This document shows positions 1 through 64,000 of a stretch of 64,000 nt of DNA, in pieces. The stretch covers positions 34,978-98,977 of the forward strand of contig JAPLGO010000001.1 of the NCBI GenBank assembly GCA_026390115.1, in the 5' to 3' direction. Origin of the DNA: Campylobacterales bacterium. Lineage in GTDB: Bacteria > Campylobacterota > Campylobacteria > Campylobacterales > Sulfurimonadaceae. How positions within the stretch are numbered: position 1 is the stretch's first letter; every line of letters begins with the position of its first letter. Under the pieces are notes generated by a model, which saw nothing but the letters and a program-made list of their open reading frames with translations, searched no databases and was not told the origin of the DNA. The translations under genes and the position numbers were made by a program.

Positions 1-300
1 GAAGGACCCGACCATAAAGCCTCTCTTGAACCGCATGAACTGATAGCCATGGTACAAGCGATACGAAACATAGAAAAGGCTCTGGGCAATGGCGTAAAAG
101 CTCCGAGCAAGAGTGAGAGCAAAAATATAAATATCTCCAGAAAATCAATTGTCGCAAAAAAAGAGATAAAAAAAGGCGAGATTCTCAGCGAAGCAAATAT
201 AACGGTAAAAAGACCCGGAACTGGAATAAGCCCGATGAAATGGAATGAGATAATCGGCAGTTGTGCTTTAAAAGATTATAAAGAAGATGAGTTGATATGA
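1..300 (+). CDS. neuB: N-acetylneuraminate/legionaminate synthase, 3' part (gene starts before the window)
   Basis: Frame 1 from base 1 reads EGPDHKASLEPHEL (NeuB motif), then a C-terminal SAF domain (SRKSIVAKKEIKKGE...KRPGTGISP). Confidence 0.9.
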   Translation, partial: EGPDHKASLEPHELIAMVQAIRNIEKALGNGVKAPSKSESKNINISRKSIVAKKEIKKGEILSEANITVKRPGTGISPMKWNEIIGSCALKDYKEDELI

Positions 301-2117
301 GAAAAATATGCGTAATAACCTCAACAAGAGCGGATTATGGGTTATTAGAACCTTTGATAGAACAGATAAACAGTGACAAAGATTTAACGCTTCAGCTTAT
401 AGTGACCGGAACGCACCTCTCATATGAGTTTGGAAACACCTATGAAGAGATAGAAAAGAGATTTAAAATTGACAAGAAAATTGTTATGGATTTGTCAAAA
501 GACACACCTATCGTCATTTCTCAATCCATGGCAAAACTGCAAGCGGATATGAGCGAAGTATTTACCGAACTTGAACCTGATATAGTTGTACTTCTTGGCG
601 ATAGATATGAGATGCTCTCGGTCGCCATCTCTGCCATGATGCTGAATATTCCCATAGCGCATATCCATGGCGGCGAAAGTACGGAGGGTGCGCAAGATGA
701 AGCAATTAGGCACTCTATAACCAAAATGTCGCACATGCACTTTTGTGCAACAAAGATTTACAGAGACAGAATCATTCAGCTTGGAGAGAATCCGTATACC
801 GTCCATAATGTAGGTTCGCTAGGTGTTGAAAATATCAAAAATACAGAGCTGTTATCAAAAAAGGCGTTTGAGAAATCTATCGGTTTTAAGCTGGGCAAAA
901 AAAACCTGCTGATAACTTTTCATCCTACCACGCTCGAGTCTCAGAACTCCGCAGAGCAGTTTAAAGAGATACTGGATGCTCTTGATTTGCTCGAAGATAC
1001 AACCCTTATTTTTACAAAAGCAAATGCCGATACGAATGGAAAAACGATAAACAGCATGATTGATGCGTATGTTTTAAAACACTCTTCCCACGCTACATGT
1101 CACACCTCTTTGGGGCAGCTCAGATATTTGAGCGCTTTGCAGTTTGTGGACGGAGTTGTCGGAAACAGCTCAAGCGGAATTATAGAAGCACCTAGTTTTA
1201 ACATCGCAACAATCAATATCGGGGACAGACAAAAGGGGCGGGAGAGAGCAAAAAGCATAATAGATGTGAGTGCTTCAAAAAACAATATACTCCATGCAAT
1301 CCACTCTATCTACACACCCGAATTTCAAAATATTCTGGGAGGAAACAGCAATCCCTATCAGGGAAGAGATACAAGTTATAAAATAAAAGAGCTTTTAAAA
1401 TCAACGGTGCTTACAAACCTGCTCAAAAAATCATTTTACAATCTTGCACCAAAAATAAATAAAGTTTTAGTTGTTTCAGTCCATCCCGATGATGAGACAC
1501 TTGGTTGCGGCGGTACACTCCTAAAACATAAAGATGCGGGAGATGAAACGCACTGGCTCATCTGCACACATGTCAACAACAATAGAGAGTTCTCAGCCGT
1601 TCGCGACGAGGAGATTAAAGAGGTTTCAAAGAGTTATCAATTTAATTCGGTTACAAATTTAATGCTCGACACTATGCGGGTGGACGAGTACAGCATGAGC
1701 GAGCTGGTACAGAAAATTTCGCAGGTTATCAAAGATGTTGAACCGAACATAATCTACCTCCCGTTCAGAGGCGATGTGCATAGCGACCACAGAGTAATTT
1801 TTGATGCCACATACAGCTGTACAAAATCTTTCAGATACCCATTTATAGAAAAACTCTACATGATGGAAACTCTGAGCGAAACGGAATTTGCTCCGGTCTT
1901 TAAAGATGATATTTTCATACCTAACATGTTTGTAAATATAGACAAATATATTGATATAAAAATTGATATAATGAAAATATATAAAAGTGAAATTCAAGAG
2001 CCGCCATTTCCAAGAAGCACCACAAATATAAGAGCCTTGGCAACTTTTAGAGGTGCTTCTTCAGGTTGCAAACATGCGGAGAGTTTCATGCTCTTAAAAG
2101 AGATCAGAAAAGGATAA
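297..2117 (+). CDS. neuC: Hydrolysing UDP/GDP-GlcNAc 2-epimerase (NeuC/LegG) fused to a C-terminal PIG-L/LmbE-family deacetylase
   Basis: N-terminal ~385 aa has TRADYGLL, LGDRYE, HIHGGE, GNSSSGIIEAP. C-terminal ~215 aa has HPDDETLGCGG and HSDH. One uninterrupted ORF. Confidence 0.88.
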   Translation: MRKICVITSTRADYGLLEPLIEQINSDKDLTLQLIVTGTHLSYEFGNTYEEIEKRFKIDKKIVMDLSKDTPIVISQSMAKLQADMSEVFTELEPDIVVLLGDRYEMLSVAISAMMLNIPIAHIHGGESTEGAQDEAIRHSITKMSHMHFCATKIYRDRIIQLGENPYTVHNVGSLGVENIKNTELLSKKAFEKSIGFKLGKKNLLITFHPTTLESQNSAEQFKEILDALDLLEDTTLIFTKANADTNGKTINSMIDAYVLKHSSHATCHTSLGQLRYLSALQFVDGVVGNSSSGIIEAPSFNIATINIGDRQKGRERAKSIIDVSASKNNILHAIHSIYTPEFQNILGGNSNPYQGRDTSYKIKELLKSTVLTNLLKKSFYNLAPKINKVLVVSVHPDDETLGCGGTLLKHKDAGDETHWLICTHVNNNREFSAVRDEEIKEVSKSYQFNSVTNLMLDTMRVDEYSMSELVQKISQVIKDVEPNIIYLPFRGDVHSDHRVIFDATYSCTKSFRYPFIEKLYMMETLSETEFAPVFKDDIFIPNMFVNIDKYIDIKIDIMKIYKSEIQEPPFPRSTTNIRALATFRGASSGCKHAESFMLLKEIRKG

Positions 2118-2119
2118 TT

Positions 2120-4162
2120 ATGCAAAATATCGAAGAACAGGCGCTCCAAACTTATAACGAGAATATACTGTTTTTACAGATAAATCATCCGAGCGTATTT
2201 CATAAATTAACAGCTCTTGAGAATGCTATAAGCAACGGATACCATCAAGAGAGATATTCCCTAGAGTACAAAAATGGATATTTTGATGTTATGGATATAG
2301 AGTCCAAAAAGTGGTTTTATGATACAGACAGCACTGAACATGCAAAGGAGATTGCTAAGCTTATCAACTATAACAAAAAAGATAATGTTTATGAGACATA
2401 CCTGCATTTTGATATTGATGATGAAAATATTGCTATGCATGAAGAAACAAGCACAGAAGAAAGCCCTCTCTCTGCTTCTGCACATCTGTTACACTATTCA
2501 AATAAATATGCAAATGATAAAAATACATCGATGAAAAAAATATATAAATTTATTTTTATTGGAACCGGTCTTGGTTTGCATATTCAAGCAGTTCACCAAA
2601 GACTTCAATCGAGTGCGTACTTTATAGTAGAAGATGATTTAGAGCTATTCAAACTCTCGCTTTTTGTTACAAACTATGGCAAAATTCATGCCGACGGTTC
2701 AGAAATTATATTTTCAATATTTGATGATGCAAATGAGTTTCAGCAAAATACACAAAAATTTTTAGAAACACTCTTTATTTACAATCACTATATAAAATTT
2801 CTCAATTTATCTGTAAATGACGAAAAGAAATTAAAAGCAATTCAAGAAATTATTGTCTCACAGGGCTATCTTGCATTTAATTTTGCTGCCATGACCAAAA
2901 GCTTTTTACGACCCTTGGATTACCTCAAATGCGGCTATCCAATTTTGAATTTAAATAGTTTACCCAACAAACAACTTATCAAAAACAAGCCTGTTTTACT
3001 GCTGGGTGCAGGTCCGTCTTTGGGTAGAAACATAGATTGGGTCAAAAAAAATCAGGATAAATTCATAATTATATCCATTAGTACAATACTCTACGAATTA
3101 GAAAAGCACAACATAAAACCGGACATCATAACGCATATACATGGTGATTATCAAGCATTGCCACATATACAAAAGGTAAGAGATGTCTCCTTTTTTGATA
3201 AATCTGTTTCTATTTTTGCAAGTATGGCTTTTATGGAGTTTACAGAATATTTCAAAAAAGAGAATGTTTTTATCTTTGAAAACAACAGCAGCTACAAAAA
3301 TGATTTTGGGAATTTAGTCACTGAAAATGTTGGTTCTTCTTCCTATAAATTACTATTGCAACTCCAAGTCGAAGAGTTTTATATGCTCGGCATTGACTTT
3401 GCTCTTGACCAAGAGACTGGTGCAACGCATATAGAATCACATGAGCATCTTAAAACAGCAAAACTTGAAGAAGATGAAGACCTTGGGGGAGCTTTAGATT
3501 ATGAGATGGCGGTTGTAAAAGTGCCTGGTAATTTTTTGGATGAAGTCTATTCGACAATCCTTTACAGAAATCAGACCTTTGAACTTACTAAAGTTTATCA
3601 AGCCTTTGGAACTATGCATACCAAAAAAATTTACAATTTGAGTAATGGTGCTTATATAGAAAACACACTCCCTTTAAAAGTGGAGGATATAGACTATTCT
3701 AAATTTGAAGTTATCGATAAAGACTTGTTTTATGATGCACTTAAATCTCTTCTTCGTGAAAACTCAGAGAATTTTTTGACTGCAAGCGAACTTCATAAAA
3801 TCAAGATAGACATACAAGAGTGTGACATGAAAATCGATATTTTGAATGAGTTTAAAAAGAAAAATCATCAAGATTTGAACTCTTACCATGGCAATATTTT
3901 AAGAATGTTTCAAGCATGCTTCACTTCTCAAAAAGGCGTAGAAAATCAGGACTTATCGCACATTTTAACGCTCTATTTTCAGTTTACTTCAGGGTATATT
4001 TTTGATATTATCAACACTAAAGAGATAAAAAATCCAAAAAAATTAATGAAAGATTTGAATAAACTTTTTATTCCGCAACTCACAAAAATCATTACACATT
4101 ACAAAGAGAGACTCCAAAAATATATAGACTTTGCAAATAGCAATAAAAGTGTTCAAGGATGA
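2120..4162 (+). CDS. maf: Motility-associated factor (Maf, DUF115/MptE-like), putative flagellin glycosyltransferase
   Basis: LLLGAGPSL and GIDFALD motifs, ~680 aa, paralogous to 14814-16841. Start moved to ATG 2120 behind AGGA RBS. Confidence 0.8.
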   Translation: MQNIEEQALQTYNENILFLQINHPSVFHKLTALENAISNGYHQERYSLEYKNGYFDVMDIESKKWFYDTDSTEHAKEIAKLINYNKKDNVYETYLHFDIDDENIAMHEETSTEESPLSASAHLLHYSNKYANDKNTSMKKIYKFIFIGTGLGLHIQAVHQRLQSSAYFIVEDDLELFKLSLFVTNYGKIHADGSEIIFSIFDDANEFQQNTQKFLETLFIYNHYIKFLNLSVNDEKKLKAIQEIIVSQGYLAFNFAAMTKSFLRPLDYLKCGYPILNLNSLPNKQLIKNKPVLLLGAGPSLGRNIDWVKKNQDKFIIISISTILYELEKHNIKPDIITHIHGDYQALPHIQKVRDVSFFDKSVSIFASMAFMEFTEYFKKENVFIFENNSSYKNDFGNLVTENVGSSSYKLLLQLQVEEFYMLGIDFALDQETGATHIESHEHLKTAKLEEDEDLGGALDYEMAVVKVPGNFLDEVYSTILYRNQTFELTKVYQAFGTMHTKKIYNLSNGAYIENTLPLKVEDIDYSKFEVIDKDLFYDALKSLLRENSENFLTASELHKIKIDIQECDMKIDILNEFKKKNHQDLNSYHGNILRMFQACFTSQKGVENQDLSHILTLYFQFTSGYIFDIINTKEIKNPKKLMKDLNKLFIPQLTKIITHYKERLQKYIDFANSNKSVQG

Positions 4163-4848
4163 ACCTAACCTCCATCCATCAACCATCTTACTTCCCATGG
4201 CAGGGATTATTAAACAAGATAAAAGAGAGTGAAAAGTTTATAGTTATGGAAGAAGTTCAGTTTTTGGATGGTGGATATCAAAACAGAAATATTTTTTTGG
4301 ATAAGAATTTCAGTGTTCACATGCTGACCATTCCGATTGAAAAAAAAAATTACTTTGACAAAACCATAAAAGAGATGCGTATCGCAGACAAAAGATGGCA
4401 AAAAAAACATCTCAGATTTTTGATGCAAAATTACAATAGACACCCCCATTTTGAGGAAATTTTAGAGGAGATTGAGCCTCTATATACAAAAGAGTATAAC
4501 TTTTTGGTGGATATTTTAATAGACTCCATGTCGCTCTGCTGCAAACTATTTGAGATAGAGACGCAAATCATTCTGCAATCGGATTTACTCTATAACAAAG
4601 AGTGCAGAAAGAGTGATTTGATTTTTGAGCTGCTAAAATGCAGTAACTCAAAAAACTATCTCTCAGGAGTGGGAGCAAAAGGCTATCAAACAGAAGAAGA
4701 GTTTGAACAAAAGGATATAAAACTTTTCTATCAGGATTTTAAACAAACTTCGTATGAGCAGTATAAAAACAGCTCCTTTGCGGAGGGTTTATCCTCTTTG
4801 GACTTGCTTTTTAATGTCGGCAAGAATTTGGCTCACAACTACATATAG
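4159..4848 (+). CDS. WbqC-like family protein
   Basis: HQPSYFPW, QNRN, YLSGVGAKGY, LSSLDLLFN motifs; ATGA overlap with maf. Confidence 0.85.
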   Translation: MNLTSIHQPSYFPWQGLLNKIKESEKFIVMEEVQFLDGGYQNRNIFLDKNFSVHMLTIPIEKKNYFDKTIKEMRIADKRWQKKHLRFLMQNYNRHPHFEEILEEIEPLYTKEYNFLVDILIDSMSLCCKLFEIETQIILQSDLLYNKECRKSDLIFELLKCSNSKNYLSGVGAKGYQTEEEFEQKDIKLFYQDFKQTSYEQYKNSSFAEGLSSLDLLFNVGKNLAHNYI

Positions 4849-5490
4849 GTGCAAAAAATGGATGATTTACAGACGATAGAAAACTTTTTCAATGAAAAAA
4901 CTCAACTCAACGGTTACAGCATCAAATCACTCGATTGGGGCAGCAGAAGAACGCAGCAGATTCGGTTTCATATCTTCAGCGAGATTGCTTCGCTGGAGAA
5001 CAAATCCGTACTCGATGTCGGTTGTGGATTCGGAGATTTTTTTGATTTTTTAAACATCAGCCTCGGGTTGAATGTAAAATACACCGGCGTTGACATCTCA
5101 TCCAAAGTTGTTGCACAGGCAAAAGAGAGACATCCTGCGCTCAATATTTTAAAACTGGATATTTTGAGCGAAAAGGTACAAAAGCATGACTATGTCTTTG
5201 GCTCCGGTATTCACAATATAAAAGTTGAAAAAAACAATGAACTTTTGGAGAGAATGCTGAATAAAATGTTTGAGCTTTGCAACTATGGAGTTGCAACCAA
5301 CATGATAAACAAAACTTATGAAAACTCTCTGGCAGAGCATATTTTTGGCTACGAACTCTCAAAAGTGATGGAGATGTGCAAAAAATTGACACCTTTTAGC
5401 GTCATTCGCCAAGACTACCTTCCAAACGATTTTACACTCTATTTGTATAAACACGACTGGGCAACAAGAAGCGGCTATGAAGAGAAATAA
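4849..5490 (+). CDS. Class I SAM-dependent methyltransferase
   Basis: SLDWGS..Q..RF and VLDVGCGFGD motif I. Confidence 0.8.
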   Translation: MQKMDDLQTIENFFNEKTQLNGYSIKSLDWGSRRTQQIRFHIFSEIASLENKSVLDVGCGFGDFFDFLNISLGLNVKYTGVDISSKVVAQAKERHPALNILKLDILSEKVQKHDYVFGSGIHNIKVEKNNELLERMLNKMFELCNYGVATNMINKTYENSLAEHIFGYELSKVMEMCKKLTPFSVIRQDYLPNDFTLYLYKHDWATRSGYEEK

Positions 5491-6655
5491 AATCCTTTTT
5501 TTTAGCGGAAACCGTGCAGAGTTCGGGTATCTTCTGCCTTTTTTAATAGAGCTGAACACTCTTCATGAAATCGACTTCATCATCTCCGGCACCCATCTTC
5601 TTCCGCCATGGAACACAAGTGCAGAGATAGAAGAGAGCATCCGCAAACATGACTTGAGCGTCAATCTGATAAACATTCCCATACCCAATATTCCAAATGC
5701 GCATATAGACTCTTTTGCCCTCATCCATCAAAAATCGGTCGACATTCTCAAAGAAAAAGGCTATGACTACGCTTTTGTTTTGGGTGACAGACCGGAAAGC
5801 TTTGCTTTTGCCTCTGCCGTTTTTTTACATAATACGCCGCTTATCCACTACGCTGGAGGAGATGTAACCGACAACGCCTATCTGGACTCAAATATCCGAC
5901 ATGTAATAACCAAAATGGCGCACCTCCATCTCACCCTCTCAGAGGATTCAAAAGGCGTTGTAGAGCAGCTGGGCGAAGAGGAGTGGCGAGTTAAAAATGT
6001 GGGAATCTCTACTTATGACTATGACAGATTAAATCTGCTTCCGACAATAGAAGAGATTGAGGCAAAATTTCCGCTCTTTGATTTAACCAAAAAAACGCTC
6101 ATCGTGACCTATCACGCAACGCAATATAAAACTCCACATGCAAACTATGAGGACTTTAAAACTCTCTTGGAAATACTCGGTGAGTTTAATCTCAATACTA
6201 TTCTAACCTATCCAAACAATGACACAGGTTCTGAAAAAATCATAGAGTTTTTAGAGAACACTCAATTTGCAAAGAATATCGCACTTGTAAAAAATCTAGG
6301 TACTCTCACCATGCTCAGCCTCTACAAAAATTTTGACACAATCGTAACAGGCAACTCAAGCAGCGGGCTGTTAGAGACATGTTTGTACAAAACGCCGACT
6401 CTAAACGTAGGAGACAGACAGGGTAACAGAAAAAAAGCAGACAATGTTTTGGATGTCAATTTAGACAAGCGTGAGATAAAAAAGAATCTCACTTTTATAC
6501 TAAAAAATTACGAAGAGATTAAAAAAAGGTGCGAAAAAAACAAAGGTATTTTTGGCTTCGGAGACAGCACAAAAATACTCAGAAAAATTATCGAGGATAC
6601 CTCTCTCACAAAAGAGAGGTTGATGTTTAAGAGATTTATTAAATCTGTTTTATAA
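5477..6655 (+). CDS. neuC: Second NeuC-like hydrolysing nucleotide-GlcNAc 2-epimerase
   Basis: GNRAEFG, LGDRPE, RHVITKMAHLH, GNSSSGLLE, NVGDRQGNR. Confidence 0.8.
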   Translation: MKRNKILFFSGNRAEFGYLLPFLIELNTLHEIDFIISGTHLLPPWNTSAEIEESIRKHDLSVNLINIPIPNIPNAHIDSFALIHQKSVDILKEKGYDYAFVLGDRPESFAFASAVFLHNTPLIHYAGGDVTDNAYLDSNIRHVITKMAHLHLTLSEDSKGVVEQLGEEEWRVKNVGISTYDYDRLNLLPTIEEIEAKFPLFDLTKKTLIVTYHATQYKTPHANYEDFKTLLEILGEFNLNTILTYPNNDTGSEKIIEFLENTQFAKNIALVKNLGTLTMLSLYKNFDTIVTGNSSSGLLETCLYKTPTLNVGDRQGNRKKADNVLDVNLDKREIKKNLTFILKNYEEIKKRCEKNKGIFGFGDSTKILRKIIEDTSLTKERLMFKRFIKSVL

Positions 6656-6665
6656 ATCGGGATTA

Positions 6666-8465
6666 TCAAAATTCCTTAGATTCTGCATTTTTGACAAATC
6701 TGCTTGCCATTTCACCCGTTTGTATAACAATCTCATTTACTTCTCGCGCATTATCCGCATTTTTTTGTGTTGTTTTTTCCAGTTCTGAAATCGTATCATT
6801 TACATTTGAAACTGCTTTTGACTGCTCATGCATGGTGCCGCTTACTTCATTTATAGATCCAACCATAACATTTACCGTGGCAGATATTTTACTTAAACTT
6901 TGTTGCGTTTTCTCCGCCAGATTTCTGACTTCATCCGCAACAACGGCAAAGCCCCTGCCATGTTCACCTGCTCTAGCTGCTTCTATTGCAGCATTCAGAG
7001 CAAGAAGATTTGTTTGATCAGCTATATCACTAATAATGCTTGTAACCGACTTAATATCTTCAGATTGTCCAACAACAGTGTGTGTTTTTACCACTATCTC
7101 ATTTATCGCCATAGTAATAGACTCCATGACTCTTGAAGTATCTTTTAATTTCAGAGCCTGCTCTTGTGCCGAGGCAGTAAGAGAAAACATATTTTTCGAT
7201 AGTTTGCCCGATTGCTGCTCAAGACTGTGACCATCTTGCAGTTCTTGTTTGCTCGCACTTGCCAATGATCCTCCAAGGCTGTTTGTGCTCTCGAATAATT
7301 CTTTGATTCTGCCTGTTGTGTCGGTAATATTCACAGTAGGTTTAAAATTGTCATTTTCATAGCTTTTTAAAACTTCCAACACTTTTTTGATATTTTCATT
7401 CATGGCATCGAGCATAGAATTTACAATCTCTCTTAATCTGTTGAGTGATTCGCTATTTGCATGCACTACAACTCTCTCCGTCATATCCCCTTTTGCAGTT
7501 TTCTCAGCCACATTTGATAAATTCTCAATCAGCTTGTTATCCTGAGCAACTCCATCTTCCATATTTTTTATGTATTTATTAAACTCATGCGCTATATCTT
7601 TTATTTCGTCATTCTCTAGAATATCTATTCTTGAGCCTTTTTTCTCATTAAGATTTTTAATTCCCTCTAATAAAATTTGAAGTTTGCTTTTAAATTTTAT
7701 AGAAATCAGAACCGATATAACAATAATTATAAACGCAATAGATAAAAGTGTTATTGTGAAATTTCGCATATTGTCTTTAATCTGGTCACGCATCTTTTTA
7801 TTTGAGATACTCACTCCGATATACCCTGAAGTGCCGCCCTCTTTCCAGTTTGTATGGCAAGATATACACTCTTTTTCGGCAATAATTTGCTGATAAAATG
7901 TAGAAGTGTCACTCTCCTCATCTATCTTATAGGCTCGGTTGTCGCTAAATTTTAAATCCCTATCAATCTCAAAGTGGCAGGTTCTGCACTCTTTTGTTTT
8001 ATCCATAAGTACGCTTCCGTGAAAACCCGCAGATTTTTCAAGCGGTGTATAGCTCCAATCAGCCCTGAGAAACATTCCATTTGTTTTTTCATATATCTCT
8101 TTATTGGGATTGAAATATTTATTATCTTTATGCACAAAAGGCTTGCCGACTGTAACTTCTTTTGACTTATAATTCATGAGTCCTGAAGAAGCATATAAAA
8201 CTGTCTCTTTTACCCCGTCTAAAAGAGCTATATTGTCCATAGCGGCTTGAAACGTTTTTCGTTGACCTCTTGCAAGAGAATCTTTTGAAGAGACGACATA
8301 ATTATGTAAAATAGCCGACCCTTTATCTTCTATCATCTCTTCAAGTTTTGATTTTTGAAGATAATAGTTAACCGTTATAGAGATAATCGATATGACTACA
8401 ACACCAAAAACCAAAGGAAAGGAGAGCTTAAATAAAATAGATTCTGTAAAGTTTCTTTTTTGCAT
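6666..8465 (-). CDS. Methyl-accepting chemotaxis protein with a periplasmic di-haem c sensor domain
   Basis: TM1 (~aa 11-35), CRTCH and CISCH motifs, TM2, HAMP-like segments, signalling core [40 protein letters not shown]. Confidence 0.9.
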
Positions 8466-8468
8466 TTT

Positions 8469-9413
8469 TCATCCCTCAATATTGCAGTTTTTAAATTTAA
8501 CAATGGCTCTTTTATCATCGTATGTGTGCAACATTATCTGTCTTGGGAAGTGTTCGCTTGCACATCCGATACAAGGGTGTCCTGCTTTTATACATGTATT
8601 TGTGTTATTATTGTGTCCAATTTCCATACAATCATTTTTGGTTACGGGTCCTTGACACCCTAATTTAAGCATACATCCCGATTCACCTATTTTTTTAGAG
8701 TAGTTTTTCTCTTGAAATTGAGAATAGTACATACATCTCTCATGTACTGTTTGAGAATAAAATCTAAGCGGTCTTCCCTCTGCATCGAGTTCGGGAATAG
8801 TTTGAAATTTTGCATAGTGAAAAATAACATAAATGAGATGCTCAGGTTTCATAGGACAGTTTGGCAGAGCTATTACCGGCTTATTTAACTTTCTGTCTTT
8901 TACAAAACTGCCAAGAGACATGACTCCGGTATCCATGCCCTGCATTCCCGTAATTCCGCCGAATACGGCACATGTTCCGGCAGCCACGCATGCAGAGGCA
9001 CTTGCCGTCATTTGCTCCATCCAATCCATGATTGGTCTATCTCCCATCATACAGGCATGCGGCATTGCTACGGGAATAGAACCCTCAACAACCAAAAGAT
9101 AGTTATTTTTCAACTCTTTGGAGGCTTTGTCAAGCAGATCCACAACTTGCTTTCCCGTTGCAAGAGAGACATCCGGATGATAGACCATATTTGTATATCT
9201 CGTAAGAATATCAAGCACGGAGACATCTTCTATGTTTAAAAAGGAGCATGAGCATCCGGAACATGAAGAGCCATGGAGCCAAATTAGATTTGGCTTAATC
9301 ATTTTTCCCTCTTCCATCGCAAGCAAATCTTCATAACTGAAAAAATTTGCAGCCCCAACTGCTACCAATACCTTTAACATCTGTTTAATGGCATCTCTTC
9401 TTGATAAACTCAT
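8469..9413 (-). CDS. [NiFe]-hydrogenase small subunit with Tat signal (group 1a-like)
   Basis: MSLSRRDAIK twin-Arg signal; CSGC, EGS, GTC, NCP, HERC, GCMLKLGCQGP, HPCIGC Fe-S ligands. Start moved to ATG 9413 behind AGGAG. Confidence 0.9.
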   Translation of the reverse strand: MSLSRRDAIKQMLKVLVAVGAANFFSYEDLLAMEEGKMIKPNLIWLHGSSCSGCSCSFLNIEDVSVLDILTRYTNMVYHPDVSLATGKQVVDLLDKASKELKNNYLLVVEGSIPVAMPHACMMGDRPIMDWMEQMTASASACVAAGTCAVFGGITGMQGMDTGVMSLGSFVKDRKLNKPVIALPNCPMKPEHLIYVIFHYAKFQTIPELDAEGRPLRFYSQTVHERCMYYSQFQEKNYSKKIGESGCMLKLGCQGPVTKNDCMEIGHNNNTNTCIKAGHPCIGCASEHFPRQIMLHTYDDKRAIVKFKNCNIEG

Positions 9414-9423
9414 CTCTTGCTCC

Positions 9424-10977
9424 TTAATGAACTGAACATGCAAGGCATGGATCTGTTGATCTTACTATTCTTGCCAACTCAATTGGATTATTCAGGTCTT
9501 TTATCCTTGTACCGATAAGCATTTTTTCAACAACACCTGGGGTTCCTTTTGCGTCTTTTGGCGAAATATTCCATGTTGTGGGAACAATCATGTCATAGTT
9601 TTTAATCAATCCGTTTTCGTCAGTCTCTATCCAGTGTGCCAAAGCTCCTCTTGTCGCCTCGGTCAACCCGAAGCCGACAGCATTCTTCGGAACATCCCTC
9701 TCTACAAAAGCAAGCTCGTTAGGAGCAACTTTTTCTATATCTTCAAGAATCTTATCAATAATGATGCTCGAAGCAATGGCACGGCAGAGATGTCTTCCAA
9801 GAACAGAGTTATACTCTTTAAATGTAAGATTCAACTTAGCGTTAATCGAATCGACAAGCGCATTTAACTTCTTATTTTTACCGCTTTTGTAAGTATTTAT
9901 AACCCTAGCAACCGGACCTACTTCCATAATCTCACCTTTATAACGCGGAGCTTTTGACCAGCTGTATTTTCCATTCTCTTTCTTCTGTTCTTCTTTAAAC
10001 TCATCATAATTTATCGGTGTAAGTTTTGTAGAATCAAGAGGCTTTACATTGGAGTCGGGAGTGCTTTTATAGTAGGAGTATTTGTGATCTTCAAAAATAT
10101 GTTTCAAATCAAGTGCTTCATACTCATCATCTATCGTTGCACCGCCTACAAAAAGGTGATTTTCCCCATTTTCATCTGGCAGATAGGGGTAAGAGAGGTA
10201 GTTTCCATATCCTGCTCCCATTTTAAAGTATTCCGGAAACTCTTTTGCTACAGCGATAATATCATTTATATAACTGTTTTTTATAAAGGTTTTAGCTCTC
10301 ATGACTAAAGATCTGTATTTTGCAAGTTTCTCAACTGTTGGTATCGTGGTAACTCCACCGGCTTCAATTGTAACGGAGTGAGGAGCTTTTGCACCGAAAA
10401 CGGCGACCGCTTTGGTTAAATCAGCCATAACTTTAATGGATTCAAGATAGTTTTTAATCGCAGTGAAATTTGTACTCTCTGATTTTGCATACACCGCTTC
10501 GTATCGCGGCAGGAATGGGGCTGCAGGAAATATTTTATTGCTTTTGAGCTCATTTTGAACCCAACTTTTTACACTAAGTGTACTCTCATCGTCTCCGTTA
10601 TACTTTAAAACGGCAGTTATATCTATAAAATCAAGCGCGCTTAAAACATAAAAATGAAGAAGGTGATCCTGAAGTTGATACGCACCGACAATCATATTTC
10701 TTAGAAGCTGTCCGTTGTGGTTAGGTTTGATTCCCATTGCATTTTCCAGTGCGAGAGAGGCTGCCTCGGCATGAGCATAGGGACAAACTCCGCAGACCCT
10801 CTGTGTTACTTGCTGTGCAACTCTGGCATCATAACCGATAAGTGCCTTTTCTATTCCTCTGAACATCTCTGCAGAGCATTTCGCCTCTGTTACAACCCCG
10901 TCTTCTACTTTTGTCTCAACTTTAAGATGTCCCTCAATTCTTGTAAGCGGATCAATAGTAATTTTTTGTACTGCCAT
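9424..10977 (-). CDS. [NiFe]-hydrogenase large subunit (group 1a-like), no C-terminal extension
   Basis: IDPLTRIEGH, L1 QRVCGVC, L2 DPCLACSVH followed directly by TAA. Confidence 0.93.
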   Translation of the reverse strand: MAVQKITIDPLTRIEGHLKVETKVEDGVVTEAKCSAEMFRGIEKALIGYDARVAQQVTQRVCGVCPYAHAEAASLALENAMGIKPNHNGQLLRNMIVGAYQLQDHLLHFYVLSALDFIDITAVLKYNGDDESTLSVKSWVQNELKSNKIFPAAPFLPRYEAVYAKSESTNFTAIKNYLESIKVMADLTKAVAVFGAKAPHSVTIEAGGVTTIPTVEKLAKYRSLVMRAKTFIKNSYINDIIAVAKEFPEYFKMGAGYGNYLSYPYLPDENGENHLFVGGATIDDEYEALDLKHIFEDHKYSYYKSTPDSNVKPLDSTKLTPINYDEFKEEQKKENGKYSWSKAPRYKGEIMEVGPVARVINTYKSGKNKKLNALVDSINAKLNLTFKEYNSVLGRHLCRAIASSIIIDKILEDIEKVAPNELAFVERDVPKNAVGFGLTEATRGALAHWIETDENGLIKNYDMIVPTTWNISPKDAKGTPGVVEKMLIGTRIKDLNNPIELARIVRSTDPCLACSVH

Positions 10978-11081
10978 TTATAACTCCTTAAAGAGTAAAA
11001 CTAGATTATTCTTTTAAGTGTGTTACTCCTTTGATTATTAAATCTAACATAAAAAAATTATTTCTTTTCTTGAGAGTATTA

Positions 11082-12110
11082 TTACTTATCCAAATAAGTC
11101 TTTTTATATAAATCAGGCAAGAAACATTTTCGGCACATCGGGATTTTGTAGTAATCACCCTTGGCATGTGCATCTCTTATCTCTCTATATTTCGGTGAAT
11201 TCCAGATGTCTATAAGTTTTTGCTCTTTCCAGTTTCCGACGATATACTCATCCGAATCATCCACACAGCAAACCGTAACATTCCCGTTGCATTTTAAGAA
11301 CATTCTCTGAAAGAGCTGCTCGCATGCAAAACCTTCAACCGGCTCATACTCATGTCTTTTATTTGGATTTCTTTCGTTAAATATACCATATCCAAGCGAG
11401 TCAACAAGCCCTTCCCACATCACTTTCATAGCATCAAACTGACGGCGCCATATTGGGTCGTCATACATAACCATGGAGAGGCGGATATGCGTTTTTGGGT
11501 AGAACGTATCGCGAAGTTTTATAAACTCATAAATATTGTCTATGACCACCCCGATGGTCGTTCCGACGCGTTGTTGCGCATAGAGTTTAGGATTGACTGC
11601 ATCAAAAGAGATAAAAAGTTTATCCAGACCTGCTTCAAGGAGTTTGAGTGATAGATCGGGCGTAAGCAGTACGGCATTTGTGTTAAACATCACATCAAGT
11701 ACCCCTTTTTGCTTCGCATATTCCACTTGAAATGCAACATCTTTATGAAGAAGCGGCTCTCCCAGATATTGAAGTTTTATAGCCTTTACGCCATGCTCCA
11801 CCGCTTGGTCGATGATATTCATATAGGCTTCTCTGTCTATGTAACGGCTTTTTGCCACATGATGCTCTTTATCCGCATCCTTCATGGTTCTCGCACACAT
11901 CGGACATTTGAGGTTGCAGAGGTCTGTTGTCTCAATATCTAAGTTAAGAGGAAAGTGGGAGACGAATCTCTCTTTCGGATATTTACTCCAGTTTGCTCTG
12001 TACTCGGCATACTCCTCACCCTTAAAACTCTCCCAATTTTTTGAGAAGACTATTTCATTAGCGTTATAGTTTACCTCTTCCTCTTTTTTTTCTATGTGTT
12101 GTCCTGACAT
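11082..12110 (-). CDS. Radical SAM / SPASM-twitch domain protein
   Basis: CNLKCPMC, GEPLLH, C-terminal CEQ...CCVD...CRKC. Confidence 0.85.
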   Translation of the reverse strand: MSGQHIEKKEEEVNYNANEIVFSKNWESFKGEEYAEYRANWSKYPKERFVSHFPLNLDIETTDLCNLKCPMCARTMKDADKEHHVAKSRYIDREAYMNIIDQAVEHGVKAIKLQYLGEPLLHKDVAFQVEYAKQKGVLDVMFNTNAVLLTPDLSLKLLEAGLDKLFISFDAVNPKLYAQQRVGTTIGVVIDNIYEFIKLRDTFYPKTHIRLSMVMYDDPIWRRQFDAMKVMWEGLVDSLGYGIFNERNPNKRHEYEPVEGFACEQLFQRMFLKCNGNVTVCCVDDSDEYIVGNWKEQKLIDIWNSPKYREIRDAHAKGDYYKIPMCRKCFLPDLYKKTYLDK

Positions 12111-12812
12111 CTATAAATCCTTTTGTTTTAAAAGTGCTTCAGCTATTATAAAATCTAACTTTGTATCTATATCGGCAGAATGCTCTTGGCTCATAACATA
12201 AGCGTAAATATCCTGCTTTATGAAAAAACTCTTCTTCTCTATGACAGAATCTATCTTTGACATGTAAAAAGCGCCGTTTATTCTGTAGTAAACCGGTAAA
12301 TCCTGAGAGCGGAAATTGTTGTATTTATCGTCCAAAAAGTTATCCATGCTTAAGCTCTCATCCAGCGTGTTACTCCAGAGCGGAGAGTGTTCTACCTCGC
12401 AAACACCTATGACCGATGTCGCATTTTTGGCGTAAAAGAACTCAATAGCCCCGTCAATGTCATCCACATCTCTCAGCGGCGAAGTGGGCTGAAAGATAAT
12501 CACATCATCAAACTTTTCATCTTTATAAAAATCAAGTGCATGAAGGATTACATCTATGGATTTTGTCTCATCCTGTGCCAGTTCCGCAGGCCGCAAAAAC
12601 GGCAGTTCTGCGCCATGTTTTAAAGCCACATCATAAATCTCCAAAGAGTCGGTCGTAACCATTACGGTGTCTATGTATTTGGACTTCTTCGCCTCGTCGA
12701 TGCTCCATGCAATCAGAGGCTTTCCGCCGAGAGGAAGTATATTTTTATTAGGCAATCTTTTGCTACCGCCGCGAGCCAAAATAATCGCTAAAATTTTTTT
12801 GCCGTTAAACAT
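12111..12812 (-). CDS. neuA: CMP-nonulosonic acid synthetase (acylneuraminate cytidylyltransferase)
   Basis: ILARGGSKRLPNKN, FQPTSPLR, DIDT motifs. Confidence 0.9.
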   Translation of the reverse strand: MFNGKKILAIILARGGSKRLPNKNILPLGGKPLIAWSIDEAKKSKYIDTVMVTTDSLEIYDVALKHGAELPFLRPAELAQDETKSIDVILHALDFYKDEKFDDVIIFQPTSPLRDVDDIDGAIEFFYAKNATSVIGVCEVEHSPLWSNTLDESLSMDNFLDDKYNNFRSQDLPVYYRINGAFYMSKIDSVIEKKSFFIKQDIYAYVMSQEHSADIDTKLDFIIAEALLKQKDL

Positions 12813-13648
12813 TAATCTTCTCCATATAATAGGCAGTTTTTGCAGAGATGGTTATCAGGAAATTCACTCTTTGCATGCATCTCTCTAACAGCTGCAAACT
12901 CTTTGGAATTATAAATATCTAAAAAATCATGCTTTATCAAAGAACCGAAATTTATCGAATCAAAATAATCCTTGCAGCATAGCCCTAGCGTTCCGTCTGA
13001 ATTGATGTAGAGTTCATCAAAAGGAATTTTACATTTTTTTGTTACCGCTTTTTGGGAAGTTACTTCAAACTTAGGAGTATATCCCAAAGCGTAAACGGAG
13101 ACGCCGTTTACAAGTGCGAAGTTTGCACCGAAAATTGCTTCGAACTGTTTTATCAAAATCTCTTTGTCGATGTCAATGACGGAAGAGATAAAAATTCTTA
13201 AGTTTGGATATTTCTCAGATTTGAGCTGCAATAAATCTTTGAAATTTTGTATGACAATATCAAAATCATCTACCAAATGAACGCTTTTATAGGTTAATGC
13301 ATCGAGAGCATTGATAGAAAATTTGATGCTGTCAATTCCTGCTTCTAAGAGTTCTATTGCCTTCTTTTTGGTAAGCAGCGCACCGTTCGTACTAAAATAT
13401 ACATAGGGAATATTGAACTCTTTTTTGGATGATTCTACAATCTTAGCAAACTCTCTATTTACAAGCACTTCGCCCTTCGCCGAGAGTCCAAGTTCGGTTA
13501 TTTCTACATGTCGGGCAACATTCGTCATAACTTTTTTAAAATCTTCTAAAGTCGTCTGCTCTTTTATGGTTCGGGGATCTGAGTTTGAACAGAATGTACA
13601 CTTGTGATTGCAAAATGTACAGATGTCAAAATTTACTTTTTTTTTCAC
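12812..13648 (-). CDS. Radical SAM / SPASM-twitch domain protein
   Basis: CNHKCTFC near the N-terminus; C-terminal CKIP...CCKD...CKNC; GTG start. Confidence 0.8.
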   Translation of the reverse strand: MKKKVNFDICTFCNHKCTFCSNSDPRTIKEQTTLEDFKKVMTNVARHVEITELGLSAKGEVLVNREFAKIVESSKKEFNIPYVYFSTNGALLTKKKAIELLEAGIDSIKFSINALDALTYKSVHLVDDFDIVIQNFKDLLQLKSEKYPNLRIFISSVIDIDKEILIKQFEAIFGANFALVNGVSVYALGYTPKFEVTSQKAVTKKCKIPFDELYINSDGTLGLCCKDYFDSINFGSLIKHDFLDIYNSKEFAAVREMHAKSEFPDNHLCKNCLLYGED

Positions 13649-14703
13649 AGAGATTCCTCAAACACGCTTGCATACTCGTCTCTCGCCTGTTTTAGCTCAT
13701 TCATCTGACCGATATCCAGCCAATACTCATGTACAGGAAAAGAGATGGGTGCTTTGTTGCTTTTGATTAAATCATCAAAAAGCATCGGCATGTCATAAAA
13801 AGTGTCATCTTCTATCATCTCTATAACTTCCGGATTTAAGATGTATATGCCGGCATTGACATAAAATCTCTGCATCGGCTTTTCAATAATTGAGGTAATT
13901 CTTCCCTCTTCCTGATTTATCACACCAAATGGAACCTGATACTCATACTCCCGCACCGCCATAGTAGCATGTGAACCGTTCTCTTTATGAAAATTCAAGA
14001 AATGTTCAAAATTAACATTGGTGAGCAGGTCGCCGTTCATAACAAAAAAAGGTTCATCAAACCTGCCTCGCATAAGACTTAACGCCCCCGCTGTTCCCAT
14101 GCGTTTGGTTTCATGAATATATTCTATGTTTACGCCAAACTTCTTGCCGTCGCCAAAATACTCTTTTACAATATCTGCCTTGTAGTTCACACTCAAAATA
14201 ATATCTTTGAATCCATACTGCTTAAAATTATTTATAATAGTCTCTAATATCGGCTTGTTTCCCACTTTAAGCATCGGTTTTGGAGTCTCTTCCGTCAGTG
14301 GTCTCAGACGCGAGCCAAGACCGCCCACCATGAGAACCACCTTGTTGATTTTAGTCTGCGATGCCAGAAGAGTGTCTATATCCTCTATCCCGACAACTTT
14401 GTAGTTAGCATCTAAGACCGGCACATGGTAGATTTTTTTACCTAAAGATTTTGCCAGAATATCCTCTTTAGAATCATTCACGAAGCAGACAATTGGATTG
14501 GTCTGTATGATTTTTTCTATGGAGCTGCTGAGCGTCATGCCGTCAATCAGACCTCTTCTAATATCTCCATCGGTCAATATTCCGACAAGCTTTCCCTCTT
14601 CATCCACGACTACCGCTATTTTCATGGCGCCGTCATCAATTGCTATCATCGCCTCCCGCACTGTTGAGCTGGATTTGAGTCTGATTTTATCTATGCTTTT
14701 CAT
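13645..14703 (-). CDS. CBS-domain nucleotidyltransferase (PtmE-like, legionaminic acid pathway)
   Basis: Tandem CBS (GILTDGDIRRGL), then MVGGLGSRLRPLT..PKPML and WLDIG. Confidence 0.85.
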   Translation of the reverse strand: MKSIDKIRLKSSSTVREAMIAIDDGAMKIAVVVDEEGKLVGILTDGDIRRGLIDGMTLSSSIEKIIQTNPIVCFVNDSKEDILAKSLGKKIYHVPVLDANYKVVGIEDIDTLLASQTKINKVVLMVGGLGSRLRPLTEETPKPMLKVGNKPILETIINNFKQYGFKDIILSVNYKADIVKEYFGDGKKFGVNIEYIHETKRMGTAGALSLMRGRFDEPFFVMNGDLLTNVNFEHFLNFHKENGSHATMAVREYEYQVPFGVINQEEGRITSIIEKPMQRFYVNAGIYILNPEVIEMIEDDTFYDMPMLFDDLIKSNKAPISFPVHEYWLDIGQMNELKQARDEYASVFEESL

Positions 14704-14766
14704 TCAAAACTTCTTTTTCATTTATTGTAGCTAAATCGGATAAAGAGTGATATTTTGTAATTATTT

Positions 14767-14784
14767 AAGGTATGCTTTTTGCTT
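14767..14784 (+). promoter_or_regulatory. Candidate sigma54 promoter for the second maf
   Basis: AAGGTATGCTTTTTGCTT has GG-N10-GC spacing, ~30 nt upstream of GTG 14814. Confidence 0.4.
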
Positions 14785-14813
14785 CAACAGAACAACTAAA
14801 TAGAGGGTATTGC

Positions 14814-16841
14814 GTGGAAAATATTGAGCTAAAAGCTATAGAAACCTATAATAAAAATTTGCTATTTCTAGAAGATATTGACCCAAGGCTATGTGAAAAA
14901 ATTTACGCATTAGCCTATGCCATAGAACAAGGATATTATCAAGAAAAATATTCACTGGAGTACAAAGATGAATATTTTGATGTTTTGGAACCTGCAACCG
15001 GCAACTGGCTATATGGTGCAAACAGTAAAACGCATGCAGAGATGGCAGCCAAAAGTATAAACTATTCAAAAACAGAAAATGTATATGAGACTTTCGCGGA
15101 TGTCAATATAGATGATGTTTATGCCAAAGAACTTGAGGAGATGGATATTTCCCAGAGTAGCTACTCCGGTGCAGCAGGGCTTATAAACTATTCAAACAAG
15201 CATGCGGATAAAGAAAAAACTTCTATGAAAAAGCTTTATAAGTTTATCTTCATAGGTGTCGGTCTTGGTCTACATCTGACTACGATACATGAAAAGCTGA
15301 ACTCTAATATCTATTTTATCGTAGAGGATGATTTGGAGCTTTTTAGACTCTCCCTCTTTGTCACGGATTATCAAGCACTTACACAAAATGGTGCCATGCT
15401 TATTTTTTCTATTTTCGACGAGGAGGATGCTTTTAGAAATGCTACCAACCTCTTCTTAAAAGAGCATTTTATCTACAATCACTACATTAAATTTTTCTAT
15501 CTTCTCAGCCACAAAGAAAAAAAGTTAAGAGCTATTCAGAACATTATCGTGGGGCAGAATTATCTTACTTTCAACTATTCGGCGCTCAGCAATAGTCTTT
15601 TGAGACCGCTTGTACATCTAAAAAACGGCTATAAACTTTTGGATATCAGCGCATCCTACAAGGATAGTATCTTCACAGATAAACCATTTTTACTTTTAGG
15701 TGCCGGACCATCCTTTGGAAAAAATATAAAGTGGCTATGTGAAAATCACCATAAGTTTATAATTGTCGCCGTCACTCCTCTCCTCGCAAAGTTAGAAGAA
15801 TTAAACATCAGACCGGACATCATAACGCATGTACATGGCTTTGCTGATGCATTGCCCCATGTGCAGAAAGTAAAAAACATCTCATTTTTTGATAAAACTA
15901 TCTGCATCTTCGGCGGTTTTACATCTCCTGATTTTATAAAATATTTCAAAAAGGAGAATGTCTTTGTTTTTGAAGGAAGCTCAAGATATAAGCGATGGGA
16001 CACAGGTTTAACCTCCTCAAATATCGGTTCTATCTCTTATGGTCTGCTTCTTATGCTGCAGACAAAAGAAATTTATCTGCTAGGTCTTGATTTTGCTCCC
16101 GACCAAGAGAGTGGCAGTACACATTCATTAACACATAATTATGTTAGAAATATAGAGTTACAGGAAGATGAAACTATCGGAGGCGGGCTTGTTTTTAATA
16201 GTGCTATCGTAAAAACAAAAGGCAATTTTCGAGATGAAGTGTTTACAACTCTTATGTTTAATGACTGGAAAGAGGAGTGTAATGCTGTAGCAAGAAGTTA
16301 CAAAACTGAGAAGAATGAACATGTATATAACCTGAGCGACGGTGCTTATATAGATGAAACTATCGTACTGAAGCCCGATGAAACTCAAATCACATCTTTA
16401 GCTCTTTTAGATAAAGAGAGTGCAAACAGCGAACTCCTCTCTATTTTAAACTCCAAGGCTGAAAATTTTTTAAATCCTGTTGAGCTGCATAATATTAGAC
16501 TAAGAATTAAGTATTGTGACAATATTATAGATATTCTCAACAGACATGCAAACAGCAATCATCAAAATATCAACCAATACCATTACAATCTCTTAGGTGT
16601 ATTTTATAATATTTTAACTGATGAGGGACAGGTTGAGAGCTCCGACATAAACCGTGCTATTACCCTCTATCTGCAATTTGTTTCAGGATTTATATTTGAC
16701 CTTATCAATACAAAAGAGATAGTAAATGAAGAGATACTTATCAAGCATTTAGATAAAGTTATTATTCCTCAGATTATAAGAGTTATAGTATATTTTAAAG
16801 TTAATTTGAAAGATTATTTAAGTTTTGTAGCAGAAAAGTAG
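14814..16841 (+). CDS. maf: Second motility-associated factor (Maf, DUF115)
   Basis: LLLGAGPSFG and GLDFAPD; colinear with 2120-4162. GTG start chosen behind AGAGGG (ORF track start 14772). Confidence 0.8.
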   Translation: MENIELKAIETYNKNLLFLEDIDPRLCEKIYALAYAIEQGYYQEKYSLEYKDEYFDVLEPATGNWLYGANSKTHAEMAAKSINYSKTENVYETFADVNIDDVYAKELEEMDISQSSYSGAAGLINYSNKHADKEKTSMKKLYKFIFIGVGLGLHLTTIHEKLNSNIYFIVEDDLELFRLSLFVTDYQALTQNGAMLIFSIFDEEDAFRNATNLFLKEHFIYNHYIKFFYLLSHKEKKLRAIQNIIVGQNYLTFNYSALSNSLLRPLVHLKNGYKLLDISASYKDSIFTDKPFLLLGAGPSFGKNIKWLCENHHKFIIVAVTPLLAKLEELNIRPDIITHVHGFADALPHVQKVKNISFFDKTICIFGGFTSPDFIKYFKKENVFVFEGSSRYKRWDTGLTSSNIGSISYGLLLMLQTKEIYLLGLDFAPDQESGSTHSLTHNYVRNIELQEDETIGGGLVFNSAIVKTKGNFRDEVFTTLMFNDWKEECNAVARSYKTEKNEHVYNLSDGAYIDETIVLKPDETQITSLALLDKESANSELLSILNSKAENFLNPVELHNIRLRIKYCDNIIDILNRHANSNHQNINQYHYNLLGVFYNILTDEGQVESSDINRAITLYLQFVSGFIFDLINTKEIVNEEILIKHLDKVIIPQIIRVIVYFKVNLKDYLSFVAEK

Positions 16842-16968
16842 ATTGCTTTGCTTTCACCTCTGAAACGAAGGCAGCCATCACCTCCAAACACTATTACAAA
16901 ATGTTTGGTTACGGTTCTCATGGCAAAGAACCGATGTGGGGCAATCTTAGTTATGTAAGAAGTTTATA

Positions 16969-17787
16969 TTATTGGAGCAGCTTGAGAACATTCTGCTGAA
17001 CGGCATTCGCCTGACTCATAGCATAAGAGCCTGATTGTGCAAGAATATTATGTTTTGCAAAGCTTGCACTCTCTTCTGCAAAGTCAACATCCCTGATATT
17101 TGATTCTGCGGCTGAAACATTCACTTGAGTGATTGATATATTTCTCACGGTTGACTCTAGTTGGTTTTGTGCAGCACCCAGTGTTGCTCTTAATCCATCC
17201 ACTGCTTTGAGTGAACTGTCCATCATAGATATAATGGTTGCAGAACTAGCCTGAGTTGAAAAAGTAGCTAATTGATTTGCAAATAAAGATGTAGTTTTCA
17301 TACTACTTACTGTTGTAATAGTAGTATCACCTCTATATGCGCCAACTTGAAATGTATATGTTCCTGTAGTGCTTAAGAGTGGTTTGCCATTGAATTTGGT
17401 TTCAGAAGCAATGTGATTTAACTCACTTTGAAGTCTTATCATCTCTTTGGATATATAACTGCGAGAGCCACTATCTTGGGTATCATTGGCACCTTGAATT
17501 GCAAGAGTACGAATTCTTTGCAAGATATTTCCATACTCCTGCAGCGCTCCATCGGCCGTTTGAATCATACCAATACCATCATTTGCATTTTTTATGGCTT
17601 GACCTAAGCCGTTGGCTTGTGCGGAGAGTTTATTTGCAATTGCCAAACCTGCCGAATCATCAGCCGCTTTATTTATTCTTAGACCTGAGCTTAATGCATT
17701 AAGACTTTTATCCAGTCCGACATTATTCATCGTAGCTTGCATGTGTGCATTCATCGCACCCACATTTGTATTTATTCTAAATCCCAT
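16969..17787 (-). CDS. Short flagellin, sigma54-type (FlaB-like)
   Basis: [43 protein letters not shown]; 272 aa. Confidence 0.95.
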   Translation of the reverse strand: MGFRINTNVGAMNAHMQATMNNVGLDKSLNALSSGLRINKAADDSAGLAIANKLSAQANGLGQAIKNANDGIGMIQTADGALQEYGNILQRIRTLAIQGANDTQDSGSRSYISKEMIRLQSELNHIASETKFNGKPLLSTTGTYTFQVGAYRGDTTITTVSSMKTTSLFANQLATFSTQASSATIISMMDSSLKAVDGLRATLGAAQNQLESTVRNISITQVNVSAAESNIRDVDFAEESASFAKHNILAQSGSYAMSQANAVQQNVLKLLQ

Positions 17788-17822
17788 AACAGATTCCTTA
17801 CGATTGACTATTTGTAAAACTA

Positions 17823-17839
17823 AAGCAAATAGTGTTCCA
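17823..17839 (-). promoter_or_regulatory. Sigma54 promoter of flagellin 16969-17787
   Basis: Minus strand TGGAACACTATTTGCTT: GG-N10-GC, Campylobacterota TGGAAC...TTGCTT type. Confidence 0.8.
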
Positions 17840-17872
17840 GAATTAAAAATGAAGGTTATTTAAAGGAAGGAA

Positions 17873-17899
17873 ATGCCAAAAGAATTTACTCTTTGGCAT
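17873..17899 (-). terminator. Probable intrinsic terminator downstream of the middle flagellin
   Basis: ATGCCAAAAGA-ATTTAC-TCTTTGGCAT stem with one bulge; similar to the hairpin at 18974-19004. Confidence 0.5.
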
Positions 17900-18044
17900 C
17901 TATATTGTATTCTGAGTTAAATTCAGAATTAAGAAACTAAAAAATGTGCTTGCTAATTCGAACCTCTAACGACTGTTATTACTGTAACAATCTTAACACA
18001 TTTTCTAAAGAAACATGCTTGCAACCAAGGCTGCTTTATTTAGA

Positions 18045-18859
18045 CTACTGAAGTAGTCTAAGCACGTTTTGCTGAACAGCATTCGCCTGACTCATGGCAT
18101 AAGAGCCTGATTGTGCAAGAATATTATGTTTTGCAAAGTTTGCTGATTCAGCTGCGAAATCAACATCTCTGATATTTGATTCTGCAGCTGCCACATTCAC
18201 TTGTGTTACAGAAATATTTCTAACTATTCAAGTTGGTTTTGAGCAGCACCTAAAGTCGCTCTGAGTGTATCCGTTACTTTAATAGCACTATCCATCATAG
18301 ATATAATAGTTGAAGCACTTGCCTGAGCAGTTAACCCGGCAATTTGATTTGCAAATAAAGTTGCTGTTTTCATACCGCTTATCGCGACCGTAGTTGTATC
18401 CCCTTTATAAGCACCTACTTGGAAAGTATAAGTTGTTGTAGCACTTAGAAGTTGCTTACCGTTGAATTTTGTCTCAGAAGCGATATGGTTAAGCTCACTT
18501 TGAAGTCTTAGCATCTCTTTACCGATAAAAGAACGGGAAGAGCTGTCTTGAGTATCATTGGCACCTTGAACGGCAAGAGTACGAACTCTTTGTAAGATAT
18601 TGCTATATTCTGCCAACGCTCCATCAACCGTTTGAACCATACCTATACCATCATTCGCATTTTTAATTGCCTGACCTAGTCCTTGTGATTGAGAAGAGAG
18701 TTTATCCGCAATTGCCAAACCTGCTGAATCATCAGCCGCTTTATTTATTCTTAGACCCGAGCTTAATGCATTAAGACTTTTATCGAGCCCGATGTTGTTC
18801 ATTGTAGCTTGCATGTGTGCATTCATTGCACCAACATTTGTATTTATTCTAAATCCCAT
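18045..18859 (-). pseudogene. Flagellin frameshifted by a 4-nt deletion
   Basis: ORF stops at 18224 (GAA TAG TTA GAA) where the paralogue has GAA TCA ACA ATT AGA. The conserved C-terminus continues in another frame to TAG at 18045. Total length 815 = 819 - 4 nt. Confidence 0.85.
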
Positions 18860-18931
18860 TTTAAATCCTTTTCGGGTAAGAGCCTTTCGCCCTCTTTAAT
18901 TTTGTTCAGCTTCCTTGCTGATACATCAATT

Positions 18932-18958
18932 ATATCGTCAGCTAAAAAAATAACTTTA
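18932..18958 (-). promoter_or_regulatory. Sigma28 promoter of the middle flagellin
   Basis: Minus strand TAAA-N15-GACGATAT. Confidence 0.7.
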
Positions 18959-18973
18959 ACCATTGTAACGAAA

Positions 18974-19004
18974 AAATGCCAAAGAGAGAATATCTTTGGC
19001 ATTT
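18974..19004 (-). terminator. Intrinsic terminator of flagellin 19031-19849
   Basis: Perfect 12-bp stem AAATGCCAAAGA/TCTTTGGCATTT, 7-nt loop, T-run on the minus strand. Confidence 0.75.
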
Positions 19005-19030
19005 GGAAATTAAAAATCTTTTACACTACT

Positions 19031-19849
19031 CTATTGAAGCAATCTTAATACATTCTGCTGAACAGCATTCGCCTGACTCATGGCATAAGAGCCTGATTGT
19101 GCAAGAATATTATATTTTGCAAAGTTTGCTGATTCAGCTGCGAAATCAACATCTCTGATATTTGATTCTGCAGCTGCCACATTCACTTGTGTTACAGAAA
19201 TATTTCTAATTGTTGATTCAAGTTGGTTTTGAGCAGCACCTAAAGTCGCTCTGAGTGTATCCGTTGTTTTAATAGCACTATCCATCATAGATACAATAGT
19301 TGCAGCACTTGCCTGTGAAGAAAGAGTTGTAATTTGATTTGCCAATAAAGAAGCTGTTAACATACCGCTAATTGCAGCCGTAGTTGTATCCCCTTTATAT
19401 GCACCGACTTGGAAAGTAAAAGTTGTCGTAGCACTTAGAAGTTGCTTACCGTTGAATTTTGTCTCAGAAGCGATATGGTTAAGCTCACTTTGAAGTCTTA
19501 CCATCTCTTTACCGATAAAAGAACGGGAAGAAGTATCCTGCGTATCATTGGCACCTTGAACGGCAAGCGTACGAACTCTTTGTAAGATATTGCTATATTC
19601 TGCCAATGCTCCATCTGCCGTTTGAATCATGCCAACGCCGTCATTTGCATTTTTAATAGCTTGACCTAAACCCTGAGATTGAGAAGAGAGTTTATTTGCA
19701 ATTGCCAAACCTGCTGAATCATCAGCTGCTTTATTTATTCTTAGACCTGAGCTTAATGCATTAAGACTTTTATCCAGTCCGATGTTGTTCATTGTAGCTT
19801 GCATGTGTGCATTCATTGCACCAACATTTGTGTTTATTCTAAATCCCAT
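19031..19849 (-). CDS. Short flagellin, sigma28-type (FlaA-like)
   Basis: Same flagellin N- and C-terminal motifs; 272 aa. Confidence 0.95.
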   Translation of the reverse strand: MGFRINTNVGAMNAHMQATMNNIGLDKSLNALSSGLRINKAADDSAGLAIANKLSSQSQGLGQAIKNANDGVGMIQTADGALAEYSNILQRVRTLAVQGANDTQDTSSRSFIGKEMVRLQSELNHIASETKFNGKQLLSATTTFTFQVGAYKGDTTTAAISGMLTASLLANQITTLSSQASAATIVSMMDSAIKTTDTLRATLGAAQNQLESTIRNISVTQVNVAAAESNIRDVDFAAESANFAKYNILAQSGSYAMSQANAVQQNVLRLLQ

Positions 19850-19914
19850 GTTAAATCCTTTTTGGGTACCCGCTGTTTGTCAAAGTTTATTAACTTCCTT
19901 GTTAATTATAACTT

Positions 19915-19941
19915 ATATCGGTCTTAAAAAATATAACTTTA
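19915..19941 (-). promoter_or_regulatory. Sigma28 promoter of flagellin 19031-19849
   Basis: Minus strand TAAA-N15-ACCGATAT. Confidence 0.8.
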
Positions 19942-20062
19942 ATAAATGTTCGAATTTAAATCCAATTATTTTATTTTTATTAGGTGCCGTTTTTATTATT
20001 TAAACTTTTTTGATACACTTCCGACACTAAAAACCACTATTCTCTATATATAGGAAAGCTAT

Positions 20063-22282
20063 TTGAACTTAATTATCGTCGAATCACCCGCTAAAGCTAG
20101 GACTATTAAAAACTTTTTAGGCAAGGATTATGAAGTTATCGCTTCTAAAGGACATATCAGAGATTTACCGAAATCCCGCTTTGGAATTACAATTGATGAA
20201 AACAATCAGCTTATTCCTGCTTATAGTGTAGCAAAAGAGAATGCGACTACTGTCAAAGAAATAACCGCTTTAGCCAAAAAGTGTGACACAATCTATATCG
20301 CAACCGATGAGGATCGTGAGGGCGAGGCGATTGGTTGGCATATAGCACAGGCAATAAAAAAAGATCCAACACAACTTCCACGCATAGTTTTTCATGAGAT
20401 TACAAAAACTGCAATCAACCATGCGCTTGAGAATGCCCGTAAAATTGATATGGACATGGTAAACGCCCAACAAGCGCGTCGTCTTCTTGACCGCGTTGTT
20501 GGATATAAACTCTCCCCGCTTCTTAGTTCCAAGATTCAAAAAGGACTTTCCGGAGGACGCGTTCAATCCTCTACTCTTAAACTTGTCGTTGACCGAGAGA
20601 GAGAGATACGAGCTTTTATTCCTCAGGAGTATTGGACTATAGACACTCTCTTTAGAAAAGACATAGAAGCAAGTTTGGTAGTGCATCAAGGAGACAAGCT
20701 CACAAAACTCTCAATTGGTAACAAGAATGAAGCCTCTTCTATAGTAGAAAGCGTAAAGAGTGATTCGTTTATTATCGAAGCGATTGAAACGAAACAGAGA
20801 AAAAGTTCAACTCCGCCACCGTTTATGACATCAACTCTACAACAAACGGCATCAAGCAAACTAGGATTTACTCCTAAAAAAACTATGATGGTGGCGCAAA
20901 CTCTTTACGAGGGCGTAAAAACTCCCGATGGGACATCAGGTGTTATTACCTACATGAGAACAGATTCACTCAACTTAGCGGGTGAGGCTGTAGAAGCTGT
21001 GAGAGAAGCTATACTCAGCAGATTTGGTGCAAAATATTTGCCAAACGAAGCGAAAGTTTATAACAAAAAATCAAAGGGTGCGCAAGAGGCGCATGAGGCT
21101 ATTCGCCCTACAATGCTTGGCTTTACACCGGAAATTGCACAAAAATTTTTAAAAGGTGATGAGATTAAACTCTACACACTTATCTATGAAAGATTTATGG
21201 CATGTCAGATGAATGATGCACTTTTTGAACAGCAGAGTATTATTTTAAAAGGTTCAAACAACGAGTACAAAGTAAGCGGCAGAAAACTACTTTTTGACGG
21301 TTTTTATGCACTTACCGGAGCTGAAGACAAAGATAAGCTTCTTCCAACACTCAAAGAGGGTGAAAAAATCGACCTTCAAAGCATAAAACCGGAACAACAT
21401 TTTACAGAACCGCCTGCAAGATACTCTGAAGCTTCTTTGATTAAGAAACTCGAATCCGAGGGTGTCGGAAGACCATCAACCTATGCGCCGACGGTCGCAA
21501 CCCTAAGCAGTCGTACTTATGTAAGCATTGAAAACAAACAGATTGTTCCAACCGAGATGGCTTTTACTGTAACAGAGATTTTAGAAAAAAACTTTGCAAA
21601 TATTGTTGACATCTCTTTTACTGCGAACATGGAGGAGAAACTGGATGAAGTTGCAGAGGGGCAAGTAGATTGGCAAAAACTCTTAAGTGATTTTTACTTC
21701 CCTTTCGTAGCGCAGGTAGATGAGGCTAAAGATAAAATAGTATCCCTCAAAATAGCAGAACCTACCGGAAAGGCTTGTCCTAAATGCGGAGCAGAGCTGC
21801 TTCTTCGCTCCGGAAGATTTGGAACTTTTGTGGCTTGCAGCGGTTTTCCAAAGTGTAAATATACAGAGCAAGTTGACGAAGAAGGAAATAAAGTAGAGGC
21901 CAAAGTTGAGTTAAGCGATGAGAAGTGCGACAAATGCGGTAAAGATATGATTGTTAAAAGTGGCAGAAACGGCAAATTTTTGGCATGCAGCGGCTATCCG
22001 GATTGTAAAAATACAAAAAGCATGGCGGTCGAGAGTAAAACTTCCGATATTCCATGTCCTGATTGTGGTGGAAAACTTCTCTGGAAACAGTCATTCCGCG
22101 GTGCATTTTGGGGATGTGAAGCCTACCCTAAATGCAAATTTATAAGCAAATTTGAGCCAAGTACAATTAAGTGTAAAGAGAAGGGGTGTGACGGTGTTTT
22201 GGCAGAAAGGGTTTACAGGAACAAAGAAGTTTATGAGTGCGTTAAGTGTAAAGTCAGAACACCCAAAGAAGAGATAAAGTAA
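20063..22282 (+). CDS. topA: DNA topoisomerase I
   Basis: LIIVESPAK, ATDEDREGE, ITYMRTDS, C-terminal C4 zinc ribbons; TTG start. Confidence 0.97.
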   Translation: MNLIIVESPAKARTIKNFLGKDYEVIASKGHIRDLPKSRFGITIDENNQLIPAYSVAKENATTVKEITALAKKCDTIYIATDEDREGEAIGWHIAQAIKKDPTQLPRIVFHEITKTAINHALENARKIDMDMVNAQQARRLLDRVVGYKLSPLLSSKIQKGLSGGRVQSSTLKLVVDREREIRAFIPQEYWTIDTLFRKDIEASLVVHQGDKLTKLSIGNKNEASSIVESVKSDSFIIEAIETKQRKSSTPPPFMTSTLQQTASSKLGFTPKKTMMVAQTLYEGVKTPDGTSGVITYMRTDSLNLAGEAVEAVREAILSRFGAKYLPNEAKVYNKKSKGAQEAHEAIRPTMLGFTPEIAQKFLKGDEIKLYTLIYERFMACQMNDALFEQQSIILKGSNNEYKVSGRKLLFDGFYALTGAEDKDKLLPTLKEGEKIDLQSIKPEQHFTEPPARYSEASLIKKLESEGVGRPSTYAPTVATLSSRTYVSIENKQIVPTEMAFTVTEILEKNFANIVDISFTANMEEKLDEVAEGQVDWQKLLSDFYFPFVAQVDEAKDKIVSLKIAEPTGKACPKCGAELLLRSGRFGTFVACSGFPKCKYTEQVDEEGNKVEAKVELSDEKCDKCGKDMIVKSGRNGKFLACSGYPDCKNTKSMAVESKTSDIPCPDCGGKLLWKQSFRGAFWGCEAYPKCKFISKFEPSTIKCKEKGCDGVLAERVYRNKEVYECVKCKVRTPKEEIK

Positions 22283-22289
22283 TTCCAAT

Positions 22290-22811
22290 ATGAAAATCGG
22301 CATCCTATCAGATACGCATAAAAAGGTTAAAAAAGCTTCAAAAGCTCTTGATATGCTTCTTGAAAACGGTGCTGAATTTATCATCCATGCAGGCGATATT
22401 GTCGAGCAGGAAGTTTTGGAACTTCTAAAAAACTCTACCAAAAAATATGTAGCCGTTTATGGAAATAACGATGCCCACCTTGTCCAGTACCACGCAAATT
22501 ACAACCTTGTGCAAGAGCCTCACTACTTCAAACTTGGCGACACAAAATTTAAACTTATGCATCTCCCTTTTTACATGACACCGGATACGGAAGTAGTTAT
22601 CTCCGGACATACGCATGAGTTTTCATGTGAATTTATAAATGGAACCCTCTTTCTGAACTCCGGAGAGTGTTGCGCAAGAAATAAATCTCTCTCGGAGTGT
22701 GCCATGCTTGAAATCAGTGATACAAACTTCTTGGTAACCTACTATTCAAGAGAAAAAAAATCTGGTACATTTGTAGCAAAAGAGTTTTTATATAAAAGAA
22801 TTTCAGAATGA
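22290..22811 (+). CDS. YfcE-family metallophosphoesterase
   Basis: ILSDTH, HAGD, GNND, GHTH. Confidence 0.85.
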   Translation: MKIGILSDTHKKVKKASKALDMLLENGAEFIIHAGDIVEQEVLELLKNSTKKYVAVYGNNDAHLVQYHANYNLVQEPHYFKLGDTKFKLMHLPFYMTPDTEVVISGHTHEFSCEFINGTLFLNSGECCARNKSLSECAMLEISDTNFLVTYYSREKKSGTFVAKEFLYKRISE

Positions 22812-23650
22812 ATCAGAAAATTTTTCTCTGCTCTATTTGTAACATAAATAGCGGAACATGTAATGAAGATTGTAAATTCTGTTCTCAAAGCGTACGATAC
22901 AAAGCAGATATAGCGCGCTACAAAAAGAAGCCTCTGAATGAGATTTTGCAAGAAGCAAAACATGCCAGAGACAACGGTGCTTTGGGTTTTTGCTTGGTTA
23001 CAGCCGACAAAGGGCTGAACGATAAAACTCTTGAATTTGTCTGCGCAGTTGCACGAGCCGTAAGTGAAGTTGCGCCGGAACTTAGACTTATTGCATGTAA
23101 CGGAACCGCGACGCTTGAACAGCTTCTGGTTTTAAAAAGTGCCGGTATAAAAGCGTATAACCACAATTTGGAGACTTCAAAAGAGTTCTATAAAAAGATT
23201 TGTACAACACACACATGGCAGGAAAGATATGAGACTTGCGAGAGTGTAAACAAGGCTGGCTTAGTACTTATATCCGGCGGTATTTTTGGACTTGGAGAGT
23301 CACAGGAAGATAGAATCTCCATGTTAAAATCTTTAAACTCTCTCAACCCAATTTCAGTTCCTATCAATTTTTATCATCACAATGAAGCTCTTGAACTTCA
23401 ACCAAACCCTTTAAACATTGATGAAGCTTTGGAACTCATAAAACTGACAAGAGAAACAATCCCGCATGCCCAAAGGATTATGGTGGCTGGGGGAAGAGAG
23501 CTTATGTTTGGCACAAGACAAGATGAAATCTTCGCATACGGCGCAAACTCAATCGTTATAGGAAACTATCTTACAACAAGCGGCAGAGATATGAGTAAAG
23601 ATTTAGAAATGCTAAAGTCTCTCAATCTTCAAATTGCCGCGGCCGTTTAG
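22808..23650 (+). CDS. bioB: Biotin synthase
   Basis: CNEDCKFCSQS, YNHNLETS, RIMVAGGRE, GNYLTT. Confidence 0.93.
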   Translation: MNQKIFLCSICNINSGTCNEDCKFCSQSVRYKADIARYKKKPLNEILQEAKHARDNGALGFCLVTADKGLNDKTLEFVCAVARAVSEVAPELRLIACNGTATLEQLLVLKSAGIKAYNHNLETSKEFYKKICTTHTWQERYETCESVNKAGLVLISGGIFGLGESQEDRISMLKSLNSLNPISVPINFYHHNEALELQPNPLNIDEALELIKLTRETIPHAQRIMVAGGRELMFGTRQDEIFAYGANSIVIGNYLTTSGRDMSKDLEMLKSLNLQIAAAV

Positions 23651-23658
23651 GAGTTGAA

Positions 23659-24822
23659 ATGAGCAGTTCTGTACTTTTTATCGGGATAGCTTTTTTAATT
23701 GTAATCTCACCCATTTTTTCAAATGTCACAAAACTGCCGGTCGTTGTTGTAGAGATTATTCTTGGTGCATTGGCAGTGTGGTTCGGTTTTTTTGATACCG
23801 GCAACGAAATTTTTAAAAATCTTGCAAAAATAGGTTTTTTTTATCTCATGTTTTTAGCAGGTTTAGAGATAGACCTCAAACAATTTGCAGCAAAAAAAGG
23901 CAACCTGCTTAACAGTGCAATTATCTATTTTTTAACCCTCTATGGATTATCATTTTCCATATATCTCTTTTTTGACCTCAATCCTGTTTATATCGTTGCC
24001 ATACCGATTGTCTCCCTTGGGATGATTATGGCTCTTATAAATGAACAAGGGAAAAAATTTAAATGGCTTGAAATAGTTTTGATAGTGGGAGTTTTAGGTG
24101 AAATACTCAGTATCTCTGCGATAGTTATCTATGAATCCTATATTCATTTCGGTGTAACTTTCCAATTTTATAAAAATATATTTATATTTTTTGCCGTTTT
24201 ACTTCTGTTCTATTACTCTTTTAGAATCTTAAATATTTTATTTTGGTGGTATCCTGAGCTCAAAAAACTTCTTATGCCCGAAGATGATTCCAAGGCTCAA
24301 AGCGTTCGAGTGAGCATTGCCTTTTTTATCATACTGATTACCGTTATGAAAATACTTCATATTGACATGGTTTTAGGTGCCTTCTTTGCGGGTATCTATA
24401 TTTCAAACTTTTTCGAGCATAAAAAAGATTTGCCACATATACTTCATAAAGTCGGATTTGGCTTTTTAGTTCCCCTGTTTTTTATCTATGTCGGCACAAC
24501 TCTCGATTTAAATATGATTTTCAGTACAGAGGTTATCTACCGTGCACTTCTCATCCTCTCAGCCATGATTTTTGTCAGGGTGGTCAGCTCTTATCTTGCA
24601 TACAGTAAACATTTAAACCCTGTTGAAACTTTTTTGCTCGCACTTGGGGACTCCATGCCTCTGACATTTATTATAGCGATAGCAACCATCTCTTACGAAG
24701 CTTCACTCATATCTCACAATGAATATCTCTCATTTATCGTAGCAGGTATGTTATCTGGTATAATTATTATGAGTTTAATAAAGTTCTTAATATCTATTAT
24801 CTATAAAAGAAAGGTGGAATGA
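23659..24822 (+). CDS. Cation:proton antiporter (CPA2 family)
   Basis: Multi-TM protein; FLAGLEID, LGAFFAG, GFGFLVPLFFIYVG. Confidence 0.8.
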   Translation: MSSSVLFIGIAFLIVISPIFSNVTKLPVVVVEIILGALAVWFGFFDTGNEIFKNLAKIGFFYLMFLAGLEIDLKQFAAKKGNLLNSAIIYFLTLYGLSFSIYLFFDLNPVYIVAIPIVSLGMIMALINEQGKKFKWLEIVLIVGVLGEILSISAIVIYESYIHFGVTFQFYKNIFIFFAVLLLFYYSFRILNILFWWYPELKKLLMPEDDSKAQSVRVSIAFFIILITVMKILHIDMVLGAFFAGIYISNFFEHKKDLPHILHKVGFGFLVPLFFIYVGTTLDLNMIFSTEVIYRALLILSAMIFVRVVSSYLAYSKHLNPVETFLLALGDSMPLTFIIAIATISYEASLISHNEYLSFIVAGMLSGIIIMSLIKFLISIIYKRKVE

Positions 24823-24823
24823 A

Positions 24824-25177
24824 ATGTCTCGCTCTGTTTTGCTGCAACTAGCCCGTGATTCAATCCATGAAGTTTTTGAAGCCCAAAGAACTATAGATAG
24901 AAAAGCTCTCTTAGAAGAGCATCCTCTTTTGAATGAGAAGATAGCTACAACCGTGAATATCTATTTCAACCATGAATTAAGAGGTTCTTATTCATCTTTG
25001 GATGCATCAAAAAGTCTGCTAGAAGATATAATTTATAATGCTAAAAAATCTGCTTTTGAAGATAAAAATTTCTCACCTCTCACCAGTTCTGAGTATCTGC
25101 ACTCAGAAATAGAACTCCTACTTACAACTCCTGAAGGAATTATAAGTCAAAAAGACCCAGCAATACTAAAAAACTAA
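24824..25177 (+). CDS. Short AMMECR1-domain protein
   Basis: LLQLARDSI...ELRGS...IIYNAKKSAFED..F.PL resembles the AMMECR1 N-terminal half. Confidence 0.65.
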   Translation: MSRSVLLQLARDSIHEVFEAQRTIDRKALLEEHPLLNEKIATTVNIYFNHELRGSYSSLDASKSLLEDIIYNAKKSAFEDKNFSPLTSSEYLHSEIELLLTTPEGIISQKDPAILKN

Positions 25178-25188
25178 TCATTAATTAT

Positions 25189-26139
25189 TTAACATCCGCC
25201 CTGAATATAACAGGCTATCGCATAACCATGATTTAAACCCAAAGCAATACTCCCTCCGCTCTCTTGCGTAATATCACCGGCTACAAAAAGCCCTTTAATA
25301 TTTGTCTCATAATTTTCATCATGCACAGGTTTGCCTTCCTCTTCTTCTATCCCTGAATTCGCCAGAAATGAGCTTGGGGTTGTGCCTCCGATTGCATAAA
25401 TAACTCTGTCAAAAAGCTCAGGCTCTCTTTCACAGAACATGACTTTTACTTTACCATTATCATTTTCTAAATCATCAATATTAACACCCAAAATTGGTCG
25501 AACTTCACCGTTTTTAATTGCTTCTTCAATATTTTTTTGATTCGTAGGATTTGCTCTCTCAAAAGTTTCTCTTCTGTAACAAATCGAAACACTATTCTTA
25601 TCAGCTAAATCAACCGCATACTCTATTGCACTATCTCCGCCGCCAACAACCAAAACTTTTTCATTTCCAACACACCCGTCAAGTGTAAAGCCTACCCTGC
25701 TTTTAATCCCCATCGGTATTTTATAGCTCGGTTTATTAGGTTTGCCCATGCGACCGATTGTGACGACCACATGTTTTGCTTTTATACTTTTTCCTGCCAT
25801 AAAGACTTCAAAACAGTCATCCAACTTTTTAATACTTTGAACTTCCACATGTGTCTGTAACTCAACAGAGTGGTGTGCTAAAATCTCATCAAAGAAATCT
25901 AATGTGGTCTCTTTTGTACCATCTACAAAATAAATCCTGCCATCAAGTTCAACTTTCTGACCTTTCCAATCTTTGTCAACTCTTTTGTTGTCTTTATAAT
26001 ATTTTCGTATAGTTGAATTGTGATTTCCCTCTTTTTCCAGCAAAACAATATCTCGAATTCCTTGGAGATAGCCCTCCACTGCAGTGGCAATGCCCGCCGG
26101 CCCTGCTCCTATAATTGCTAGCTCATGTATATGGTTCAT
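25189..26139 (-). CDS. Thioredoxin-reductase-like NAD(P)/FAD oxidoreductase (FqrB-like)
   Basis: IIGAGPAGIATAVE, KRVDKDWKG, VVGGGDSA, FVAGDI; no CxxC. Confidence 0.75.
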   Translation of the reverse strand: MNHIHELAIIGAGPAGIATAVEGYLQGIRDIVLLEKEGNHNSTIRKYYKDNKRVDKDWKGQKVELDGRIYFVDGTKETTLDFFDEILAHHSVELQTHVEVQSIKKLDDCFEVFMAGKSIKAKHVVVTIGRMGKPNKPSYKIPMGIKSRVGFTLDGCVGNEKVLVVGGGDSAIEYAVDLADKNSVSICYRRETFERANPTNQKNIEEAIKNGEVRPILGVNIDDLENDNGKVKVMFCEREPELFDRVIYAIGGTTPSSFLANSGIEEEEGKPVHDENYETNIKGLFVAGDITQESGGSIALGLNHGYAIACYIQGGC

Positions 26140-26204
26140 ATCTTCTCCTAAGGTTGAAATATAAATTTTAACATAATTTATTATTTTTATTATATACTGA
26201 CGGA

Positions 26205-26573
26205 ATGTATTATGTAATTAAAAGACAATTAGATAAACCTATGTCATGTTTCATAGGCTTTATGGTTCCCAAGTATATAGCTTCAAAAAATAACGACAGT
26301 GTAATTTTTGAATTTCATAAAGATGGAAAAACTCAAAGAAAATGGGTAAAGAAAGAGGAGATAGTTTTGCTCACGGAAGACAGAGAATTTTTCATAAAAA
26401 CAATGGAACAGTTCAAAGCGGTAGAAGAAACACAGCAAAAGTTGGTAGATGAAGCTAGAGATATGTTAAATTCCAGCATAGAAACATTTACAGAGACTGT
26501 AAATGCAGAGTTGAATGAATTTAATGAAATAAAAAGTTCGGCTAATATACCGTGCCTTCTAAAAAATTTATAA
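26205..26573 (+). CDS. Hypothetical protein
   Basis: 122-aa ORF with host-like codon usage and a helical C-terminal half. Confidence 0.7.
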   Translation: MYYVIKRQLDKPMSCFIGFMVPKYIASKNNDSVIFEFHKDGKTQRKWVKKEEIVLLTEDREFFIKTMEQFKAVEETQQKLVDEARDMLNSSIETFTETVNAELNEFNEIKSSANIPCLLKNL

Positions 26574-26595
26574 ATTTTTACCCAAAATTATGATT

Positions 26596-26676
26596 TTTAT
26601 TTCAAATTTTGAGGAAAATTTGTCATAACTTCCCTCTTCAAGGTTTATTCCAAATTTTGAGGAAAATTTGTCATAA
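26596..26676. repeat. 33-nt direct repeat x2 with internal palindrome
   Basis: TTTATT[T/C]CAAATTTTGAGGAAAATTTGTCATAA at 26596-26628 and 26644-26676. Confidence 0.85.
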
Positions 26677-27167
26677 ACTTTTGAAGTTTTGGCACTATAA
26701 CAGCTTGGCAGTAGCCTTGTGATTGGTTACGTTGAGTTTTGATGATAACCCTCAGCCGGAAAAACTTTAGGCAAGAGACTGACCTCAGTAACTATTTTAT
26801 CTCTAAAACTCTCTTGTGCTTTTGAAATTGCACTCAAAACCACTTCCTTTTGCTTACTGTCTTCATAATAAACCACCGAACGATACTGCGTTCCTCTGTC
26901 TGCTCCCTGCTGATTTAATGTAGTCGGGTTATGCACGCCAAAAAATATATTCAAAAGCTCTTCCCTTGTAATTATATCTTCGTCAAACTCTATATCTACA
27001 ACCTCTGCATGACCGGTTGCTCCCGTGCAAACGCTCTCGTAAGAGGGATTTGCTCTCGCTCCGCCTGTATATCCGCTCACGGCTGAGAGCACACCTTTAA
27101 CATTAGAGTAAACAGCTTCAACACACCAAAAACATCCCCCACCCAAAACTAATCTCTCTATTTTCAT
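26645..27167 (-). pseudogene. msrA: Peptide methionine sulfoxide reductase A, frameshifted near the 3' end
   Basis: GGCFWC and AEGYHQN, then a premature TAA at 26727. The expected tail QRNQSQGYCQAVIVPKLQKF...LE* lies in another frame ending at 26645. Confidence 0.8.
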
Positions 27168-27324
27168 GTTTAAAGACTCCAAATATTTTATAATTTGTCC
27201 AATTATTACACAAAATTCTTCTAATAATTCGAACAAAACTCTTTAAATTTAAGAATTAAGAAAACTTATAAGATTAATACAATAAAGTATTGTCATTGTT
27301 GAAGTTAAAATATTAGGAAAACTA

Positions 27325-28395
27325 ATGAAAAATACAAAAAAAGTGGCTTTGTGCCTTAGTGCATTTGCGTTATTCAGTACCGGTTCGTTGTTCGGTGATG
27401 ACACGAATGCAACAAAAGTTAAAGAAAATATTGTAACAATTGAACTTCCAAAAGTTCCGGATGTACCAAAAGTAGAAGCAACTGTTCCAAACGTCAAGGT
27501 AGTAGAAAATGGAAATATGAAACCGGATGAAACTCTGCAAGAAATTCTTACTCCTAAAAAAGTTATATTTAGCGACCATGTCGCACCTTCGTATTATCCT
27601 GTGAAAAAAGAAATAAATACTACAAAAGTCGAAGTTGGCGATATTGACAATGGCAGAGTAGCAGCTTATTTGCACTCCCCTCTGCTTAGTGTTGAGCAAG
27701 TAAAATCAAACTTAGAAAAAGCAGGATTTACTGTTTTGGCTGAGTACAAACTTGATGATAAGAGTGAAGTAGTATCGATAGTATTTAGTGACAAAAGGAT
27801 GGAAGAAGCGGCAGCTAAAAAAAGCAGAGGTTTTGCCAGCACTTTGAGAGTGCTGATTGACACACAAAACAAAATAGTCAATATCTCAAATCCAATCTAT
27901 GTTATGGGAGCTTTTTTGCAAGAGGAGTATAACTCTAACATTGCCCAAGATGCACTCAATCGCATAAGAGAGAACTTTGAAGGGCTTAAAAATTCAGAAG
28001 ATATTGTCAAATTTTCTGTTTTAGAGCACTTTCAATTTATGGAAAATATGCCTTTTTATAAGGATATGCAGGTTGTGGCTACCGGAACAAACGATGAGTT
28101 GCTTGCTAAAGCCAAAGCCTCTAATAAGATTGTTTATGAGCAACATCTAGGCAACGGCACCATCGTTTTAGGTGTTGAACTCGAAAAAAGAACAAGCAAA
28201 TTTGTTAAAAAAATAGGGTACTTAAATGGCGGTCTGCTTCCTTACCCTGTTACTATAGAAAATGGGGAGGCTAAAATTCTTGAACCAAGATTTTACATTT
28301 CAGTCATGTACCCTATGATAAAAATGTCCGAGTTTATGACAATCGCAACCGTTCCAGGAGCAATAACGGCAGATTGTGACAAACTTTTCCGTTAA
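27325..28395 (+). CDS. Exported hypothetical protein
   Basis: Signal peptide MKNTKKVALCLSAFALFSTGSLFG; Pro/Val-rich linker; no family recognised. Confidence 0.75.
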   Translation: MKNTKKVALCLSAFALFSTGSLFGDDTNATKVKENIVTIELPKVPDVPKVEATVPNVKVVENGNMKPDETLQEILTPKKVIFSDHVAPSYYPVKKEINTTKVEVGDIDNGRVAAYLHSPLLSVEQVKSNLEKAGFTVLAEYKLDDKSEVVSIVFSDKRMEEAAAKKSRGFASTLRVLIDTQNKIVNISNPIYVMGAFLQEEYNSNIAQDALNRIRENFEGLKNSEDIVKFSVLEHFQFMENMPFYKDMQVVATGTNDELLAKAKASNKIVYEQHLGNGTIVLGVELEKRTSKFVKKIGYLNGGLLPYPVTIENGEAKILEPRFYISVMYPMIKMSEFMTIATVPGAITADCDKLFR

Positions 28396-28402
28396 TGTTA
28401 CA

Positions 28403-28430
28403 CACTCAAACGAACGCGTCCGTTTGAGTG
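28403..28430. terminator. Hairpin between convergent genes (terminator or REP-like)
   Basis: CACTCAAACG-N8-CGTTTGAGTG, perfect 10-bp stem. Confidence 0.55.
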
Positions 28431-28556
28431 GCTGCTGCTAAAGTCCCTACAACTACGAAAACAAGCGAAGCACTTTTCGCAAAGCGAAAATGTTTCTTTA
28501 GTAAAATGAATTTTTCGATATTTACATAGTGTTGCACTTTTTCATAATGATGCAAG

Positions 28557-29480
28557 TTACTCTTTATGGCGCTTTAGAAGTTCTCCATACATCTTTTGCA
28601 TGAAAGGGACTTCGACAAATTCTCTCTTTGCCTCTTTCACAATATATCCGCTCAAAGTTTTTAGCTCATCCCTTCTTCTGTTTTGAAAATCAAGGTGCAT
28701 AGAGGTAGATGAATCATAGGGCAGGTTTTTAGCAATTTCTAAAGATTTCTCAACCTCATCATAAATATTTACACCCTTGGCATGTGCCACTTCCGCTATC
28801 TCTTGCAAAAGTGTTTTAACCTCTTCATAGTGGTGCTCGTAAACATAACCTATTGTATTGTCATAAAAAGCCGTAGCAGTGGCAAAAGCGGAGATAAATA
28901 TATACTTCTTCCAGATAGCAGTTTTACTATCCTCTTCAACTTTAGCACGAAGAGAAGCCTCGTCGCAAACCGCTTTTAAAATTTTTGATTCCTCTTGCAA
29001 TCCCCCAAAAATAAGGGCAAAAACCTTCCCTTTTTTTCTTATGACCCCAGCTTCTTGCACATGTGAGAGTATATATACACAGGCATCTAAAACCTTGCAT
29101 TCACTCAGAACCCGTAACTCATCCCCATGCTCCACACCGTTTGCAAGACTCAAAATAATTGTCTCTTCATCCACATGAGAGCTTATCGCCTCATAGGAGC
29201 TTTTCAAATCGTAGCTCTTTACACAAAAAAGTACAATGTCAAAATATCCTTCTGCCTCTTTTAACTCTTGTGCTTTTAATTTCACATGCGCCGTGAGCGT
29301 CAGCGAGGAAGTGCCCTCGGGGTGCCAAGAGGTATCATCCTCGATTATAGTAATTCCATCATTTTGAATTTTTCTCAGATGTTCACCTCTTGCAAACCCG
29401 ATAACCTCATGAGAAGTTTTTGCTAAATGTGCCGCAATATACCCACCTACTCCGCCAAGACCAACAACCGCTATTCTCAT
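28557..29480 (-). CDS. panE: 2-dehydropantoate 2-reductase
   Basis: MRIAVVGLGGVGG, FCVKSYD, LANGV, WKKY, SSMHLD...RRDEL; start moved to 29480. Confidence 0.85.
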   Translation of the reverse strand: MRIAVVGLGGVGGYIAAHLAKTSHEVIGFARGEHLRKIQNDGITIIEDDTSWHPEGTSSLTLTAHVKLKAQELKEAEGYFDIVLFCVKSYDLKSSYEAISSHVDEETIILSLANGVEHGDELRVLSECKVLDACVYILSHVQEAGVIRKKGKVFALIFGGLQEESKILKAVCDEASLRAKVEEDSKTAIWKKYIFISAFATATAFYDNTIGYVYEHHYEEVKTLLQEIAEVAHAKGVNIYDEVEKSLEIAKNLPYDSSTSMHLDFQNRRRDELKTLSGYIVKEAKREFVEVPFMQKMYGELLKRHKE

Positions 29481-29548
29481 CTCAATCACCCCTCTTATCT
29501 CTTGAAGTATTATATAATACATTTTATTTTTTCACAAAAGGAAAGGTT

Positions 29549-30130
29549 ATGCCGCGTATTGATGATAAAGCATTTTATGAAGCCGCTATAAAAATACATG
29601 GCATAACCGCGATGGGTCTAAACTGGCACTCTAACCTCTCTCAAGAGATTCGATTTGATGTAATTTTAGAGATGCTCCCTAATGATTTAGAAAGCTTCAC
29701 GCTCTGCGATGCAGGGTGCGGATTTGGAGATTTTTATACATTCATGGAAAAAAACTTTCAAATGTGTAAAAAATATATAGGGGTTGACGCTCTTGAATTT
29801 ATGTGCAATGTAGCAAAAGAGAAAACCGGATGTGAGATAATCCAGGCAGACATTTGCAAAGAGTCACTTCCACATGCCGACTATTATATCTGCAGCGATG
29901 CGATGAATGTGCTTAGCGAATTTGAAACGCATCTCTTTATCCGCAACTGTTTCTCGGCATGTAGCATCGGCTTTATATTTAATATTCTACACGGTGATTT
30001 CGATACAACAACGTACAACTATACAACGACACAGCAGATAGAAAATATTGCAAAAGAACTTGGTGTCAAATGTGTAACCTACTCGCAAGGGTACATGGAG
30101 AACGATATAACCGTGGGATTTTTTAAATAA
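29549..30130 (+). CDS. Class I SAM-dependent methyltransferase
   Basis: GLNWHS..SQ..RF and LCDAGCGFGDF; start moved to ATG 29549. Confidence 0.75.
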   Translation: MPRIDDKAFYEAAIKIHGITAMGLNWHSNLSQEIRFDVILEMLPNDLESFTLCDAGCGFGDFYTFMEKNFQMCKKYIGVDALEFMCNVAKEKTGCEIIQADICKESLPHADYYICSDAMNVLSEFETHLFIRNCFSACSIGFIFNILHGDFDTTTYNYTTTQQIENIAKELGVKCVTYSQGYMENDITVGFFK

Positions 30131-31929
30131 TGTGTGCTATTTTTGGAATAATCGGCGGGTATGACGAAGCAAAAGCCAAATATGCGCTCTCTCTTTTAGC
30201 CCATAGAGGGGAAGATTTTTGCGGAATTGTGCAGAAAGAAAACCTCTTTTTTGCACACCAAAGATTAAGCATACTCGACACTGGCAAGCGCTCCCACCAG
30301 CCTCTTGAACATGAAAAAATTCTGCTCTCTTTTAACGGGGAGATTTATAATTTCAAAGAGTTAAAAAAAGAGTTGGATTTTGATTTTAAAAGCGAAGGCG
30401 AGGGCGAAGTAATAATTGCCGCCTACCTAAAATGGGGAGCGGATTTTGTAAATCACCTTCGAGGGATGTTTGCAATCGCCCTGCTTGACGGTGATACTCT
30501 CTACCTTTTTCGTGATAGGCTAGGCAAAAAACCCCTCTTTTACATGCATGGCAAAAGCTTTATCTTTAGCTCTGAAATAAAAGGGCTAACTCCCTTTTTG
30601 AACAAACATGAACTCAATGACGATGCACTTATGAGCTACCTCAGTTTTCTAGCCCCGACTCCGCCGCACACCTTTTTTAAGGGGATACAAAAGTTGGCAA
30701 GCGGAGAGTATTTAAAGCTTGCAAACGGTCATGTAGAGATAAAAAGATATTTTGATCTGCTCGACTCTCAGTCAAATATCATAACAGACAAAAACGAAGC
30801 GATTCACACGCTGGAAGGTCTGCTTGAAGAGTCTATTACCATGCGACTAAATGCCGATGTGCCGATGGCATCGCTTCTCTCAGGTGGAATCGATAGTGCG
30901 ACGCTCAACTATTATGCGAAACAAAGAGGCGTCAATCTTCACACCTACACTCTGGGGTACAAAGAGTTTGCAAAATATGATGAACGACAGAATGCCTTAC
31001 AGAGTGCGGAGTTTTTGGGTTTAAACAACACACAGGTAGAGATAAATCAAGATGATTTTATCACCGCATGCGGAGCTGTTTTAGAGACGCTGGATGAGCC
31101 GCTCAACGACCCTGCCGCCATTCCGCTTTACCTGCTTTTCGGGAAGATTAAAAAAGATGGCTACAAAGTGGTTTTGAGCGGTGAAGGAAGCGATGAGCTG
31201 TTTTTAGGGTATCGACAATATTTTGAATATCTTGACATCGGAAAAGCTTCAACTTTGGCACACAAAAACTGGCTCAAAAAGTATTTCCACTCCAACTTTT
31301 CAATGAACCGCGAATGGGAGTGGTACAAACGGATTTTTGATGACACACTTTTGTTTCGCACATCGGGAGATAAATTCACAGACCTTCAAAAAAATAACCT
31401 CATGCGAAGAAATGTAAAAGACAACGAATCGCTCAAATATCTCAAACCCTACCGTGACAGATTCGAGGCTTCAGCCCACAGTGATGAGAGCATCTGGTAC
31501 AGCTACATCGACCTTAACCTCTTTCAGGGGGAGCATTTTTTGACCAAACTCGACCGAGTAAGTATGGCACATGGGATAGAATCCCGCACCCCTTTTTTAG
31601 ACCATAAACTCGCATCCGCAATCTTTACTATTGCTCCGCATCTGCGCTATGAGGATGGAGTTACAAAGTCGCTTTTAAAAGAGATTATGAGAGATAAACT
31701 GGATGATAAAATTCTGAAAAGAAAGAAAAAAGGGTTTTCCAACCCCTACATGGAGTATCTCATAAACTCCAAACAAATCGACCTCATAAAAGAGGTAAAC
31801 AAAGAGACGGGAATGTTCAAAACAAAAGAGCTGGACGAGTACATCGCAACCGCTTCAAAAGGGAGCTTCAAGCAGCATGTCTGGGGGCTTTATGTTCTGA
31901 GTGTTTGGATGAAGAAGTGGATGCTATAG
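30130..31929 (+). CDS. asnB: Asparagine synthase (glutamine-hydrolysing) family amidotransferase
   Basis: N-terminal MCAIFG, RLSILD, NGEIYN, LSGGIDS, SGEGSDELFLGY, ESRTPFLD. Confidence 0.9.
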   Translation: MCAIFGIIGGYDEAKAKYALSLLAHRGEDFCGIVQKENLFFAHQRLSILDTGKRSHQPLEHEKILLSFNGEIYNFKELKKELDFDFKSEGEGEVIIAAYLKWGADFVNHLRGMFAIALLDGDTLYLFRDRLGKKPLFYMHGKSFIFSSEIKGLTPFLNKHELNDDALMSYLSFLAPTPPHTFFKGIQKLASGEYLKLANGHVEIKRYFDLLDSQSNIITDKNEAIHTLEGLLEESITMRLNADVPMASLLSGGIDSATLNYYAKQRGVNLHTYTLGYKEFAKYDERQNALQSAEFLGLNNTQVEINQDDFITACGAVLETLDEPLNDPAAIPLYLLFGKIKKDGYKVVLSGEGSDELFLGYRQYFEYLDIGKASTLAHKNWLKKYFHSNFSMNREWEWYKRIFDDTLLFRTSGDKFTDLQKNNLMRRNVKDNESLKYLKPYRDRFEASAHSDESIWYSYIDLNLFQGEHFLTKLDRVSMAHGIESRTPFLDHKLASAIFTIAPHLRYEDGVTKSLLKEIMRDKLDDKILKRKKKGFSNPYMEYLINSKQIDLIKEVNKETGMFKTKELDEYIATASKGSFKQHVWGLYVLSVWMKKWML

Positions 31930-31972
31930 ACTTCATGATTTTTATCTAAAAGTAATATAAGGAATACACCTA

Positions 31973-32551
31973 ATGAATAAAACAGCGAGCGATTCAAAAA
32001 CACTCTTAGCACTCAATAAGCCTAAGGGTTATGTGGTCACACGATCTGATGAACTTGGGCGAAAAACAGTTTATGATCTTTTGCCCGATTGGGTTTTTCA
32101 TGACGGATGGATGCCAATCGGACGCCTTGATTTAGAATCTAAGGGGCTTCTGTTATTCACAACAAACGGTAAAATCGGCGACGCGTTGACCAAACCAGGG
32201 AATTGCATGAAGGTATATGAGATCTGGGTCAGAGGCCACGTAACAGACGAACATATTGCAGAGGCTTTAAAAGGTGTAGAAAGTCCGCAGGGTCTACTAA
32301 AAGCTCTTGAAGTTGAAAAAATAAGCACTGGTGGTGCGAAAACAAAACTCAGAGTAATCATTGACGAGGGCAAGAATCGGCATATCCGCCGACTTTTTGG
32401 GGCGCTGAGGGACCCAAAATTCGGGACGCCATTAAAGGTCTTAGAGTTGAGCCGAATCAGCATTGGCAGTTTTAAACTCAACATAGAAATCGGTCAGTGG
32501 CGTTACCTTTCATTGGAAGAAGAGAGAATGCTAATCAAAAATTTTAATTAA
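31973..32551 (+). CDS. RsuA/RluE-family pseudouridine synthase (no S4 domain)
   Basis: NKPKGYV, IGRLDLESKGLLLFT, EGKNRHIRR. Confidence 0.85.
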   Translation: MNKTASDSKTLLALNKPKGYVVTRSDELGRKTVYDLLPDWVFHDGWMPIGRLDLESKGLLLFTTNGKIGDALTKPGNCMKVYEIWVRGHVTDEHIAEALKGVESPQGLLKALEVEKISTGGAKTKLRVIIDEGKNRHIRRLFGALRDPKFGTPLKVLELSRISIGSFKLNIEIGQWRYLSLEEERMLIKNFN

Positions 32552-32631
32552 CACGAAGAGCTATCTTTAATAATTGCACTTGTGCATAAATAACTGCAAG
32601 TTAATATGTTTCAGAAAAATAATTTCGTAAA

Positions 32632-33336
32632 CTAAAGAAAACACCCTATGCCGTAAGGCTTTTTTGAATAGAAAAGTTTGGCATGCGCAACGATGAGTGC
32701 ATGAAACTCCTGATAGCAAATCAGCAGTTCATCTCTATCTTTCAGCTCTTTTTCTATCTCACTCTCCATAAATTTTTTTATTACGAGATAACTTGCTTTT
32801 TCATCTATCAGCCCCGCATGTAAAAGCAATCTTTTTGTGTAGGCATCGACCACAAACTCAGGCTGTTTGTACGCATAAAGAAGAATTGAATCGGCACTCT
32901 CGGGACCTATTCCTTTTACGGCCAAGAGTTCCTCCCGCGTTGGAACTCCGCCCTCTAATCTCTCAAAAAATTTTATAAATGCCAAAATATAGTTTGCTTT
33001 TTGGTTGAAATATCCTGAGGGTTTTATTGCACTTTTGAGCATATCAAGAGGCATTTTTTTGATTGCTTTGTAGTCTAGGCAATTCATAGTGCTGAGACTG
33101 TTCAATGATTTTACGACGGAGGTAAATGTGGTGTTTTGGGTCAGAATCACACCCAAGCAAATCTCAAAAATTTGATTCTCATTCTTTGGAAAAATATAGT
33201 CATCAGAATGGTAACCGCCATCCGTAAAAGGCCACCACCCTTGCGCTCCGTATTTTTCATGGAGTACTTTGTAAATTTTCATCACCCTATTCATTTGTTT
33301 TTCCCACAGTTTAACCTTTACCTGCTCTATTCTCAA
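32632..33336 (-). CDS. Endonuclease III-related HhH-GPD protein
   Basis: QGWWP, ILTQNT, LLAVKGIGPESADSILLYA, VVDAYTKR, EFHALIV; exact start uncertain. Confidence 0.8.
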   Translation of the reverse strand: MRIEQVKVKLWEKQMNRVMKIYKVLHEKYGAQGWWPFTDGGYHSDDYIFPKNENQIFEICLGVILTQNTTFTSVVKSLNSLSTMNCLDYKAIKKMPLDMLKSAIKPSGYFNQKANYILAFIKFFERLEGGVPTREELLAVKGIGPESADSILLYAYKQPEFVVDAYTKRLLLHAGLIDEKASYLVIKKFMESEIEKELKDRDELLICYQEFHALIVAHAKLFYSKKPYGIGCFL

Positions 33337-33403
33337 ACTCTATTTAATATGCTAGAATCCTACTCTTAAAAATATGAAAAATTGATTACAAAAGACAAAG
33401 GGT

Positions 33404-34273
33404 TTGATGAAAACTTCTACCTACTCCTATCTCTTAATTCTTGCGATGCTATTATGGGCGGGAGGCTGGAGTGCTTTAAAAATTTTAACGAATGACCTGA
33501 GCGTAGATGTAATTGTATTTTGGCGATTTTTTATTATGAGCCTCTCCTTTTTACCAATCCTCTATTTTTTAAAAATACCTCTGGTTCTGGGAAAATCAAA
33601 TCTAAAGTATGTGGTTGGAAGCTCTCTATTAAACATCGCTTTTATGTTCTTCTCCTTTGTCGGAATCAAACATGGATTCGCCGGAGGGGGAAGCGTCATT
33701 ATCACTATGCTTAGTCCTGTTATGACATTTCTGCTTGTTGCACTTGTCTTTAGAAAGAGGCTCGCGAATATTCAATATTTTGGTTTAGCCATCGGCATGT
33801 TTGGCGGAGTGATTATGCTTCAGCTGAGCGACATGAGTCTTTTTTTAAACAGTTCTAATATCTACTTTCTGCTTTGCGCACTCGTTTGGGCGGGACTTAC
33901 CCTGCTCTCGCAACACTCACAAAAACATATTCATCCAATCCATTTTAGCTTTTTAATCTCTGTCTTTGCTTCATTTGTCACATTCTTCTATGCTTTCAAT
34001 TCAGATTTGCTCAGCGTTTTCAATCAAGGTGCAAAATTTTGGGTTGCTTTGATTTACCTGGCAGTATTGGGTCAAAGCGTGGCAACAACCATTTTTTTCA
34101 TGGCATCAGGCAAGTTGGGAAGCGAAAAAACAAGCTCCTATATGTTTTTAGTCCCTGTTTTTGCTCTTTTTATCGCTTGGCTTATTCTGGATGAACCGCT
34201 GCAACTTCACATAGTTGTTGGCGGAGCGATAAGCATGATTGCGGTTTTTTTTATCAACAAAAAAATAATTTAA
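33404..34273 (+). CDS. DMT/EamA-family transporter
   Basis: About ten hydrophobic segments in two EamA repeats. Confidence 0.85.
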   Translation: MMKTSTYSYLLILAMLLWAGGWSALKILTNDLSVDVIVFWRFFIMSLSFLPILYFLKIPLVLGKSNLKYVVGSSLLNIAFMFFSFVGIKHGFAGGGSVIITMLSPVMTFLLVALVFRKRLANIQYFGLAIGMFGGVIMLQLSDMSLFLNSSNIYFLLCALVWAGLTLLSQHSQKHIHPIHFSFLISVFASFVTFFYAFNSDLLSVFNQGAKFWVALIYLAVLGQSVATTIFFMASGKLGSEKTSSYMFLVPVFALFIAWLILDEPLQLHIVVGGAISMIAVFFINKKII

Positions 34274-34361
34274 TCACACTACTTATGTTTTAAAATTCTT
34301 TAACTATTATTAGCTATAATACGATATATAAATAAATTATATATTACTTAAGGTAACTCTT

Positions 34362-35546
34362 ATGAAAAAAATTCTGATTCTAGGCGGTGGTTTTGCAGGG
34401 ATTGATGCTGCAATTCATTTTACAAAATTAAACTATGCCGTAACACTGGTGAGCGACAGAGAGTATTTTTATATCTATCCCACCTCTATTTGGATTCCTA
34501 CACGAGAGAATGAATTTAGCGATGTCTGCCTCAATTTGAATGAACTTCAAGAGGCGCACGGTTTCGAACTTATAGTAGATGCGGTCGAAAAAATCAGTGC
34601 GAAAGAGAGTTCTGTTACGCTTAAAAGTGGAAAAGTTTTAAATGAGTATGATTATCTTATAATCGCCATGGGTGCGTCAAAAATGAAACATTCAGGAATT
34701 GAAAACACGCTCTCCATTTGTGGTGCACCTGAGCAATCACTTCTTATCAGAGACAGGATTGATGCCCTGATAACAAAAGGAAGCGGTAAAATCTGCTTTG
34801 GTTTTGGCGGAAATCCTAATGATAGCTCGGCCGTTCGAGGCGGTCCAGGATTTGAGCTGCTTTTTAATGTCCACAGCCTTCTCAAGAAAAAAGGTATCAG
34901 ACACAATTTCGAGCTGACATTTTTTGCACCGATGGCTGAACCTGGGAAGAGAATGGGACCACAAGCTTTGAAAATGATGGATAGTTATTTTTCACGTCTC
35001 AATATAAAATCTCACTATGGCAAAAAGATTAATAATTTTGAAGTTGATGCGATTATTTTTGAGGATGACACAAAACTTGCATCTAACTTCACTATGTTTA
35101 TTCCTGCCGGAGACGGACATGAAGTGATTAAGAATTCCGATTTACCGACGAATGCAGCAGGATTTGTAAAAATAGATGATTTTTGTAATGTGGTATTTGA
35201 AGACTCCGAGCTGCCTACAAATATCTACGTTATCGGCGATACAGCTGCACTCGAAGGGTATGAGTGGAGAGCAAAACAGGGGCATATAGCCGAAGTCATG
35301 GCAAAAATAACGGCGCACAATATAGAGGAAAGAGAGAACAACCGCTCAGATTTTCATGGGTATCAGAAGCATCTCAATATTTTATGCGTTATGGATAGCG
35401 GCGACGGGGCTGCCTTTGTTTACAGAGACAACAAAAGGGCTTTCATGCTTCCTCTTCCGATTATCGGGCATTGGCTTAAAAAGGGTTGGGGCATTTACTG
35501 CAGATACTCAAAACTGGGGAAAATTCCTAGAATTCCCGGAATGTAA
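34362..35546 (+). CDS. Sulfide:quinone oxidoreductase-like flavoprotein
   Basis: GGGFAG, IIAMGA, SICG, GGPGFE, VIGD, LCVMDSGDGAAF; amphipathic C-terminus. Confidence 0.7.
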   Translation: MKKILILGGGFAGIDAAIHFTKLNYAVTLVSDREYFYIYPTSIWIPTRENEFSDVCLNLNELQEAHGFELIVDAVEKISAKESSVTLKSGKVLNEYDYLIIAMGASKMKHSGIENTLSICGAPEQSLLIRDRIDALITKGSGKICFGFGGNPNDSSAVRGGPGFELLFNVHSLLKKKGIRHNFELTFFAPMAEPGKRMGPQALKMMDSYFSRLNIKSHYGKKINNFEVDAIIFEDDTKLASNFTMFIPAGDGHEVIKNSDLPTNAAGFVKIDDFCNVVFEDSELPTNIYVIGDTAALEGYEWRAKQGHIAEVMAKITAHNIEERENNRSDFHGYQKHLNILCVMDSGDGAAFVYRDNKRAFMLPLPIIGHWLKKGWGIYCRYSKLGKIPRIPGM

Positions 35547-35591
35547 AGTAAAAAAATTACCTTTTAAGTAATGCTAAAATAGAATACGCTT

Positions 35592-35903
35592 ATGAAAAAT
35601 ATTTTAATGAATTTATTGACAATCATGGTTCTCAGCACATTGGGAATGTCGGATGTAAGTCACAAAAATAAATCTATAGTAAATGAGCGAGCCAAAGAGT
35701 TCGTGGCTTCAAACATGTATATTCTTAAAAAAGAGATTGCCATGGGTCATGGCGAGTCGATTGATACTCTGGCTGAACTTTTAAATATTAAAAATGTAGC
35801 TCTTTTTTCTGCCTCTCTTCAAGCAAACTATAACAGAATATATATGACTCAAAATGGAACAATTGCTGATGTATTTAATAGCATCTCTGCTGCTAGCATG
35901 TAA
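35592..35903 (+). CDS. DUF3015-like exported protein
   Basis: Signal peptide; EIAMGHGESIDTLAELL motif; directly upstream of a DUF4105-like gene. Confidence 0.55.
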   Translation: MKNILMNLLTIMVLSTLGMSDVSHKNKSIVNERAKEFVASNMYILKKEIAMGHGESIDTLAELLNIKNVALFSASLQANYNRIYMTQNGTIADVFNSISAASM

Positions 35904-35974
35904 GCAATCATAGAATCAACCTGTTTTTTCGTTTAGTTTAACCTCTTTTTTTACACTATATTCAGGAACGCACC

Positions 35975-37801
35975 ATCATACTCAGACTCCTCTTTATCAC
36001 TCTTTTTTGCATTACCTCTTTATACGCCTCACTCGCAGAGTATAAGAGCAGAGCCAATGAACTCAAACTCTCAGAGGAGAGATACTGGAACTTACTTCTT
36101 CACATGGTGAATGGAGAAAGCGAAATTGACGATGTCCAATTCTTCTTCGCATCGGACGGAAAAACGAATGCAAAGAGTGAACTTGATGCAACACTGGATG
36201 CTCTCTTTCAAGAAAAAAGCTTTGATGACAACTCAAGTGCCTGTAAATTTCCGGCAAGAAAAGCTTGGCTCAAAGAGAAGCTCAATATTAATGATTTTGC
36301 AAAAGTCACCTGCAAAAAATATGACGATACTTTAAAAAAATTGAATCCAAAGTCTGCGACGCTTGTCTATCCCTCAGCGCACATAAGTTCACCTACCTCC
36401 ATGTTTGGGCATACGCTCATACGGATAAATTCAGGCTACAACTCCCGACTTCTCTCGTACGCCGTAAACTATGCGGCTGAAGTTGAGTCAAAGAAAACAA
36501 GTATGTTTATGTATGCTACAAAAGGTCTGACAGGCGGTTTTTCCGGGAGTTATTCACTTCTTCCCTATTATGAAAAATTAAAAGAGTACAGAGACACAGA
36601 ACAGAGAGATATATGGGAGTATGATTTAAACTTAAGCGAAGAAGAGGTTCTAAGAATGTTTATGCATATCTGGGAGCTCAAAAATACAAAATCCGACTAC
36701 TATTTTTTTACTGAAAACTGCTCCTACAATATGCTATGGTTTTTGGAGATTGCAAGACCATCCATACACCTCAGAGAGCACTTCGGCTACGACATTATTC
36801 CACTTGAAACCGTACATGCAGCCAAAGAGGAGAATATTGTAGAAAGTGTTAATTACAGAGCCTCAAAAAGGTCAATTCTTTTAAAGTATGAAGAGCTGCT
36901 AAGTGATGAAAATATGCACCTGCCACGAAATCTTGTAGAGTCAAAAATTGAGCTGAACACTGTTGTAGATAATAAAAATATTGATAAACAACAAAAGAGA
37001 TATATTTTAGAGGCTGCTCTTGAATTTTTAGAGTACTCCTTTGCCAAGCACTATATAAGCGAAGAGAAGTATCTATCCCTTTTTCATAATATGACAAAAG
37101 CAAGAGCCGCACTTGGAAGCGGAGAAAAGCTCAATGTCGAAGTACCGCAAGACCCTCTGGACAGCCATCGGGCTCTAAGGGTATCTGCAGGTGCAGGATA
37201 CAGAGATAATAAGCCGATTGGTTTTTTGGGTATCCGTCCGGCGCATCATGATTTGGAAGATAGCAACTACGGCTTTTTACGGGGTTCTCAAATAGAGTTT
37301 TTAAATCTTCAGCTTTCATACGCAGAAAATAATGTAAGTGTAGAAGAAGCAACTATTCTTTCTGCAGCATCACTCAATCAAAGGTCTGAATTTTTTGATA
37401 ACTTTTCATGGAGAGCTAAGACTGGTTGGGACAGAGACTACATGGGTGAAAAAGCAAACTTCATCTCTACTGTGGGAGCCGGATACAGCTGGGGAAATAA
37501 GCTTGCTTACATCTATCTGATGGCAGACCCGCTCTTTTACAGCACAGAAAAGATAGTTACTGCCATCGGAGGCAGTCTAGGTCTAGTTATAGACAAATTT
37601 TCATACATGAATACAAATTTAGAGCTGACAAGAAGATGGTACGATACCAGAGAAGAACAATGGTTGGCAGAAGCATCACAAAATTTTAGAGTATCACAAA
37701 ATCTGCAGTTGAAATTTAAGTATGATTATGGCGAAAAGCAGTATTTAGAAATAAAAGAGAAGAGAGAGACTTTAAGAGCAGTACTTAATTACTACTTTTA
37801 A
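35975..37801 (+). CDS. DUF4105 (Lnb N-terminal-like) protein with C-terminal beta-barrel
   Basis: CKFPARK, SMFGHTLIRI, QRDIWEYDL, YYFFTENCSYN, terminal YYF. The frame is open upstream of ATG 36104 and encodes a signal peptide; start uncertain. Confidence 0.7.
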   Translation: MILRLLFITLFCITSLYASLAEYKSRANELKLSEERYWNLLLHMVNGESEIDDVQFFFASDGKTNAKSELDATLDALFQEKSFDDNSSACKFPARKAWLKEKLNINDFAKVTCKKYDDTLKKLNPKSATLVYPSAHISSPTSMFGHTLIRINSGYNSRLLSYAVNYAAEVESKKTSMFMYATKGLTGGFSGSYSLLPYYEKLKEYRDTEQRDIWEYDLNLSEEEVLRMFMHIWELKNTKSDYYFFTENCSYNMLWFLEIARPSIHLREHFGYDIIPLETVHAAKEENIVESVNYRASKRSILLKYEELLSDENMHLPRNLVESKIELNTVVDNKNIDKQQKRYILEAALEFLEYSFAKHYISEEKYLSLFHNMTKARAALGSGEKLNVEVPQDPLDSHRALRVSAGAGYRDNKPIGFLGIRPAHHDLEDSNYGFLRGSQIEFLNLQLSYAENNVSVEEATILSAASLNQRSEFFDNFSWRAKTGWDRDYMGEKANFISTVGAGYSWGNKLAYIYLMADPLFYSTEKIVTAIGGSLGLVIDKFSYMNTNLELTRRWYDTREEQWLAEASQNFRVSQNLQLKFKYDYGEKQYLEIKEKRETLRAVLNYYF

Positions 37802-37905
37802 AGAGTTATTACTGAACAATTCTCGAAAAACAAAGTTTTACTAAAGAAACATCGCTTCGCGAGCGATTCTCTTGTTTTGTTCGTTTTAGTGCGTAACATC
37901 AATAA

Positions 37906-38730
37906 CTACTGGATTTTAGTAGCTATCTCGTCTGTTAAATCCATATGAATTTTGGCATACATTCCTGGGAAAATCATATCATTCTTTTTCTCAAAATGAA
38001 TACGAATTTTAAATGTGTGCGCCATAGGATTTGCACTTGGAACAATTGCTTTAATATATCCTGAGGCTTTATATCCTAGAGACGGAATTGAAATATCGAC
38101 TACCTTATTTCTTCTAACATACTTGAGATCTGACTCTGCAACTTCAGCTTCTATTTCAAGATGATCCATATCCACAACTATCATAGTAAGCATACCGGGT
38201 GCGACCATATCTCCAACTTGAATTCTCTTCTCTACCAATATGCCGTCATTCGGCGCTTTTACTTTTAAATATCCTGATATTGTCGCAAATTGCTTGGTTT
38301 TTTCAGACGCTTGCTTGACTAAGACTTGTGCAGATTCTAATGCTGCAGTCGCATTTTCAGTGCTTTGTTTAAGATCACTCATCTCAAACCCAAACTTCTC
38401 TTTAGAGTAAAGACCCTTATCTCTCTCTAAATCCCTTTTTTCTTTTTTTAGCCCATTAAATGACTTTTGATAAACTTCAAGCATGAGCTTTGCCTGTTCT
38501 AACCCCAAATCAGCTTGACTCTCGAGTATATCAAATTCAGCTGATTCCATTTCAAAAAGGACATCTTCTCTTTGAACCATATCACCAACTTCAAAATTTA
38601 TCTTTTTGATATACCCCATATATCTTGCCGGAATCATTTTTTGGTTGTTTGATATTACTGTACCAGTCAAAATTAAATCTGCTGAGAAAAGTGAATTAAC
38701 TGTGATTAAAAAAAGTATTACATACTTCAT
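37906..38730 (-). CDS. RND-type periplasmic adaptor (membrane fusion protein), orphan
   Basis: Lipoyl-like halves (GYIKKINFEVGDMV; VKAPNDG..VEK.IQVGD.V.PG), helical hairpin, IFPGMYAK. Confidence 0.8.
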   Translation of the reverse strand: MKYVILFLITVNSLFSADLILTGTVISNNQKMIPARYMGYIKKINFEVGDMVQREDVLFEMESAEFDILESQADLGLEQAKLMLEVYQKSFNGLKKEKRDLERDKGLYSKEKFGFEMSDLKQSTENATAALESAQVLVKQASEKTKQFATISGYLKVKAPNDGILVEKRIQVGDMVAPGMLTMIVVDMDHLEIEAEVAESDLKYVRRNKVVDISIPSLGYKASGYIKAIVPSANPMAHTFKIRIHFEKKNDMIFPGMYAKIHMDLTDEIATKIQ

Positions 38731-38742
38731 GCTTCTCCTTTT

Positions 38743-39153
38743 TTACCAGTGTCTTAATTCTCTATGACACTTCATGCACTGACCCATAATTTTTGTATAT
38801 GCCTGTACGGCCTGAGCAGAATCCCCATCTTTAAATCTTTCTAAAATAGTTAAAGCTTTTTGATTTATGTTTTTTACTATTTTGTTTGACATCTGAATTT
38901 TCACATTCATGTATTTAGCTAAAGGATCTTTGTCATCTTCCTCCTCCATCGGTGGCTTAATTCTAGCAATTGCTGTAGATAAAGACGTTACCCCGCTGGC
39001 AACCGTATCATAGTTATTGTAAAAAAACCCGCTCTGGATTGTATTCATAGCATCTGCCATTTCGTGCATGTCTTTTATTCTATCCTCTTTTGTATAAGGT
39101 CCCGCCAACAACAAACTTCCCATAAGTGTAAAAGCCAAAACAATTTTTTTCAT
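38743..39153 (-). CDS. Periplasmic monohaem cytochrome c (class II / c'-like)
   Basis: Signal peptide, helical body, single C-terminal CMKCH. Confidence 0.75.
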   Translation of the reverse strand: MKKIVLAFTLMGSLLLAGPYTKEDRIKDMHEMADAMNTIQSGFFYNNYDTVASGVTSLSTAIARIKPPMEEEDDKDPLAKYMNVKIQMSNKIVKNINQKALTILERFKDGDSAQAVQAYTKIMGQCMKCHRELRHW

Positions 39154-39362
39154 TAATGCATTCCTTTAATAAATTTCGAAGCATTGTATCTAAAAAATTC
39201 ACAAATTAGTAAGTCGTAAAATCAAAAAAATTAATAATAAAAGCGGGTGTGATATATCAAAACATTATAAGTAATTATTAGAAAATTTTATTAGCATTCA
39301 GTTTTTATTTAGCTTTAAAGAGTTATAGTTTTCCTTAACTTAAATGGGAAAAAGGGAAGGAA

Positions 39363-40466
39363 ATGAAGAAAAAATTAGTAATAAGCGCAATTGCGGCACT
39401 GGCAGTAACAACAACTTTATCAGCAGATTTCAGTTTCGGAGATATGTTTAAAGATATGAAAGACGGTGTTACATCAATGAGTAAAGATGCTAAAGATGCC
39501 GTTAAATCAGGCGTTGATGGCGGCGTTGAAATTTCTAAAAGCGGTGAAAGAACTGTAACTAGCGTAAGCAAAGATGCAAAAGATTCAGCTGTAAAAGCTT
39601 CTGATGACCTAAAAACTGCTGAGATTGCAACTGTGAAGAGTGGTTCGGATACAACAACCGGAATCAGCAGAGATGTAAGAGACAGTACTATTGAAGTTGC
39701 TGAAGATTCTAAAGATTCTATTTCTAATACCACAAGAGACTTTAAAGACAGTTCAACAATGGCTACAAAAGACTTTAAAGACAGTACTGTTTCTGTTTCT
39801 AACAACATGAACAACTCTGCGAACACAATGTCAAACAATGCTAACGATTCTACTAAAACAATCTCTAACAACATTAATGATTCAACAAAAACTGCATCAA
39901 ACAATGTTAACGATTCGACTAAAACAATCTCTAACAACATCAATGATTCAACTAAAACTGCATCAAACAATATAAATGATTCTACCAAGTCAATCTCTAA
40001 CAACTTGAATGACTCTACAAACACGATATCAAACAATGTAAATGACAGTACAAAAACTGCGTCAAACAATGTTAATGACTCAACTAAGTCAATTTCTCAC
40101 AACTTAAATGACTCTACGAACACTATTTCTAATAATGCGAATGATTCAACTAAGACAATTTCTAACAATGTGAACGACAGTACAAAAACTGCAACGAACA
40201 ATGCGAACGATAGCACAAAAACTATCTCTAACAATGTAAACGACAGCACAAAAACTGCAACGAACAATGCAAACGATAGTACAAAAACTATCTCTAACAA
40301 TGCAAATGATTCCAGTAAAACTGCAACAAGCAATGCTAACGATAGCACAAAAACTATCTCTAACAATACGAATGATTCAACTAAGTCAGTTTCTCATAAC
40401 ATCAACTCTGATGATTACAAAGACTACTTGAAATTAAAAGCAAAATACGAAACGAACAAAATCTAA
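39363..40466 (+). CDS. Secreted 11-residue tandem-repeat protein
   Basis: Signal peptide MKKKLVISAIAALAVTTTLSA, AAGGA RBS, 18 repeats of (S/T)NNxNDSTK(T/S)x. Confidence 0.85.
   Translation: MKKKLVISAIAALAVTTTLSADFSFGDMFKDMKDGVTSMSKDAKDAVKSGVDGGVEISKSGERTVTSVSKDAKDSAVKASDDLKTAEIATVKSGSDTTTGISRDVRDSTIEVAEDSKDSISNTTRDFKDSSTMATKDFKDSTVSVSNNMNNSANTMSNNANDSTKTISNNINDSTKTASNNVNDSTKTISNNINDSTKTASNNINDSTKSISNNLNDSTNTISNNVNDSTKTASNNVNDSTKSISHNLNDSTNTISNNANDSTKTISNNVNDSTKTATNNANDSTKTISNNVNDSTKTATNNANDSTKTISNNANDSSKTATSNANDSTKTISNNTNDSTKSVSHNINSDDYKDYLKLKAKYETNKI
39798..40391 (+). repeat. 33-bp degenerate tandem repeat, 18 units, coding
   Basis: 18 x 33 nt in frame; synonymous codons differ between units (GAT TCA / GAC AGT / GAT AGC). 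Confidence 0.9.
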
Positions 40467-40481
40467 TTTTCACTTCTTCAA

Positions 40482-40508
40482 AAACGACACATTATAAATG
40501 TGTCGTTT
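40482..40508 (+). terminator. Intrinsic terminator
   Basis: AAACGACACAT-TATAA-ATGTGTCGTTT, 11-bp stem followed by CTTTC. Confidence 0.75.
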
Positions 40509-40576
40509 CTTTCACATGTACATAACAATCAAAAAGAATTTTTCGCTACAATCACAAAAAATAAAAAAGAGTCTAC

Positions 40577-40930
40577 TTGCGTCTTCCTAAAGGTTTTGGT
40601 AAAAACTATTTTACCCTCAGAGCTATTACCGCTACAACCAACCAGATAACACTCAATGCAAATGCCTCTCGTGTGCAAAATTTTCACATGCTAAACTTTA
40701 ATACTGATGAACTTGAAGCATTGGAAGAAGATGCCGAACTCACCGCCACCCTTTGCACGTTAAAACTCTCTGCCAAACCTTGCCATTGCAACTGCTACTA
40801 TTTAAAAAAAACAAGAAAAACTCTCAAACAATGCCACTCTCAAAAGAAAAATATAAACTATTTTAAAACTCTCAATAATGCAATCTCTCCTCCATTTTTA
40901 TATGCCAACTCACAGACAATAAAAATATAA
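40577..40930 (+). CDS. Possible Cys/His-containing leader ORF upstream of the TonB-dependent receptor
   Basis: TTG start, PCHCNC, ISPP near the C-terminus, ends 16 nt before the receptor; no clear RBS. Confidence 0.4.
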   Translation: MRLPKGFGKNYFTLRAITATTNQITLNANASRVQNFHMLNFNTDELEALEEDAELTATLCTLKLSAKPCHCNCYYLKKTRKTLKQCHSQKKNINYFKTLNNAISPPFLYANSQTIKI

Positions 40931-40946
40931 CTTAGGAATTAGATTT

Positions 40947-42764
40947 ATGAAAAACAGAATAAAATTATTAATGATACCCATTGCTTTAATCAGCTTACTT
41001 CATGCACAGCAAGATGTAACACTTGCCCCTATTGAAGTAATAAGTGCCACAAAAACGGCTCAGTCTCTTAAAGATGTCACATCAGATATCAATGTTATAA
41101 CCAGCCAAGAGATAGAAGAAAAACATTACACAACAGTGGCTGAGGCACTCAACAGTCTCTCCGGAATCAGCTTTACAAACAACGGCGGACTTGGCAAAAC
41201 TACTTCCATAAATCTAAGAGGGTTTGATTCAAATAGAGTTTTAGTTTTAATAGACGGAATAAGATATAACGACATTACGGGACTATCGGGAGCTCCATTT
41301 TCTGATTTGATGATAAGCGATATAGAACAGATAGAAGTTGTAAAAGGAGCTCAGTCCGGTGTTTGGGGCGCGGACGCCACTGCCGGTGTGATAAACATTA
41401 TCACAAAGGGCTCAAAAAAAGGTCTTCACGCTTCTAGCAGTGCTGAAGCTGGAAGTTTTAATACAAAAAAATATGGTGCACTGGTTTCTTACAAGGATGA
41501 GAGCTACTATGTAAAAATAGATTCCCAAAAAATTACTACAGATGGATTTAGTGCTCAGGTTCCAAAAGGAGATGATATAAAAAAGTATGAGAAGGACGGC
41601 TATACAAACATGACTTTTAATTTTAAATCTGGTTTAAATCTTGATGAATCAAACAAAGTTGACCTATCTCATACCATCATAGATTCTTACTGCGAATATG
41701 ACGGATACAAAGACCCTAACGGGAATCTATACTCAACTACAAAAAATAGTTTTTCTCAAATCAACTTCAACCATGTTGATAGTTTCAACAAAATTAACAT
41801 TTATGCCAAAAAATCACTCTTTGAGAGGAATTATCCGCAAGGCTATACAAAAGCGTATAGCGGTGACGTTCAAGAGTATGGTCTAAAATCGAATATCCCC
41901 TATGCCGATAGGAGCTTTATAGTTATCGGCACTGACTATAAAATATTTGAACACAAAAATGAGTTAAACGAGAAATATAGCAATAAGGGTATTTTTCTTA
42001 CAAATAATAACAAATTTGATGGATTTACCGGTGGAAAGACTATCCTTACGGAGTCCGTCAGAAGTGATATTTACGATACGTTTGATGACAAAATTACCGG
42101 TAAACTAGGTGTCAAACACATCAGCGAAAAGATTCAAGGGCTTGTTACAAGTGCAAATATCGGAACGGCATATAATGTACCGACTCTTTATAACCTTTAT
42201 GATCCTATGTACGGAAATAGCAATTTAAATCCTGAAAACACTCAAAGTTATGATGTGACTCTCGGCTACGATGATTTCAAAATCACCTACTTCAACAGCG
42301 ATGTAACCGATATGATTGATTATGATTTTACAACTTCAAAGTACAATAATATAGATGGAAAATCTAAACTTCAAGGGTATGAACTGGAATATAAAACCAA
42401 CATAACAGATGCAATTGCGGCAAATGCAAACTATACATTGCTTAATGCCAAAAACAGCAATAACAAAATATTGGCCAGAAAACCGCAAAAGAGTATTAAA
42501 GCCGGTTTAGATTATTATGCGTCTGAAGCTTTGCATTTTGGTTTAAACGGCGAATATGTCGGCAAAAGATTTGAAAAAGATGATGAAAAAGGCATGCAAA
42601 CCGGAGAATATGCGGTTGCAAACTTTGTAGCCAACTACGATATTAACAAAAACTTTCAAACATACCTGAAAGTGGATAATATAACAGACAGATACTATCA
42701 GGTAGTGGATGGTTATGCAACTGCGTCAAGAAGCGGATATATAGGGATGAAGGCTCTTTTTTAA
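40947..42764 (+). CDS. btuB: TonB-dependent receptor, probable cobalamin receptor
   Basis: Plug motifs (INLRGFDSNRVLVLIDG, IEVVKGAQSGVWG), C-terminal F; cob gene neighbourhood. Confidence 0.8.
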   Translation: MKNRIKLLMIPIALISLLHAQQDVTLAPIEVISATKTAQSLKDVTSDINVITSQEIEEKHYTTVAEALNSLSGISFTNNGGLGKTTSINLRGFDSNRVLVLIDGIRYNDITGLSGAPFSDLMISDIEQIEVVKGAQSGVWGADATAGVINIITKGSKKGLHASSSAEAGSFNTKKYGALVSYKDESYYVKIDSQKITTDGFSAQVPKGDDIKKYEKDGYTNMTFNFKSGLNLDESNKVDLSHTIIDSYCEYDGYKDPNGNLYSTTKNSFSQINFNHVDSFNKINIYAKKSLFERNYPQGYTKAYSGDVQEYGLKSNIPYADRSFIVIGTDYKIFEHKNELNEKYSNKGIFLTNNNKFDGFTGGKTILTESVRSDIYDTFDDKITGKLGVKHISEKIQGLVTSANIGTAYNVPTLYNLYDPMYGNSNLNPENTQSYDVTLGYDDFKITYFNSDVTDMIDYDFTTSKYNNIDGKSKLQGYELEYKTNITDAIAANANYTLLNAKNSNNKILARKPQKSIKAGLDYYASEALHFGLNGEYVGKRFEKDDEKGMQTGEYAVANFVANYDINKNFQTYLKVDNITDRYYQVVDGYATASRSGYIGMKALF

Positions 42765-43621
42765 TGAGAAAACTTTTTTTACTTCTTGTACTAGCTATTT
42801 CACTATTTGCGGGAGAGAGGATAGTAGCCCTCTCCCCGTCAATCAATGAAATAATTTTTGCGCTAGGCAAAGGCGAAGAGATAGTAGGCAATACAAGCTA
42901 CTGCGACTACCCCGAAACGTCGCAAAAAATAGCAAAAGTCGGAGGCTACTTCGATCCCTCGCTAGAAAAAATTCTTTTCCTCAATCCAACCCTTGTCATC
43001 ATGCAGCAAAACAGCTACCAATTAAGCCAGAAGTTGCAGCAGCTTGGAATAAAAACACAAGTTGTAAAAATTGACACTCTCTCGGATATAAAAAGTTCTA
43101 TACTGGATATCGGAAAAACTTTAAACAGACAGCAGGATGCAGAAAAGATAGTAAATAACATAAATCAAGAGCTGCAAAAGCTAAAAAATATCACGGCAGG
43201 CAAGAAAATTCTAATTGTTATTGGACACAACACTTCCCTTTCTTCAAAAATTTTCGTCGCAGGTCAAAACCTTTATTTTGACGATATTATCAACGAGAGC
43301 GAAAATACGAATGCTCTTCAAAGCCAAAGGAAAGGACAACCGATTCTAAATATGGAAAATATTATTGCATGTAATCCCGATATTGTTATACTTTTGGCAC
43401 ACTCCATGCATGAAAAAGGTTTAAGTGAAAATGATTTAACGGCTCCGTGGAGAGAACTCCCGATAAATGCAGGCAGAACAAACTCTATTTACATTATTGA
43501 TAAACTCTACGCAGGCATTCCGAGCGACAGACTGGTATATTTTTTACAAGATTTCCAAGGGATTTTACATGATTACAAAAAAAATAATTTGCTTCATCCT
43601 ATAAAAGAGAAACTATACTAA
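42764..43621 (+). CDS. btuF: Cobalamin/iron ABC transporter substrate-binding protein (BtuF-like)
   Basis: RIVALSPSINEIIFALG, CDYP, VGGYFDPSLEKI. Confidence 0.75.
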   Translation: MRKLFLLLVLAISLFAGERIVALSPSINEIIFALGKGEEIVGNTSYCDYPETSQKIAKVGGYFDPSLEKILFLNPTLVIMQQNSYQLSQKLQQLGIKTQVVKIDTLSDIKSSILDIGKTLNRQQDAEKIVNNINQELQKLKNITAGKKILIVIGHNTSLSSKIFVAGQNLYFDDIINESENTNALQSQRKGQPILNMENIIACNPDIVILLAHSMHEKGLSENDLTAPWRELPINAGRTNSIYIIDKLYAGIPSDRLVYFLQDFQGILHDYKKNNLLHPIKEKLY

Positions 43622-43622
43622 C

Positions 43623-44315
43623 ATGCTAAAAATCAAACGCTTCAGCAATGCCATACTCAGCAACATAACCGTTCATCTAAAAAAGGATGAAAACCTTATC
43701 CTGCTAGGCTCAAACGGTGCAGGAAAATCTACTCTGGCAAAAGTTGCTTGCGGAATTATCGACTCAGACAGAGTTGAGCTCTTTGGCGAAAAATTGGAAC
43801 ACCTCGGTGCCAAAAAAAGAGCAGAATTTATAAACTACATTCCCCCAAAACTGGAGATATTTGACGACTACATCTCACTCAGAGAGTATCTTGAATTAAG
43901 CAGACTCTATTCGTCATTGAACGTTGATGAAGCTATATCACTTTTAAATTTAGATGCGTTGGCAGATAAGCCATGTAAAACTCTCAGCAGCGGCGAGCAA
44001 CAGCTAACCATGCTGGCATCTTCAATACTTCACAACGCAAAACTAACTATATTTGATGAACCGACAGCAAATTTAGACCCGAGCAAAACACTGCAGGTTT
44101 ACGAGATGTTAAAAAGCGATGTAATTAAAAACAGAATCATCATAACCCATGACTTGAATCTGGCTCACAAACTGGGGTATAAAATACTCTACATGCAAGA
44201 GGGAGAGGTAGAGTTTTTTGATGAGAATAAAAAGTTTTTTGAAGCGTCAAACTTGGAAAAACTTTTTGGCTCAAGCATAAAACATATAGATGGCTATTTT
44301 GTGGTGAATTTATGA
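43623..44315 (+). CDS. ABC transporter ATP-binding protein (BtuD-like)
   Basis: GSNGAGKST, LSSGE, FDEPTANLD. Confidence 0.85.
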   Translation: MLKIKRFSNAILSNITVHLKKDENLILLGSNGAGKSTLAKVACGIIDSDRVELFGEKLEHLGAKKRAEFINYIPPKLEIFDDYISLREYLELSRLYSSLNVDEAISLLNLDALADKPCKTLSSGEQQLTMLASSILHNAKLTIFDEPTANLDPSKTLQVYEMLKSDVIKNRIIITHDLNLAHKLGYKILYMQEGEVEFFDENKKFFEASNLEKLFGSSIKHIDGYFVVNL

Positions 44316-45256
44316 AGTATCTCTTTATTATCCTCTCAATAATTCTGCTTCTTACGGCTCCGTTCTTTGGGCAGATTGAGATAAATCTCTTCAATATCAA
44401 TGACCCTGCGTTTATGGAGTATAAGCTCTTCTGGGATTTGAGACTTCCTAGAATTATTGTTGCCTTTTTCACGGGTGCACTTCTTGGTCTGAGCGGTCTC
44501 ATTTTTCAATCGCTCTTTAGAAACCCTATGAGTACACCATTTACGCTTGGTGTGGCAAGCGGAGCGACCTTGGGAAGTGCCTTTGCAATAGTTTTCGGCT
44601 TTGTCACACTCGTTCCGGTTTTTGGTTTTTTTGGAGCGCTTTTAACCATTGCGATACTCTTTAGCATCACCTCAAAAATTAAAGGGTATGACACCACATC
44701 GCTCCTACTGGTGGGTATCGCTCTCTCATTTTTTTACAGTGCCGCGCTTATGATTCTCTTTTATCTCAGCAGTCAATCTCAAAGCTATGAGATAGTTCGA
44801 TTCACCATGGGAAGCCTCGATGTGGTTGGAATCAGAGATACCGTTCCTGTTATTGTTGTAAGTATTTTACTTCTTTTCATCTCCTTTAAATACAAAAAAG
44901 AGATTAAGATGCTTCTTACCTCCTATGACAACGCCTTTTTAAAAGGGGTAGAGGTTCGCAAAATCAACACTATTCTCTTGGTATCGGTCTCAGTCGCCAT
45001 TGGAGTTGCTGTGAGCATAACCGGACCTATCGGTTTTGTCGGACTCATCATACCCCACATACTCAAAACCATCTACAAAAAGAGTTCCGACAAACTGCTC
45101 TTGGCTACATTTTTTTACAGCGGTATTTTTCTCGTTGGGTGTGATTTGATAGCAAGAAATCTTGGTACCTCTTCGGATGTGCCCATAGGAGTTATTACCT
45201 CCTTTTTAGGTGCTCCGTTTTTTATATACCTCATCATCAGGAGAGAAAAAATATGA
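44312..45256 (+). CDS. FecCD/BtuC-family ABC permease
   Basis: LRLPRI, FRNP..TPFTLGV, GPIGFVGLIIPH. Confidence 0.88.
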   Translation: MKYLFIILSIILLLTAPFFGQIEINLFNINDPAFMEYKLFWDLRLPRIIVAFFTGALLGLSGLIFQSLFRNPMSTPFTLGVASGATLGSAFAIVFGFVTLVPVFGFFGALLTIAILFSITSKIKGYDTTSLLLVGIALSFFYSAALMILFYLSSQSQSYEIVRFTMGSLDVVGIRDTVPVIVVSILLLFISFKYKKEIKMLLTSYDNAFLKGVEVRKINTILLVSVSVAIGVAVSITGPIGFVGLIIPHILKTIYKKSSDKLLLATFFYSGIFLVGCDLIARNLGTSSDVPIGVITSFLGAPFFIYLIIRREKI

Positions 45257-46521
45257 GAGCTTTATGCATCAGCGCAACCGCTTCCAATCAAGGCAAAACA
45301 ATACTGACAACGGCTCTGCTCTACCACTTTAGAGATTCTGTGAGACCTTTCAAGATTGGACCGGATTTTATAGACCCCCAGTTCCATACCAAAATATGCT
45401 CCACCCCATCCGTAAACCTAGATACCTTCATGATGAGAAAAGAGCAGGTTCAATGGATATTTCAAAAATACAGTGACAAAAAGATCTCTATCTGCGAAGG
45501 AGTGATGGGCTTTTATGACGGAATGGAGAAGGGATGCAGCGCTTACGATGTCTCTAAACTGTTAGACATCCCGACCATTCTTCTTCTCGACGGAAGCTCT
45601 AGCTACATAACTGTCTCTGCCATTTTAAAAGGGCTCAAAACATACAGAGACGACAACACCATAAAGGGTGTGATTTTAAACAAGCTTTCTTCATCTTCCC
45701 ACTTCGAGCTTATCAAAAATCAGATTTTAAAAGATTTCTCGGATGTCGCTGTTCTTGGATGGATAAAAAATGATTTAATCTCTCTGGGCGATACTCATCT
45801 GGGACTTGATTTGGAGAATATCACAAAGATAGAGAGCGTTTCAAAAGAAGTACTTGAAAATATAGATATAAAAATGGTTGAAAATTTGGCTAATGAAACT
45901 CGGATGTGCAAAAACGAAGAGGCAACTAATAGTGAATGGTACCCCTTTAAGAAAATTCAAAAAATAGACAAAAAACTTGCTATTGTGAGCGATGCAAACT
46001 TCTCGTTTTTGTACCATGACAATGCCCAGTTTTTAAAAGAGATTTTTAGAGAGGTCAGTTTTGTCTCCTCCGTAAGAGATGAGAGCATCGACGCGGATAT
46101 TGTCTATATTCCGGGTGGCTATGTCGAAACAAAAGAGAGCTATGAGAGACTAAAAGAGTCGCATAATTTTAGAGATTCTCTCATAACACATGCAAAAACA
46201 AAACCCATATATGCCGAATGTGCAGGAATGCTCTACCTCGGAAACTCCGTGGATGAGAAGAAGATGTCTGGCATTTTAGATTTGGATTTTACCCTCCACA
46301 AGAGGTTCCAGAGAATGGGGTACTACTACAATTCCAAAAACATCAAAGGGCATGCTTTTCACTACACAAATATTCTAGATGAAAAAGAGGGAACGGATAG
46401 ACTCTTCAAAACAAAAAAAGATGAGGGAAAAGTTGGAAGCTGGCAAAAAGAGAGAGTTTTTGGAACCTACCTTCATGTAATGTTCAGAAGCAACACTGAA
46501 ATAATTGACACACTATTTTAA
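45253..46521 (+). CDS. cbiA: Cobyrinate a,c-diamide synthase
   Basis: SNQGKT, FKIGPDFIDP, EGVMGFYDG, YAECAG, TYLH. Confidence 0.88.
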   Translation: MRALCISATASNQGKTILTTALLYHFRDSVRPFKIGPDFIDPQFHTKICSTPSVNLDTFMMRKEQVQWIFQKYSDKKISICEGVMGFYDGMEKGCSAYDVSKLLDIPTILLLDGSSSYITVSAILKGLKTYRDDNTIKGVILNKLSSSSHFELIKNQILKDFSDVAVLGWIKNDLISLGDTHLGLDLENITKIESVSKEVLENIDIKMVENLANETRMCKNEEATNSEWYPFKKIQKIDKKLAIVSDANFSFLYHDNAQFLKEIFREVSFVSSVRDESIDADIVYIPGGYVETKESYERLKESHNFRDSLITHAKTKPIYAECAGMLYLGNSVDEKKMSGILDLDFTLHKRFQRMGYYYNSKNIKGHAFHYTNILDEKEGTDRLFKTKKDEGKVGSWQKERVFGTYLHVMFRSNTEIIDTLF

Positions 46522-46569
46522 AAGATTTAAAACATATACACAGAAGGATAAGTTAAATATGAGCAAGAA

Positions 46570-46599
46570 ATCCATTTCCGACTTGTGTCGGAAATGGAT
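46570..46599. terminator. Bidirectional terminator between cbiA and the cyc2-like gene
   Basis: ATCCATTTCCGAC-TTGT-GTCGGAAATGGAT, perfect 13-bp stem. Confidence 0.75.
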
Positions 46600-46608
46600 G
46601 AATAAAAA

Positions 46609-47952
46609 TTAGAACATAAACCAGCCGACAAGATAGAGCGTGTTGTTGTCTGATGCGTTGCGACCTGCACCGTCATAGTTTGTTTTTGCTCCGTTAAATT
46701 TATCATACATTATATATTGCATGGTAAATTTAACTTGGTTTATAGGCAGATAATCAAGTTCAGCAATTCCATAGCTGCTATCCGGTGCCAATGTGCCTGA
46801 TGTTCCATATCTTGTAGCATCTACCTTTCCGGATGTTAAAGCATACCCAAGTGAAGCACCATACTTATGGTCATAACGATAACCGGCTTTTACTTTGGTC
46901 GTTGAGAGTGAATCAGAGGTATTATCTGAAGCTCCCATTTCATGGCTCGCGTCCAGCTTTGCCTCTTCCCATGTTTTTGACGCCGTAGCAGTAACATTAT
47001 GCATATCATGCGTGTATTGATACTCTGCATCTACCGCCATGTCATGGTAAGAATCTAATTTATTACTCCCTACTCGACTTACATTTGTTGCCATTGCATA
47101 AGTTCCAACCATAATATAATGGTCTCCAGCCTCTTGCTGAAGAGCGATACGACCATAAGGTGAAGCTCCATCTACCACTGGGTCGGAACCTCCATTATGC
47201 CAACCCAGTATTGATTTTGGTCCGCCGGCAGGAATTGTCTGATACGCTCCTAGCTCAGCATAAACAAGATCATTAAACATAGCATAAATACTTGCTCCAG
47301 CCACCACATGTCCAAGTCCGCCATCTATAAGCGTAGCTGCTGAAGGCGTTGGCGCCATAGAGGAAGTAACATATGGAAATCCCCATGCAGGCGTGGAGTT
47401 CCACAAATCTTGCACTGTCGGATTATTATTGACAGAAACCCCGTATACTAGCTCTTTTGTTAAAACCGTAGCAGAGTTTGCATAGCGTATATCAACATTA
47501 TCCATCGATATATAGGGTGCTACCGCTTTGTCTTGAGGAAGAAGTGTTCCGTCGTAGGTCATCTGTATAAACGCACCCACATTATCATAAATCTTTCCGC
47601 CATAAAAAAGGCTGACTTGCGGAATCACAAGCTCACCGTTTCTATTTTCGCCATTGCCGTTTACAACCGCGTTCGTGCCGTCAGGATTTTTACTCTTAGA
47701 GATAGTTGTAGCATCCGCCATAATCATCGCAGCTAAGGGAAGCGGCATTTTTGTATCTCCACCCCCCATCACATAACCACGCATTTTAAAATCACGCCCG
47801 AAATGGGTAAGTTCCGGAAAAACGGTATGACACACTGTGCAATCCAACCCGGTTTGGCGTGCAAAACTTGGAATCGCATAAACATTTTCAACACCTATAA
47901 TTGAAAGAAACAGTGATACGAGTGTAACGCCGGACAAAGATATATTTTTCAT
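46609..47952 (-). CDS. cyc2: Cyc2-like fused monohaem cytochrome c - porin
   Basis: Signal peptide, then IPSFARQTGLDCTVCHTVFPELTHFGRDFKMRGY (Cyc2 signature), beta-strand body, terminal F. Confidence 0.8.
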   Translation of the reverse strand: MKNISLSGVTLVSLFLSIIGVENVYAIPSFARQTGLDCTVCHTVFPELTHFGRDFKMRGYVMGGGDTKMPLPLAAMIMADATTISKSKNPDGTNAVVNGNGENRNGELVIPQVSLFYGGKIYDNVGAFIQMTYDGTLLPQDKAVAPYISMDNVDIRYANSATVLTKELVYGVSVNNNPTVQDLWNSTPAWGFPYVTSSMAPTPSAATLIDGGLGHVVAGASIYAMFNDLVYAELGAYQTIPAGGPKSILGWHNGGSDPVVDGASPYGRIALQQEAGDHYIMVGTYAMATNVSRVGSNKLDSYHDMAVDAEYQYTHDMHNVTATASKTWEEAKLDASHEMGASDNTSDSLSTTKVKAGYRYDHKYGASLGYALTSGKVDATRYGTSGTLAPDSSYGIAELDYLPINQVKFTMQYIMYDKFNGAKTNYDGAGRNASDNNTLYLVGWFMF

Positions 47953-48159
47953 AATTTTAACTCCTCCTTATTTTAAAAGAGTAACTTTACAATGAAAGAG
48001 TGAAGATAGGATGAAGATTTGCTAAGCTTTCAATATTAAAAAATATACATTAAATTTTTTGATAAAATAAACAATTCTTTTAATAAAAATAATAATGGCG
48101 GATAAATATGCGTAAACTGTATGACTGCTATTACTTTTAACCATCTATAGAGGCACAAA

Positions 48160-48585
48160 ATGAGTTACCAATCCTGGTTTAATAAACATGCCGACAAGCA
48201 TACAACAATCGTAGAAAAACTTATCTCATGTGGAAAAAAAAGTGATGAAATCATCGACTATTTTGATTACGAGAACATGGTCAAAGAGGAGCCTGATTTT
48301 TGCCCTTTGTACAAGGAGAACAAAAAGTGCCATGCAATCGAGGAGCTTAACTGCTACCTCTGCGCCTGCCCTAACTTCCGCTTTAAAGATGAGGGGATTA
48401 AAAGAGTAGAAGAGAAAATGCAGTACAGTTTCTGCTCCATAAATTCAAAACATGGAATGCAGGGAGTTTATAGTGACAAAATCCACCAAGACTGCTCCAA
48501 ATGCGAAGTTCCGCATCTCAAAAGTTATATTACTGAACATTTTGATTTGAATTGGAAAAAGATTATGCAAAAGTGCACTCTATAG
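48160..48585 (+). CDS. Cysteine-rich small domain protein
   Basis: FCPLY..CH..LNCYLCACP.F...C...DCSKC.VPH; this type is typical of cobalamin gene clusters. Confidence 0.6.
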   Translation: MSYQSWFNKHADKHTTIVEKLISCGKKSDEIIDYFDYENMVKEEPDFCPLYKENKKCHAIEELNCYLCACPNFRFKDEGIKRVEEKMQYSFCSINSKHGMQGVYSDKIHQDCSKCEVPHLKSYITEHFDLNWKKIMQKCTL

Positions 48586-49383
48586 ATGGGTGTTAAAACT
48601 GCAATTACCCTTGATGCGTTAAACCGTCTCTTTACATCCTACGAATTCATCTCTTTAACAGAGACAACTTCGGGAATAATCGACACCACTTATATAGTTT
48701 TTACAAAAAACAGAAGCTACATTCTAAAAAAATACGAAAGAGCTATTTTACAGAAAATAGAAGAGGATAGTAGGCTTTTAGATGCGCTAAAACTTTTTGG
48801 GTTAAATGTACCGAGCTGCATAACAAGCTCTCATGGCTGGTACCTTTACGAAAAACTGGAAGGGTCGCAACCTACGCACATACAAAGCTATCACATTCAA
48901 GCTTTGGCAAGATTTTTGGCTAAATTCCATCAATACAGTTACAAAAAAGTCTCTCTTTTGAATGTGATAGACCAAGACGAAATATCCTCACACCTTCGCT
49001 ACGCCAAAGTAAACTTCTTTAATTACTATAAGAAACTGCAGTTTTTAAAAAAACATAGCAAAATAAACGATGGAGTTATTCACGGAGATATTTTCAAAGA
49101 CAACACGGTTTTTCAAGGTACAAAAATCGGAGTCTTCGATTTTATAGACTCGGCATGCGGCACTTTCGCTTTTGATGCAGCCGTTGCACTCATAGGTTTT
49201 GATACCAAAAAACAGAAGCGCTCTTTTGTAAACCTCTTTCTGGGCACCTACAACCAGCACGCCCCAAAGAAACTCTCCAAAAAAGAGCTGCTGCAATCCA
49301 TGGAGACGGCATGCGGATTTTACGCACTCAAGCGGATAGCAAATTTTAAAAGCACAAAAACAGCGAAGGAGCTGCTCAAATGA
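48586..49383 (+). CDS. APH / type II homoserine-kinase-like phosphotransferase
   Basis: GIIDTTY, GVIHGDIFKDN, GVFDF; ATGA overlap with cobD. Confidence 0.75.
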   Translation: MGVKTAITLDALNRLFTSYEFISLTETTSGIIDTTYIVFTKNRSYILKKYERAILQKIEEDSRLLDALKLFGLNVPSCITSSHGWYLYEKLEGSQPTHIQSYHIQALARFLAKFHQYSYKKVSLLNVIDQDEISSHLRYAKVNFFNYYKKLQFLKKHSKINDGVIHGDIFKDNTVFQGTKIGVFDFIDSACGTFAFDAAVALIGFDTKKQKRSFVNLFLGTYNQHAPKKLSKKELLQSMETACGFYALKRIANFKSTKTAKELLK

Positions 49384-50411
49384 AACATGGCGCGGGTATA
49401 TACAAAACAGCAAAAAAACTGGGGTGCGAAGCGGATGAAATCATAGACTTCTCATCAAACATAAACAGCTATAACCCTGACATTAACATAACCCTCACGG
49501 ACACCATGGTAGTAAAATACGGCGACAGCTCCTACTCTGAGCTGAGAAAAGCCATCACAAAAAAGTATCAAATCAAAAAAAAGCAGATGGCTCTATACAA
49601 CGGGGCGACCTCTGCTATCTTTGAACTTTTAAAAAATTTAAAAGAAAAGAGAGTTTACCTCTATGCACCTCTCTACGGCGAGTATGAAAAAGCTGCAAGG
49701 CAAGAGAATAAAAAAATAATCAAAATTAACCGTTTTACCGACCTCTATAAAAAACCGAAAAAAAACTCTCTAGTTGTCTTCGTAAACCCCTCCACTCCCG
49801 ATGGTAAATATTACAACTTAGAAAAGCTTTTTACCATTTGGAAAAAGCAAAACTGCACAATAATTTTGGATGAATCATTTTTGGAATTTGAGGGCCTCAT
49901 CTCTTTGAGAAACCAAATCAATTATAATAAAAAACTATACATAATCCAATCTTTTTCTAAATTTAATGCATGTGCAGGTGTAAGAATCGGAGCGATTTTC
50001 TCTGGTTTTTCAAATATTGAAAGATTAAAAACCCCTCTCTGGAATCTCTCCTCCTTTGACGCTCAGTTTTTAACACAGAGGCTCCAAGACAAAACCTTTG
50101 AGAACAAAAGCAAAGAGCTTCATCAAAGACATAAACAGGAACTTTTTAAGATTTTAGAAGAGTCAAAACTCTTCACTGAAATATGCAAAAGCGATTCAAA
50201 TTTTTTTCTCACAAAATCAGAGAGAGCAGATGAAATTTTTGAGCATCTTCTGAAACATAAAATTTTGGTAAGAACATGCGGAAGTTTTGACTTTTTGGAT
50301 AACACCTACCTGCGCTTTGCGGTGAAAGAGACTAACATGCATAACAGACTAACAAGGGCATTAAGCAAATTCACTCCTTTGTATTTTCAAGCAAATGTAG
50401 TAGAATATTAA
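49380..50411 (+). CDS. cobD: L-threonine-O-3-phosphate decarboxylase (PLP class I/II)
   Basis: KHGAG, IDFSSNIN, FVNPSTPDG, ILDESF, SFSKF.A.AGVRIG, YLRFAVK. Confidence 0.8.
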   Translation: MKHGAGIYKTAKKLGCEADEIIDFSSNINSYNPDINITLTDTMVVKYGDSSYSELRKAITKKYQIKKKQMALYNGATSAIFELLKNLKEKRVYLYAPLYGEYEKAARQENKKIIKINRFTDLYKKPKKNSLVVFVNPSTPDGKYYNLEKLFTIWKKQNCTIILDESFLEFEGLISLRNQINYNKKLYIIQSFSKFNACAGVRIGAIFSGFSNIERLKTPLWNLSSFDAQFLTQRLQDKTFENKSKELHQRHKQELFKILEESKLFTEICKSDSNFFLTKSERADEIFEHLLKHKILVRTCGSFDFLDNTYLRFAVKETNMHNRLTRALSKFTPLYFQANVVEY

Positions 50412-50429
50412 AAAAGGTGAGGGATATTT

Positions 50430-51833
50430 TTGATTTCAAAGCATGCAGGTTCCATAAAAAGTAAAATAATTGTTGATATACTTTTTTATACCGTAGTAAC
50501 ATCACTTGTGTACTTTTTTTCAGCTAAAGTTGTTGCACCTCTATCCTTAAGCGAATCATCGAGTATTTTTGCAATATGGCCACCTACGGGAGTTGCTCTT
50601 TCATTTCTATTTTTTAGAGGTAAGATAGTTATCCCCGGCATTTTTCTTGGCACCTTCTTTTTAAATATGACTCTCAGCTCGCCAATTGTGGCATTTGAGA
50701 TAGCCATTGGTAATACAATAGGTCCGGTTGTAACCTATTGGCTCGCCAACAACAGTGCAATTAAAGATGATATTTTTTATGACACAGACACTATTATCTC
50801 CTTTATTTTTTACAGCATAATTGGTGCATTCATAACATCTAGCATGGGAACGACTATGCTGTTTCTTAATGGTCTTTTATCACATGAACATCAAATATTA
50901 GGATGGATGGTATGGTTTTTTGGAGACCTTATAGGCTTTATTATGATTACGCCTGTTTTTATCGCCTATACTCTGCAAAATAATATCTCTTTTGCAGTAA
51001 AAAGTCATATAGGAGAGATTGCACTTATTTTCACCGTCTTAATTATATCATCCGTCTTGATTTTTGGGTCAGGGTACTTTTTTGATGAGAGATACCCAAT
51101 TGAATATCTAATTCTCTTTCCGCTTATATGGTCAAGTGTTCGTTTAGGGCATGGTATTAATCTTATCTTTTTAATAGTTGTAACCATTTTAGCTATTTTA
51201 GGAACTTCATCAGGATATAGCCAATTTTCATACGAAGGGGACCATAAGCTCTCCTTGATAATGCTTCAAATATTTATCTTTACAGTAACATTTTCTATTT
51301 TAATGATGACAGCGCAACGCTACCAAACGATAAGAATACTTGATGAGAAAGATCAGCTAAGTCTTATAGATTCACTAACTAAAATTGGAAATAGAAGATT
51401 TTTTAGTGAAACTTTTAAAAAAGAGCTTGAAAAAAGCTATAGATATAAACATCCTATTTCTTTGATTATGTTTGATATAGACCATTTTAAGCAAATTAAC
51501 GACTTATATGGGCATCATAGTGGAGATATAGTTTTGCAAGAACTCTCTTTATTGATAAGTTCTCATCTTCGCTCAAGTGACTTTTTTGCGAGATGGGGTG
51601 GAGAAGAGTTCACTATAATTCTTCCTGAAAACACTCTCTCTGAAGCTGTTTTAACTGCTGAAAAATTACGTAAATTTATTGAAGAATATCGCTTTACTAT
51701 AAACAAACAAGTCACATGTAGCTTTGGAGTTATTTTATGTGCTGATAATGAATTAACTGATGATGCTATCAACCGTGTTGATGCCAAGCTTTATGAGGCA
51801 AAAAAGAGTGGACGTAATAGAGTTGTATCTTAA
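50430..51833 (+). CDS. MASE1-GGDEF diguanylate cyclase
   Basis: IWPPTG (MASE1), many TMs, DIDHFK, RSSD I-site, ARWGGEEF. Confidence 0.9.
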   Translation: MISKHAGSIKSKIIVDILFYTVVTSLVYFFSAKVVAPLSLSESSSIFAIWPPTGVALSFLFFRGKIVIPGIFLGTFFLNMTLSSPIVAFEIAIGNTIGPVVTYWLANNSAIKDDIFYDTDTIISFIFYSIIGAFITSSMGTTMLFLNGLLSHEHQILGWMVWFFGDLIGFIMITPVFIAYTLQNNISFAVKSHIGEIALIFTVLIISSVLIFGSGYFFDERYPIEYLILFPLIWSSVRLGHGINLIFLIVVTILAILGTSSGYSQFSYEGDHKLSLIMLQIFIFTVTFSILMMTAQRYQTIRILDEKDQLSLIDSLTKIGNRRFFSETFKKELEKSYRYKHPISLIMFDIDHFKQINDLYGHHSGDIVLQELSLLISSHLRSSDFFARWGGEEFTIILPENTLSEAVLTAEKLRKFIEEYRFTINKQVTCSFGVILCADNELTDDAINRVDAKLYEAKKSGRNRVVS

Positions 51834-51854
51834 AAAAATTTAAAAGGCAACAAA

Positions 51855-53240
51855 ATGAACTCCCTCAGCATATTCGGAACAAGCTCTGACGCAGGTAAAT
51901 CTACTCTCAGTTTTGCCATTACCTATCTCTTGCATCACCGTGGCATAAGAGTCGCTCCTTATAAGGCGCAGAATGTCTCTAATAACTCAAAGGTTTGTGA
52001 TGACGGTGGGGAGATTGCTATTCCTCAGCACTTTGCGGCGGAGGCTATCGGGATTAAAACCTCTCATTTTATGAATCCTGTTCTTTTGAAATCAGGCTCA
52101 AAAAACTCTGCACACATGATTATAAACGGAGAGAGTGTCGGGGAGAAGGATGTTTGGAGCTATTACATAGATATCGATACGCTCAAACCGCATGCCAAGA
52201 GGGCTTTTAAAAAGCTTCTCAAAGAGTATGACTGTATTGTGGCGGAAGGTGCTGGGAGTCCTGTTGAGTTGAACCTGATGAGCAAAGATTTATCCAACAT
52301 CTATATTGCAGACGAGTTTAACACCAAAATTATCTTGGTTGCCGACATAGAGAGGGGCGGTGTTTTTGCCTCTATCTATGGGGTCTATAATCTGCTTCCA
52401 AAAAAACTGAAGAATAATGTTATCGGAGTGATTGTGAATAAATTCCGAGGAGATTTGAGCCTTTTTGATGAGGGTGTGCAGATTATAGAGGAGAGGTTCG
52501 GCATCAAAGTGCTTGGTGTTGTGCCGTTTAGGCCCTTTAACCTCGGTTTTGAGGACAGCGCGTCCATTATGAACTATGTTCAAGAGCTAAGCAAAAGCAT
52601 CATAAAAGTAGGCGTTATAAAACTTCCACACATCAGCAACTTTACCGATTTTGAGCCGCTTGTAGCAGACAGTGAAATAGAGCTCTCCTTCATCTCAAGC
52701 CCGAGTGAGATTGCATCATGCCAAATAGTGATTATTCCCGGAAGCAAGAGGGTCATTGACGATTTGTTATGGCTGAGAGAGCGAGGATTTGAGGAGAAGC
52801 TCAGCTCAAAAGAGCAGAAAGTAGTCGCTATTTGCGGTGGGTATGAGATGATGTTTGAGCGTATTTTAGACCCTTGGCATGTGGAATCTGAAGAGGCAGA
52901 GACAAAAGGGTTTGGACGGATAAAAGGCGATGTGCTTTTTGAAAAAAAGAAAATTGTAAAGAAGGGAAAATACAATCTTTTTGGTGCCATTGTCGATGGA
53001 TATGAAATACATAACGGTGTTGCAAAAAAAAGAGCCAAAAAGAAAAAAAATCTCTATGGAACATTTGTCCATGGACTTTTTGAATGTGATGCATTAAGAT
53101 ATACTTTATTTAATGCTATTGACAAGCGCTACTCCGGCTACAGTTTTGGGGAGTACAAAGCCAAATCGATAAAGCAGTTTGCAAGACATATCGAAGAGAA
53201 TGTTGACATAAATTTTATACAAAGGGCACTCAATGAGTAA
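51855..53240 (+). CDS. cobQ: Cobyric acid synthase
   Basis: GTSSDAGKS, KAQNVSNNS, EGAGSP.E.NL, ISNFTDFEPL, ICGGYEM, GTFVHG. Confidence 0.93.
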   Translation: MNSLSIFGTSSDAGKSTLSFAITYLLHHRGIRVAPYKAQNVSNNSKVCDDGGEIAIPQHFAAEAIGIKTSHFMNPVLLKSGSKNSAHMIINGESVGEKDVWSYYIDIDTLKPHAKRAFKKLLKEYDCIVAEGAGSPVELNLMSKDLSNIYIADEFNTKIILVADIERGGVFASIYGVYNLLPKKLKNNVIGVIVNKFRGDLSLFDEGVQIIEERFGIKVLGVVPFRPFNLGFEDSASIMNYVQELSKSIIKVGVIKLPHISNFTDFEPLVADSEIELSFISSPSEIASCQIVIIPGSKRVIDDLLWLRERGFEEKLSSKEQKVVAICGGYEMMFERILDPWHVESEEAETKGFGRIKGDVLFEKKKIVKKGKYNLFGAIVDGYEIHNGVAKKRAKKKKNLYGTFVHGLFECDALRYTLFNAIDKRYSGYSFGEYKAKSIKQFARHIEENVDINFIQRALNE

Positions 53241-54150
53241 TATTTTAATAGCGCTATTCGCCTATCTGATAGACAGAGTTTTTGGCGAGTTCAGTTTTTT
53301 TAGCAAGAGCACATTGAAACATCCTGTCGTGGCTATCGGCGAAATGGTTAGCTATTTTGAAAAGAGATTCTATCAAGACTCTGTTTTGCGCGGTTTCTTT
53401 CTTGTCACTTTTATCCTAGCCATGACAGGCACAGCCGCCCTGATTGTAGATCATTTTTTGGCTGAATTCCACGCACTTTTGTACATCATTGCATCATCAT
53501 TTATAGCCTCCATGTTCATAGCGCACAAGATGCTTTACGACTCTGTAAAAGGTGTACTATCGACCGAAAATAAGAAAGAAGCAATCTCCCAGCTTGTAAG
53601 TCGTGATGTTGATAAAATGAGTGATAGCGACATATACAAGGCAGACATCGAGACCTATGCCGAAAATCTTAGCGACGGAGTTATCGCTCCGCTTTTTTAT
53701 CTTCTTCTTTTTGGACTTGTGGGAGCTGCTCTCTACAAGGCGATAAACACCATGGATTCGATGGTGGGATACAGAAATGAGAGGTATGAGAAGTATGGAA
53801 AAGCTGCCGCCATTCTTGATGATATTGCAAACTTTGTCCCCTCCCGCATAACCGCTCTCCTCATTATGCTGCTCTCAAAGCAGAAAAACAACTTCTCATT
53901 TTATGAGGATGCCAAAAAACATGAGAGTCCCAATGCCGGCTATCCAATCACCGCCATGGCGCAGGCGCTGGGGCTGAAACTAGGCGGTCCGACATATTAT
54001 TTTGACAAACTCAAAGAAAAAGCCACCTTTGGAGATGGCAAAGAGGAGATTACGAGTGAAGATGTAGAGCGTGCTTTAGAGTTTAGAAGCAAAATAGATT
54101 TAGCACTTTTAATTACACTTGTTCTTCTTTATCTATTGCTGAAGCTGTAA
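53233..54150 (+). CDS. cbiB: Adenosylcobinamide-phosphate synthase
   Basis: HPVVAIG, VSRD, AENLSDGVIAP, KAINTMDSMVGYRN, SPNAGYP. Confidence 0.92.
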   Translation: MSNILIALFAYLIDRVFGEFSFFSKSTLKHPVVAIGEMVSYFEKRFYQDSVLRGFFLVTFILAMTGTAALIVDHFLAEFHALLYIIASSFIASMFIAHKMLYDSVKGVLSTENKKEAISQLVSRDVDKMSDSDIYKADIETYAENLSDGVIAPLFYLLLFGLVGAALYKAINTMDSMVGYRNERYEKYGKAAAILDDIANFVPSRITALLIMLLSKQKNNFSFYEDAKKHESPNAGYPITAMAQALGLKLGGPTYYFDKLKEKATFGDGKEEITSEDVERALEFRSKIDLALLITLVLLYLLLKL

Positions 54151-56438
54151 TCGTTATAACCCTATTTCTGCCGGCCTGTTTTGCCTCATATAGAAGCTCA
54201 TCCGCCTCTCTGTAAAGCTCTTCTAAATCTTCAACAGCATTGGCATTTTTAATAATCAAACCAAAGGATGCCGTCAAATATTTGCTTGCACTGTTTTGTT
54301 TATGTGCTATATGTAAATTTTCTATATTCTCCCGCATGCTCTCTACAAGCTCTTTAGCCTCTTTTGCACTTAAACCTTTAAACAAGATTCCAAACTCTTC
54401 GCCGCCAAGCCTAAAACAGTAATCATCGGCTCTGTGCAGAGACTCTTGCATCGCTTTTGCAATGCGTTTGAGAGCCTCATCTCCGTGAGCATGCCCATAA
54501 GTATCATTGTACTGTTTAAAAAAATCAATATCTACCATGGCAAAGCAGATATTCTGATTCTCTCTCTTTGCACTGTTAATGAGCTTTGGAAATATTTCAT
54601 TAAAATACCTTCTGTTGTAGAGCGATGTCAACTCATCCGTAATAGAAAGCTCCTCAAATCTTTTTTCAGCCTCTTTTCGACGCTCTACCTCCGCATGCAA
54701 TCTTCTATTTATAAAAATTCCTACGAGCATAATAATAAAGAGAACGGTTAATATACTGCCCGCTTTTAAAATAGCTGTATAATCTGCATCTTTCTCATAG
54801 TGTACCGATACCCATTTATTAAAAATCTCTTGCTGCGTAGTTGACGGTATAAGTTCTACAGCTTTGTCGAATATTTCTTTTAGCATAGGTTCATCATTTC
54901 TCGTAGCAACGCTTAAATCCCATGTATCACCAAACTTACCGGCAATTTTCAGTTCTCCCAGATAATCTTTTTGTATGTTATAGCCTGCTGCAACCAAGGT
55001 ATCAACATAGGCAAACAGTTCACCGCTGCACACCTTATCCAATCCCTCTTTTATACTTTCTACGTCAATAAAATTTATGTGAGGGTACCTCTTTCTGAGT
55101 ATCTCTCCATAGGCATACCCTTTGATTATACCTATCTTTTTATCTGTAATTTGCAGTATGTCATCTATATAAAGTTCATCGGGTCTTGTAACAATGACAA
55201 CAGAAGTTTTAAAATATGCTTTTGTAAAGTCAAGATAGATTTCTCTCTCTTTTGTAGGCATCGCCAAAGATAAAATATCACACTTTCTCTCTTTTAAATA
55301 GGTTATAGACTCCGCCCAATTTTTAGTAGTTACCATTTTAATCGGTATACCGACAGATTTTTCAAAGAGTGCTACATAATCGGCACCGATACCTATGTAT
55401 TTACCGCCTTCATTTTTCTCAAACGGCATCCAATCCGGATCGATACAGATATTAATAACTTTTTTCTCTTTTAAATAGTTCTTTTCTTCTTGTGTAAAAA
55501 TATTTCTGCTCTTAACAGGGTCAAAAATATACTCTATCTATCGGAACACTGTTTTTTATAAGTCCATATTTTTCATAAACAGCAAGAGTAAATTCTACCC
55601 GCCCCTTATCAATCGTGCCAAGAGGAATACTCTTTTGCTGCGTCAACTGCTCCAGTGCATCTGCCTCATATCTTAAATGCTCTATTGATTTATCTGTCGC
55701 ATATTTCTTTTTGATAAACTCTATAATCTCCTCTTTATGCTCAAACGCATACTTCCACCCTTTAAGAGTCGCTTCTTTAAATTTTTCTACTCTTTGAGGA
55801 TTCTCAGTTGCCTCTTTGACACTGGTAAAGAGCATGTCTCCATACAAATCAAAGCCGTAATTGGCTGGATTTATAATATTTATATCTTCTCCCATCTCTT
55901 TGAAATAGAATGGCTCATTTGACAAATATGCGACATACGCATCCGTTTTTTTATTTGCTAAATATCTGTAGTTTGTCTCTTCCTTGATTCTTGATATATT
56001 GGGTTCAACATGCAAGCTTTTAAGCATCGCAAGAATTCCAAAGCCGTCAACATCTTTTTTATAAAAGGTTACATCTTTGTTTTGGAGCTTATAGGGGCTG
56101 TCAATTCCACTGCTTTTGAGAGTCACGAGTACATTTGGAGAGTGCTGAAAAATAGCTGCGACAATCACGACCGGCTCTTGTTTTGCTTTATGTAAAAAAA
56201 GTACAGAGTCGGCAATTCCATACTCTGCTTCACCGTCTATTATCTGTTTTATGTTGTTTTTGTTTAAATCTCTTTCTCTAATCTCTACGTCCAAGCCGAC
56301 ATCTTTATAGTACCCTTTTTCAAGAGCAGCATAATAGCCTGCAAATTGAAATTGATGCAGCCATTTCAATTGTAAAATGACTTTCTCCTCTCCAAAGAGA
56401 GAACTAAACAATAATAAAACGAACAAAAATTTTCTCAA
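54113..56438 (-). pseudogene. NMT1/THI5-like + solute-binding + GGDEF diguanylate cyclase, split by a frameshift near 55534-55541
   Basis: ORF 55521-56438 (LQLKWLHQFQFAGYY) stops at RVYF*. Another frame reads EYIFDPVKSRNIFTQEEKNYLKEKKVINICIDPDW directly into ORF 54113-55429 (MPFE...RLGGEEF). Confidence 0.75.
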
Positions 56439-56480
56439 AACAAACCTTTTTTATATAGTGTAATACTGTTTGATTCTACT

Positions 56481-57353
56481 CTATAATGTATTAAATCGCT
56501 CTTTATAGCTGCATTTTTTACACAACTCCTCAACAGCCCTACCATGTGCAAACCCTTCCACTATCGCCTTTGCCCTCGAAGTGCCAAGAATATTTTCAAG
56601 CGCTCTCTCATGCAGATTACCGAGATTCATCACGCCCTCGCCATCGAGACAACATGGCACAACCGTGCCGTCTGCAAGTATTCCGATATGAGACTTCAGA
56701 CCATAACATGGTGCGTCGCTCTCATGTTCGACCTTAAGCGAGGGCCACTCAAAATAGTTGTCAAAATTGAGGAGTACTTTTGGGGCAAGACGTAAGGATT
56801 TTATTTTATCTCTGTAAATCATCTGGGTATCTATTGTAAAATCAAAATAATTCTCCAACTTCTCAAACAAAAGAGTGTTGAACTCAGCCTCAGAAATTTT
56901 TTCATCGAGGTTCCAAACCCGTAGGTTTATAAATGGTTTCGGGTAACTCTGCAGTTTATTACCGCATGCCTTGAGAACACCGTGCATGTACTCATCAAAA
57001 GTAAGATTGAGAGAGTTCTTATTGTAGCTGTTGAGTGAGATATTGAGCTGCCGTACACTTCCATGAAACAGCACTTCCATCGGAGTTTTACTGAGGTAAT
57101 ACCCACTCGTCGTAAGTTCCACCTCAAAGCCGTATTTCCCTGCAAGCTCCAGATAATCAACCAAATTTGAGAGAGTCAAGGGGTCTCCCATCACATGCAA
57201 AGCGAGAGATTTTGTGTAGGGGCGAAGCTCTTTTAAAACATGTTCAAAAAAGACAAGCGGCATCGTTTTTGTCGGCATCACCTTCGGCGGGCAAAATGCA
57301 CATGCCAAACCGCAAATATTTGTTATCTCTACATGGACGCGGTAAAATTTCAC
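56481..57353 (-). CDS. Radical SAM / SPASM protein
   Basis: EITNICGLACAFC, HVMGDP, CYG...VPCCLD...CKKC. Confidence 0.85.
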   Translation of the reverse strand: MKFYRVHVEITNICGLACAFCPPKVMPTKTMPLVFFEHVLKELRPYTKSLALHVMGDPLTLSNLVDYLELAGKYGFEVELTTSGYYLSKTPMEVLFHGSVRQLNISLNSYNKNSLNLTFDEYMHGVLKACGNKLQSYPKPFINLRVWNLDEKISEAEFNTLLFEKLENYFDFTIDTQMIYRDKIKSLRLAPKVLLNFDNYFEWPSLKVEHESDAPCYGLKSHIGILADGTVVPCCLDGEGVMNLGNLHERALENILGTSRAKAIVEGFAHGRAVEELCKKCSYKERFNTL

Positions 57354-57358
57354 TCTGA

Positions 57359-58957
57359 CTATTTACCCGTTTTTTTAGGAATCCGAATAGTAAATACGGC
57401 TCCCTCATCATCATTCTCTACGCTAAGAGAACCATGCAACTGTTTATCTACAATAGATTTACTGATATACAAGCCCAGCCCTTTTCCGTTTAAGTCCTCT
57501 TTTGTACTAAAATAAGGCTCGCAAATTTTGCTTAGATACTCTTTTTTTATTCCACCTGCGTTATCAGAGATACTGGCTACCACCTCGCTCTCGCTCTCCT
57601 CTATGGCTATTGTAATTTTCGGATTGATAATCTTGCGTTCTATCAATATCTCTTTGGCATTGTTGATAATGTTCCAGCAAACCTGAAAGAACTCCTTTGA
57701 CATCAGCATTATTTCATCTTTATTTTCACACTTAATATCAACTTTTATGTTGTAATGTTTAAAGTTATTTTGCATTACGTCTAAAATTTCATTTACAATC
57801 TTGCATGGTCTTGTCAGAGTCTCAACCGAATCAGACTCAAAAAGATTACTGAATTCTGTGATTATTTTAGAGAGTGTTTGTATCTGGGTTGAAATCTTTT
57901 CCAGCGATTTTTTCATCTCATCTTTGTCATCCATTCCAAGCTCAAGGTTTATCAACAGATTATTGGAAATTACTCCAATAACGGTAATCGGCTGTCGCCA
58001 CTGATGAGAAATCATCTCCATTATCTCTCCCATAGCCTGGTAGCGTGATTGGGTCAATATCGCTTCATCTTTTTTTCGATTCTTTTCTACCTCATCCACC
58101 ACTCTGGATTCGAGAGTATCATTCACCTCTAGAAGTTCTTGTGTTCTTTGCGCCACTTTCACTTCAAGTTCTTTATTGAATGCAGCCATCGCACTTTGAT
58201 GTGTAAATATTCTTTGCATCACAAATGAAAGCAACGAAGCGATAATTAAGGCAGCTGTTAAAATAATCCATCGCATATTGTCGTTACTTTTTTTTACAAG
58301 AAGCATTCCTTCGTTGTATGCATCAATAGGCATAGTAACTCTGATTCCACCTTTAATGTCGCCTACTTTGTAGCCCTGTTCCTGATGACATGGCAAACAG
58401 CTCTCATCAACCTTCAAACTTCCCATAAAATTAAATTTATCTACAACATTACCGCTCTTTTGAAAATTCCAATAGTAGAGATCAGCTTTATTTTTTTCAA
58501 AATACTTCAGAGCCTCTTCTTCAAATGTATCCGGTTTATTTATCGGGTTGAGCGGTTTTAGAGATGTGATTTTGTAGAAATGGCTTGCATTTTTATTAGA
58601 TATCTCAGAAATCTGACGGGTCATCCAAGCCGGATTTATTCTAATAAGTGTCTCATTTTTATCGCTATGCATAACATTGTCTTTAAGATATATATTTGGC
58701 TTTATTCCATTCTGCTCTTTGACATAGACTGCACCAAAAGAGGCATTCCAACTCCTTGCTAAAACCATATTATCAAAATGGGCTATAGCTTTATGCAATA
58801 TATCTTGGGTAAGATAGTTCTCATGCGCCTGCTTGTTTTTTTCAAGTTCAAAGAGAAGAGCAACAACTACTAAAACAATAATTGAAAACATCAAGGAGAG
58901 TGAACCGTAAAGTCCAATATACCTACTGCTTTTTTCTGCTTTTTTAGTGCCCATCAT
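57359..58957 (-). CDS. Sensor histidine kinase with DUF3365-like haem c domain
   Basis: TM, SLKPLNP.N.PD.FE, CLPCH, GDIKGGI.V, TM, ISHQWRQP, SDNAGGI, GKGLGL. Confidence 0.88.
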   Translation of the reverse strand: MMGTKKAEKSSRYIGLYGSLSLMFSIIVLVVVALLFELEKNKQAHENYLTQDILHKAIAHFDNMVLARSWNASFGAVYVKEQNGIKPNIYLKDNVMHSDKNETLIRINPAWMTRQISEISNKNASHFYKITSLKPLNPINKPDTFEEEALKYFEKNKADLYYWNFQKSGNVVDKFNFMGSLKVDESCLPCHQEQGYKVGDIKGGIRVTMPIDAYNEGMLLVKKSNDNMRWIILTAALIIASLLSFVMQRIFTHQSAMAAFNKELEVKVAQRTQELLEVNDTLESRVVDEVEKNRKKDEAILTQSRYQAMGEIMEMISHQWRQPITVIGVISNNLLINLELGMDDKDEMKKSLEKISTQIQTLSKIITEFSNLFESDSVETLTRPCKIVNEILDVMQNNFKHYNIKVDIKCENKDEIMLMSKEFFQVCWNIINNAKEILIERKIINPKITIAIEESESEVVASISDNAGGIKKEYLSKICEPYFSTKEDLNGKGLGLYISKSIVDKQLHGSLSVENDDEGAVFTIRIPKKTGK

Positions 58958-59024
58958 TTACCTCGATACATTTATTATGTTATGCTACTATAAATTATAT
59001 TTCAAACTACATAAGAGGTCGAAA

Positions 59025-59378
59025 ATGTTTATACATAAAAAGATAGAAAATGTTGAGGCAATGCCTCAAAAAGCAGGAAAAGGTGTTGCCATGAAGATGC
59101 TTCTTTCACCGGAAGAGTCTCCAAACTTTGCTATGAGAAACTTCACAATCAAGTCTGGCGGTCACATGCCGCTTCACACAAATATTATAGAGCATGAACA
59201 GTTCGTCCTCGGCGGGCGCGCAAAAGTGACAATCGGCGATACTGTTTTCGAAGCGGTCGCGGGAGACATTCTGCTTATTCCTGCAAATGTTCCCCATTCC
59301 TATGAGACTCTGGGAGATGAAACTTACAGCTTTTTATGCCTTGTTCCAAACGCCCAAGACTGCATCACACTGATTTAA
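59025..59378 (+). CDS. Cupin domain protein
   Basis: MPLHTNIIEHEQFVLGG, IPANVPHSY; start moved to ATG 59025 behind GAGG. Confidence 0.85.
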   Translation: MFIHKKIENVEAMPQKAGKGVAMKMLLSPEESPNFAMRNFTIKSGGHMPLHTNIIEHEQFVLGGRAKVTIGDTVFEAVAGDILLIPANVPHSYETLGDETYSFLCLVPNAQDCITLI

Positions 59379-59391
59379 CACTCAAAATATA

Positions 59392-60576
59392 ATGGATTTG
59401 CACAAAACAGAGGAGCGGCTTTTAGCCCTTTCACCCTTCGTGAAAGAGGCTGAAGTGCTCATCCAAGATGGATTTCTACATGCCCTGCTCTACCCAAATT
59501 TCGAGGAACTCAAATCTGCCCACATCGTAAATATAGAGAGTCAGCTTCGTTGGTACTGCGTTGAGCTTTATAACATGGAAGCAAAAGAGAGCGAGAAAAT
59601 TAGAAACTACACTATCTCCAAATTCCCCCTGTCACAATATGAACCGCAATTGGCTGAAAAAGAACCCGATGATGCACTTTACAAAACGCTCAAATTTTTT
59701 TTGCATAGCATATGCAATTGTGAAGTTTTGCTCTCTTCACATATTGAACTTGACCTTGGGCTTGATTCGCTCGATTATGTCGAGCTTTTTGTTTTTGTAG
59801 AAAAGAGTTTCGGTGTCTTTATAGATGAAGTTATTTTCTCAAAGATTATGACTATGAGAGATTTGTACGGTTATATAAAAGTGCATCAAAAACATTTTAA
59901 CCCGACCAGAATGGATTGGATAGAGATGCTCAGCGAAGAGATGAATGAAGAACTTATCTCCTCCCCTTACATTATGTTTCTCTACAAAACTTTTCTCTTT
60001 CCGTTTTTTAAACTCTATTTCCGCCTTGAAGTGCGAGGGCTAGAGAATATTCCGACCTCTCCATGCATCATCGCCCCCACACATCAAAGCATGCTTGACG
60101 GTTTTTTGATAGAGGCGACTCTTCCCTATGCTACCCTGAAAAAGACCTTTTTCCTTGCCTACGAAGCCGTTTTTGGAACAAGATTTCTGCGCCCTATCTC
60201 CGACAACGGTCAAACACTTCTCATAGATGCAGACAATAATCTCATTCGCTCCATGAAACGGTGTGCATTGGTGTTAAAAGAGAGAAAAAATTTGGTCATT
60301 TTTCCGGAAGGGGCAAGAACTAGGGACAGACAACTGCTGAAATTCAGCCCATTTTTTGCTATGCTCAGCAAAACATACAATGTCCCAATCATACCCGTCG
60401 TAATAGATGGAAGTTTTGAAGCCCTCAGAGCAGGTAAACTTTTTCCAAGACCGGCAAAAATCAGAATCACTTTTTTGGAGCCAATCCATCCTCAAGATTT
60501 GAGTTTTGATGCGATAACAAAACTGACAAGAGAGGCAATTGAAAAGGAAATAGAGAGAAATAAAAGCTTACAATAA
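59392..60576 (+). CDS. Carrier-protein + PlsC-like acyltransferase with residual acyl-CoA-ligase tail
   Basis: DLGLDSLD (phosphopantetheine site), PTHQSMLD, IFPEGARTRD. Confidence 0.75.
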   Translation: MDLHKTEERLLALSPFVKEAEVLIQDGFLHALLYPNFEELKSAHIVNIESQLRWYCVELYNMEAKESEKIRNYTISKFPLSQYEPQLAEKEPDDALYKTLKFFLHSICNCEVLLSSHIELDLGLDSLDYVELFVFVEKSFGVFIDEVIFSKIMTMRDLYGYIKVHQKHFNPTRMDWIEMLSEEMNEELISSPYIMFLYKTFLFPFFKLYFRLEVRGLENIPTSPCIIAPTHQSMLDGFLIEATLPYATLKKTFFLAYEAVFGTRFLRPISDNGQTLLIDADNNLIRSMKRCALVLKERKNLVIFPEGARTRDRQLLKFSPFFAMLSKTYNVPIIPVVIDGSFEALRAGKLFPRPAKIRITFLEPIHPQDLSFDAITKLTREAIEKEIERNKSLQ

Positions 60577-61836
60577 AGCTTGTTTCACATCCTCTTTCAC
60601 TTTCTTCTCATCCACAAAAAAGAGCAGAATTCCGCCGATTAGAAAAAATATTGCCACAGAAGCGATTGCAACTCTTGAGTTTTTACTGAAAAGTGCTACA
60701 ACTGCGACCAAAAGCGGTCCTAAAATGGTGGCGAATTTACCTAAAAAGTTATAGAATCCAAAAAATTCAGCCGAGTGTTCTTGAGGAATCATCTTTGAGT
60801 AGTAGGAGCGGCTGAGTGCCTGAATACCGCCTTGCACACAGGCTATCATTATTGCCAATATGTAAAATTCATACACCTCACTCATTCTCGTTGCCCATAA
60901 AATTATAAACATGTAGATAAAAATAGAGAGAAAAATCGCCTTCTTTGTGTCCCATTTTTGAGCAAGTTTAGCAAAAAGAAGTGTTGCAGGAAAGCCTACG
61001 AACTGGACTAAAAGAAGTGACAAAATCAGACTATTCGTATCGAAGCCGAGCGCCATTCCATAATCGACCGCCATGCGGATTATGGTGTCAACACCGTCAA
61101 TGTAAAGCCAGTATGCCACTAAAAAAAGGAGTAATCCCTTGAGTGCTTTTATTTTTGAAAAAGTGTTTTTGAGTCTGAGATAGCCCTGCGCCAACAACGA
61201 ACTCTCTCTGTTTACATTCTCTCTCTTCTCCTCCACAAACAAAAAGAGAGGGGTTGAGAAGAGTGCCCACCACAAAGCCACGGAGATAAAAGAGGCTTTT
61301 ACCGCAGCAGCCTCACTCTCCAGACCAAAGAGCAATGGATTTTGGAGCATCAAAACATTTACACCAAACAAAATTCCGCCCCCAAGGTAGCCAAGAGCAA
61401 AGCCAAGCCCTGAGACAAAATCAACACTCCTCTCATCCGAAATAGAGGAGAGAAGCGCGTCATAAAAGGTGTTTGAGCCCATAAAACCGATGTTTCCAAG
61501 CACATAAACAAAAACCGCCGTCTGCCATGCACCCTCTCCCACGAGAGACAAAGCAGCACTCATCAGGATTCCCAAATAGGCAAAGAGAAACAGAAATCGT
61601 TTTTTAAGTGAGCCAGCATCAGCGATAGAGCCTAAAAGCGGCGCCAAAAGTACAACGATAAAACTTGAGATGGAGTTTGCAAAGCCAAGTTGTGCGGTAC
61701 TTACCGTTGCATCTACATTTGCACTGTAGTATGTTTTGAAAAAAAGAGGAAAGAAGCCAGCCATAACGGTAGTGGCATAGGTAGAATCCGCCCAATCATA
61801 AAGCGCCCAAGAGTAAATCTGTTTTTTATTTTCCAT
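60568..61836 (-). CDS. MFS transporter (UMF1/BtlA-like)
   Basis: WALYDWADS, APLLGSIAD, SRSYYSKMIP...EFFGFY; about 12 TMs. Confidence 0.85.
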   Translation of the reverse strand: MENKKQIYSWALYDWADSTYATTVMAGFFPLFFKTYYSANVDATVSTAQLGFANSISSFIVVLLAPLLGSIADAGSLKKRFLFLFAYLGILMSAALSLVGEGAWQTAVFVYVLGNIGFMGSNTFYDALLSSISDERSVDFVSGLGFALGYLGGGILFGVNVLMLQNPLLFGLESEAAAVKASFISVALWWALFSTPLFLFVEEKRENVNRESSLLAQGYLRLKNTFSKIKALKGLLLFLVAYWLYIDGVDTIIRMAVDYGMALGFDTNSLILSLLLVQFVGFPATLLFAKLAQKWDTKKAIFLSIFIYMFIILWATRMSEVYEFYILAIMIACVQGGIQALSRSYYSKMIPQEHSAEFFGFYNFLGKFATILGPLLVAVVALFSKNSRVAIASVAIFFLIGGILLFFVDEKKVKEDVKQALL

Positions 61837-61879
61837 CTTTTTACCGCCGTTTCATCAATAAGATATGATACAATAAATT

Positions 61880-62704
61880 ATGAAAATTTTAGAACTGCTT
61901 AACCGCAAAGGTCTTATCGGAGCACATCGCGGAGCGAGAGCTTTGCGTCCTGAAAATACACTCTCAGCACTACAAATGGCAGTTGGATGCTCTGATTTTA
62001 TAGAAGTGGATGTGCAGTTCAGCAGCGACAAGGTTGCTGTTATAATGCATGATGAAACGCTTGCCAGAACAACAAATATAAACGAAATTGAGAATTTTAA
62101 GTCACGCGCTCCCTACAGAGTTTATGATTTTAGTTATAAGGAGCTTTGCACGCTTGATTACGGAAACTGGTTTTACAAAAATGACCCCTTTCATCAAATA
62201 GCCGAGGACAAAGTAAATATAGATGCAATCAGAGACAAAAGGGAACCTCTTCTTACACTTCACGAAACGCTACAATTTGTAAAAAAGAACAACCTATTTA
62301 TAAATGTAGAGATAAAAGATGTACATGTCTCTTTAGGCGATGAGGAGGTTGTGAATATTGTTGCAAATGAAATAGAGAGTTTACAGGTGCAAGAGCATGT
62401 TCTGCTTACCTCTTTCAGACATGAATATCTCCCTCTATGCAAAGCAAAACTGCCAAATGTTGCAACTGCGGCTCTGGTGGCAAAAAAACATCCAAAAACT
62501 GATATAAACGAACTTATCGACTATTTAAAAAGTTTGCAAGCAGATGGTTACCATCTTAATGACGGGCTTGTTGAAAAAGAGTTAGTCAGTAAACTGCATG
62601 CCGCCGGTTTTTTTGTCAATGTCTATACGGTAAACAACCCTCTACGACAAAAAACTCTTTTTGCAATGGGAGTAAACGGAATTTTTAGCGACTTTTGCAA
62701 ATAA
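61880..62704 (+). CDS. Glycerophosphodiester phosphodiesterase
   Basis: GAHRG, PENTL, IEVDVQ, MHDETL.RTT, NVEIK, YTVN, GIFSD. Confidence 0.9.
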   Translation: MKILELLNRKGLIGAHRGARALRPENTLSALQMAVGCSDFIEVDVQFSSDKVAVIMHDETLARTTNINEIENFKSRAPYRVYDFSYKELCTLDYGNWFYKNDPFHQIAEDKVNIDAIRDKREPLLTLHETLQFVKKNNLFINVEIKDVHVSLGDEEVVNIVANEIESLQVQEHVLLTSFRHEYLPLCKAKLPNVATAALVAKKHPKTDINELIDYLKSLQADGYHLNDGLVEKELVSKLHAAGFFVNVYTVNNPLRQKTLFAMGVNGIFSDFCK

Positions 62705-62786
62705 CATATTTAAAAAAAATATGATATGACACATTTTTATTATAGAATACTGCGCTATATTAATAATAAGGTTCAATTTAAAATTT

Positions 62787-64000
62787 ATGAAAAAAACTTT
62801 TTCAGTACAGATACTATTACAAATATTATTCATACTTTTTTTAAATATACCCTCTGTTCGCGCTGATTCCATAATAAAAAATCAAGATTTTATTCAAACA
62901 CTTACAGAACAGGAACGGGCATGGCTGTTGTCTCATCCGGTTTTCATCATGGGGATTGACAGGGATTTTCAGCCTTACGAATGGATTGATTCACATGGTA
63001 ATTATGTTGGATTGACCGCGGATTACATGGCTCTCGTTCAAGAGTACCTTGGTGTAAAAATTGAGATACTCAAAGATAAATCCTGGGCTCAAACTCTGGA
63101 AATGGCAAAACTTGGTGAAATTGACATCATTTCCGATGCCGTTCAAACACCGGAACGTGAAAAATACTTAAATTTTACCAAACCTTTTATCTCTACGCCA
63201 ATTGTTATCGTTGATAGTGGGCAACATGGGTATCTTGATACCATAGAGCGGCTCAAAGGAAAAAAGATTGCCGTAGAAAAAGGTTATTTTATTTCGGAGT
63301 TGCTCTCAAAAGATTATCCGGACATCAGTCAATTGGTCGTCGGAAATGTTCATGAAGCACTGAGGGCTGTTTTGGATGGCAATGCTGATGCTTATTTAGG
63401 GGATGCAGGCCTAATAAGCCACTCTATAGAATCTTCGGGTATGCTTTCATTACGTGTTTCCGGCCAAACAAACTATGTAAGTCACCACAGCATAGCGACC
63501 ACAAAACAGCACCCTGAACTTGTTTCAATTCTCAATAAGGCGCTTGAAGCAATTCCGCAGAGCAAAAAAAAAGAAATCACTAACAGTTGGTTTAGCTTTA
63601 AGATTAACAACGGTATTGAGCGTGAAACAGTTTTAAAATACGGTTTATTTATGGTTGCTCTCATCCTTATTATTCTCTATTGGAACAGGCGATTGATTAA
63701 AGAGATAAAGAGAAGTAAAAAACTAGAAACATCCCTTCAAGAGGAGCGCAACCGCTTTGCTTTAGCAATTGAAGGTACTCAAGACGGCTTATGGGATTGG
63801 AACTTGCAAACAGATGATTTCCTCTTATCTGAACGCTTTGAAACAATGTTGGGATATACTAAAGGTGAATTATCCAAAAATATTGAGACATGGCTTAAGT
63901 TATTGCACCCCGACGATAAAGAACAAGCCTTAAAAATTGTTCAGGAGTATATAGACACAAAGGGTAAAGGAACTTACGAAAACCATTTCCGTTTACGGGC
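62787..64000 (+). CDS. Solute-binding-domain + PAS sensor protein, runs off the window end (not in the ORF track)
   Basis: ATG 62787 MKKTFSVQILLQ...; LTEQERAWL, GIDRDFQPYEW, TM, then IEGTQDGLWDWNL...LGY...LHPDD (PAS); no stop seen before 64000. Confidence 0.8.
   Translation, partial: MKKTFSVQILLQILFILFLNIPSVRADSIIKNQDFIQTLTEQERAWLLSHPVFIMGIDRDFQPYEWIDSHGNYVGLTADYMALVQEYLGVKIEILKDKSWAQTLEMAKLGEIDIISDAVQTPEREKYLNFTKPFISTPIVIVDSGQHGYLDTIERLKGKKIAVEKGYFISELLSKDYPDISQLVVGNVHEALRAVLDGNADAYLGDAGLISHSIESSGMLSLRVSGQTNYVSHHSIATTKQHPELVSILNKALEAIPQSKKKEITNSWFSFKINNGIERETVLKYGLFMVALILIILYWNRRLIKEIKRSKKLETSLQEERNRFALAIEGTQDGLWDWNLQTDDFLLSERFETMLGYTKGELSKNIETWLKLLHPDDKEQALKIVQEYIDTKGKGTYENHFRLR

Follow-up and report, generated by a model that had tools for sequence, protein, structure and literature searches.

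Three adjacent genes on the reverse strand of the 64,000-nucleotide window (the whole stretch of DNA analysed here) probably form one signalling device, a Tat-exported periplasmic H2 sensor that would serve chemotaxis by reducing the haems of its receptor. Judging from sequence and gene context, we put the probability of this reading at roughly 60%. The genes encode the large and the small subunit of a [NiFe]-hydrogenase and a methyl-accepting chemotaxis protein (MCP) with two haem-c attachment motifs. With slightly less confidence, but still leaning in favour, we propose that they represent a modular, undescribed class of periplasmic H2 receptor in Campylobacterota, Gammaproteobacteria and SAR324, in which a tail-less, Tat-exported [NiFe]-hydrogenase is combined with a dihaem PDC domain on MCP, hybrid kinase or GGDEF outputs.

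A tail-less hydrogenase with a Tat signal and its probable dihaem partner

The large subunit (9424..10977, reverse strand; 517 aa) matches PF00374 over its full length (E 3.8e-139). Both active-site cysteine pairs are present and invariant in the family: Cys62 and Cys65, the Ni/Fe ligands of the L1 motif RVCGVCPYAH (10771..10800, reverse strand), and Cys511 and Cys514 of the L2 motif DPCLACSVH (9427..9453, reverse strand). The reading frame closes with R-I-V-R-S-T-D-P-C(TGC)-L-A-C(TGT)-S-V-H-TAA, i.e. Cys511 is encoded by TGC at the Sec position, His517 is the last residue, and no C-terminal processing tail follows. The match to NCBIfam model NF033181 ends at position 495 of 507, which indicates that the usual tail is missing; together with the sequence itself, this confirms the ending that a first-pass annotation had read from the letters alone. 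All family members looked at are likewise tail-less, whereas the comparators from groups 1a, 1b, 1c and 1d carry 15-18 extra residues. In an 18-sequence comparison alignment only the family rows and HoxC end at the His, and in a wider set two non-family enzymes do so as well.

The predicted active site is complete and of the standard [NiFe] type. The RIEGH, CGVC and HFY.L.ALD motifs have their usual form, without the HoxC substitutions RVEGD, CGIC and FF (for RVEGD, CGIC and the gas-channel Phe we adopt the functional meaning given in the literature on regulatory hydrogenases, RH), and both the catalytic site and the gas channel retain all the residues found in ordinary uptake enzymes. The earlier annotation had envisaged a low-turnover enzyme; nothing in the hydrogenase sequence suggests such a trait, and since all these ordinary residues are present and HoxC-type sensor substitutions are missing, fast turnover and the feeding of respiration would be possible.

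The small subunit follows 10 nt after the large-subunit stop (8469..9413, reverse strand; PF01058 and PF14720), in the large-before-small order reported previously. We place its start at the ATG at 9413, giving 314 aa; the Shine-Dalgarno sequence AAGGAG overlaps the large-subunit stop, and the mechanical open reading frame reaches a TTG at 9443. A twin-arginine export motif, SRRDAIK (9384..9404, reverse strand), is found in nine of nine family small subunits and is absent from HoxB. The medial-cluster motif TNTCIKAGHPCIGC (8562..8603, reverse strand) carries Cys where [3Fe-4S] enzymes have Pro. In alignments, the first Cys of the motif pairs with a Cys of the Desulfovibrio vulgaris [NiFeSe] small subunit (2wpn_A) and with the Pro of the Allochromatium vinosum enzyme (3myr_A), in agreement with the first reading of this motif. 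The Cys is shared by nine of nine family members, by [NiFeSe] enzymes and by HoxB, whereas groups 1b and 1d have Pro, and it predicts a third [4Fe-4S] cluster. Overall, the ligands specify three clusters (four-Cys proximal, four-Cys medial, His-Cys3 distal). The supernumerary cysteines (CxCC + GC) of an O2-tolerant, 1d-type proximal cluster are absent, and an extra Cys within SCSGCSCS is not conserved across the family. Every family small subunit combines the Tat motif, the Cys at the Pro position and the His-ligated distal cluster, and none has a membrane anchor. A C-terminal sequence peculiar to the family reads FPRQIM.H...D.R. The best PDB match, signal peptide included, is the [NiFeSe] small subunit 2wpn_A, and the motifs MSLSRRDAIK, QRVCGVCPYAH and HFYVLSALD, on which a likeness to such enzymes had been based, are all present.

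The third gene starts 3 bp past the small-subunit stop, so that hydrogenase and receptor genes abut; at 8465..6666 it falls outside the 8469-10977 span covered by the first-pass annotation. It encodes an MCP of 599 aa (6666..8465, reverse strand), consisting of TM1, a periplasmic dihaem sensor, TM2 and an MCP signalling domain (PF00015, E 5e-33). Hydrophobic segments at aa 9-36 and 232-262 flank the periplasmic domain, the conserved hairpin tip is present, and a HAMP-like match is weak and below threshold (E 0.004). The sensor domain (aa 37-236; 7758..8357, reverse strand) is predicted by AF2 and Foldseek to adopt a PDC/PAS-like fold (mean pLDDT 84.3, pTM 0.76), with matches to the extracellular domains of WalK, KinD and CitA and, weakly, to GSU0935. 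It holds two haem-c attachment motifs, CRTCH at aa 160-164 (7974..7988, reverse strand) and CISCH at aa 200-204 (7854..7868, reverse strand).

When the sensor domain was used as query in a word-index search of proteins, only close relatives came up; the wider set came from a profile search, in which the family profile matched 56 clusters at E<=1e-30. Among 46 aligned members the cysteines and histidines of both motifs (C160, C163, H164; C200, C203, H204) are invariant, as are F72, Y99 and R134, and the domain is conserved more than the cytoplasmic parts; no invariant His or Met emerged from this alignment as a candidate distal haem ligand. The output modules behind the domain are an MCP in 37 of the 46 members, a histidine kinase in five and GGDEF in three. 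All three genes of the locus show dN/dS values of 0.02-0.08, i.e. strong purifying selection. The tail-less end, the Cys-for-Pro exchange and the gene order show no variation among the family members examined and are thus not chance features.

Classification and distribution of the family

In our tree the hydrogenase family forms a tight, long-stemmed clade (support 100/100) within the "group 1a-grade" base of group 1, in a basal polytomy with the [NiFeSe] and the Dehalococcoidia/Firmicutes-type clades. It is excluded from a clade (100/99) that holds HybC (1c), HoxG/HyaB (1d) and Desulfovibrionaceae enzymes, the latter taken as 1b without a reference anchor in a tree built without the HydDB reference set. 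This placement bears out the initial description as group 1a-like rather than 1b; assignment to 1b is also contradicted by CGVCP instead of CGVCT and by the medial Cys. The CGVCP form of L1 is common to the family, the true [NiFeSe] and the Dehalococcoidia-type enzymes, whereas 1b, 1c and 1d have CGVCT. Scores against the NCBIfam models stayed below their cut-offs (NF033181, 547 of 600 bits; NF045518, 416 of 780; NF045520, 223 of 470). Group 2b is ruled out by the Tat signal, the motifs and an identity to HoxC of 30%. Group 2c, a putative diguanylate-cyclase-linked class, has the L2 consensus SFDxCLVCTVH (PMC4853749) and was rejected on the L2 sequence STDPCLACSVH.

Descent from the Desulfovibrionales [NiFeSe] enzymes is not supported either. 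The family is neither nested in nor sister to the [NiFeSe] clade, which joins Actinomycetota/Firmicutes types (94/95). The resemblance to these enzymes noted at first sight is seen in the Tat signal and in CGVCP. A missing tail and a medial Cys had been ascribed to both RH and [NiFeSe] enzymes; both traits apply to RH, but [NiFeSe] enzymes share only the Cys: in four large subunits of true [NiFeSe] type, each with a single in-frame TGA, the chain continues for 15-18 residues past the His.

The host of the trio is a lake Sulfurimonas. The same series of large subunit, small subunit and dihaem MCP occurs in five other Sulfurimonas, in assembly GCA_947494995, whose copy groups within the Campylobacterota clade, and in three genomes from two other Campylobacterota families; outside this phylum, it was found at two loci of Chromatiaceae and at one of SAR324. 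Thiocystis violacea is among the motile, culturable carriers. A histidine-kinase fusion of the same sensor domain lies directly behind a large and a small subunit of the family, with hyp genes flanking. Among 401 sampled Campylobacterota genomes, eight carry the large subunit, eight the sensor and seven both (Fisher p 2e-13, phylogeny not corrected for). The module is uncommon and scattered in its distribution (8/401 Campylobacterota genomes; 6/201 in the host's taxonomic family). In one genome the dihaem sensor lies at a contig end, where adjoining hydrogenase genes would be cut off. The sensor role that had been suggested for the hydrogenase is strongly supported by the dihaem MCP 3 bp downstream and by a pairing that is conserved across phyla and output domains. 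Horizontal acquisition had been suggested as well. The Campylobacterota copies form one clade (95/95), and because they are monophyletic a recent inter-phylum import is not supported; old presence followed by loss, or transfer within the phylum, fits the distribution as well as import does.

Proposed mechanism and alternative explanations

In the mechanism that we envisage, the hydrogenase would be exported in folded form by the Tat pathway and dock on the sensor domain of the receptor. H2 would be oxidised at the Ni-Fe site, and electrons would reach the two c-haems through a relay that consists entirely of [4Fe-4S] clusters; the transfer from distal cluster to haem is a step that we infer from synteny and topology only. 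Haem reduction may then change the PDC domain, and this change would be passed through TM2 and the membrane-proximal linker to the CheA-controlling tip. Periplasmic oxidants would re-oxidise the haems and so reset the receptor, whose output would thereby report H2 relative to oxidant. Having no tail, the large subunit would mature independently of the endopeptidase, just as HoxC does. Relatives carry the trio directly behind hypE-hypX-hypA, and the neighbouring hypX is a hint that the enzyme may mature under O2.

The large/small pair is the sole periplasmic hydrogenase of the 100%-complete host genome, in which HydABC with cytochrome b, the canonical quinone-linked enzyme, was not found. This would suit a mainly energy-conserving, ancestral 1a-type uptake hydrogenase that feeds soluble periplasmic cytochromes, the MCP being an energy-taxis receptor that samples the flux as one acceptor among several. 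We consider such a role unlikely: the host operon lacks genes for cytochrome b, Isp or cytochrome c3 and contains, besides the hydrogenase, only the dihaem MCP between flanks of flagellin-glycan genes, and no gene for cytochrome c3, cytochrome b or another electron carrier is present in any operon examined. The standard active-site and channel residues do agree with uptake, as do Tat export and a closest likeness to periplasmic enzymes of groups 1a/1b, which pass their electrons to a multihaem cytochrome c; the sensor domain itself weakly matches cytochrome c3, c7 and MtrC (multihaem cytochrome) domains. In Sulfurospirillum sp. 1612, moreover, the same hydrogenase pair adjoins a molybdoenzyme operon and no dihaem sensor is encoded anywhere in the genome. 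Elsewhere, however, a signalling protein nearly always accompanies the hydrogenase clade, the swapping of output domains among MCP, kinase and GGDEF is what marks a sensor input module, and the clade's long stem (~1.1 substitutions per site) indicates that the function has shifted.

Oxic-anoxic interfaces are the habitat of Sulfurimonas, and for the haem-c receptors DcrA and GSU0582/GSU0935 oxidant or redox sensing has been proposed. By analogy, the receptor could sense an oxidant or the redox potential (O2, NO, nitrate-derived species), with the hydrogenase merely keeping the haems reduced, so that the signal would be the oxidant and not H2. Such habitats agree with this alternative, as do known chemoreceptors with haem-c PAS/PDC domains of the same fold class; a HypX-like maturase gene, which adjoins the trio in relatives, suggests that the system operates at sites with O2. 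Yet a dedicated, closely co-inherited hydrogenase would be a costly means of poising two haems, and we regard oxidant sensing proper as improbable; it also overlaps with the H2-sensor reading, the output being tied to the supply of H2 either way. Signalling through a protein-protein conformational change, in the manner of HoxBC and HoxJ and with the haems structural or a second input, is highly improbable: HoxBC likewise combines a large subunit without a tail with an all-Cys medial cluster, but here the small subunit carries a Tat signal and no HoxB-type C-terminal extension, the large subunit has none of the HoxC substitutions and little identity to HoxC, and the two CxxCH motifs are the partner's most conserved features.

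Known systems, significance and genome setting

The H2-sensor reading has its closest functional precedent in the group 2b RH (HoxBC-HoxJ of Cupriavidus necator; HupUV-HupT), which are likewise signalling-dedicated hydrogenases with a large subunit ending at His, a medial Cys and a hypX-type gene nearby. The differences are considerable. RH are cytoplasmic and lack a Tat motif, whereas the hydrogenase described here is Tat-exported; HoxB has a C-terminal extension of ~50 aa that is missing here; RH carry RVEGD, CGIC and FF in place of the standard residues; the gene order is small then large; and the RH partner is a soluble PAS histidine kinase, not a membrane-bound receptor whose periplasmic domain has two haem sites. 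With group 1a HysAB and its Cys-type Dehalococcoidia/Firmicutes relatives, the enzyme shares CGVCP, the all-Cys medial cluster, the lack of an anchor and a presumed haem-c acceptor. The HysB Tat signal MSLTRRDFVK is closely similar to MSLSRRDAIK, and the basal tree position is compatible with periplasmic group 1a. In contrast to the present enzyme, which has Cys (TGC) and no tail, HysA has Sec (one in-frame TGA) and 15-18 residues past the His; against group 1a, the gene order is reversed, identity is 38-43% and the family forms a separate clade.

On the receptor side, Geobacter GSU0582 and GSU0935 (3B47, 3B42) and Desulfovibrio DcrA are also MCPs with a periplasmic PAS/PDC-type domain and covalent c-haem; to our knowledge, none of them is paired with a hydrogenase. 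The Geobacter domains have one CxxCH, whereas the sensor here has two. Foldseek comparison with 3B42/3B47 gave only weak scores (E 0.14-0.49, TM 0.32-0.42) within the same fold class, and at the sequence level there was no significant match, the MCP giving no hit to the Pfam family of Geobacter-type haem-c PAS domains at E<=0.01. HydDB contains no MCP-linked [NiFe] class; its only class proposed to signal through MCPs is [FeFe] group C2, "chemotactic (putative)" (PMC5037454). Group C2 is an unrelated cytoplasmic family fused to its signalling domains, with a role that is itself putative, whereas the enzyme here is an exported [NiFe]-hydrogenase.

At redox interfaces H2 is one of the major sources of energy, and we know of no bacterial receptor for H2 taxis. 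Literature searches on hydrogenase–chemoreceptor links, Sulfurimonas hydrogenases and groups 2c and 1a turned up no account of a module that joins a [NiFe] hydrogenase to an MCP, and the only report of taxis to H2 that we retrieved concerns the archaeon Methanococcus maripaludis (PMC3817446). If our reading is correct, the trio would be the first H2 chemoreceptor identified at the molecular level in bacteria, and hydrogenase-based H2 sensing would have originated independently for a fourth time, in addition to [NiFe] 2b, [NiFe] 2c and [FeFe] group C. The trio would explain the way in which motile organisms that oxidise sulfur and hydrogen locate H2, provide a defined three-protein system that converts H2 into a haem redox signal, and mean that periplasmic sensor hydrogenases can arise from respiratory-type enzymes through a small number of identifiable changes: tail loss, a relay made up of [4Fe-4S] clusters alone, inversion of the gene order and the gain of a haem protein as dedicated partner. 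For annotation, 'group 1' matches in Sulfurimonas, Chromatiaceae and SAR324 need not mean respiratory H2 oxidation.

As to the genomic surroundings, a promoter/terminator scan returned counts that did not differ from those of shuffled sequences, and a search for plasmid carriage gave no plasmid record above 35% identity. The G+C content of the region is 38-40%, like the rest of the window, without compositional anomaly. In the host genome the hyp cluster, which includes a HypX-like gene, and a single endopeptidase gene are located elsewhere; in the host and its closest relative, the trio has been relocated from the hypA-rplU site into a flagellin-glycosylation island.

A hydrogenase gene pair followed by a chemoreceptor gene

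Three genes abut one another on the minus strand of the window, in a tight operon. They encode the large subunit of a [NiFe] hydrogenase (517 aa; 10977..9424; full-length Pfam NiFeSe_Hases match, E 3.8e-139), a hydrogenase small subunit (9413..8469 from ATG; Pfam Oxidored_q6 and NiFe_hyd_SSU_C) and a 599-aa methyl-accepting chemotaxis protein (MCP; 8465..6666; Pfam MCPsignal, with weak HAMP and multihaem-cytochrome matches). An AAGGAG Shine-Dalgarno sequence overlaps the large-subunit stop TAA and is followed six bases on by ATG-AGT-TTA-TCA-AGA-AGA (MSLSRR); because of this sequence and its spacing, we place the small-subunit start at the ATG and not at the TTG further upstream to which the mechanical ORF extends. 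The small-subunit stop and the MCP start are 3 bp apart, and all three genes are under strong purifying selection (dN/dS 0.02-0.08).

All sequence observations of the first-pass annotation at the two hydrogenase genes proved correct. The large subunit, described there as lacking a processing tail, reads ...D-P-C(TGC)-L-A-C-S-V-H-TAA, and its NCBIfam NF033181 match ends 12 positions short of the model end. Its active site is complete and standard (RIEGH, both Cys pairs and the conserved Arg). The small subunit carries a Tat motif and a ligand set for three clusters, and it lacks a membrane anchor. Its proximal cluster is predicted from the sequence to be of the plain 4-Cys type, without 1d-type extra cysteines, and its distal cluster to be His-Cys3. 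At the medial position, where a Cys had been reported in place of the usual Pro, the Cys of TNTCIKAGHPCIGC indeed aligns with that of the D. vulgaris [NiFeSe] small subunit and stands opposite a Pro in A. vinosum. In the reference alignment, Cys occupies this position in 9/9 small subunits of the enzyme's own family (a tight clade of tail-less hydrogenases), in [NiFeSe] and in regulatory HoxB, and Pro in 1b and 1d small subunits. The assertion that [NiFeSe] enzymes are also tail-less is wrong: in Desulfovibrio and Bilophila, four true [NiFeSe] large subunits, whose genes have one in-frame TGA each, extend 15-18 residues past the His. Tail-lessness is therefore common to the family and regulatory HoxC, not [NiFeSe].

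In the MCP, hydrophobic segments at 9-36 and 232-262 enclose a ∼200-aa domain carrying CRTCH and CISCH. The AlphaFold model of residues 1-260 (pLDDT 84, pTM 0.76) has an α/β PDC/PAS-like core, preceded by a long N-terminal helix and followed by a C-terminal one that continues into TM2. Foldseek matched it to the extracellular PAS/PDC domains of WalK, KinD and CitA, and weakly to the haem-c sensor domains of Geobacter GSU0935 and GSU0582.

Classification of the hydrogenase

The best structural matches of the large subunit were periplasmic Desulfovibrio [NiFe] enzymes (323 bits), conventionally group 1b, and [NiFeSe] 1a enzymes (about 310 bits). Scores fell progressively for Allochromatium 3myr (conventionally 1e), the E. 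coli Hyd-2 and Hyd-1 types (1c and 1d), mycobacterial Huc (2a) and C. necator Hof 5aa5 (1h). Sequence identity was 43% with a Dehalococcoidales 1a-type enzyme, 38-40% with [NiFeSe], 38% with Desulfovibrio 1b, 33-35% with 1c/1d and 30% with HoxC (2b), and all NCBIfam scores lay below the curated cut-offs. Group 2c, whose L2 consensus is SFDxCLVCTVH (PMC4853749), does not fit the large subunit.

In two maximum-likelihood trees, a quick one of 102 rows and a careful one of 59 rows (LG+C20), the protein and its relatives formed a clade with 100/100 support whose stem measures ∼1.1 substitutions per site. The first-pass annotation had named placement inside ordinary 1b as an outcome that would refute it; the family falls outside the 100/99 clade of Desulfovibrionaceae enzymes taken as 1b-type, HybC (1c) and HoxG/HyaB (1d), and branches from a basal polytomy that also includes the [NiFeSe] clade and Dehalococcoidia/Firmicutes-type enzymes. 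With these basal enzymes it has the L1 motif CGVCP in common; 1b-1d enzymes read CGVCT. The enzyme is fairly described as group 1a-like while forming a lineage of its own. Outside the family, at the tree base, a Planctomycetaceae MAG (L010, 3660-6346) encodes a tail-less large subunit ending SFDPCTACAVH, followed by a Tat-signal small subunit.

Occurrence and genomic history of the pairing

The large-subunit family is large at an identity of at least 60%, has members of 514-517 aa, was tail-less in every large subunit examined, and spans Sulfurimonas, Arcobacteraceae, Sulfurospirillum, SAR324, Chromatiaceae and other Gammaproteobacteria. Trios ordered large–small–MCP recur in the Sulfurimonas genomes L085, L006, G129, G140 and G192, in GCA_947494995 (L086), whose copy falls within the Campylobacterota clade, in three genomes (G247, G236, G339) from two additional families of Campylobacterota, in two Chromatiaceae (L007; Thiocystis violacea, L088) and in SAR324 (L089). 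The MCP of each trio found has two CxxCH motifs, at approximately residues 160 and 200. Conservation is highest in the periplasmic domain, the rest of the receptor being variable. A sensor-domain profile retrieved 56 clusters (50% identity) at E ≤ 1e-30 among 1.84 billion representatives, with a sharp drop beyond. Both CxxCH motifs, F72, Y99 and R134 are invariant in the 46 full-length members, whose outputs are MCP (37), histidine kinase (5) and GGDEF (3). The gene for the hybrid-kinase version immediately follows those for a family large and small subunit, and hyp genes flank the group; one GGDEF version stands alone, in a genome that has a complete trio at another locus. Hydrogenase and sensor domain are shown to be co-inherited while output domains are swapped. 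In the genome with both a complete trio and the orphan GGDEF protein (L093 and G207:C17:63575-66915), one hydrogenase may serve two transducers.

In one sample of 401 Campylobacterota genomes, 8 had the large subunit, 8 the sensor and 7 both (Fisher p 2e-13, a value that shared ancestry inflates, the genomes coming from just four genera). The module is rare, in 6/201 Sulfurimonadaceae genomes, all of one genus, and in 8/401 of the phylum. All Campylobacterota copies form one clade (95/95); old presence with loss, or transfer within the phylum, therefore fits as well as the import proposed earlier.

Four other Sulfurimonas genomes carry the trio immediately downstream of the hyp cluster (hypE-hypX-hypA; hypA was not seen in G140), and it lies upstream of rplU in the loci whose downstream flank was read (G117/L006 and L085). 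On contig C18 of the window's genome, outside the window, lie its one hyp cluster, which includes a HypX-like gene, and its one endopeptidase; the hypA-rplU slot of this genome (C18:52098-53807) contains 1.7 kb of 28% G+C with small toxin-antitoxin-like (RelB/RelE-like) ORFs. Here and in the closest relative, G192 (97% identical), the trio instead sits inside a flagellin-glycosylation island (maf paralogues, radical-SAM/SPASM, CMP-sugar synthetase) with flagellin genes, which documents its relocation from the hypA-rplU site into a motility locus. In the window (11082-13648 and 14772-19849), a CMP-sugar synthetase gene stands between two radical-SAM/SPASM genes, with maf paralogues and tandem flagellins around the trio; G192 (L108) has the same arrangement, with four flagellin copies. 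The HypX-like gene (formyltransferase and enoyl-CoA hydratase domains; L085 4736-6391, L090 5113-6798, C18:50111-51757) immediately precedes the hydrogenase in L090, and in L085 hypA lies between the two; this position hints at maturation under oxic conditions.

A proposed periplasmic H2 receptor and its alternatives

We propose, as the most likely mechanism, that the Tat-exported hydrogenase docks on the MCP sensor domain, for which the family-specific small-subunit C-terminus FPRQIM.H...D.R is, speculatively, a candidate element. In the presence of H2 it would reduce the sensor-domain haems, the redox change would pass via TM2 and the membrane-proximal linker to CheA, and periplasmic oxidants would reset the receptor. 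HoxBC, the cytoplasmic H2 sensor of Cupriavidus necator, has two traits in common with this enzyme: a relay made up wholly of [4Fe-4S] clusters and a large subunit without a tail. The other HoxC-specific changes, RVEGD, CGIC and channel Phe, are absent from the large subunit, and nothing in the sequence therefore argues for the low turnover suggested by the first-pass annotation.

The enzyme could contribute to respiration as well. The genome's other large subunits belong to a cytoplasmic-looking enzyme and a group-4-like membrane complex. The small subunit of the former (C18:267371-269800; L004:5372-7801) is fused in frame to a ∼450-aa N-terminal NirB-like FAD/NAD(P) oxidoreductase; it has an altered proximal-cluster motif, SDCSGNSE, and no twin-arginine motif at the fusion junction. 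Next downstream come a large subunit of 556 aa that does have a tail, and group-4-like membrane subunits. HydABC with cytochrome b was not found in this genome (2.64 Mb, 100% complete). The trio's enzyme is thus its only periplasmic hydrogenase. In Sulfurospirillum sp. 1612 (L087, CP140614.1, 3433-9485), a family pair directly follows an operon for a molybdopterin oxidoreductase, a 4Fe-4S subunit and a chaperone, the chaperone stop abutting the large-subunit start. No dihaem sensor domain was found anywhere in that genome; the family enzyme is therefore evidently able to serve other partners, and this pair may be a direct periplasmic electron donor. The receptor's signal could also be an oxidant rather than H2.

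HydDB lists two sensory [NiFe] classes, 2b (kinase-linked) and 2c (cyclase-linked, putative), and the sole class it labels 'chemotactic', [FeFe] group C2, is unrelated (PMC5037454). In full-text literature searches we found no account of a chemoreceptor linked to a [NiFe] hydrogenase. A hydrogenase-based H2 sensor is a known kind; the periplasmic location, dihaem PDC transducer and chemotaxis output proposed here would be new.

What the first reader, a model, noticed from the sequence alone, without database searches (positions are those of the whole stretch)
46609..47952. Cyc2-type iron-oxidase cytochrome-porin in a sulfur/hydrogen oxidiser lineage
Seen: PSFARQTG..C..CH...P.L..FG..F...GY directly after the signal peptide; internal PQVSLFYGG and GVSVNNNPTVQDLWNSTP; terminal Phe. 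Established: this is the Cyc2 architecture, and the internal motifs resemble (from memory) Acidithiobacillus-type cluster 2 Cyc2. The gene is monocistronic, divergently transcribed and wedged between cobalamin genes. Inference: extracellular electron uptake from Fe(II) or minerals, probably horizontally acquired.
Basis: partly seen in the sequence, partly recalled or inferred. Interest (0 to 1): 0.68.

Follow-up and report, generated by a model that had tools for sequence, protein, structure and literature searches.

The report
Cyc2-type cytochrome-porin in freshwater Sulfurimonas
This gene encodes an outer-membrane protein that fuses a single-haem cytochrome to a 16-stranded pore. It belongs to the known Cyc2 "iron oxidase" family, in the Acidithiobacillus-type branch, and is transcribed in lake water. 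That branch is common in bacteria that do not live on iron, so iron oxidation by this Sulfurimonas remains a hypothesis.

Summary
ORF 46609..47952 (−) encodes a 447-aa protein with a signal peptide, the published Cyc2 consensus (AIPSFARQT-GLD-CTVCH-TVF-PEL), one haem motif, a confidently predicted 16-strand β-barrel and a C-terminal Phe.

I recovered an authentic Acidithiobacillus rus-operon Cyc2 and Mariprofundus Cluster 1 Cyc2 proteins for direct comparison.
- It matches Cluster 1 only over the N-terminal ~110 residues.

So family membership and the "Acidithiobacillus-type" call both hold.

The gene is a stand-alone unit with its own RBS and terminator. It assembles as a discrete contig in four lake metatranscriptomes, at moderate depth.

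Two parts of the interpretation are weak.
- Recent horizontal acquisition is not supported. GC3 and codon usage are native, the Campylobacterota copies form one clade (20/20), and synteny is shared with the closest relatives.
- Fe(II) or mineral electron uptake is unproven. This sub-family occurs in hundreds of species, including Ralstonia, Paraburkholderia, Methylomicrobium and Flavobacterium. The window gene lacks the adjacent periplasmic cytochrome seen in half of the related loci. Published modelling argues that monohaem Cyc2 handles dissolved Fe2+, not solids.

Cyc2 homologues in Campylobacterota are already in the literature. This is a new member of a known kind.

The parts
46609..47952 (-). 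Complete CDS of the Cyc2-family fused cytochrome-porin (447 aa plus stop codon)
   Evidence: ORF list. Full-length homology to Acidithiobacillus rus-operon Cyc2. AF2 model with pLDDT 80.7 and pTM 0.79.
47875..47952 (-). Signal peptide (aa 1-26, ending in VYA, which is the 'A' of the AxPxFAR consensus)
   Evidence: Sequence inspection. Low pLDDT over residues 1-29 in the model. No dedicated signal-peptide predictor was available.
47755..47874 (-). Small helical monohaem cytochrome c domain (aa 27 to about 66), with AIPSFARQT, CTVCH and PEL
   Evidence: Matches the published consensus. P28, R32, Q33, G35, C38, C41, H42, P46, L48, G52, F55 and K56 are invariant in 55 homologues. Helices at 28-34 and 50-57 in the model.
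47827..47841 (-). Haem-binding motif CTVCH (aa 38-42), the only CxxCH in the protein
46612..47736 (-). 16-stranded beta-barrel porin domain (aa 73-447), ending in Phe
   Evidence: DSSP on the model shows 16 strands. Foldseek hits 16-strand general porins (chitoporin, OmpT, PorB, OmpF, OmpC) at E down to 2.5e-9.
47963..47969 (-). Shine-Dalgarno sequence AAGGAGG, 10 nt upstream of the ATG
   Evidence: Sequence.
47953..48159 (.). 207-bp AT-rich divergent intergenic region shared with the 141-aa Cys-rich gene; it presumably holds both promoters
   Evidence: Only weak sigma-70-like matches, no more than in shuffled sequence. RNA contigs of the gene stop at 47940-47960.
46570..46599 (-). Intrinsic-terminator-like hairpin (13-bp stem, 4-nt loop) starting 10 nt after the stop codon
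   Evidence: The hairpin lies well inside all four RNA contigs, whose 3' ends are 110-440 nt further downstream (46457, 46459, 46318 and 46130, inside the 3' end of convergent cobB), so these contig ends do not map termination at the hairpin.

Best explanation
The gene encodes an outer-membrane fused cytochrome-porin of the Cyc2 family, in the Acidithiobacillus-type branch ('Cluster 2' in the text of McAllister 2020 and Keffer 2021). The host is a freshwater Sulfurimonas. Shown here: a Sec signal peptide, a roughly 40-residue monohaem c-type domain carrying the family's diagnostic motif, a 16-strand barrel with a C-terminal Phe, full-length homology to the rus-operon Cyc2, and transcription in lake water as its own unit. 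Inferred from the family: after export and haem attachment, the barrel inserts in the outer membrane with the cytochrome domain plugging its periplasmic mouth. A small dissolved reductant, most likely Fe2+, enters the pore and reduces the haem. The electron then passes to a soluble periplasmic c-type cytochrome encoded elsewhere in the genome, and on to a terminal oxidase or the denitrification chain. I rate Cyc2-family membership as near certain. I rate Fe(II) oxidation as the physiological role at roughly 40-45%, and a role in energy conservation lower still. The confidence value given is for the whole statement.
For: All published Cyc2 criteria are met: signal peptide, single CxxCH, AxPxFAR[Q/K][T/Y], PxL four residues after the haem motif, length of at least 365 aa, and a 16-strand porin (criteria; tests). 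The founding member was recovered independently. Rusticyanin (PDB 1CUR, exact match) led to the rus operon in L084 with its 485-aa Cyc2. That protein aligns with the query over residues 25-447 at 30% identity, E 9e-51, sharing PQ(Q)VSLFY(A/G)G and GV.VNN.PT..DLWN.TP.W. A family HMM built without the query scores the Acidithiobacillus Cyc2 at 319 bits and Mariprofundus Cluster 1 Cyc2 at 73 bits. The 30% figure falls in the within-cluster range for the A. ferrooxidans group (27-35%) and above the between-cluster range (17-23%) in Keffer's Fig. S7. An electron-transfer role for the family is supported by gene neighbourhood. In 42 of 84 related loci a c-type cytochrome lies adjacent on the same strand. 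In 17 loci this is a dihaem c4-type protein, whose representative is 41% identical to Acidithiobacillus Cyc1. The haem motif and surrounding residues are invariant. The gene is transcribed in situ. Four lake-water metatranscriptomes assemble a discrete contig over it at depths 118, 63, 40 and 25. In the same runs topA reaches about 12-48, 11-39, 1-11 and 4-21, and the hydrogenase is lower in most bins, mostly under 10. A. ferrooxidans Cyc2 and Cyc2PV-1 are biochemically shown Fe(II) oxidases.
Against: No assay exists for any member of the Campylobacterota clade. These include Paraburkholderia, Trinickia, Methylomicrobium, Microbulbifer, Flavobacterium, Ignavibacteria and Gemmatimonadota, and it is also on Ralstonia solanacearum megaplasmids. 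Most of these are not iron oxidisers. The Cyc2 authors state that function in Clusters 2 and 3 is the least certain and that other functions are possible. The window gene and most of its Sulfurimonadaceae relatives have no adjacent periplasmic cytochrome. The only other small c-type cytochrome in the window is a cytochrome c'-like protein 7.5 kb away. RNA depth is moderate, 10-20 times below flagellin, whereas cyc2 of Gallionellaceae iron oxidisers sits at the 99.99th percentile. Contig depth is only a crude measure of expression. Cluster 3 references were not obtained, so the cluster call rests on similarity and not on a full tree. The position of the haem domain relative to the barrel could not be inspected in the model.
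Confidence: 0.45

Rival explanations
1. It is a Cyc2-family redox porin that does oxidise Fe(II), but not for energy. It would serve as a protective or housekeeping device that oxidises Fe2+ at the cell surface, limiting Fe2+ entry and Fenton chemistry at an oxic-anoxic interface or conditioning iron for uptake. The electrons would be dumped into the general periplasmic cytochrome pool.
For: The sub-family is broadly present in heterotrophs, methanotrophs and plant pathogens that do not grow on iron. Transcript depth is moderate, not dominant. The gene is stand-alone, with no dedicated respiratory partners. The host already has hydrogen-based energy metabolism in the window, as a [NiFe]-hydrogenase.
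Against: There is no direct evidence for a protective role in any Cyc2 homologue in the papers read. Half of the related loci are coupled to periplasmic cytochromes, as in the respiratory rus operon.
Confidence: 0.25
2. The conduit works on a different extracellular redox partner or in the outward direction. It could exchange electrons with soluble shuttles such as humics, flavins or reduced sulfur species. It could also help deliver electrons to Mn(IV) or Fe(III) phases, as needed by Mn-oxide-reducing Sulfurimonas.
For: A Sulfurimonas that couples sulfide oxidation to solid Mn(IV) oxide reduction is cited as requiring some form of extracellular electron transfer, and a freshwater Sulfurimonas MAG expressed EET genes near cable bacteria while lacking a recognised porin. 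Cyc2 is also carried by the electrode-oxidising Tenderia electrophaga. The organism lives in stratified freshwater, and homologues come from lake and groundwater metagenomes, including ferruginous Lac Pavin.
Against: Published modelling indicates that a single haem at the periplasmic mouth of a narrow 16-strand pore cannot reach a solid surface, so only small dissolved species could react. All biochemically tested family members oxidise Fe(II). No multihaem partner is encoded nearby.
Confidence: 0.15
3. The protein is functionally tied to cobalamin or corrinoid acquisition, because it sits inside the TonB-receptor, BtuFCD-like and cob gene cluster. It might, for example, reduce or oxidise cobalt or corrinoids at the outer membrane.
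For: The gene lies antisense within the B12 cluster in the window and in the two closest relatives (71% and 73% identity). It is next to, or one gene away from, the same conserved 141/142-aa Cys-rich gene.
Against: The linkage is confined to that shallow sub-clade. Copies at 67%, 63% and 53% identity sit next to RND efflux with two-component systems, ABC efflux, or flagellar genes. None of the roughly 80 other loci has window-like B12 or TonB genes nearby; a single weak ABC-ATPase match in L014 is the only exception. The gene is on the opposite strand with its own RBS and terminator, and its RNA depth is uncoupled from the cob genes. The insertion point differs between genomes, which fits inherited synteny with local rearrangement.
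Confidence: 0.05

Closest known systems
Cyc2 of Acidithiobacillus ferrooxidans/ferrivorans (first gene of the rus operon; outer-membrane Fe(II) oxidase; 'Cluster 2' in McAllister 2020 and Keffer 2021)
   Same: The domain order is the same: signal peptide, monohaem domain with ALPSFARQTG..C..CH...P.L, then a porin. Homology is full-length (30% identity, E 9e-51; 319 bits to the family HMM). The internal motifs PQQVSLFYAG and GVDVNNTPTAMDLWNTTPDW are shared, and both end in an aromatic residue.
   Different: The window protein is 447 aa, against 485 aa. It comes from a neutrophilic freshwater Campylobacterota, not an acidophile. It is not in an operon with cyc1, cox genes and rusticyanin. Identity of 30% is too low to transfer redox potential or substrate specificity.
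Cyc2PV-1 of Mariprofundus ferrooxydans and other Cluster 1 Cyc2 (Zetaproteobacteria, Gallionellaceae, Chlorobi)
   Same: The fused cytochrome-porin architecture and the N-terminal AIP.FARQTG..C..CH...P.L..FGR.FK motif are the same. The barrel is 16-stranded by prediction.
   Different: Only residues 26-131 align (33-35% identity, E about 1e-11). The Zetaproteobacteria HMM gives the query 44.5 bits, the same as it gives Acidithiobacillus Cyc2 at 48.9 bits. The window protein is therefore not in Cluster 1, the cluster with the best functional support. The Epsilonproteobacteria reported as nested within zetaproteobacterial Cyc2 must be a different set of sequences.
Uncharacterised Cyc2 homologues of Ralstonia, Paraburkholderia, Caballeronia, Methylomicrobium, Bacteroidota and others (FeGenie-type 'Cyc2' calls in metagenome studies)
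   Same: These are the closest relatives outside Campylobacterota, at 40-45% identity over the full length and with the same motifs. A Campylobacterota (Sulfurospirillaceae) MAG with a 'cluster 2' cyc2 has already been reported.
   Different: The Campylobacterota sequences form their own clade with 20/20 bootstraps. Many of the other lineages pair the gene with a downstream c4-type or small monohaem cytochrome, which the window lacks.
Porin-multihaem cytochrome complexes (MtoAB, PioAB, MtrCAB)
   Same: They do the same general job, moving electrons across the outer membrane through a beta-barrel.
   Different: Those are separate decahaem cytochromes threaded through 26-strand barrels, and they can contact solids. 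Here a single haem is fused to a 16-strand barrel. No multihaem protein is encoded nearby.
General 16-strand porins (OmpF/OmpC, PorB, chitoporin, OprO/OprP)
   Same: They are the best structural matches for the barrel, with TM-scores of 0.55-0.60 on the target.
   Different: They show no detectable sequence similarity and have no N-terminal haem domain.

Membership tests
Cyc2 fused cytochrome-porin family (criteria of Keffer et al. 2021, PMC8406198) | N-terminal signal peptide | tested here: met
   By inspection: MKN, then a hydrophobic core, then VYA|IP. The corresponding region is disordered in the model. No SignalP-type tool was available.
Cyc2 fused cytochrome-porin family (criteria of Keffer et al. 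2021, PMC8406198) | Exactly one CxxCH haem-binding motif near the N-terminus | tested here: met
   CTVCH at aa 38-42 is the only one. All 120 of the closest homologues also have exactly one.
Cyc2 fused cytochrome-porin family (criteria of Keffer et al. 2021, PMC8406198) | AxPxFAR[Q/K][T/Y] motif just upstream of CxxCH (stated to be unique to Cyc2) | tested here: met
   AIPSFARQT at aa 26-34, three residues before Cys38. PxFAR[QK][TY] is present in 93 of the 120 best homologues, and the rest are single-residue variants.
Cyc2 fused cytochrome-porin family (criteria of Keffer et al. 2021, PMC8406198) | PxL motif four residues downstream of CxxCH | tested here: met
   H42-TVF-P46-E-L48. P46 and L48 are invariant in 55 homologues.
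Cyc2 fused cytochrome-porin family (criteria of Keffer et al. 2021, PMC8406198) | Length of at least 365 aa (FeGenie filter) | tested here: met
   447 aa.
Cyc2 fused cytochrome-porin family (criteria of Keffer et al. 2021, PMC8406198) | C-terminal 16-stranded beta-barrel porin | tested here: met
   The AF2 model has 16 strands, pLDDT 80.7 and pTM 0.79. Foldseek matches 16-strand porins at E down to 2.5e-9.
Cyc2 fused cytochrome-porin family (criteria of Keffer et al. 2021, PMC8406198) | Detectable full-length homology to the founding member, A. ferrooxidans-type Cyc2 | tested here: met
   30% identity over query residues 25-447, E 9e-51. The family HMM scores the Acidithiobacillus protein at 319 bits. 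Its identity as Cyc2 was verified by its position at the head of the rus operon.
Cyc2 fused cytochrome-porin family (criteria of Keffer et al. 2021, PMC8406198) | Score above the FeGenie Cyc2 HMM cut-offs | not testable with these tools
   The FeGenie HMMs are not in any library available here. Pfam and NCBIfam have no Cyc2 model and gave no hits.
Cyc2 fused cytochrome-porin family (criteria of Keffer et al. 2021, PMC8406198) | Covalently bound haem and Fe(II) oxidase activity | not testable with these tools
   This needs biochemistry.
Cyc2 Cluster 2 (Acidithiobacillus-type, numbering of the McAllister 2020 and Keffer 2021 text) | Closer to A. ferrooxidans-type Cyc2 than to Cluster 1 references | tested here: met
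   166 bits over the full length against Acidithiobacillus Cyc2, versus about 50 bits over the N-terminus only against Mariprofundus. The 30% identity lies in the within-cluster range of Keffer's Fig. S7.
Cyc2 Cluster 2 (Acidithiobacillus-type, numbering of the McAllister 2020 and Keffer 2021 text) | Placement in the published tree, excluding Cluster 3 (Leptospirillum Cyt572, Tenderia) | not tested
   No Cluster 3 reference sequence could be obtained, and the published alignment is on figshare and not held here. The cluster labels of the Fig. S7 table, as extracted, disagree with the paper's text.
Cyc2 Cluster 1 (neutrophilic iron oxidisers) | Full-length similarity to Zetaproteobacteria, Gallionellaceae or Chlorobi Cyc2 | tested here: not met
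   Only residues 26-131 align, and the score against a 112-sequence Zetaproteobacteria HMM is 44.5 bits.
rus-type iron respiratory operon | cyc2 co-transcribed with a periplasmic cytochrome (cyc1) and a terminal oxidase | tested here: not met
   The window gene is flanked by opposite-strand cob genes. No adjacent CxxCH ORF is present in the window or in L001-L003 and L005-L007. This is typical of the family but not a defining feature of Cyc2.
Porin-multihaem cytochrome complexes (MtoAB/PioAB/MtrCAB) | Separate decahaem cytochrome plus a barrel of about 26 strands | tested here: not met
   One haem and 16 strands in a single polypeptide.

The most novel reading that the evidence does not exclude
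Freshwater Sulfurimonadaceae (Sulfurimonas, Sulfuricurvum, Hydrocurvibacter) share an old, clade-specific Cyc2-type conduit that they express at lake redoxclines. They would use it to draw electrons from dissolved Fe(II), or to exchange electrons with another extracellular redox species, alongside sulfur and hydrogen oxidation. That would make these abundant 'sulfur oxidisers' cryptic participants in iron cycling. It would also provide the first functional anchor for the large, uncharacterised neutrophilic part of Cyc2 Cluster 2.
Probability: 0.25. Interest if true: 0.6.

Novelty: new member of a known kind. Interest (0 to 1): 0.35.

Why it matters
Cyc2 is the main genetic marker used to infer microbial iron oxidation from genomes and metagenomes. 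This case shows both its reach and its limits. The window gene is an unambiguous Cyc2-family member in a lineage treated as a sulfur and hydrogen oxidiser, and it is transcribed in lake water. However, it belongs to the branch that is also common in bacteria with no known iron metabolism.

If a cultured relative were shown to oxidise Fe(II) through this protein, the known metabolic range of Sulfurimonadaceae at freshwater and groundwater redox interfaces would widen. It would also calibrate how far "Cluster 2" Cyc2 calls can be trusted. If not, it would be a useful warning against reading every FeGenie Cyc2 hit as iron oxidation.

Tried and rejected
- **Profile and sequence libraries.** Pfam, NCBIfam and PDB sequence searches of the protein gave nothing. 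These libraries hold no Cyc2 model or structure.
- **Printed reference sequences.** A full-text search for Cyc2 sequence strings in papers found none. The supplements of the 2025 Cyc2 phylogeny paper name no Campylobacterota taxa.
- **Getting Acidithiobacillus Cyc2 from plasmids.** The plasmid tblastn returned only a different, Acidiphilium-like plasmid homologue labelled A. ferrooxidans, not the rus-operon gene. I reached the real gene through rusticyanin instead.
- **Exact Cyc2PV-1.** The MS peptides retrieved M. ferrooxydans orthologues from other strains (only 1-2 of 12 peptides match exactly), not PV-1 itself. I used them as Cluster 1 references.
- **Recent-HGT hypothesis.** Rejected on GC3, codon usage, clade monophyly and shared synteny. 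The raised total GC (0.432, z = 1.7) comes from codon positions 1 and 2, that is, from amino-acid composition.
- **Cobalamin-linked function.** Rejected as the main reading, because the linkage is absent outside the closest relatives.
- **Regulatory RNA.** No cobalamin riboswitch or other Rfam family was found upstream of the TonB-receptor operon or around the gene.
- **Promoter.** The sigma-70-like scan found no more sites than in shuffled sequence, so no promoter is claimed.
- **First tree script.** It timed out and was rerun with vectorised distances.
Full report
**1. What is in the sequence.**
The ORF at 46609..47952 on the minus strand encodes 447 aa. Its N-terminus reads MKNISLSGVTLVSLFLSIIGVENVYA|IPSFARQTGLDCTVCHTVFPELTHFGRDFKMRGY. 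This is a Sec-type signal peptide followed at once by a short cytochrome c module with a single CxxCH. The protein also contains PQVSLFYGG and GVSVNNNPTVQDLWNSTPAWGFPY, and it ends in ...LYLVGWFMF.

Pfam, NCBIfam and PDB sequence searches return nothing, because these libraries hold no model or structure for this family. The protein is far from an orphan, though. The indexed search found more than 7000 homologues at E<=1e-3 among the 8000 candidates scored. An exhaustive HMMER scan found 2876 clusters at 50% identity, 418 of them at E<=1e-30. All 120 best hits have exactly one CxxCH and 109 of them end in Phe. In a 55-sequence alignment P28, R32, Q33, G35, C38, C41, H42, P46, L48, G52, F55 and K56 are invariant.

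The window's protein shares its 90% cluster with a protein of a Sulfurimonas sp. MAG. The nearest cultured relative is Hydrocurvibacter sulfurireducens / "Sulfurimonas sp. HSL-1716", at 71% identity.

**2. Is it a Cyc2?**
Keffer et al. 2021 (PMC8406198) define the family by six features:
- a signal peptide;
- a single CxxCH;
- an AxPxFAR[Q/K][T/Y] motif just upstream, said to be unique to Cyc2;
- a PxL motif four residues downstream;
- length of at least 365 aa;
- a 16-strand porin.

The query reads A26-I-P-S-F-A-R-Q-T34, GLD, C38-TV-C-H42, TVF, P46-E-L48, and is 447 aa long. An AlphaFold2 model built on the 55-sequence alignment is confident (pLDDT 80.7, pTM 0.79). It shows short helices around the haem motif followed by exactly 16 long β-strands. 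Foldseek against the PDB returns 16-strand general porins (chitoporin, OmpT, PorB, OmpF, OmpC) at E down to 2.5e-9. All testable criteria are met.

**3. Which branch?**

For the Acidithiobacillus reference:
- A recalled rusticyanin sequence matched PDB 1CUR exactly.
- Its homologue P0134, named as A. ferrivorans rusticyanin, led to a contig carrying the canonical rus operon. The order is a 485-aa protein, a dihaem Cyc1, an ORF, CoxB, CoxA, CoxC, CoxD and rusticyanin.
- The 485-aa protein begins ...ALPSFARQTGWSCAACHTSYPQLTPMGRMFKLLGF.
- It aligns with the query over residues 25-447 at 30% identity, E 9e-51. PQQVSLFYAGE matches PQVSLFYGGK, and GVDVNNTPTAMDLWNTTPDW matches GVSVNNNPTVQDLWNSTPAW.

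For Cluster 1, I concatenated the MS/MS peptides of the biochemically validated Cyc2PV-1 from Keffer's Table S1. This retrieved about 120 Mariprofundus and other Zetaproteobacteria proteins.

The comparison gives a clear result:
- The query matches the Cluster 1 proteins only over residues 26-131 (33-35% identity, E about 1e-11).
- An HMM of the query's relatives, built without the query and its nearest kin, scores the Acidithiobacillus Cyc2 at 319 bits and Mariprofundus Cyc2 at 73 bits.
- A Zetaproteobacteria HMM scores the query at 44.5 bits and the Acidithiobacillus Cyc2 at 48.9 bits, which is effectively the same.

The 30% identity lies in the within-cluster range for the A. ferrooxidans group (27-35%) and above the between-cluster range (17-23%) in Keffer's Fig. 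S7. So the protein belongs with the Acidithiobacillus-type branch. McAllister 2020 and the text of Keffer 2021 call this Cluster 2. It is not in Cluster 1.

Two caveats apply. No Cluster 3 reference (Cyt572, Tenderia) could be obtained, so this is a similarity-based placement and not a position in the full tree. Also, the row labels of the Fig. S7 table, as extracted, appear to swap clusters 2 and 3 relative to the paper's text.

**4. Gene organisation and expression.**
The upstream genes are on the + strand: a TonB-dependent receptor (40947-42764), a BtuF-like binding protein, an ABC ATPase, a FecCD permease and CobB (45253-46521). CobB converges on the cyc2-like gene. Diverging from the gene are a 141-aa Cys-rich gene, an APH-type kinase and CobD. 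These are followed by a MASE1-GGDEF protein, CobQ and CbiB.

The gene has an AAGGAGG ribosome-binding site, a 207-bp AT-rich upstream spacer, and a 13-bp-stem hairpin ten bases after the stop codon.

The exact sequence is present in freshwater and lake metagenomes and in four lake-water metatranscriptomes. In each RNA assembly a discrete contig covers just this gene, from about 46130-46460 to 47940-47960. Assembler depths in runs X6, X7, X13 and X14 compare as follows:

| Feature | X6 | X7 | X13 | X14 |
|---|---|---|---|---|
| cyc2-like gene | 118 | 63 | 40 | 25 |
| topA | 12-48 | 11-39 | 1-11 | 4-21 |
| flagellin | 2157 | 1023 | 206 | 648 |

Depth across the adjacent cobB and cobD-side genes is lower in three of the four runs (X6, X7 and X13). 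In X14 the gene's contigs (21-25) are level with the upstream BtuD-like gene (23-32) and with one cobD bin (22.6). The hydrogenase is mostly below 10, rising to 27 (X6) and 68 (X7) in one bin.

The gene is therefore transcribed in situ as its own unit at a moderate level. Contig depth is a crude measure, and DNA carry-over cannot be excluded.

**5. Was it horizontally acquired?**
- **Composition.** Total GC (0.432) is the highest of 53 window genes (z = 1.7). GC3 is ordinary (0.342, z = -0.42) and codon usage ranks 13 of 53, so the excess reflects amino-acid composition.
- **Phylogeny.** In a neighbour-joining tree of 145 sequences rooted on the Acidithiobacillus Cyc2, all ten taxonomically labelled Campylobacterota sequences fall in one 58-member clade. 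These are Sulfurimonas, Hydrocurvibacter, Sulfuricurvum, "Thiovulaceae" and Campylobacterales MAGs, including one from Lac Pavin. The clade has 20/20 bootstraps and contains no labelled outsiders.
- **Synteny.** In HSL-1716 the gene lies antisense between the FecCD and ABC-ATPase genes of the same transporter. It is one gene away from the 142-aa Cys-rich gene and near the CobQ orthologue. In a 73%-identical MAG copy it is divergent from the 142-aa gene and next to the TonB receptor, as in the window. Copies at 67%, 63% and 53% identity sit in unrelated contexts: RND efflux with two-component systems and ApbE, ABC efflux, and flagellar genes.

The gene is thus an old resident of this lineage that has moved around over longer times. 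A recent import into this genome is not supported. Ancient transfer between phyla is plausible for the family as a whole, and a published analysis reaches that conclusion.

**6. What the wider family says about function.**
The 80 best, at 38-54% identity, include Paraburkholderia kururiensis, Trinickia, Methylomicrobium lacus, Microbulbifer hainanensis, Flavobacterium, Ignavibacteria, Gemmatimonadota, Rokubacteria, Acidobacteriota and Thermodesulfovibrionales. Plasmid and chromid records add Ralstonia solanacearum (43.6% identity), Caballeronia, Methylocystis and Acidiphilium. Most of these organisms are not iron oxidisers.

Keffer et al. note that Burkholderia, Ralstonia and Xanthomonas homologues were abundant. 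They also state that function is least certain outside Cluster 1 and that other functions are possible.

On the other hand, the gene neighbourhood supports an electron-transfer role for the family. In 42 of 84 loci a c-type cytochrome lies within 600 bp on the same strand. In 17 loci this is a dihaem c4-type protein, whose representative is 41% identical to Acidithiobacillus Cyc1. That is a cyc2-cyc1 module conserved across phyla. The window gene and nearly all its Sulfurimonadaceae relatives lack such a partner. The only other small c-type cytochrome in the 64 kb is a cytochrome c'-like protein at 38743-39153.

**7. Most likely mechanism.**
Shown here: the protein is a secreted monohaem cytochrome fused to a 16-strand barrel, homologous along its length to a proven outer-membrane Fe(II) oxidase, and it is expressed in lake water.

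Inferred from published modelling of the family: the cytochrome domain plugs the periplasmic mouth of the barrel. Dissolved Fe2+ must enter the narrow pore to reduce the haem. The electron then leaves to a soluble periplasmic carrier. Solid minerals or electrodes are unlikely direct substrates for a single-haem protein.

My probabilities are:
- about 0.45 for Fe(II) oxidation feeding the respiratory chain;
- about 0.25 for Fe(II) oxidation with a non-energetic, protective or iron-handling role;
- about 0.15 for a different extracellular redox partner or outward electron flow, a possibility raised by Mn-oxide-reducing Sulfurimonas and by freshwater Sulfurimonas expressing EET genes near cable bacteria;
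- about 0.05 for a cobalamin-linked role, because the B12 linkage does not extend beyond the closest relatives.

**8. Novelty.**
Cyc2 homologues in Campylobacterota are already in the literature. Epsilonproteobacterial sequences appear in a 2025 Cyc2 phylogeny, and a Sulfurospirillaceae MAG with a "cluster 2" cyc2 has been reported. One of the related loci found here comes from a study that catalogued Cyc2 homologues across 12 phyla. One Sulfurimonas study looked for Cyc2 and found none in its marine species.

I found no paper that examines this gene in Sulfurimonas, Sulfuricurvum or Hydrocurvibacter specifically. It is a new member of a known kind, of moderate interest.

Noticed in passing
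window 40400-46521 and 48160-54150: This is a cobalamin salvage and late-biosynthesis cluster: TonB receptor, BtuF-, BtuD- and BtuC-like genes, CobB, then a Cys-rich protein, a kinase, CobD, CobQ and CbiB. It has no detectable cobalamin riboswitch. Rfam found nothing at gathering score in the whole window, and nothing at E<=1 in the 40400-41000 leader.
   Followed up: partly
window 48160-48585 (+); L001 6464-6892; L086 6172-6600: A 141/142-aa cytoplasmic Cys-rich protein with only a weak match to PF04071. It is 56-66% identical in the two closest relatives. In each case it sits next to, or one gene away from, the cyc2-like gene and is transcribed divergently. In the window it heads the kinase-CobD operon, so it is probably B12-related, but its function is unknown.
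   Followed up: partly
window 6666-10977 (-): A [NiFe]-hydrogenase large subunit (9424-10977) is followed by the small subunit (8469-9443), and then by a methyl-accepting chemotaxis protein with two CxxCH motifs (6666-8465). All of this is embedded in a flagellin and flagellin-glycosylation island. The large-before-small order and the MCP neighbour suggest a sensory rather than respiratory hydrogenase. RNA depth is low.
   Followed up: no
window 50430-51833 (+): A MASE1-GGDEF diguanylate cyclase interrupts the cob genes. In run X6 its 5' part has the highest RNA contig depth of that neighbourhood, up to about 590.
   Followed up: no
window 38743-39153 (-): A 136-aa secreted protein with a C-terminal CxxCH and a weak cytochrome c' (PF01322) match. 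It is the only other small c-type cytochrome in the window and a conceivable, but unlinked, periplasmic electron carrier.
   Followed up: no
window 39363-40466 (+): A 367-aa protein with apolipoprotein-like helical repeats. It has by far the most deviant codon usage of the 53 window genes (JS 0.112, against 0.064 or less for the others).
   Followed up: no
window 16969-19849 (-): Three tandem flagellin genes. The middle one (18224-18859, 211 aa) lacks the Flagellin_C domain. RNA contig depth is very high, up to about 2100-2600.
   Followed up: no
L008-L083 (related loci in other phyla), e.g. L033 2311-2979: In 17 loci from other phyla the cyc2-like gene is followed on the same strand by a c4-type dihaem cytochrome. 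Its representative is 41% identical to Acidithiobacillus Cyc1, so the cyc2-cyc1 pair of the rus operon is a module conserved well beyond acidophiles. A further 14 or more loci carry small monohaem cytochromes instead.
   Followed up: partly
Literature: PMC8406198 Fig. S7 versus its text: The text of Keffer 2021 and of McAllister 2020 puts A. ferrooxidans Cyc2 in Cluster 2 and Cyt572 in Cluster 3. The row labels of the Fig. S7 table, as extracted, read the other way round. Cluster numbers should therefore be quoted with their source.
   Followed up: partly
plasmid records CP084173.1 and NC_009469.1: A plasmid labelled Acidithiobacillus ferrooxidans and an Acidiphilium cryptum JF-5 plasmid give matches to the query with identical statistics (34.3% identity, same bit score). 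This is a second, plasmid-borne Cyc2-like gene, distinct from the rus-operon Cyc2.
   Followed up: no

Follow-up and report, generated by a model that had tools for sequence, protein, structure and literature searches.

An APH-fold kinase encoded beside cobD, a candidate L-threonine kinase for B12 synthesis in Campylobacterota

The window, by which we mean the whole stretch of 64,000 nucleotides analysed from a Campylobacterales bacterium of the Sulfurimonadaceae, carries a cluster of corrinoid uptake and B12 synthesis genes in which a small kinase gene overlaps cobD. The genes of this cluster, and one unrelated gene among them, are as follows.

40947..45256, + strand: btuB-btuF-btuD-btuC-like corrinoid uptake genes, upstream
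45253..46521, + strand: cobB/cbiA, cobyrinate a,c-diamide synthase (NF002204 over cut-off)
48160..48585, + strand: Cys-rich small protein, a distant PF04071 (zf-like) relative (weak PF04071 match)
48586..49383, + strand: APH-fold kinase, candidate L-threonine kinase (265 aa; PF01636; ThrB-II-related, separate family)
49380..50411, + strand: CobD, L-threonine-O-3-phosphate decarboxylase (PLP) (343 aa; best match TIGR01140, below cut-off)
50430..51833, + strand: MASE1-GGDEF (diguanylate-cyclase) gene (PF05231 and PF00990)
51855..53240, + strand: cobQ/cbiP, cobyric acid synthase (NF001989 and TIGR00313 over cut-off)
53233..54150, + strand: cbiB, adenosylcobinamide-phosphate synthase, consumer of aminopropanol phosphate (TIGR00380 over cut-off)

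Among the uptake genes, btuB has TIGR01779 as its best match, below the cut-off, btuF matches PF01497, and btuD and btuC are assigned by their translations and by conserved gene order. As the first-pass annotation had described, the kinase frame begins with the ATG at 48586, directly after the stop codon TAG at 48585 that closes the Cys-rich frame, and the kinase and cobD frames (48586-49383 and 49380-50411) overlap in the ATGA at 49380. The annotation also placed cobQ and cbiB downstream, which is correct, but had cobQ follow cobD directly, which is not, as the MASE1-GGDEF gene lies between them. Most relatives have no copy of that gene at the corresponding position, and it is outside the B12 pathway. 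No cobalamin riboswitch was matched in Rfam at the gathering score between 38000 and 56000, and a promoter scan at the locus gave a signal at chance level.

Several other genes of the window were recorded. The gene at 46609-47952 (- strand), an insertion separating cobB from the Cys-rich gene, encodes a 447-aa protein predicted to lie in the outer membrane, with an N-terminal CxxCH heme motif that follows PSFARQTG; it has no Pfam or NCBIfam match, the closest relative (L058) has no copy there, and we take it to resemble the Cyc2 cytochrome-porin of iron oxidisers. Farther upstream are a 367-aa secreted-looking protein with many 11-residue repeats rich in Asn, Ser, Thr and Asp (39363-40466, +), three short flagellin genes in tandem (16969-19849, +), the middle one of which (18224-18859) has an early stop and encodes 211 aa versus 272 aa in the other two, and genes for the small and large subunits of a [NiFe]-hydrogenase, with a chemoreceptor gene, amid flagellar glycosylation genes (6666-10977, -).

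The kinase has the APH fold and the motifs HGDIFKDN (166-173) and DF (185-186) on which the first-pass annotation was built, with a Pfam APH match of E=3e-21 (PF01636, 76.7 bits against a gathering score of 23.2). The predicted structure (pLDDT 90) finds the Agrobacterium ThrB 2ppq as its top Foldseek match (TM 0.81, E 2e-14), and its Atlas neighbours are a single cluster from Campylobacterota followed by homoserine kinases. The best NCBIfam match is the type II homoserine kinase PRK05231 (91.3 bits, cut-off 271), and TIGR00938 is matched at 59.9 bits, below its cut-off of 255.9; a Pelagibacteraceae control sequence exceeds both cut-offs. With E limited to 1e-30, a HMMER search of 1.8 billion representatives returned approximately 100 proteins, most of them 250-300 aa long. 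Beyond these the list passes to proteins of 310-330 aa, one adjoining polA and another DUF2782, like type II ThrB loci. Close homologues are labelled Sulfurimonas, and the JGI annotation of the kinase is type II homoserine kinase.

Invariant positions in 61 members of the kinase family are G30, K48, H115, H166, D168, F170, D172, N173, D185, Y222 and R250, and these include the ATP-binding lysine, the HxDxxxxN catalytic loop and the metal-binding aspartate (K48, H166, D168, N173, D185). F170, D172 and R250 are common to the family and ThrB II and absent from PnuC-linked kinases, a pattern that, to judge from the alignment, fits an amino-acid substrate if these residues have the roles we infer. 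The kinase shares with type II ThrB (PRK05231/TIGR00938; 2ppq) the APH fold, the HGDxFxDN and DF motifs, G30 and R250, and probably an amino-acid hydroxyl as the target of phosphorylation.

Such likeness would also suit a second, redundant homoserine kinase sitting by chance in a B12 cluster, given that ThrB II is the nearest characterised family by both sequence and fold and that the JGI annotation agrees. We regard this as highly improbable. The kinase scores at most one third of the ThrB II cut-offs and is approximately 55 residues shorter (median 265 vs 321 aa), and a column comparison of the 61 family members with 27 ThrB II sequences found conserved ThrB II positions altered (D for N33, T or V for N35, K for T48, F or Y for R245) and the C-terminal K-x-P not conserved in the family. 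The two groups are also separate in trees: a branch of 99 sets the ThrB II side apart from the kinase family in a quick IQ-TREE analysis, and 52 of the 53 family rows, including the fusion protein described below, group together at 96 in FastTree. Moreover, unlike type II ThrB, the kinase resides in cob clusters and coexists with a GHMP ThrB, present in every genome tested, and its gene was not found without cobD except in two incomplete MAGs.

Two sets of similar proteins were excluded from the family. One comprises weak matches in G303, G281, G302 and G379, of which the three examined adjoin a PnuC-like transporter gene and belong to another family. The other comes from Fusobacterium, lacks neighbouring cob genes and falls with ThrB II in the tree. 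The pairing with a PnuC-like transporter gene marks a separate Campylobacterota family of APH kinases (L150, L151, L152) that possibly serves salvage of thiamine or nicotinamide riboside.

The possibility, raised in the first-pass annotation, that the kinase is the only homoserine kinase of the genome is ruled out by a GHMP ThrB scoring over the cut-off in the same genome and in 55 of 55 relatives tested. The reported lack of pduX in the window extends to the whole genome, in which the only two GHMP matches are ThrB and IspE, and no pduX was identified among the GHMP matches of 43 relatives. Exactly two such matches occur in 36 of these 43 family genomes; the extra ones are two HddA-like genes, one duplicate and four without family assignment (G056, G110, G135, G149), and none is on a contig with cob genes. 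The kinase gene itself has no match to PF00288 (GHMP), and with its APH fold falls outside the GHMP type represented by PduX and BluE. The other APH gene of the genome is AmgK-like.

Co-occurrence with cobD, which had been proposed as a check, comes close to one to one across 150 genomes of the family: 46 have both genes, 100 have neither, 2 have the kinase only and 2 have cobD only. The kinase-only genomes are two MAGs (72% and 76% complete), and the cobD-only genomes are the complete genome G001 and another whose cobD is on a contig of 1 kb. In a phylum sample of 301 genomes, which overlaps the family sample by 11 positive genomes and in which, as in the family, related genomes are not independent observations, all 25 genomes with a kinase match at E up to 1e-30 also carry cobD, and 4 of the 29 cobD genomes are without the kinase (G001, G398, G406, G194). 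G406 has a divergent kinase of the ThrB II side elsewhere in its genome; G194 has no cbiB, and its cobD matches only from position 18. Because G001, G398 and G406 are near-complete and keep cobD and cbiB with the kinase missing, the kinase can evidently be lost or replaced. The two largest families of the phylum (90 and 124 genomes) gave no match for kinase, cobD or cbiB.

Gene neighbourhoods agree with this distribution. All of the best 29 relatives' loci within the family lie among btu/cob genes, and outside the family 10 of 13 kinase genes are within 2.5 kb of cobD and an eleventh is the last gene of a de novo cbi operon. Cob genes are near the kinase in 31 of 34 Campylobacterota loci, whereas in other taxa 46 ThrB-II-like loci showed none. 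The linkage of the kinase to B12 genes is far beyond chance. Gene order at the locus varies widely among Sulfurimonas, Sulfuricurvum, Sulfurovum, Nitratifractor, Halarcobacter and Arcobacter, and de novo operons also carry the kinase, in the order cbiK-cbiL-kinase with cobD next or not. The few members away from cob genes are L080, L139, L141 and P0296, the last adjoining his-like genes. Some relatives (L053, L057) that gave no match for cobD or cbiB still have cobQ adjoining the Cys-rich gene and btu genes.

The kinase is also found joined to CobD. In protein P0198 (637 aa), detected via the HMMER library, a whole kinase (1-275, E 8e-57) is in frame with a whole CobD (299-632, E 1e-123), and the gene is downstream of a btuB-like gene. 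An independent marine-sediment contig has a 634-aa fusion ORF that is 77% identical to P0198 over its length, and with a second assembly, this identity and one open frame an assembly artefact is unlikely. The fusion genes are at L162:8001-9914 and L174:168-2072; that of L162 is preceded by btuB and a gene for a 187-aa membrane protein, which presumably resembles BtuM. Searching a word index for longer homologues of the kinase gave no match. The predicted complex of the separate kinase and CobD scored 0.00, which counts neither for nor against interaction. From the protein sequences, the fusion is the strongest sign that kinase and CobD would act in sequence. Linkage to cobD and cbiB, which is also to be expected of a PduX- or BluE-like enzyme, is therefore present as co-occurrence, synteny and fusion, and suggests a role in supply.

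The decarboxylase itself has TIGR01140 as its best match by far (217.6 bits, cut-off 290.55; HisC 133) and combines an N-terminal His, a PLP lysine, two C-terminal arginines and a position in a cob cluster. Its invariant residues H3, S25, N27, K194, R298 and R312 align with those of Salmonella CobD (1lc5), where we assume that they bind the substrate phosphate and PLP. Since these residues are kept, a phosphorylated amino acid should be needed. The Sulfurospirillum decarboxylase 6oux (SMUL_1544) is reportedly specific for serine phosphate. According to PMC6249242 and PMC7242693, CobD uses threonine phosphate made by PduX or BluE.

These enzymes frame the question of whether the amino acid is threonine or serine. 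The kinase might be an L-serine or serine/threonine kinase, with CobD making ethanolamine phosphate for norcobamides; within the phylum, Sulfurospirillum is known for norcobamides, in which the linker is ethanolamine (PMC6759758), and specificity for serine as opposed to threonine is inseparable by sequence alone. Several observations make this reading unlikely. CobD scores 100 bits with 1lc5 and 52 bits with 6oux, which places it nearer to the Salmonella enzyme, and it has the short HG-G/A form of the N-terminus. The Sulfurospirillum norcobamide cluster resembles the present locus in phylum, in the linker-forming step and in carrying a PF04071-type gene, but has a divergent 392-aa decarboxylase and is itself without a member of the kinase family. 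G215 provides such a cluster as a natural control: its 6oux decarboxylase (E 3e-264), linked to norcobamides (PMC6759758), accompanies cbiB, cobU, cobQ and cobS, and there is no kinase family member. In addition, the genome has serB, so that phosphoserine is probably an ordinary intermediate of serine synthesis for which no dedicated kinase would be needed, and a dedicated kinase therefore points to threonine.

A different reading places the phosphorylation after decarboxylation, with an amino alcohol (aminopropanol, ethanolamine) or another cobamide intermediate as substrate. Choline kinases and a mycobacterial aminopropanol kinase belong to the APH superfamily, and in some clusters the kinase adjoins cbiB, cobT or bluB. 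However, an amino-alcohol kinase would bypass CobD, yet the kinase tracks and fuses with cobD; three genomes (G128, G002, G053) carry cbiB with neither cobD nor kinase; and CobD keeps, by alignment, the residues that we take to serve the substrate phosphate in the Salmonella enzyme. Other intermediates offer little more room, as the cobinamide and ribazole steps are already covered by CobU and by CobT/CobC. We consider this reading quite improbable, more so than serine. By comparison, the gene likely encodes a dedicated L-threonine O-3-kinase supplying CobD, an activity and substrate that we infer from sequence and gene context. The first-pass proposal of threonine phosphate supply thus gains support from the separate ThrB, the lack of a detected PduX, the co-occurrence with cobD and the fusion.

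The Cys-rich gene had been grouped with the kinase and cobD. It does abut the kinase, but it is not co-distributed with the pair: of 150 family genomes 129 have it, whether or not they carry cobD, and most of the 129 do not. On this ground it was rejected as part of a kinase-CobD module. The protein scores 14.9 bits against PF04071, below the gathering score of 27, and matches are weak in 22 of 22 homologues (best E 4e-5), with no fold match for its model above Z 4.1. It aligns to the PF04071-type protein of the Sulfurospirillum cob cluster (hhalign 72%, E 3.5e-5) over the pattern CH-x-CxxCxCP plus CxxCxxxH, Pfam matches being weak throughout. The gene is usually beside btu or cob genes, and elsewhere the protein forms fusions with CobT, with CobD and with a tetrapyrrole methylase; it is B12-associated and outside the kinase-CobD module. 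The fusions to CobD (L159:7001-8383, L160, L161) have no kinase gene nearby, their CobD match starts at position 9-11 with the N-terminal His absent, and the L159 cluster is without cbiB. They look like deletions across the kinase and probably reflect decay of the linker module.

In the proposed pathway the kinase (EC 2.7.1.177) would use ATP to phosphorylate the threonine hydroxyl, CobD would decarboxylate the resulting phosphothreonine, and the (R)-1-amino-2-propanol phosphate so formed would be joined to cobyric acid by CbiB. CbiC was not found in the genome, which is 100% complete; therefore ring synthesis is probably absent, and the cluster most likely completes imported incomplete corrinoids. 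These could be finished via CobB, CobQ, CbiB, CobU, CobS, CobT and CobC for a B12-dependent MetH. The cobU, cobS, cobC and cobT genes are elsewhere on the same contig, and a 1164-aa B12-binding protein of the genome is MetH by size and domain. A BtuR/CobO adenosyltransferase was not found in this genome, nor a PduO-type enzyme in 12 genomes (this one and 11 relatives, de novo producers included); with cobQ, cbiB and cobU present, this is another missing step in Campylobacterota. Relatives also have BluB-CobT fusions of a nitroreductase with an archaeal-type phosphoribosyltransferase (L157:4586-6292, L173:11645-13384).

To our knowledge, this family would be the first L-threonine kinase of a type other than GHMP, with the exception of an archaeal bifunctional CobD. 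The Methanosarcina mazei CobD is said to be both threonine kinase and decarboxylase, with a C-terminal Cys-rich domain. It reportedly resembles P0198 in holding both proposed activities in one chain, and a PF04071-like Cys-rich partner is also near the kinase locus here; its kinase activity reportedly resides in the CobD body, whereas here a separate APH domain or gene would provide it. PduX (Salmonella), BluE (Rhodobacterales) and DabA share with the kinase the proposed reaction and pathway position, from threonine to threonine phosphate for CobD, and differ in having the unrelated GHMP fold. PMC6249242 gives PduX and BluE as L-threonine kinases, and PMC10906522 gives PduX, BluE and DabA as GHMP enzymes. 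We found no description of the kinase family in the literature searched, and it is very probably a previously undescribed enzyme making phosphothreonine for B12. Its standing as a non-orthologous replacement for PduX is real and well supported. Only marginally less likely than the threonine activity itself is the broader proposal that this APH family is the standard L-threonine kinase of Campylobacterota for making and salvaging cobamides, is found naturally as a bifunctional fusion to CobD in at least one other lineage, and carries out the PduX step with an unrelated structure.

The source of phosphothreonine is a gap in B12 biosynthesis, because among verified cobamide producers most genomes carry no gene annotated as pduX (PMC6461909). 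The kinase gives a marker for this step, one that databases now label homoserine kinase or aminoglycoside phosphotransferase. On expression, BluE was unstable and DabA insoluble (PMC6249242 and PMC10906522), and an unrelated threonine kinase or a single-chain fusion could therefore help engineered B12 production. The kinase is a compact candidate for the phosphothreonine step in an entire phylum, whose bacteria live in vents, sediments and groundwater.
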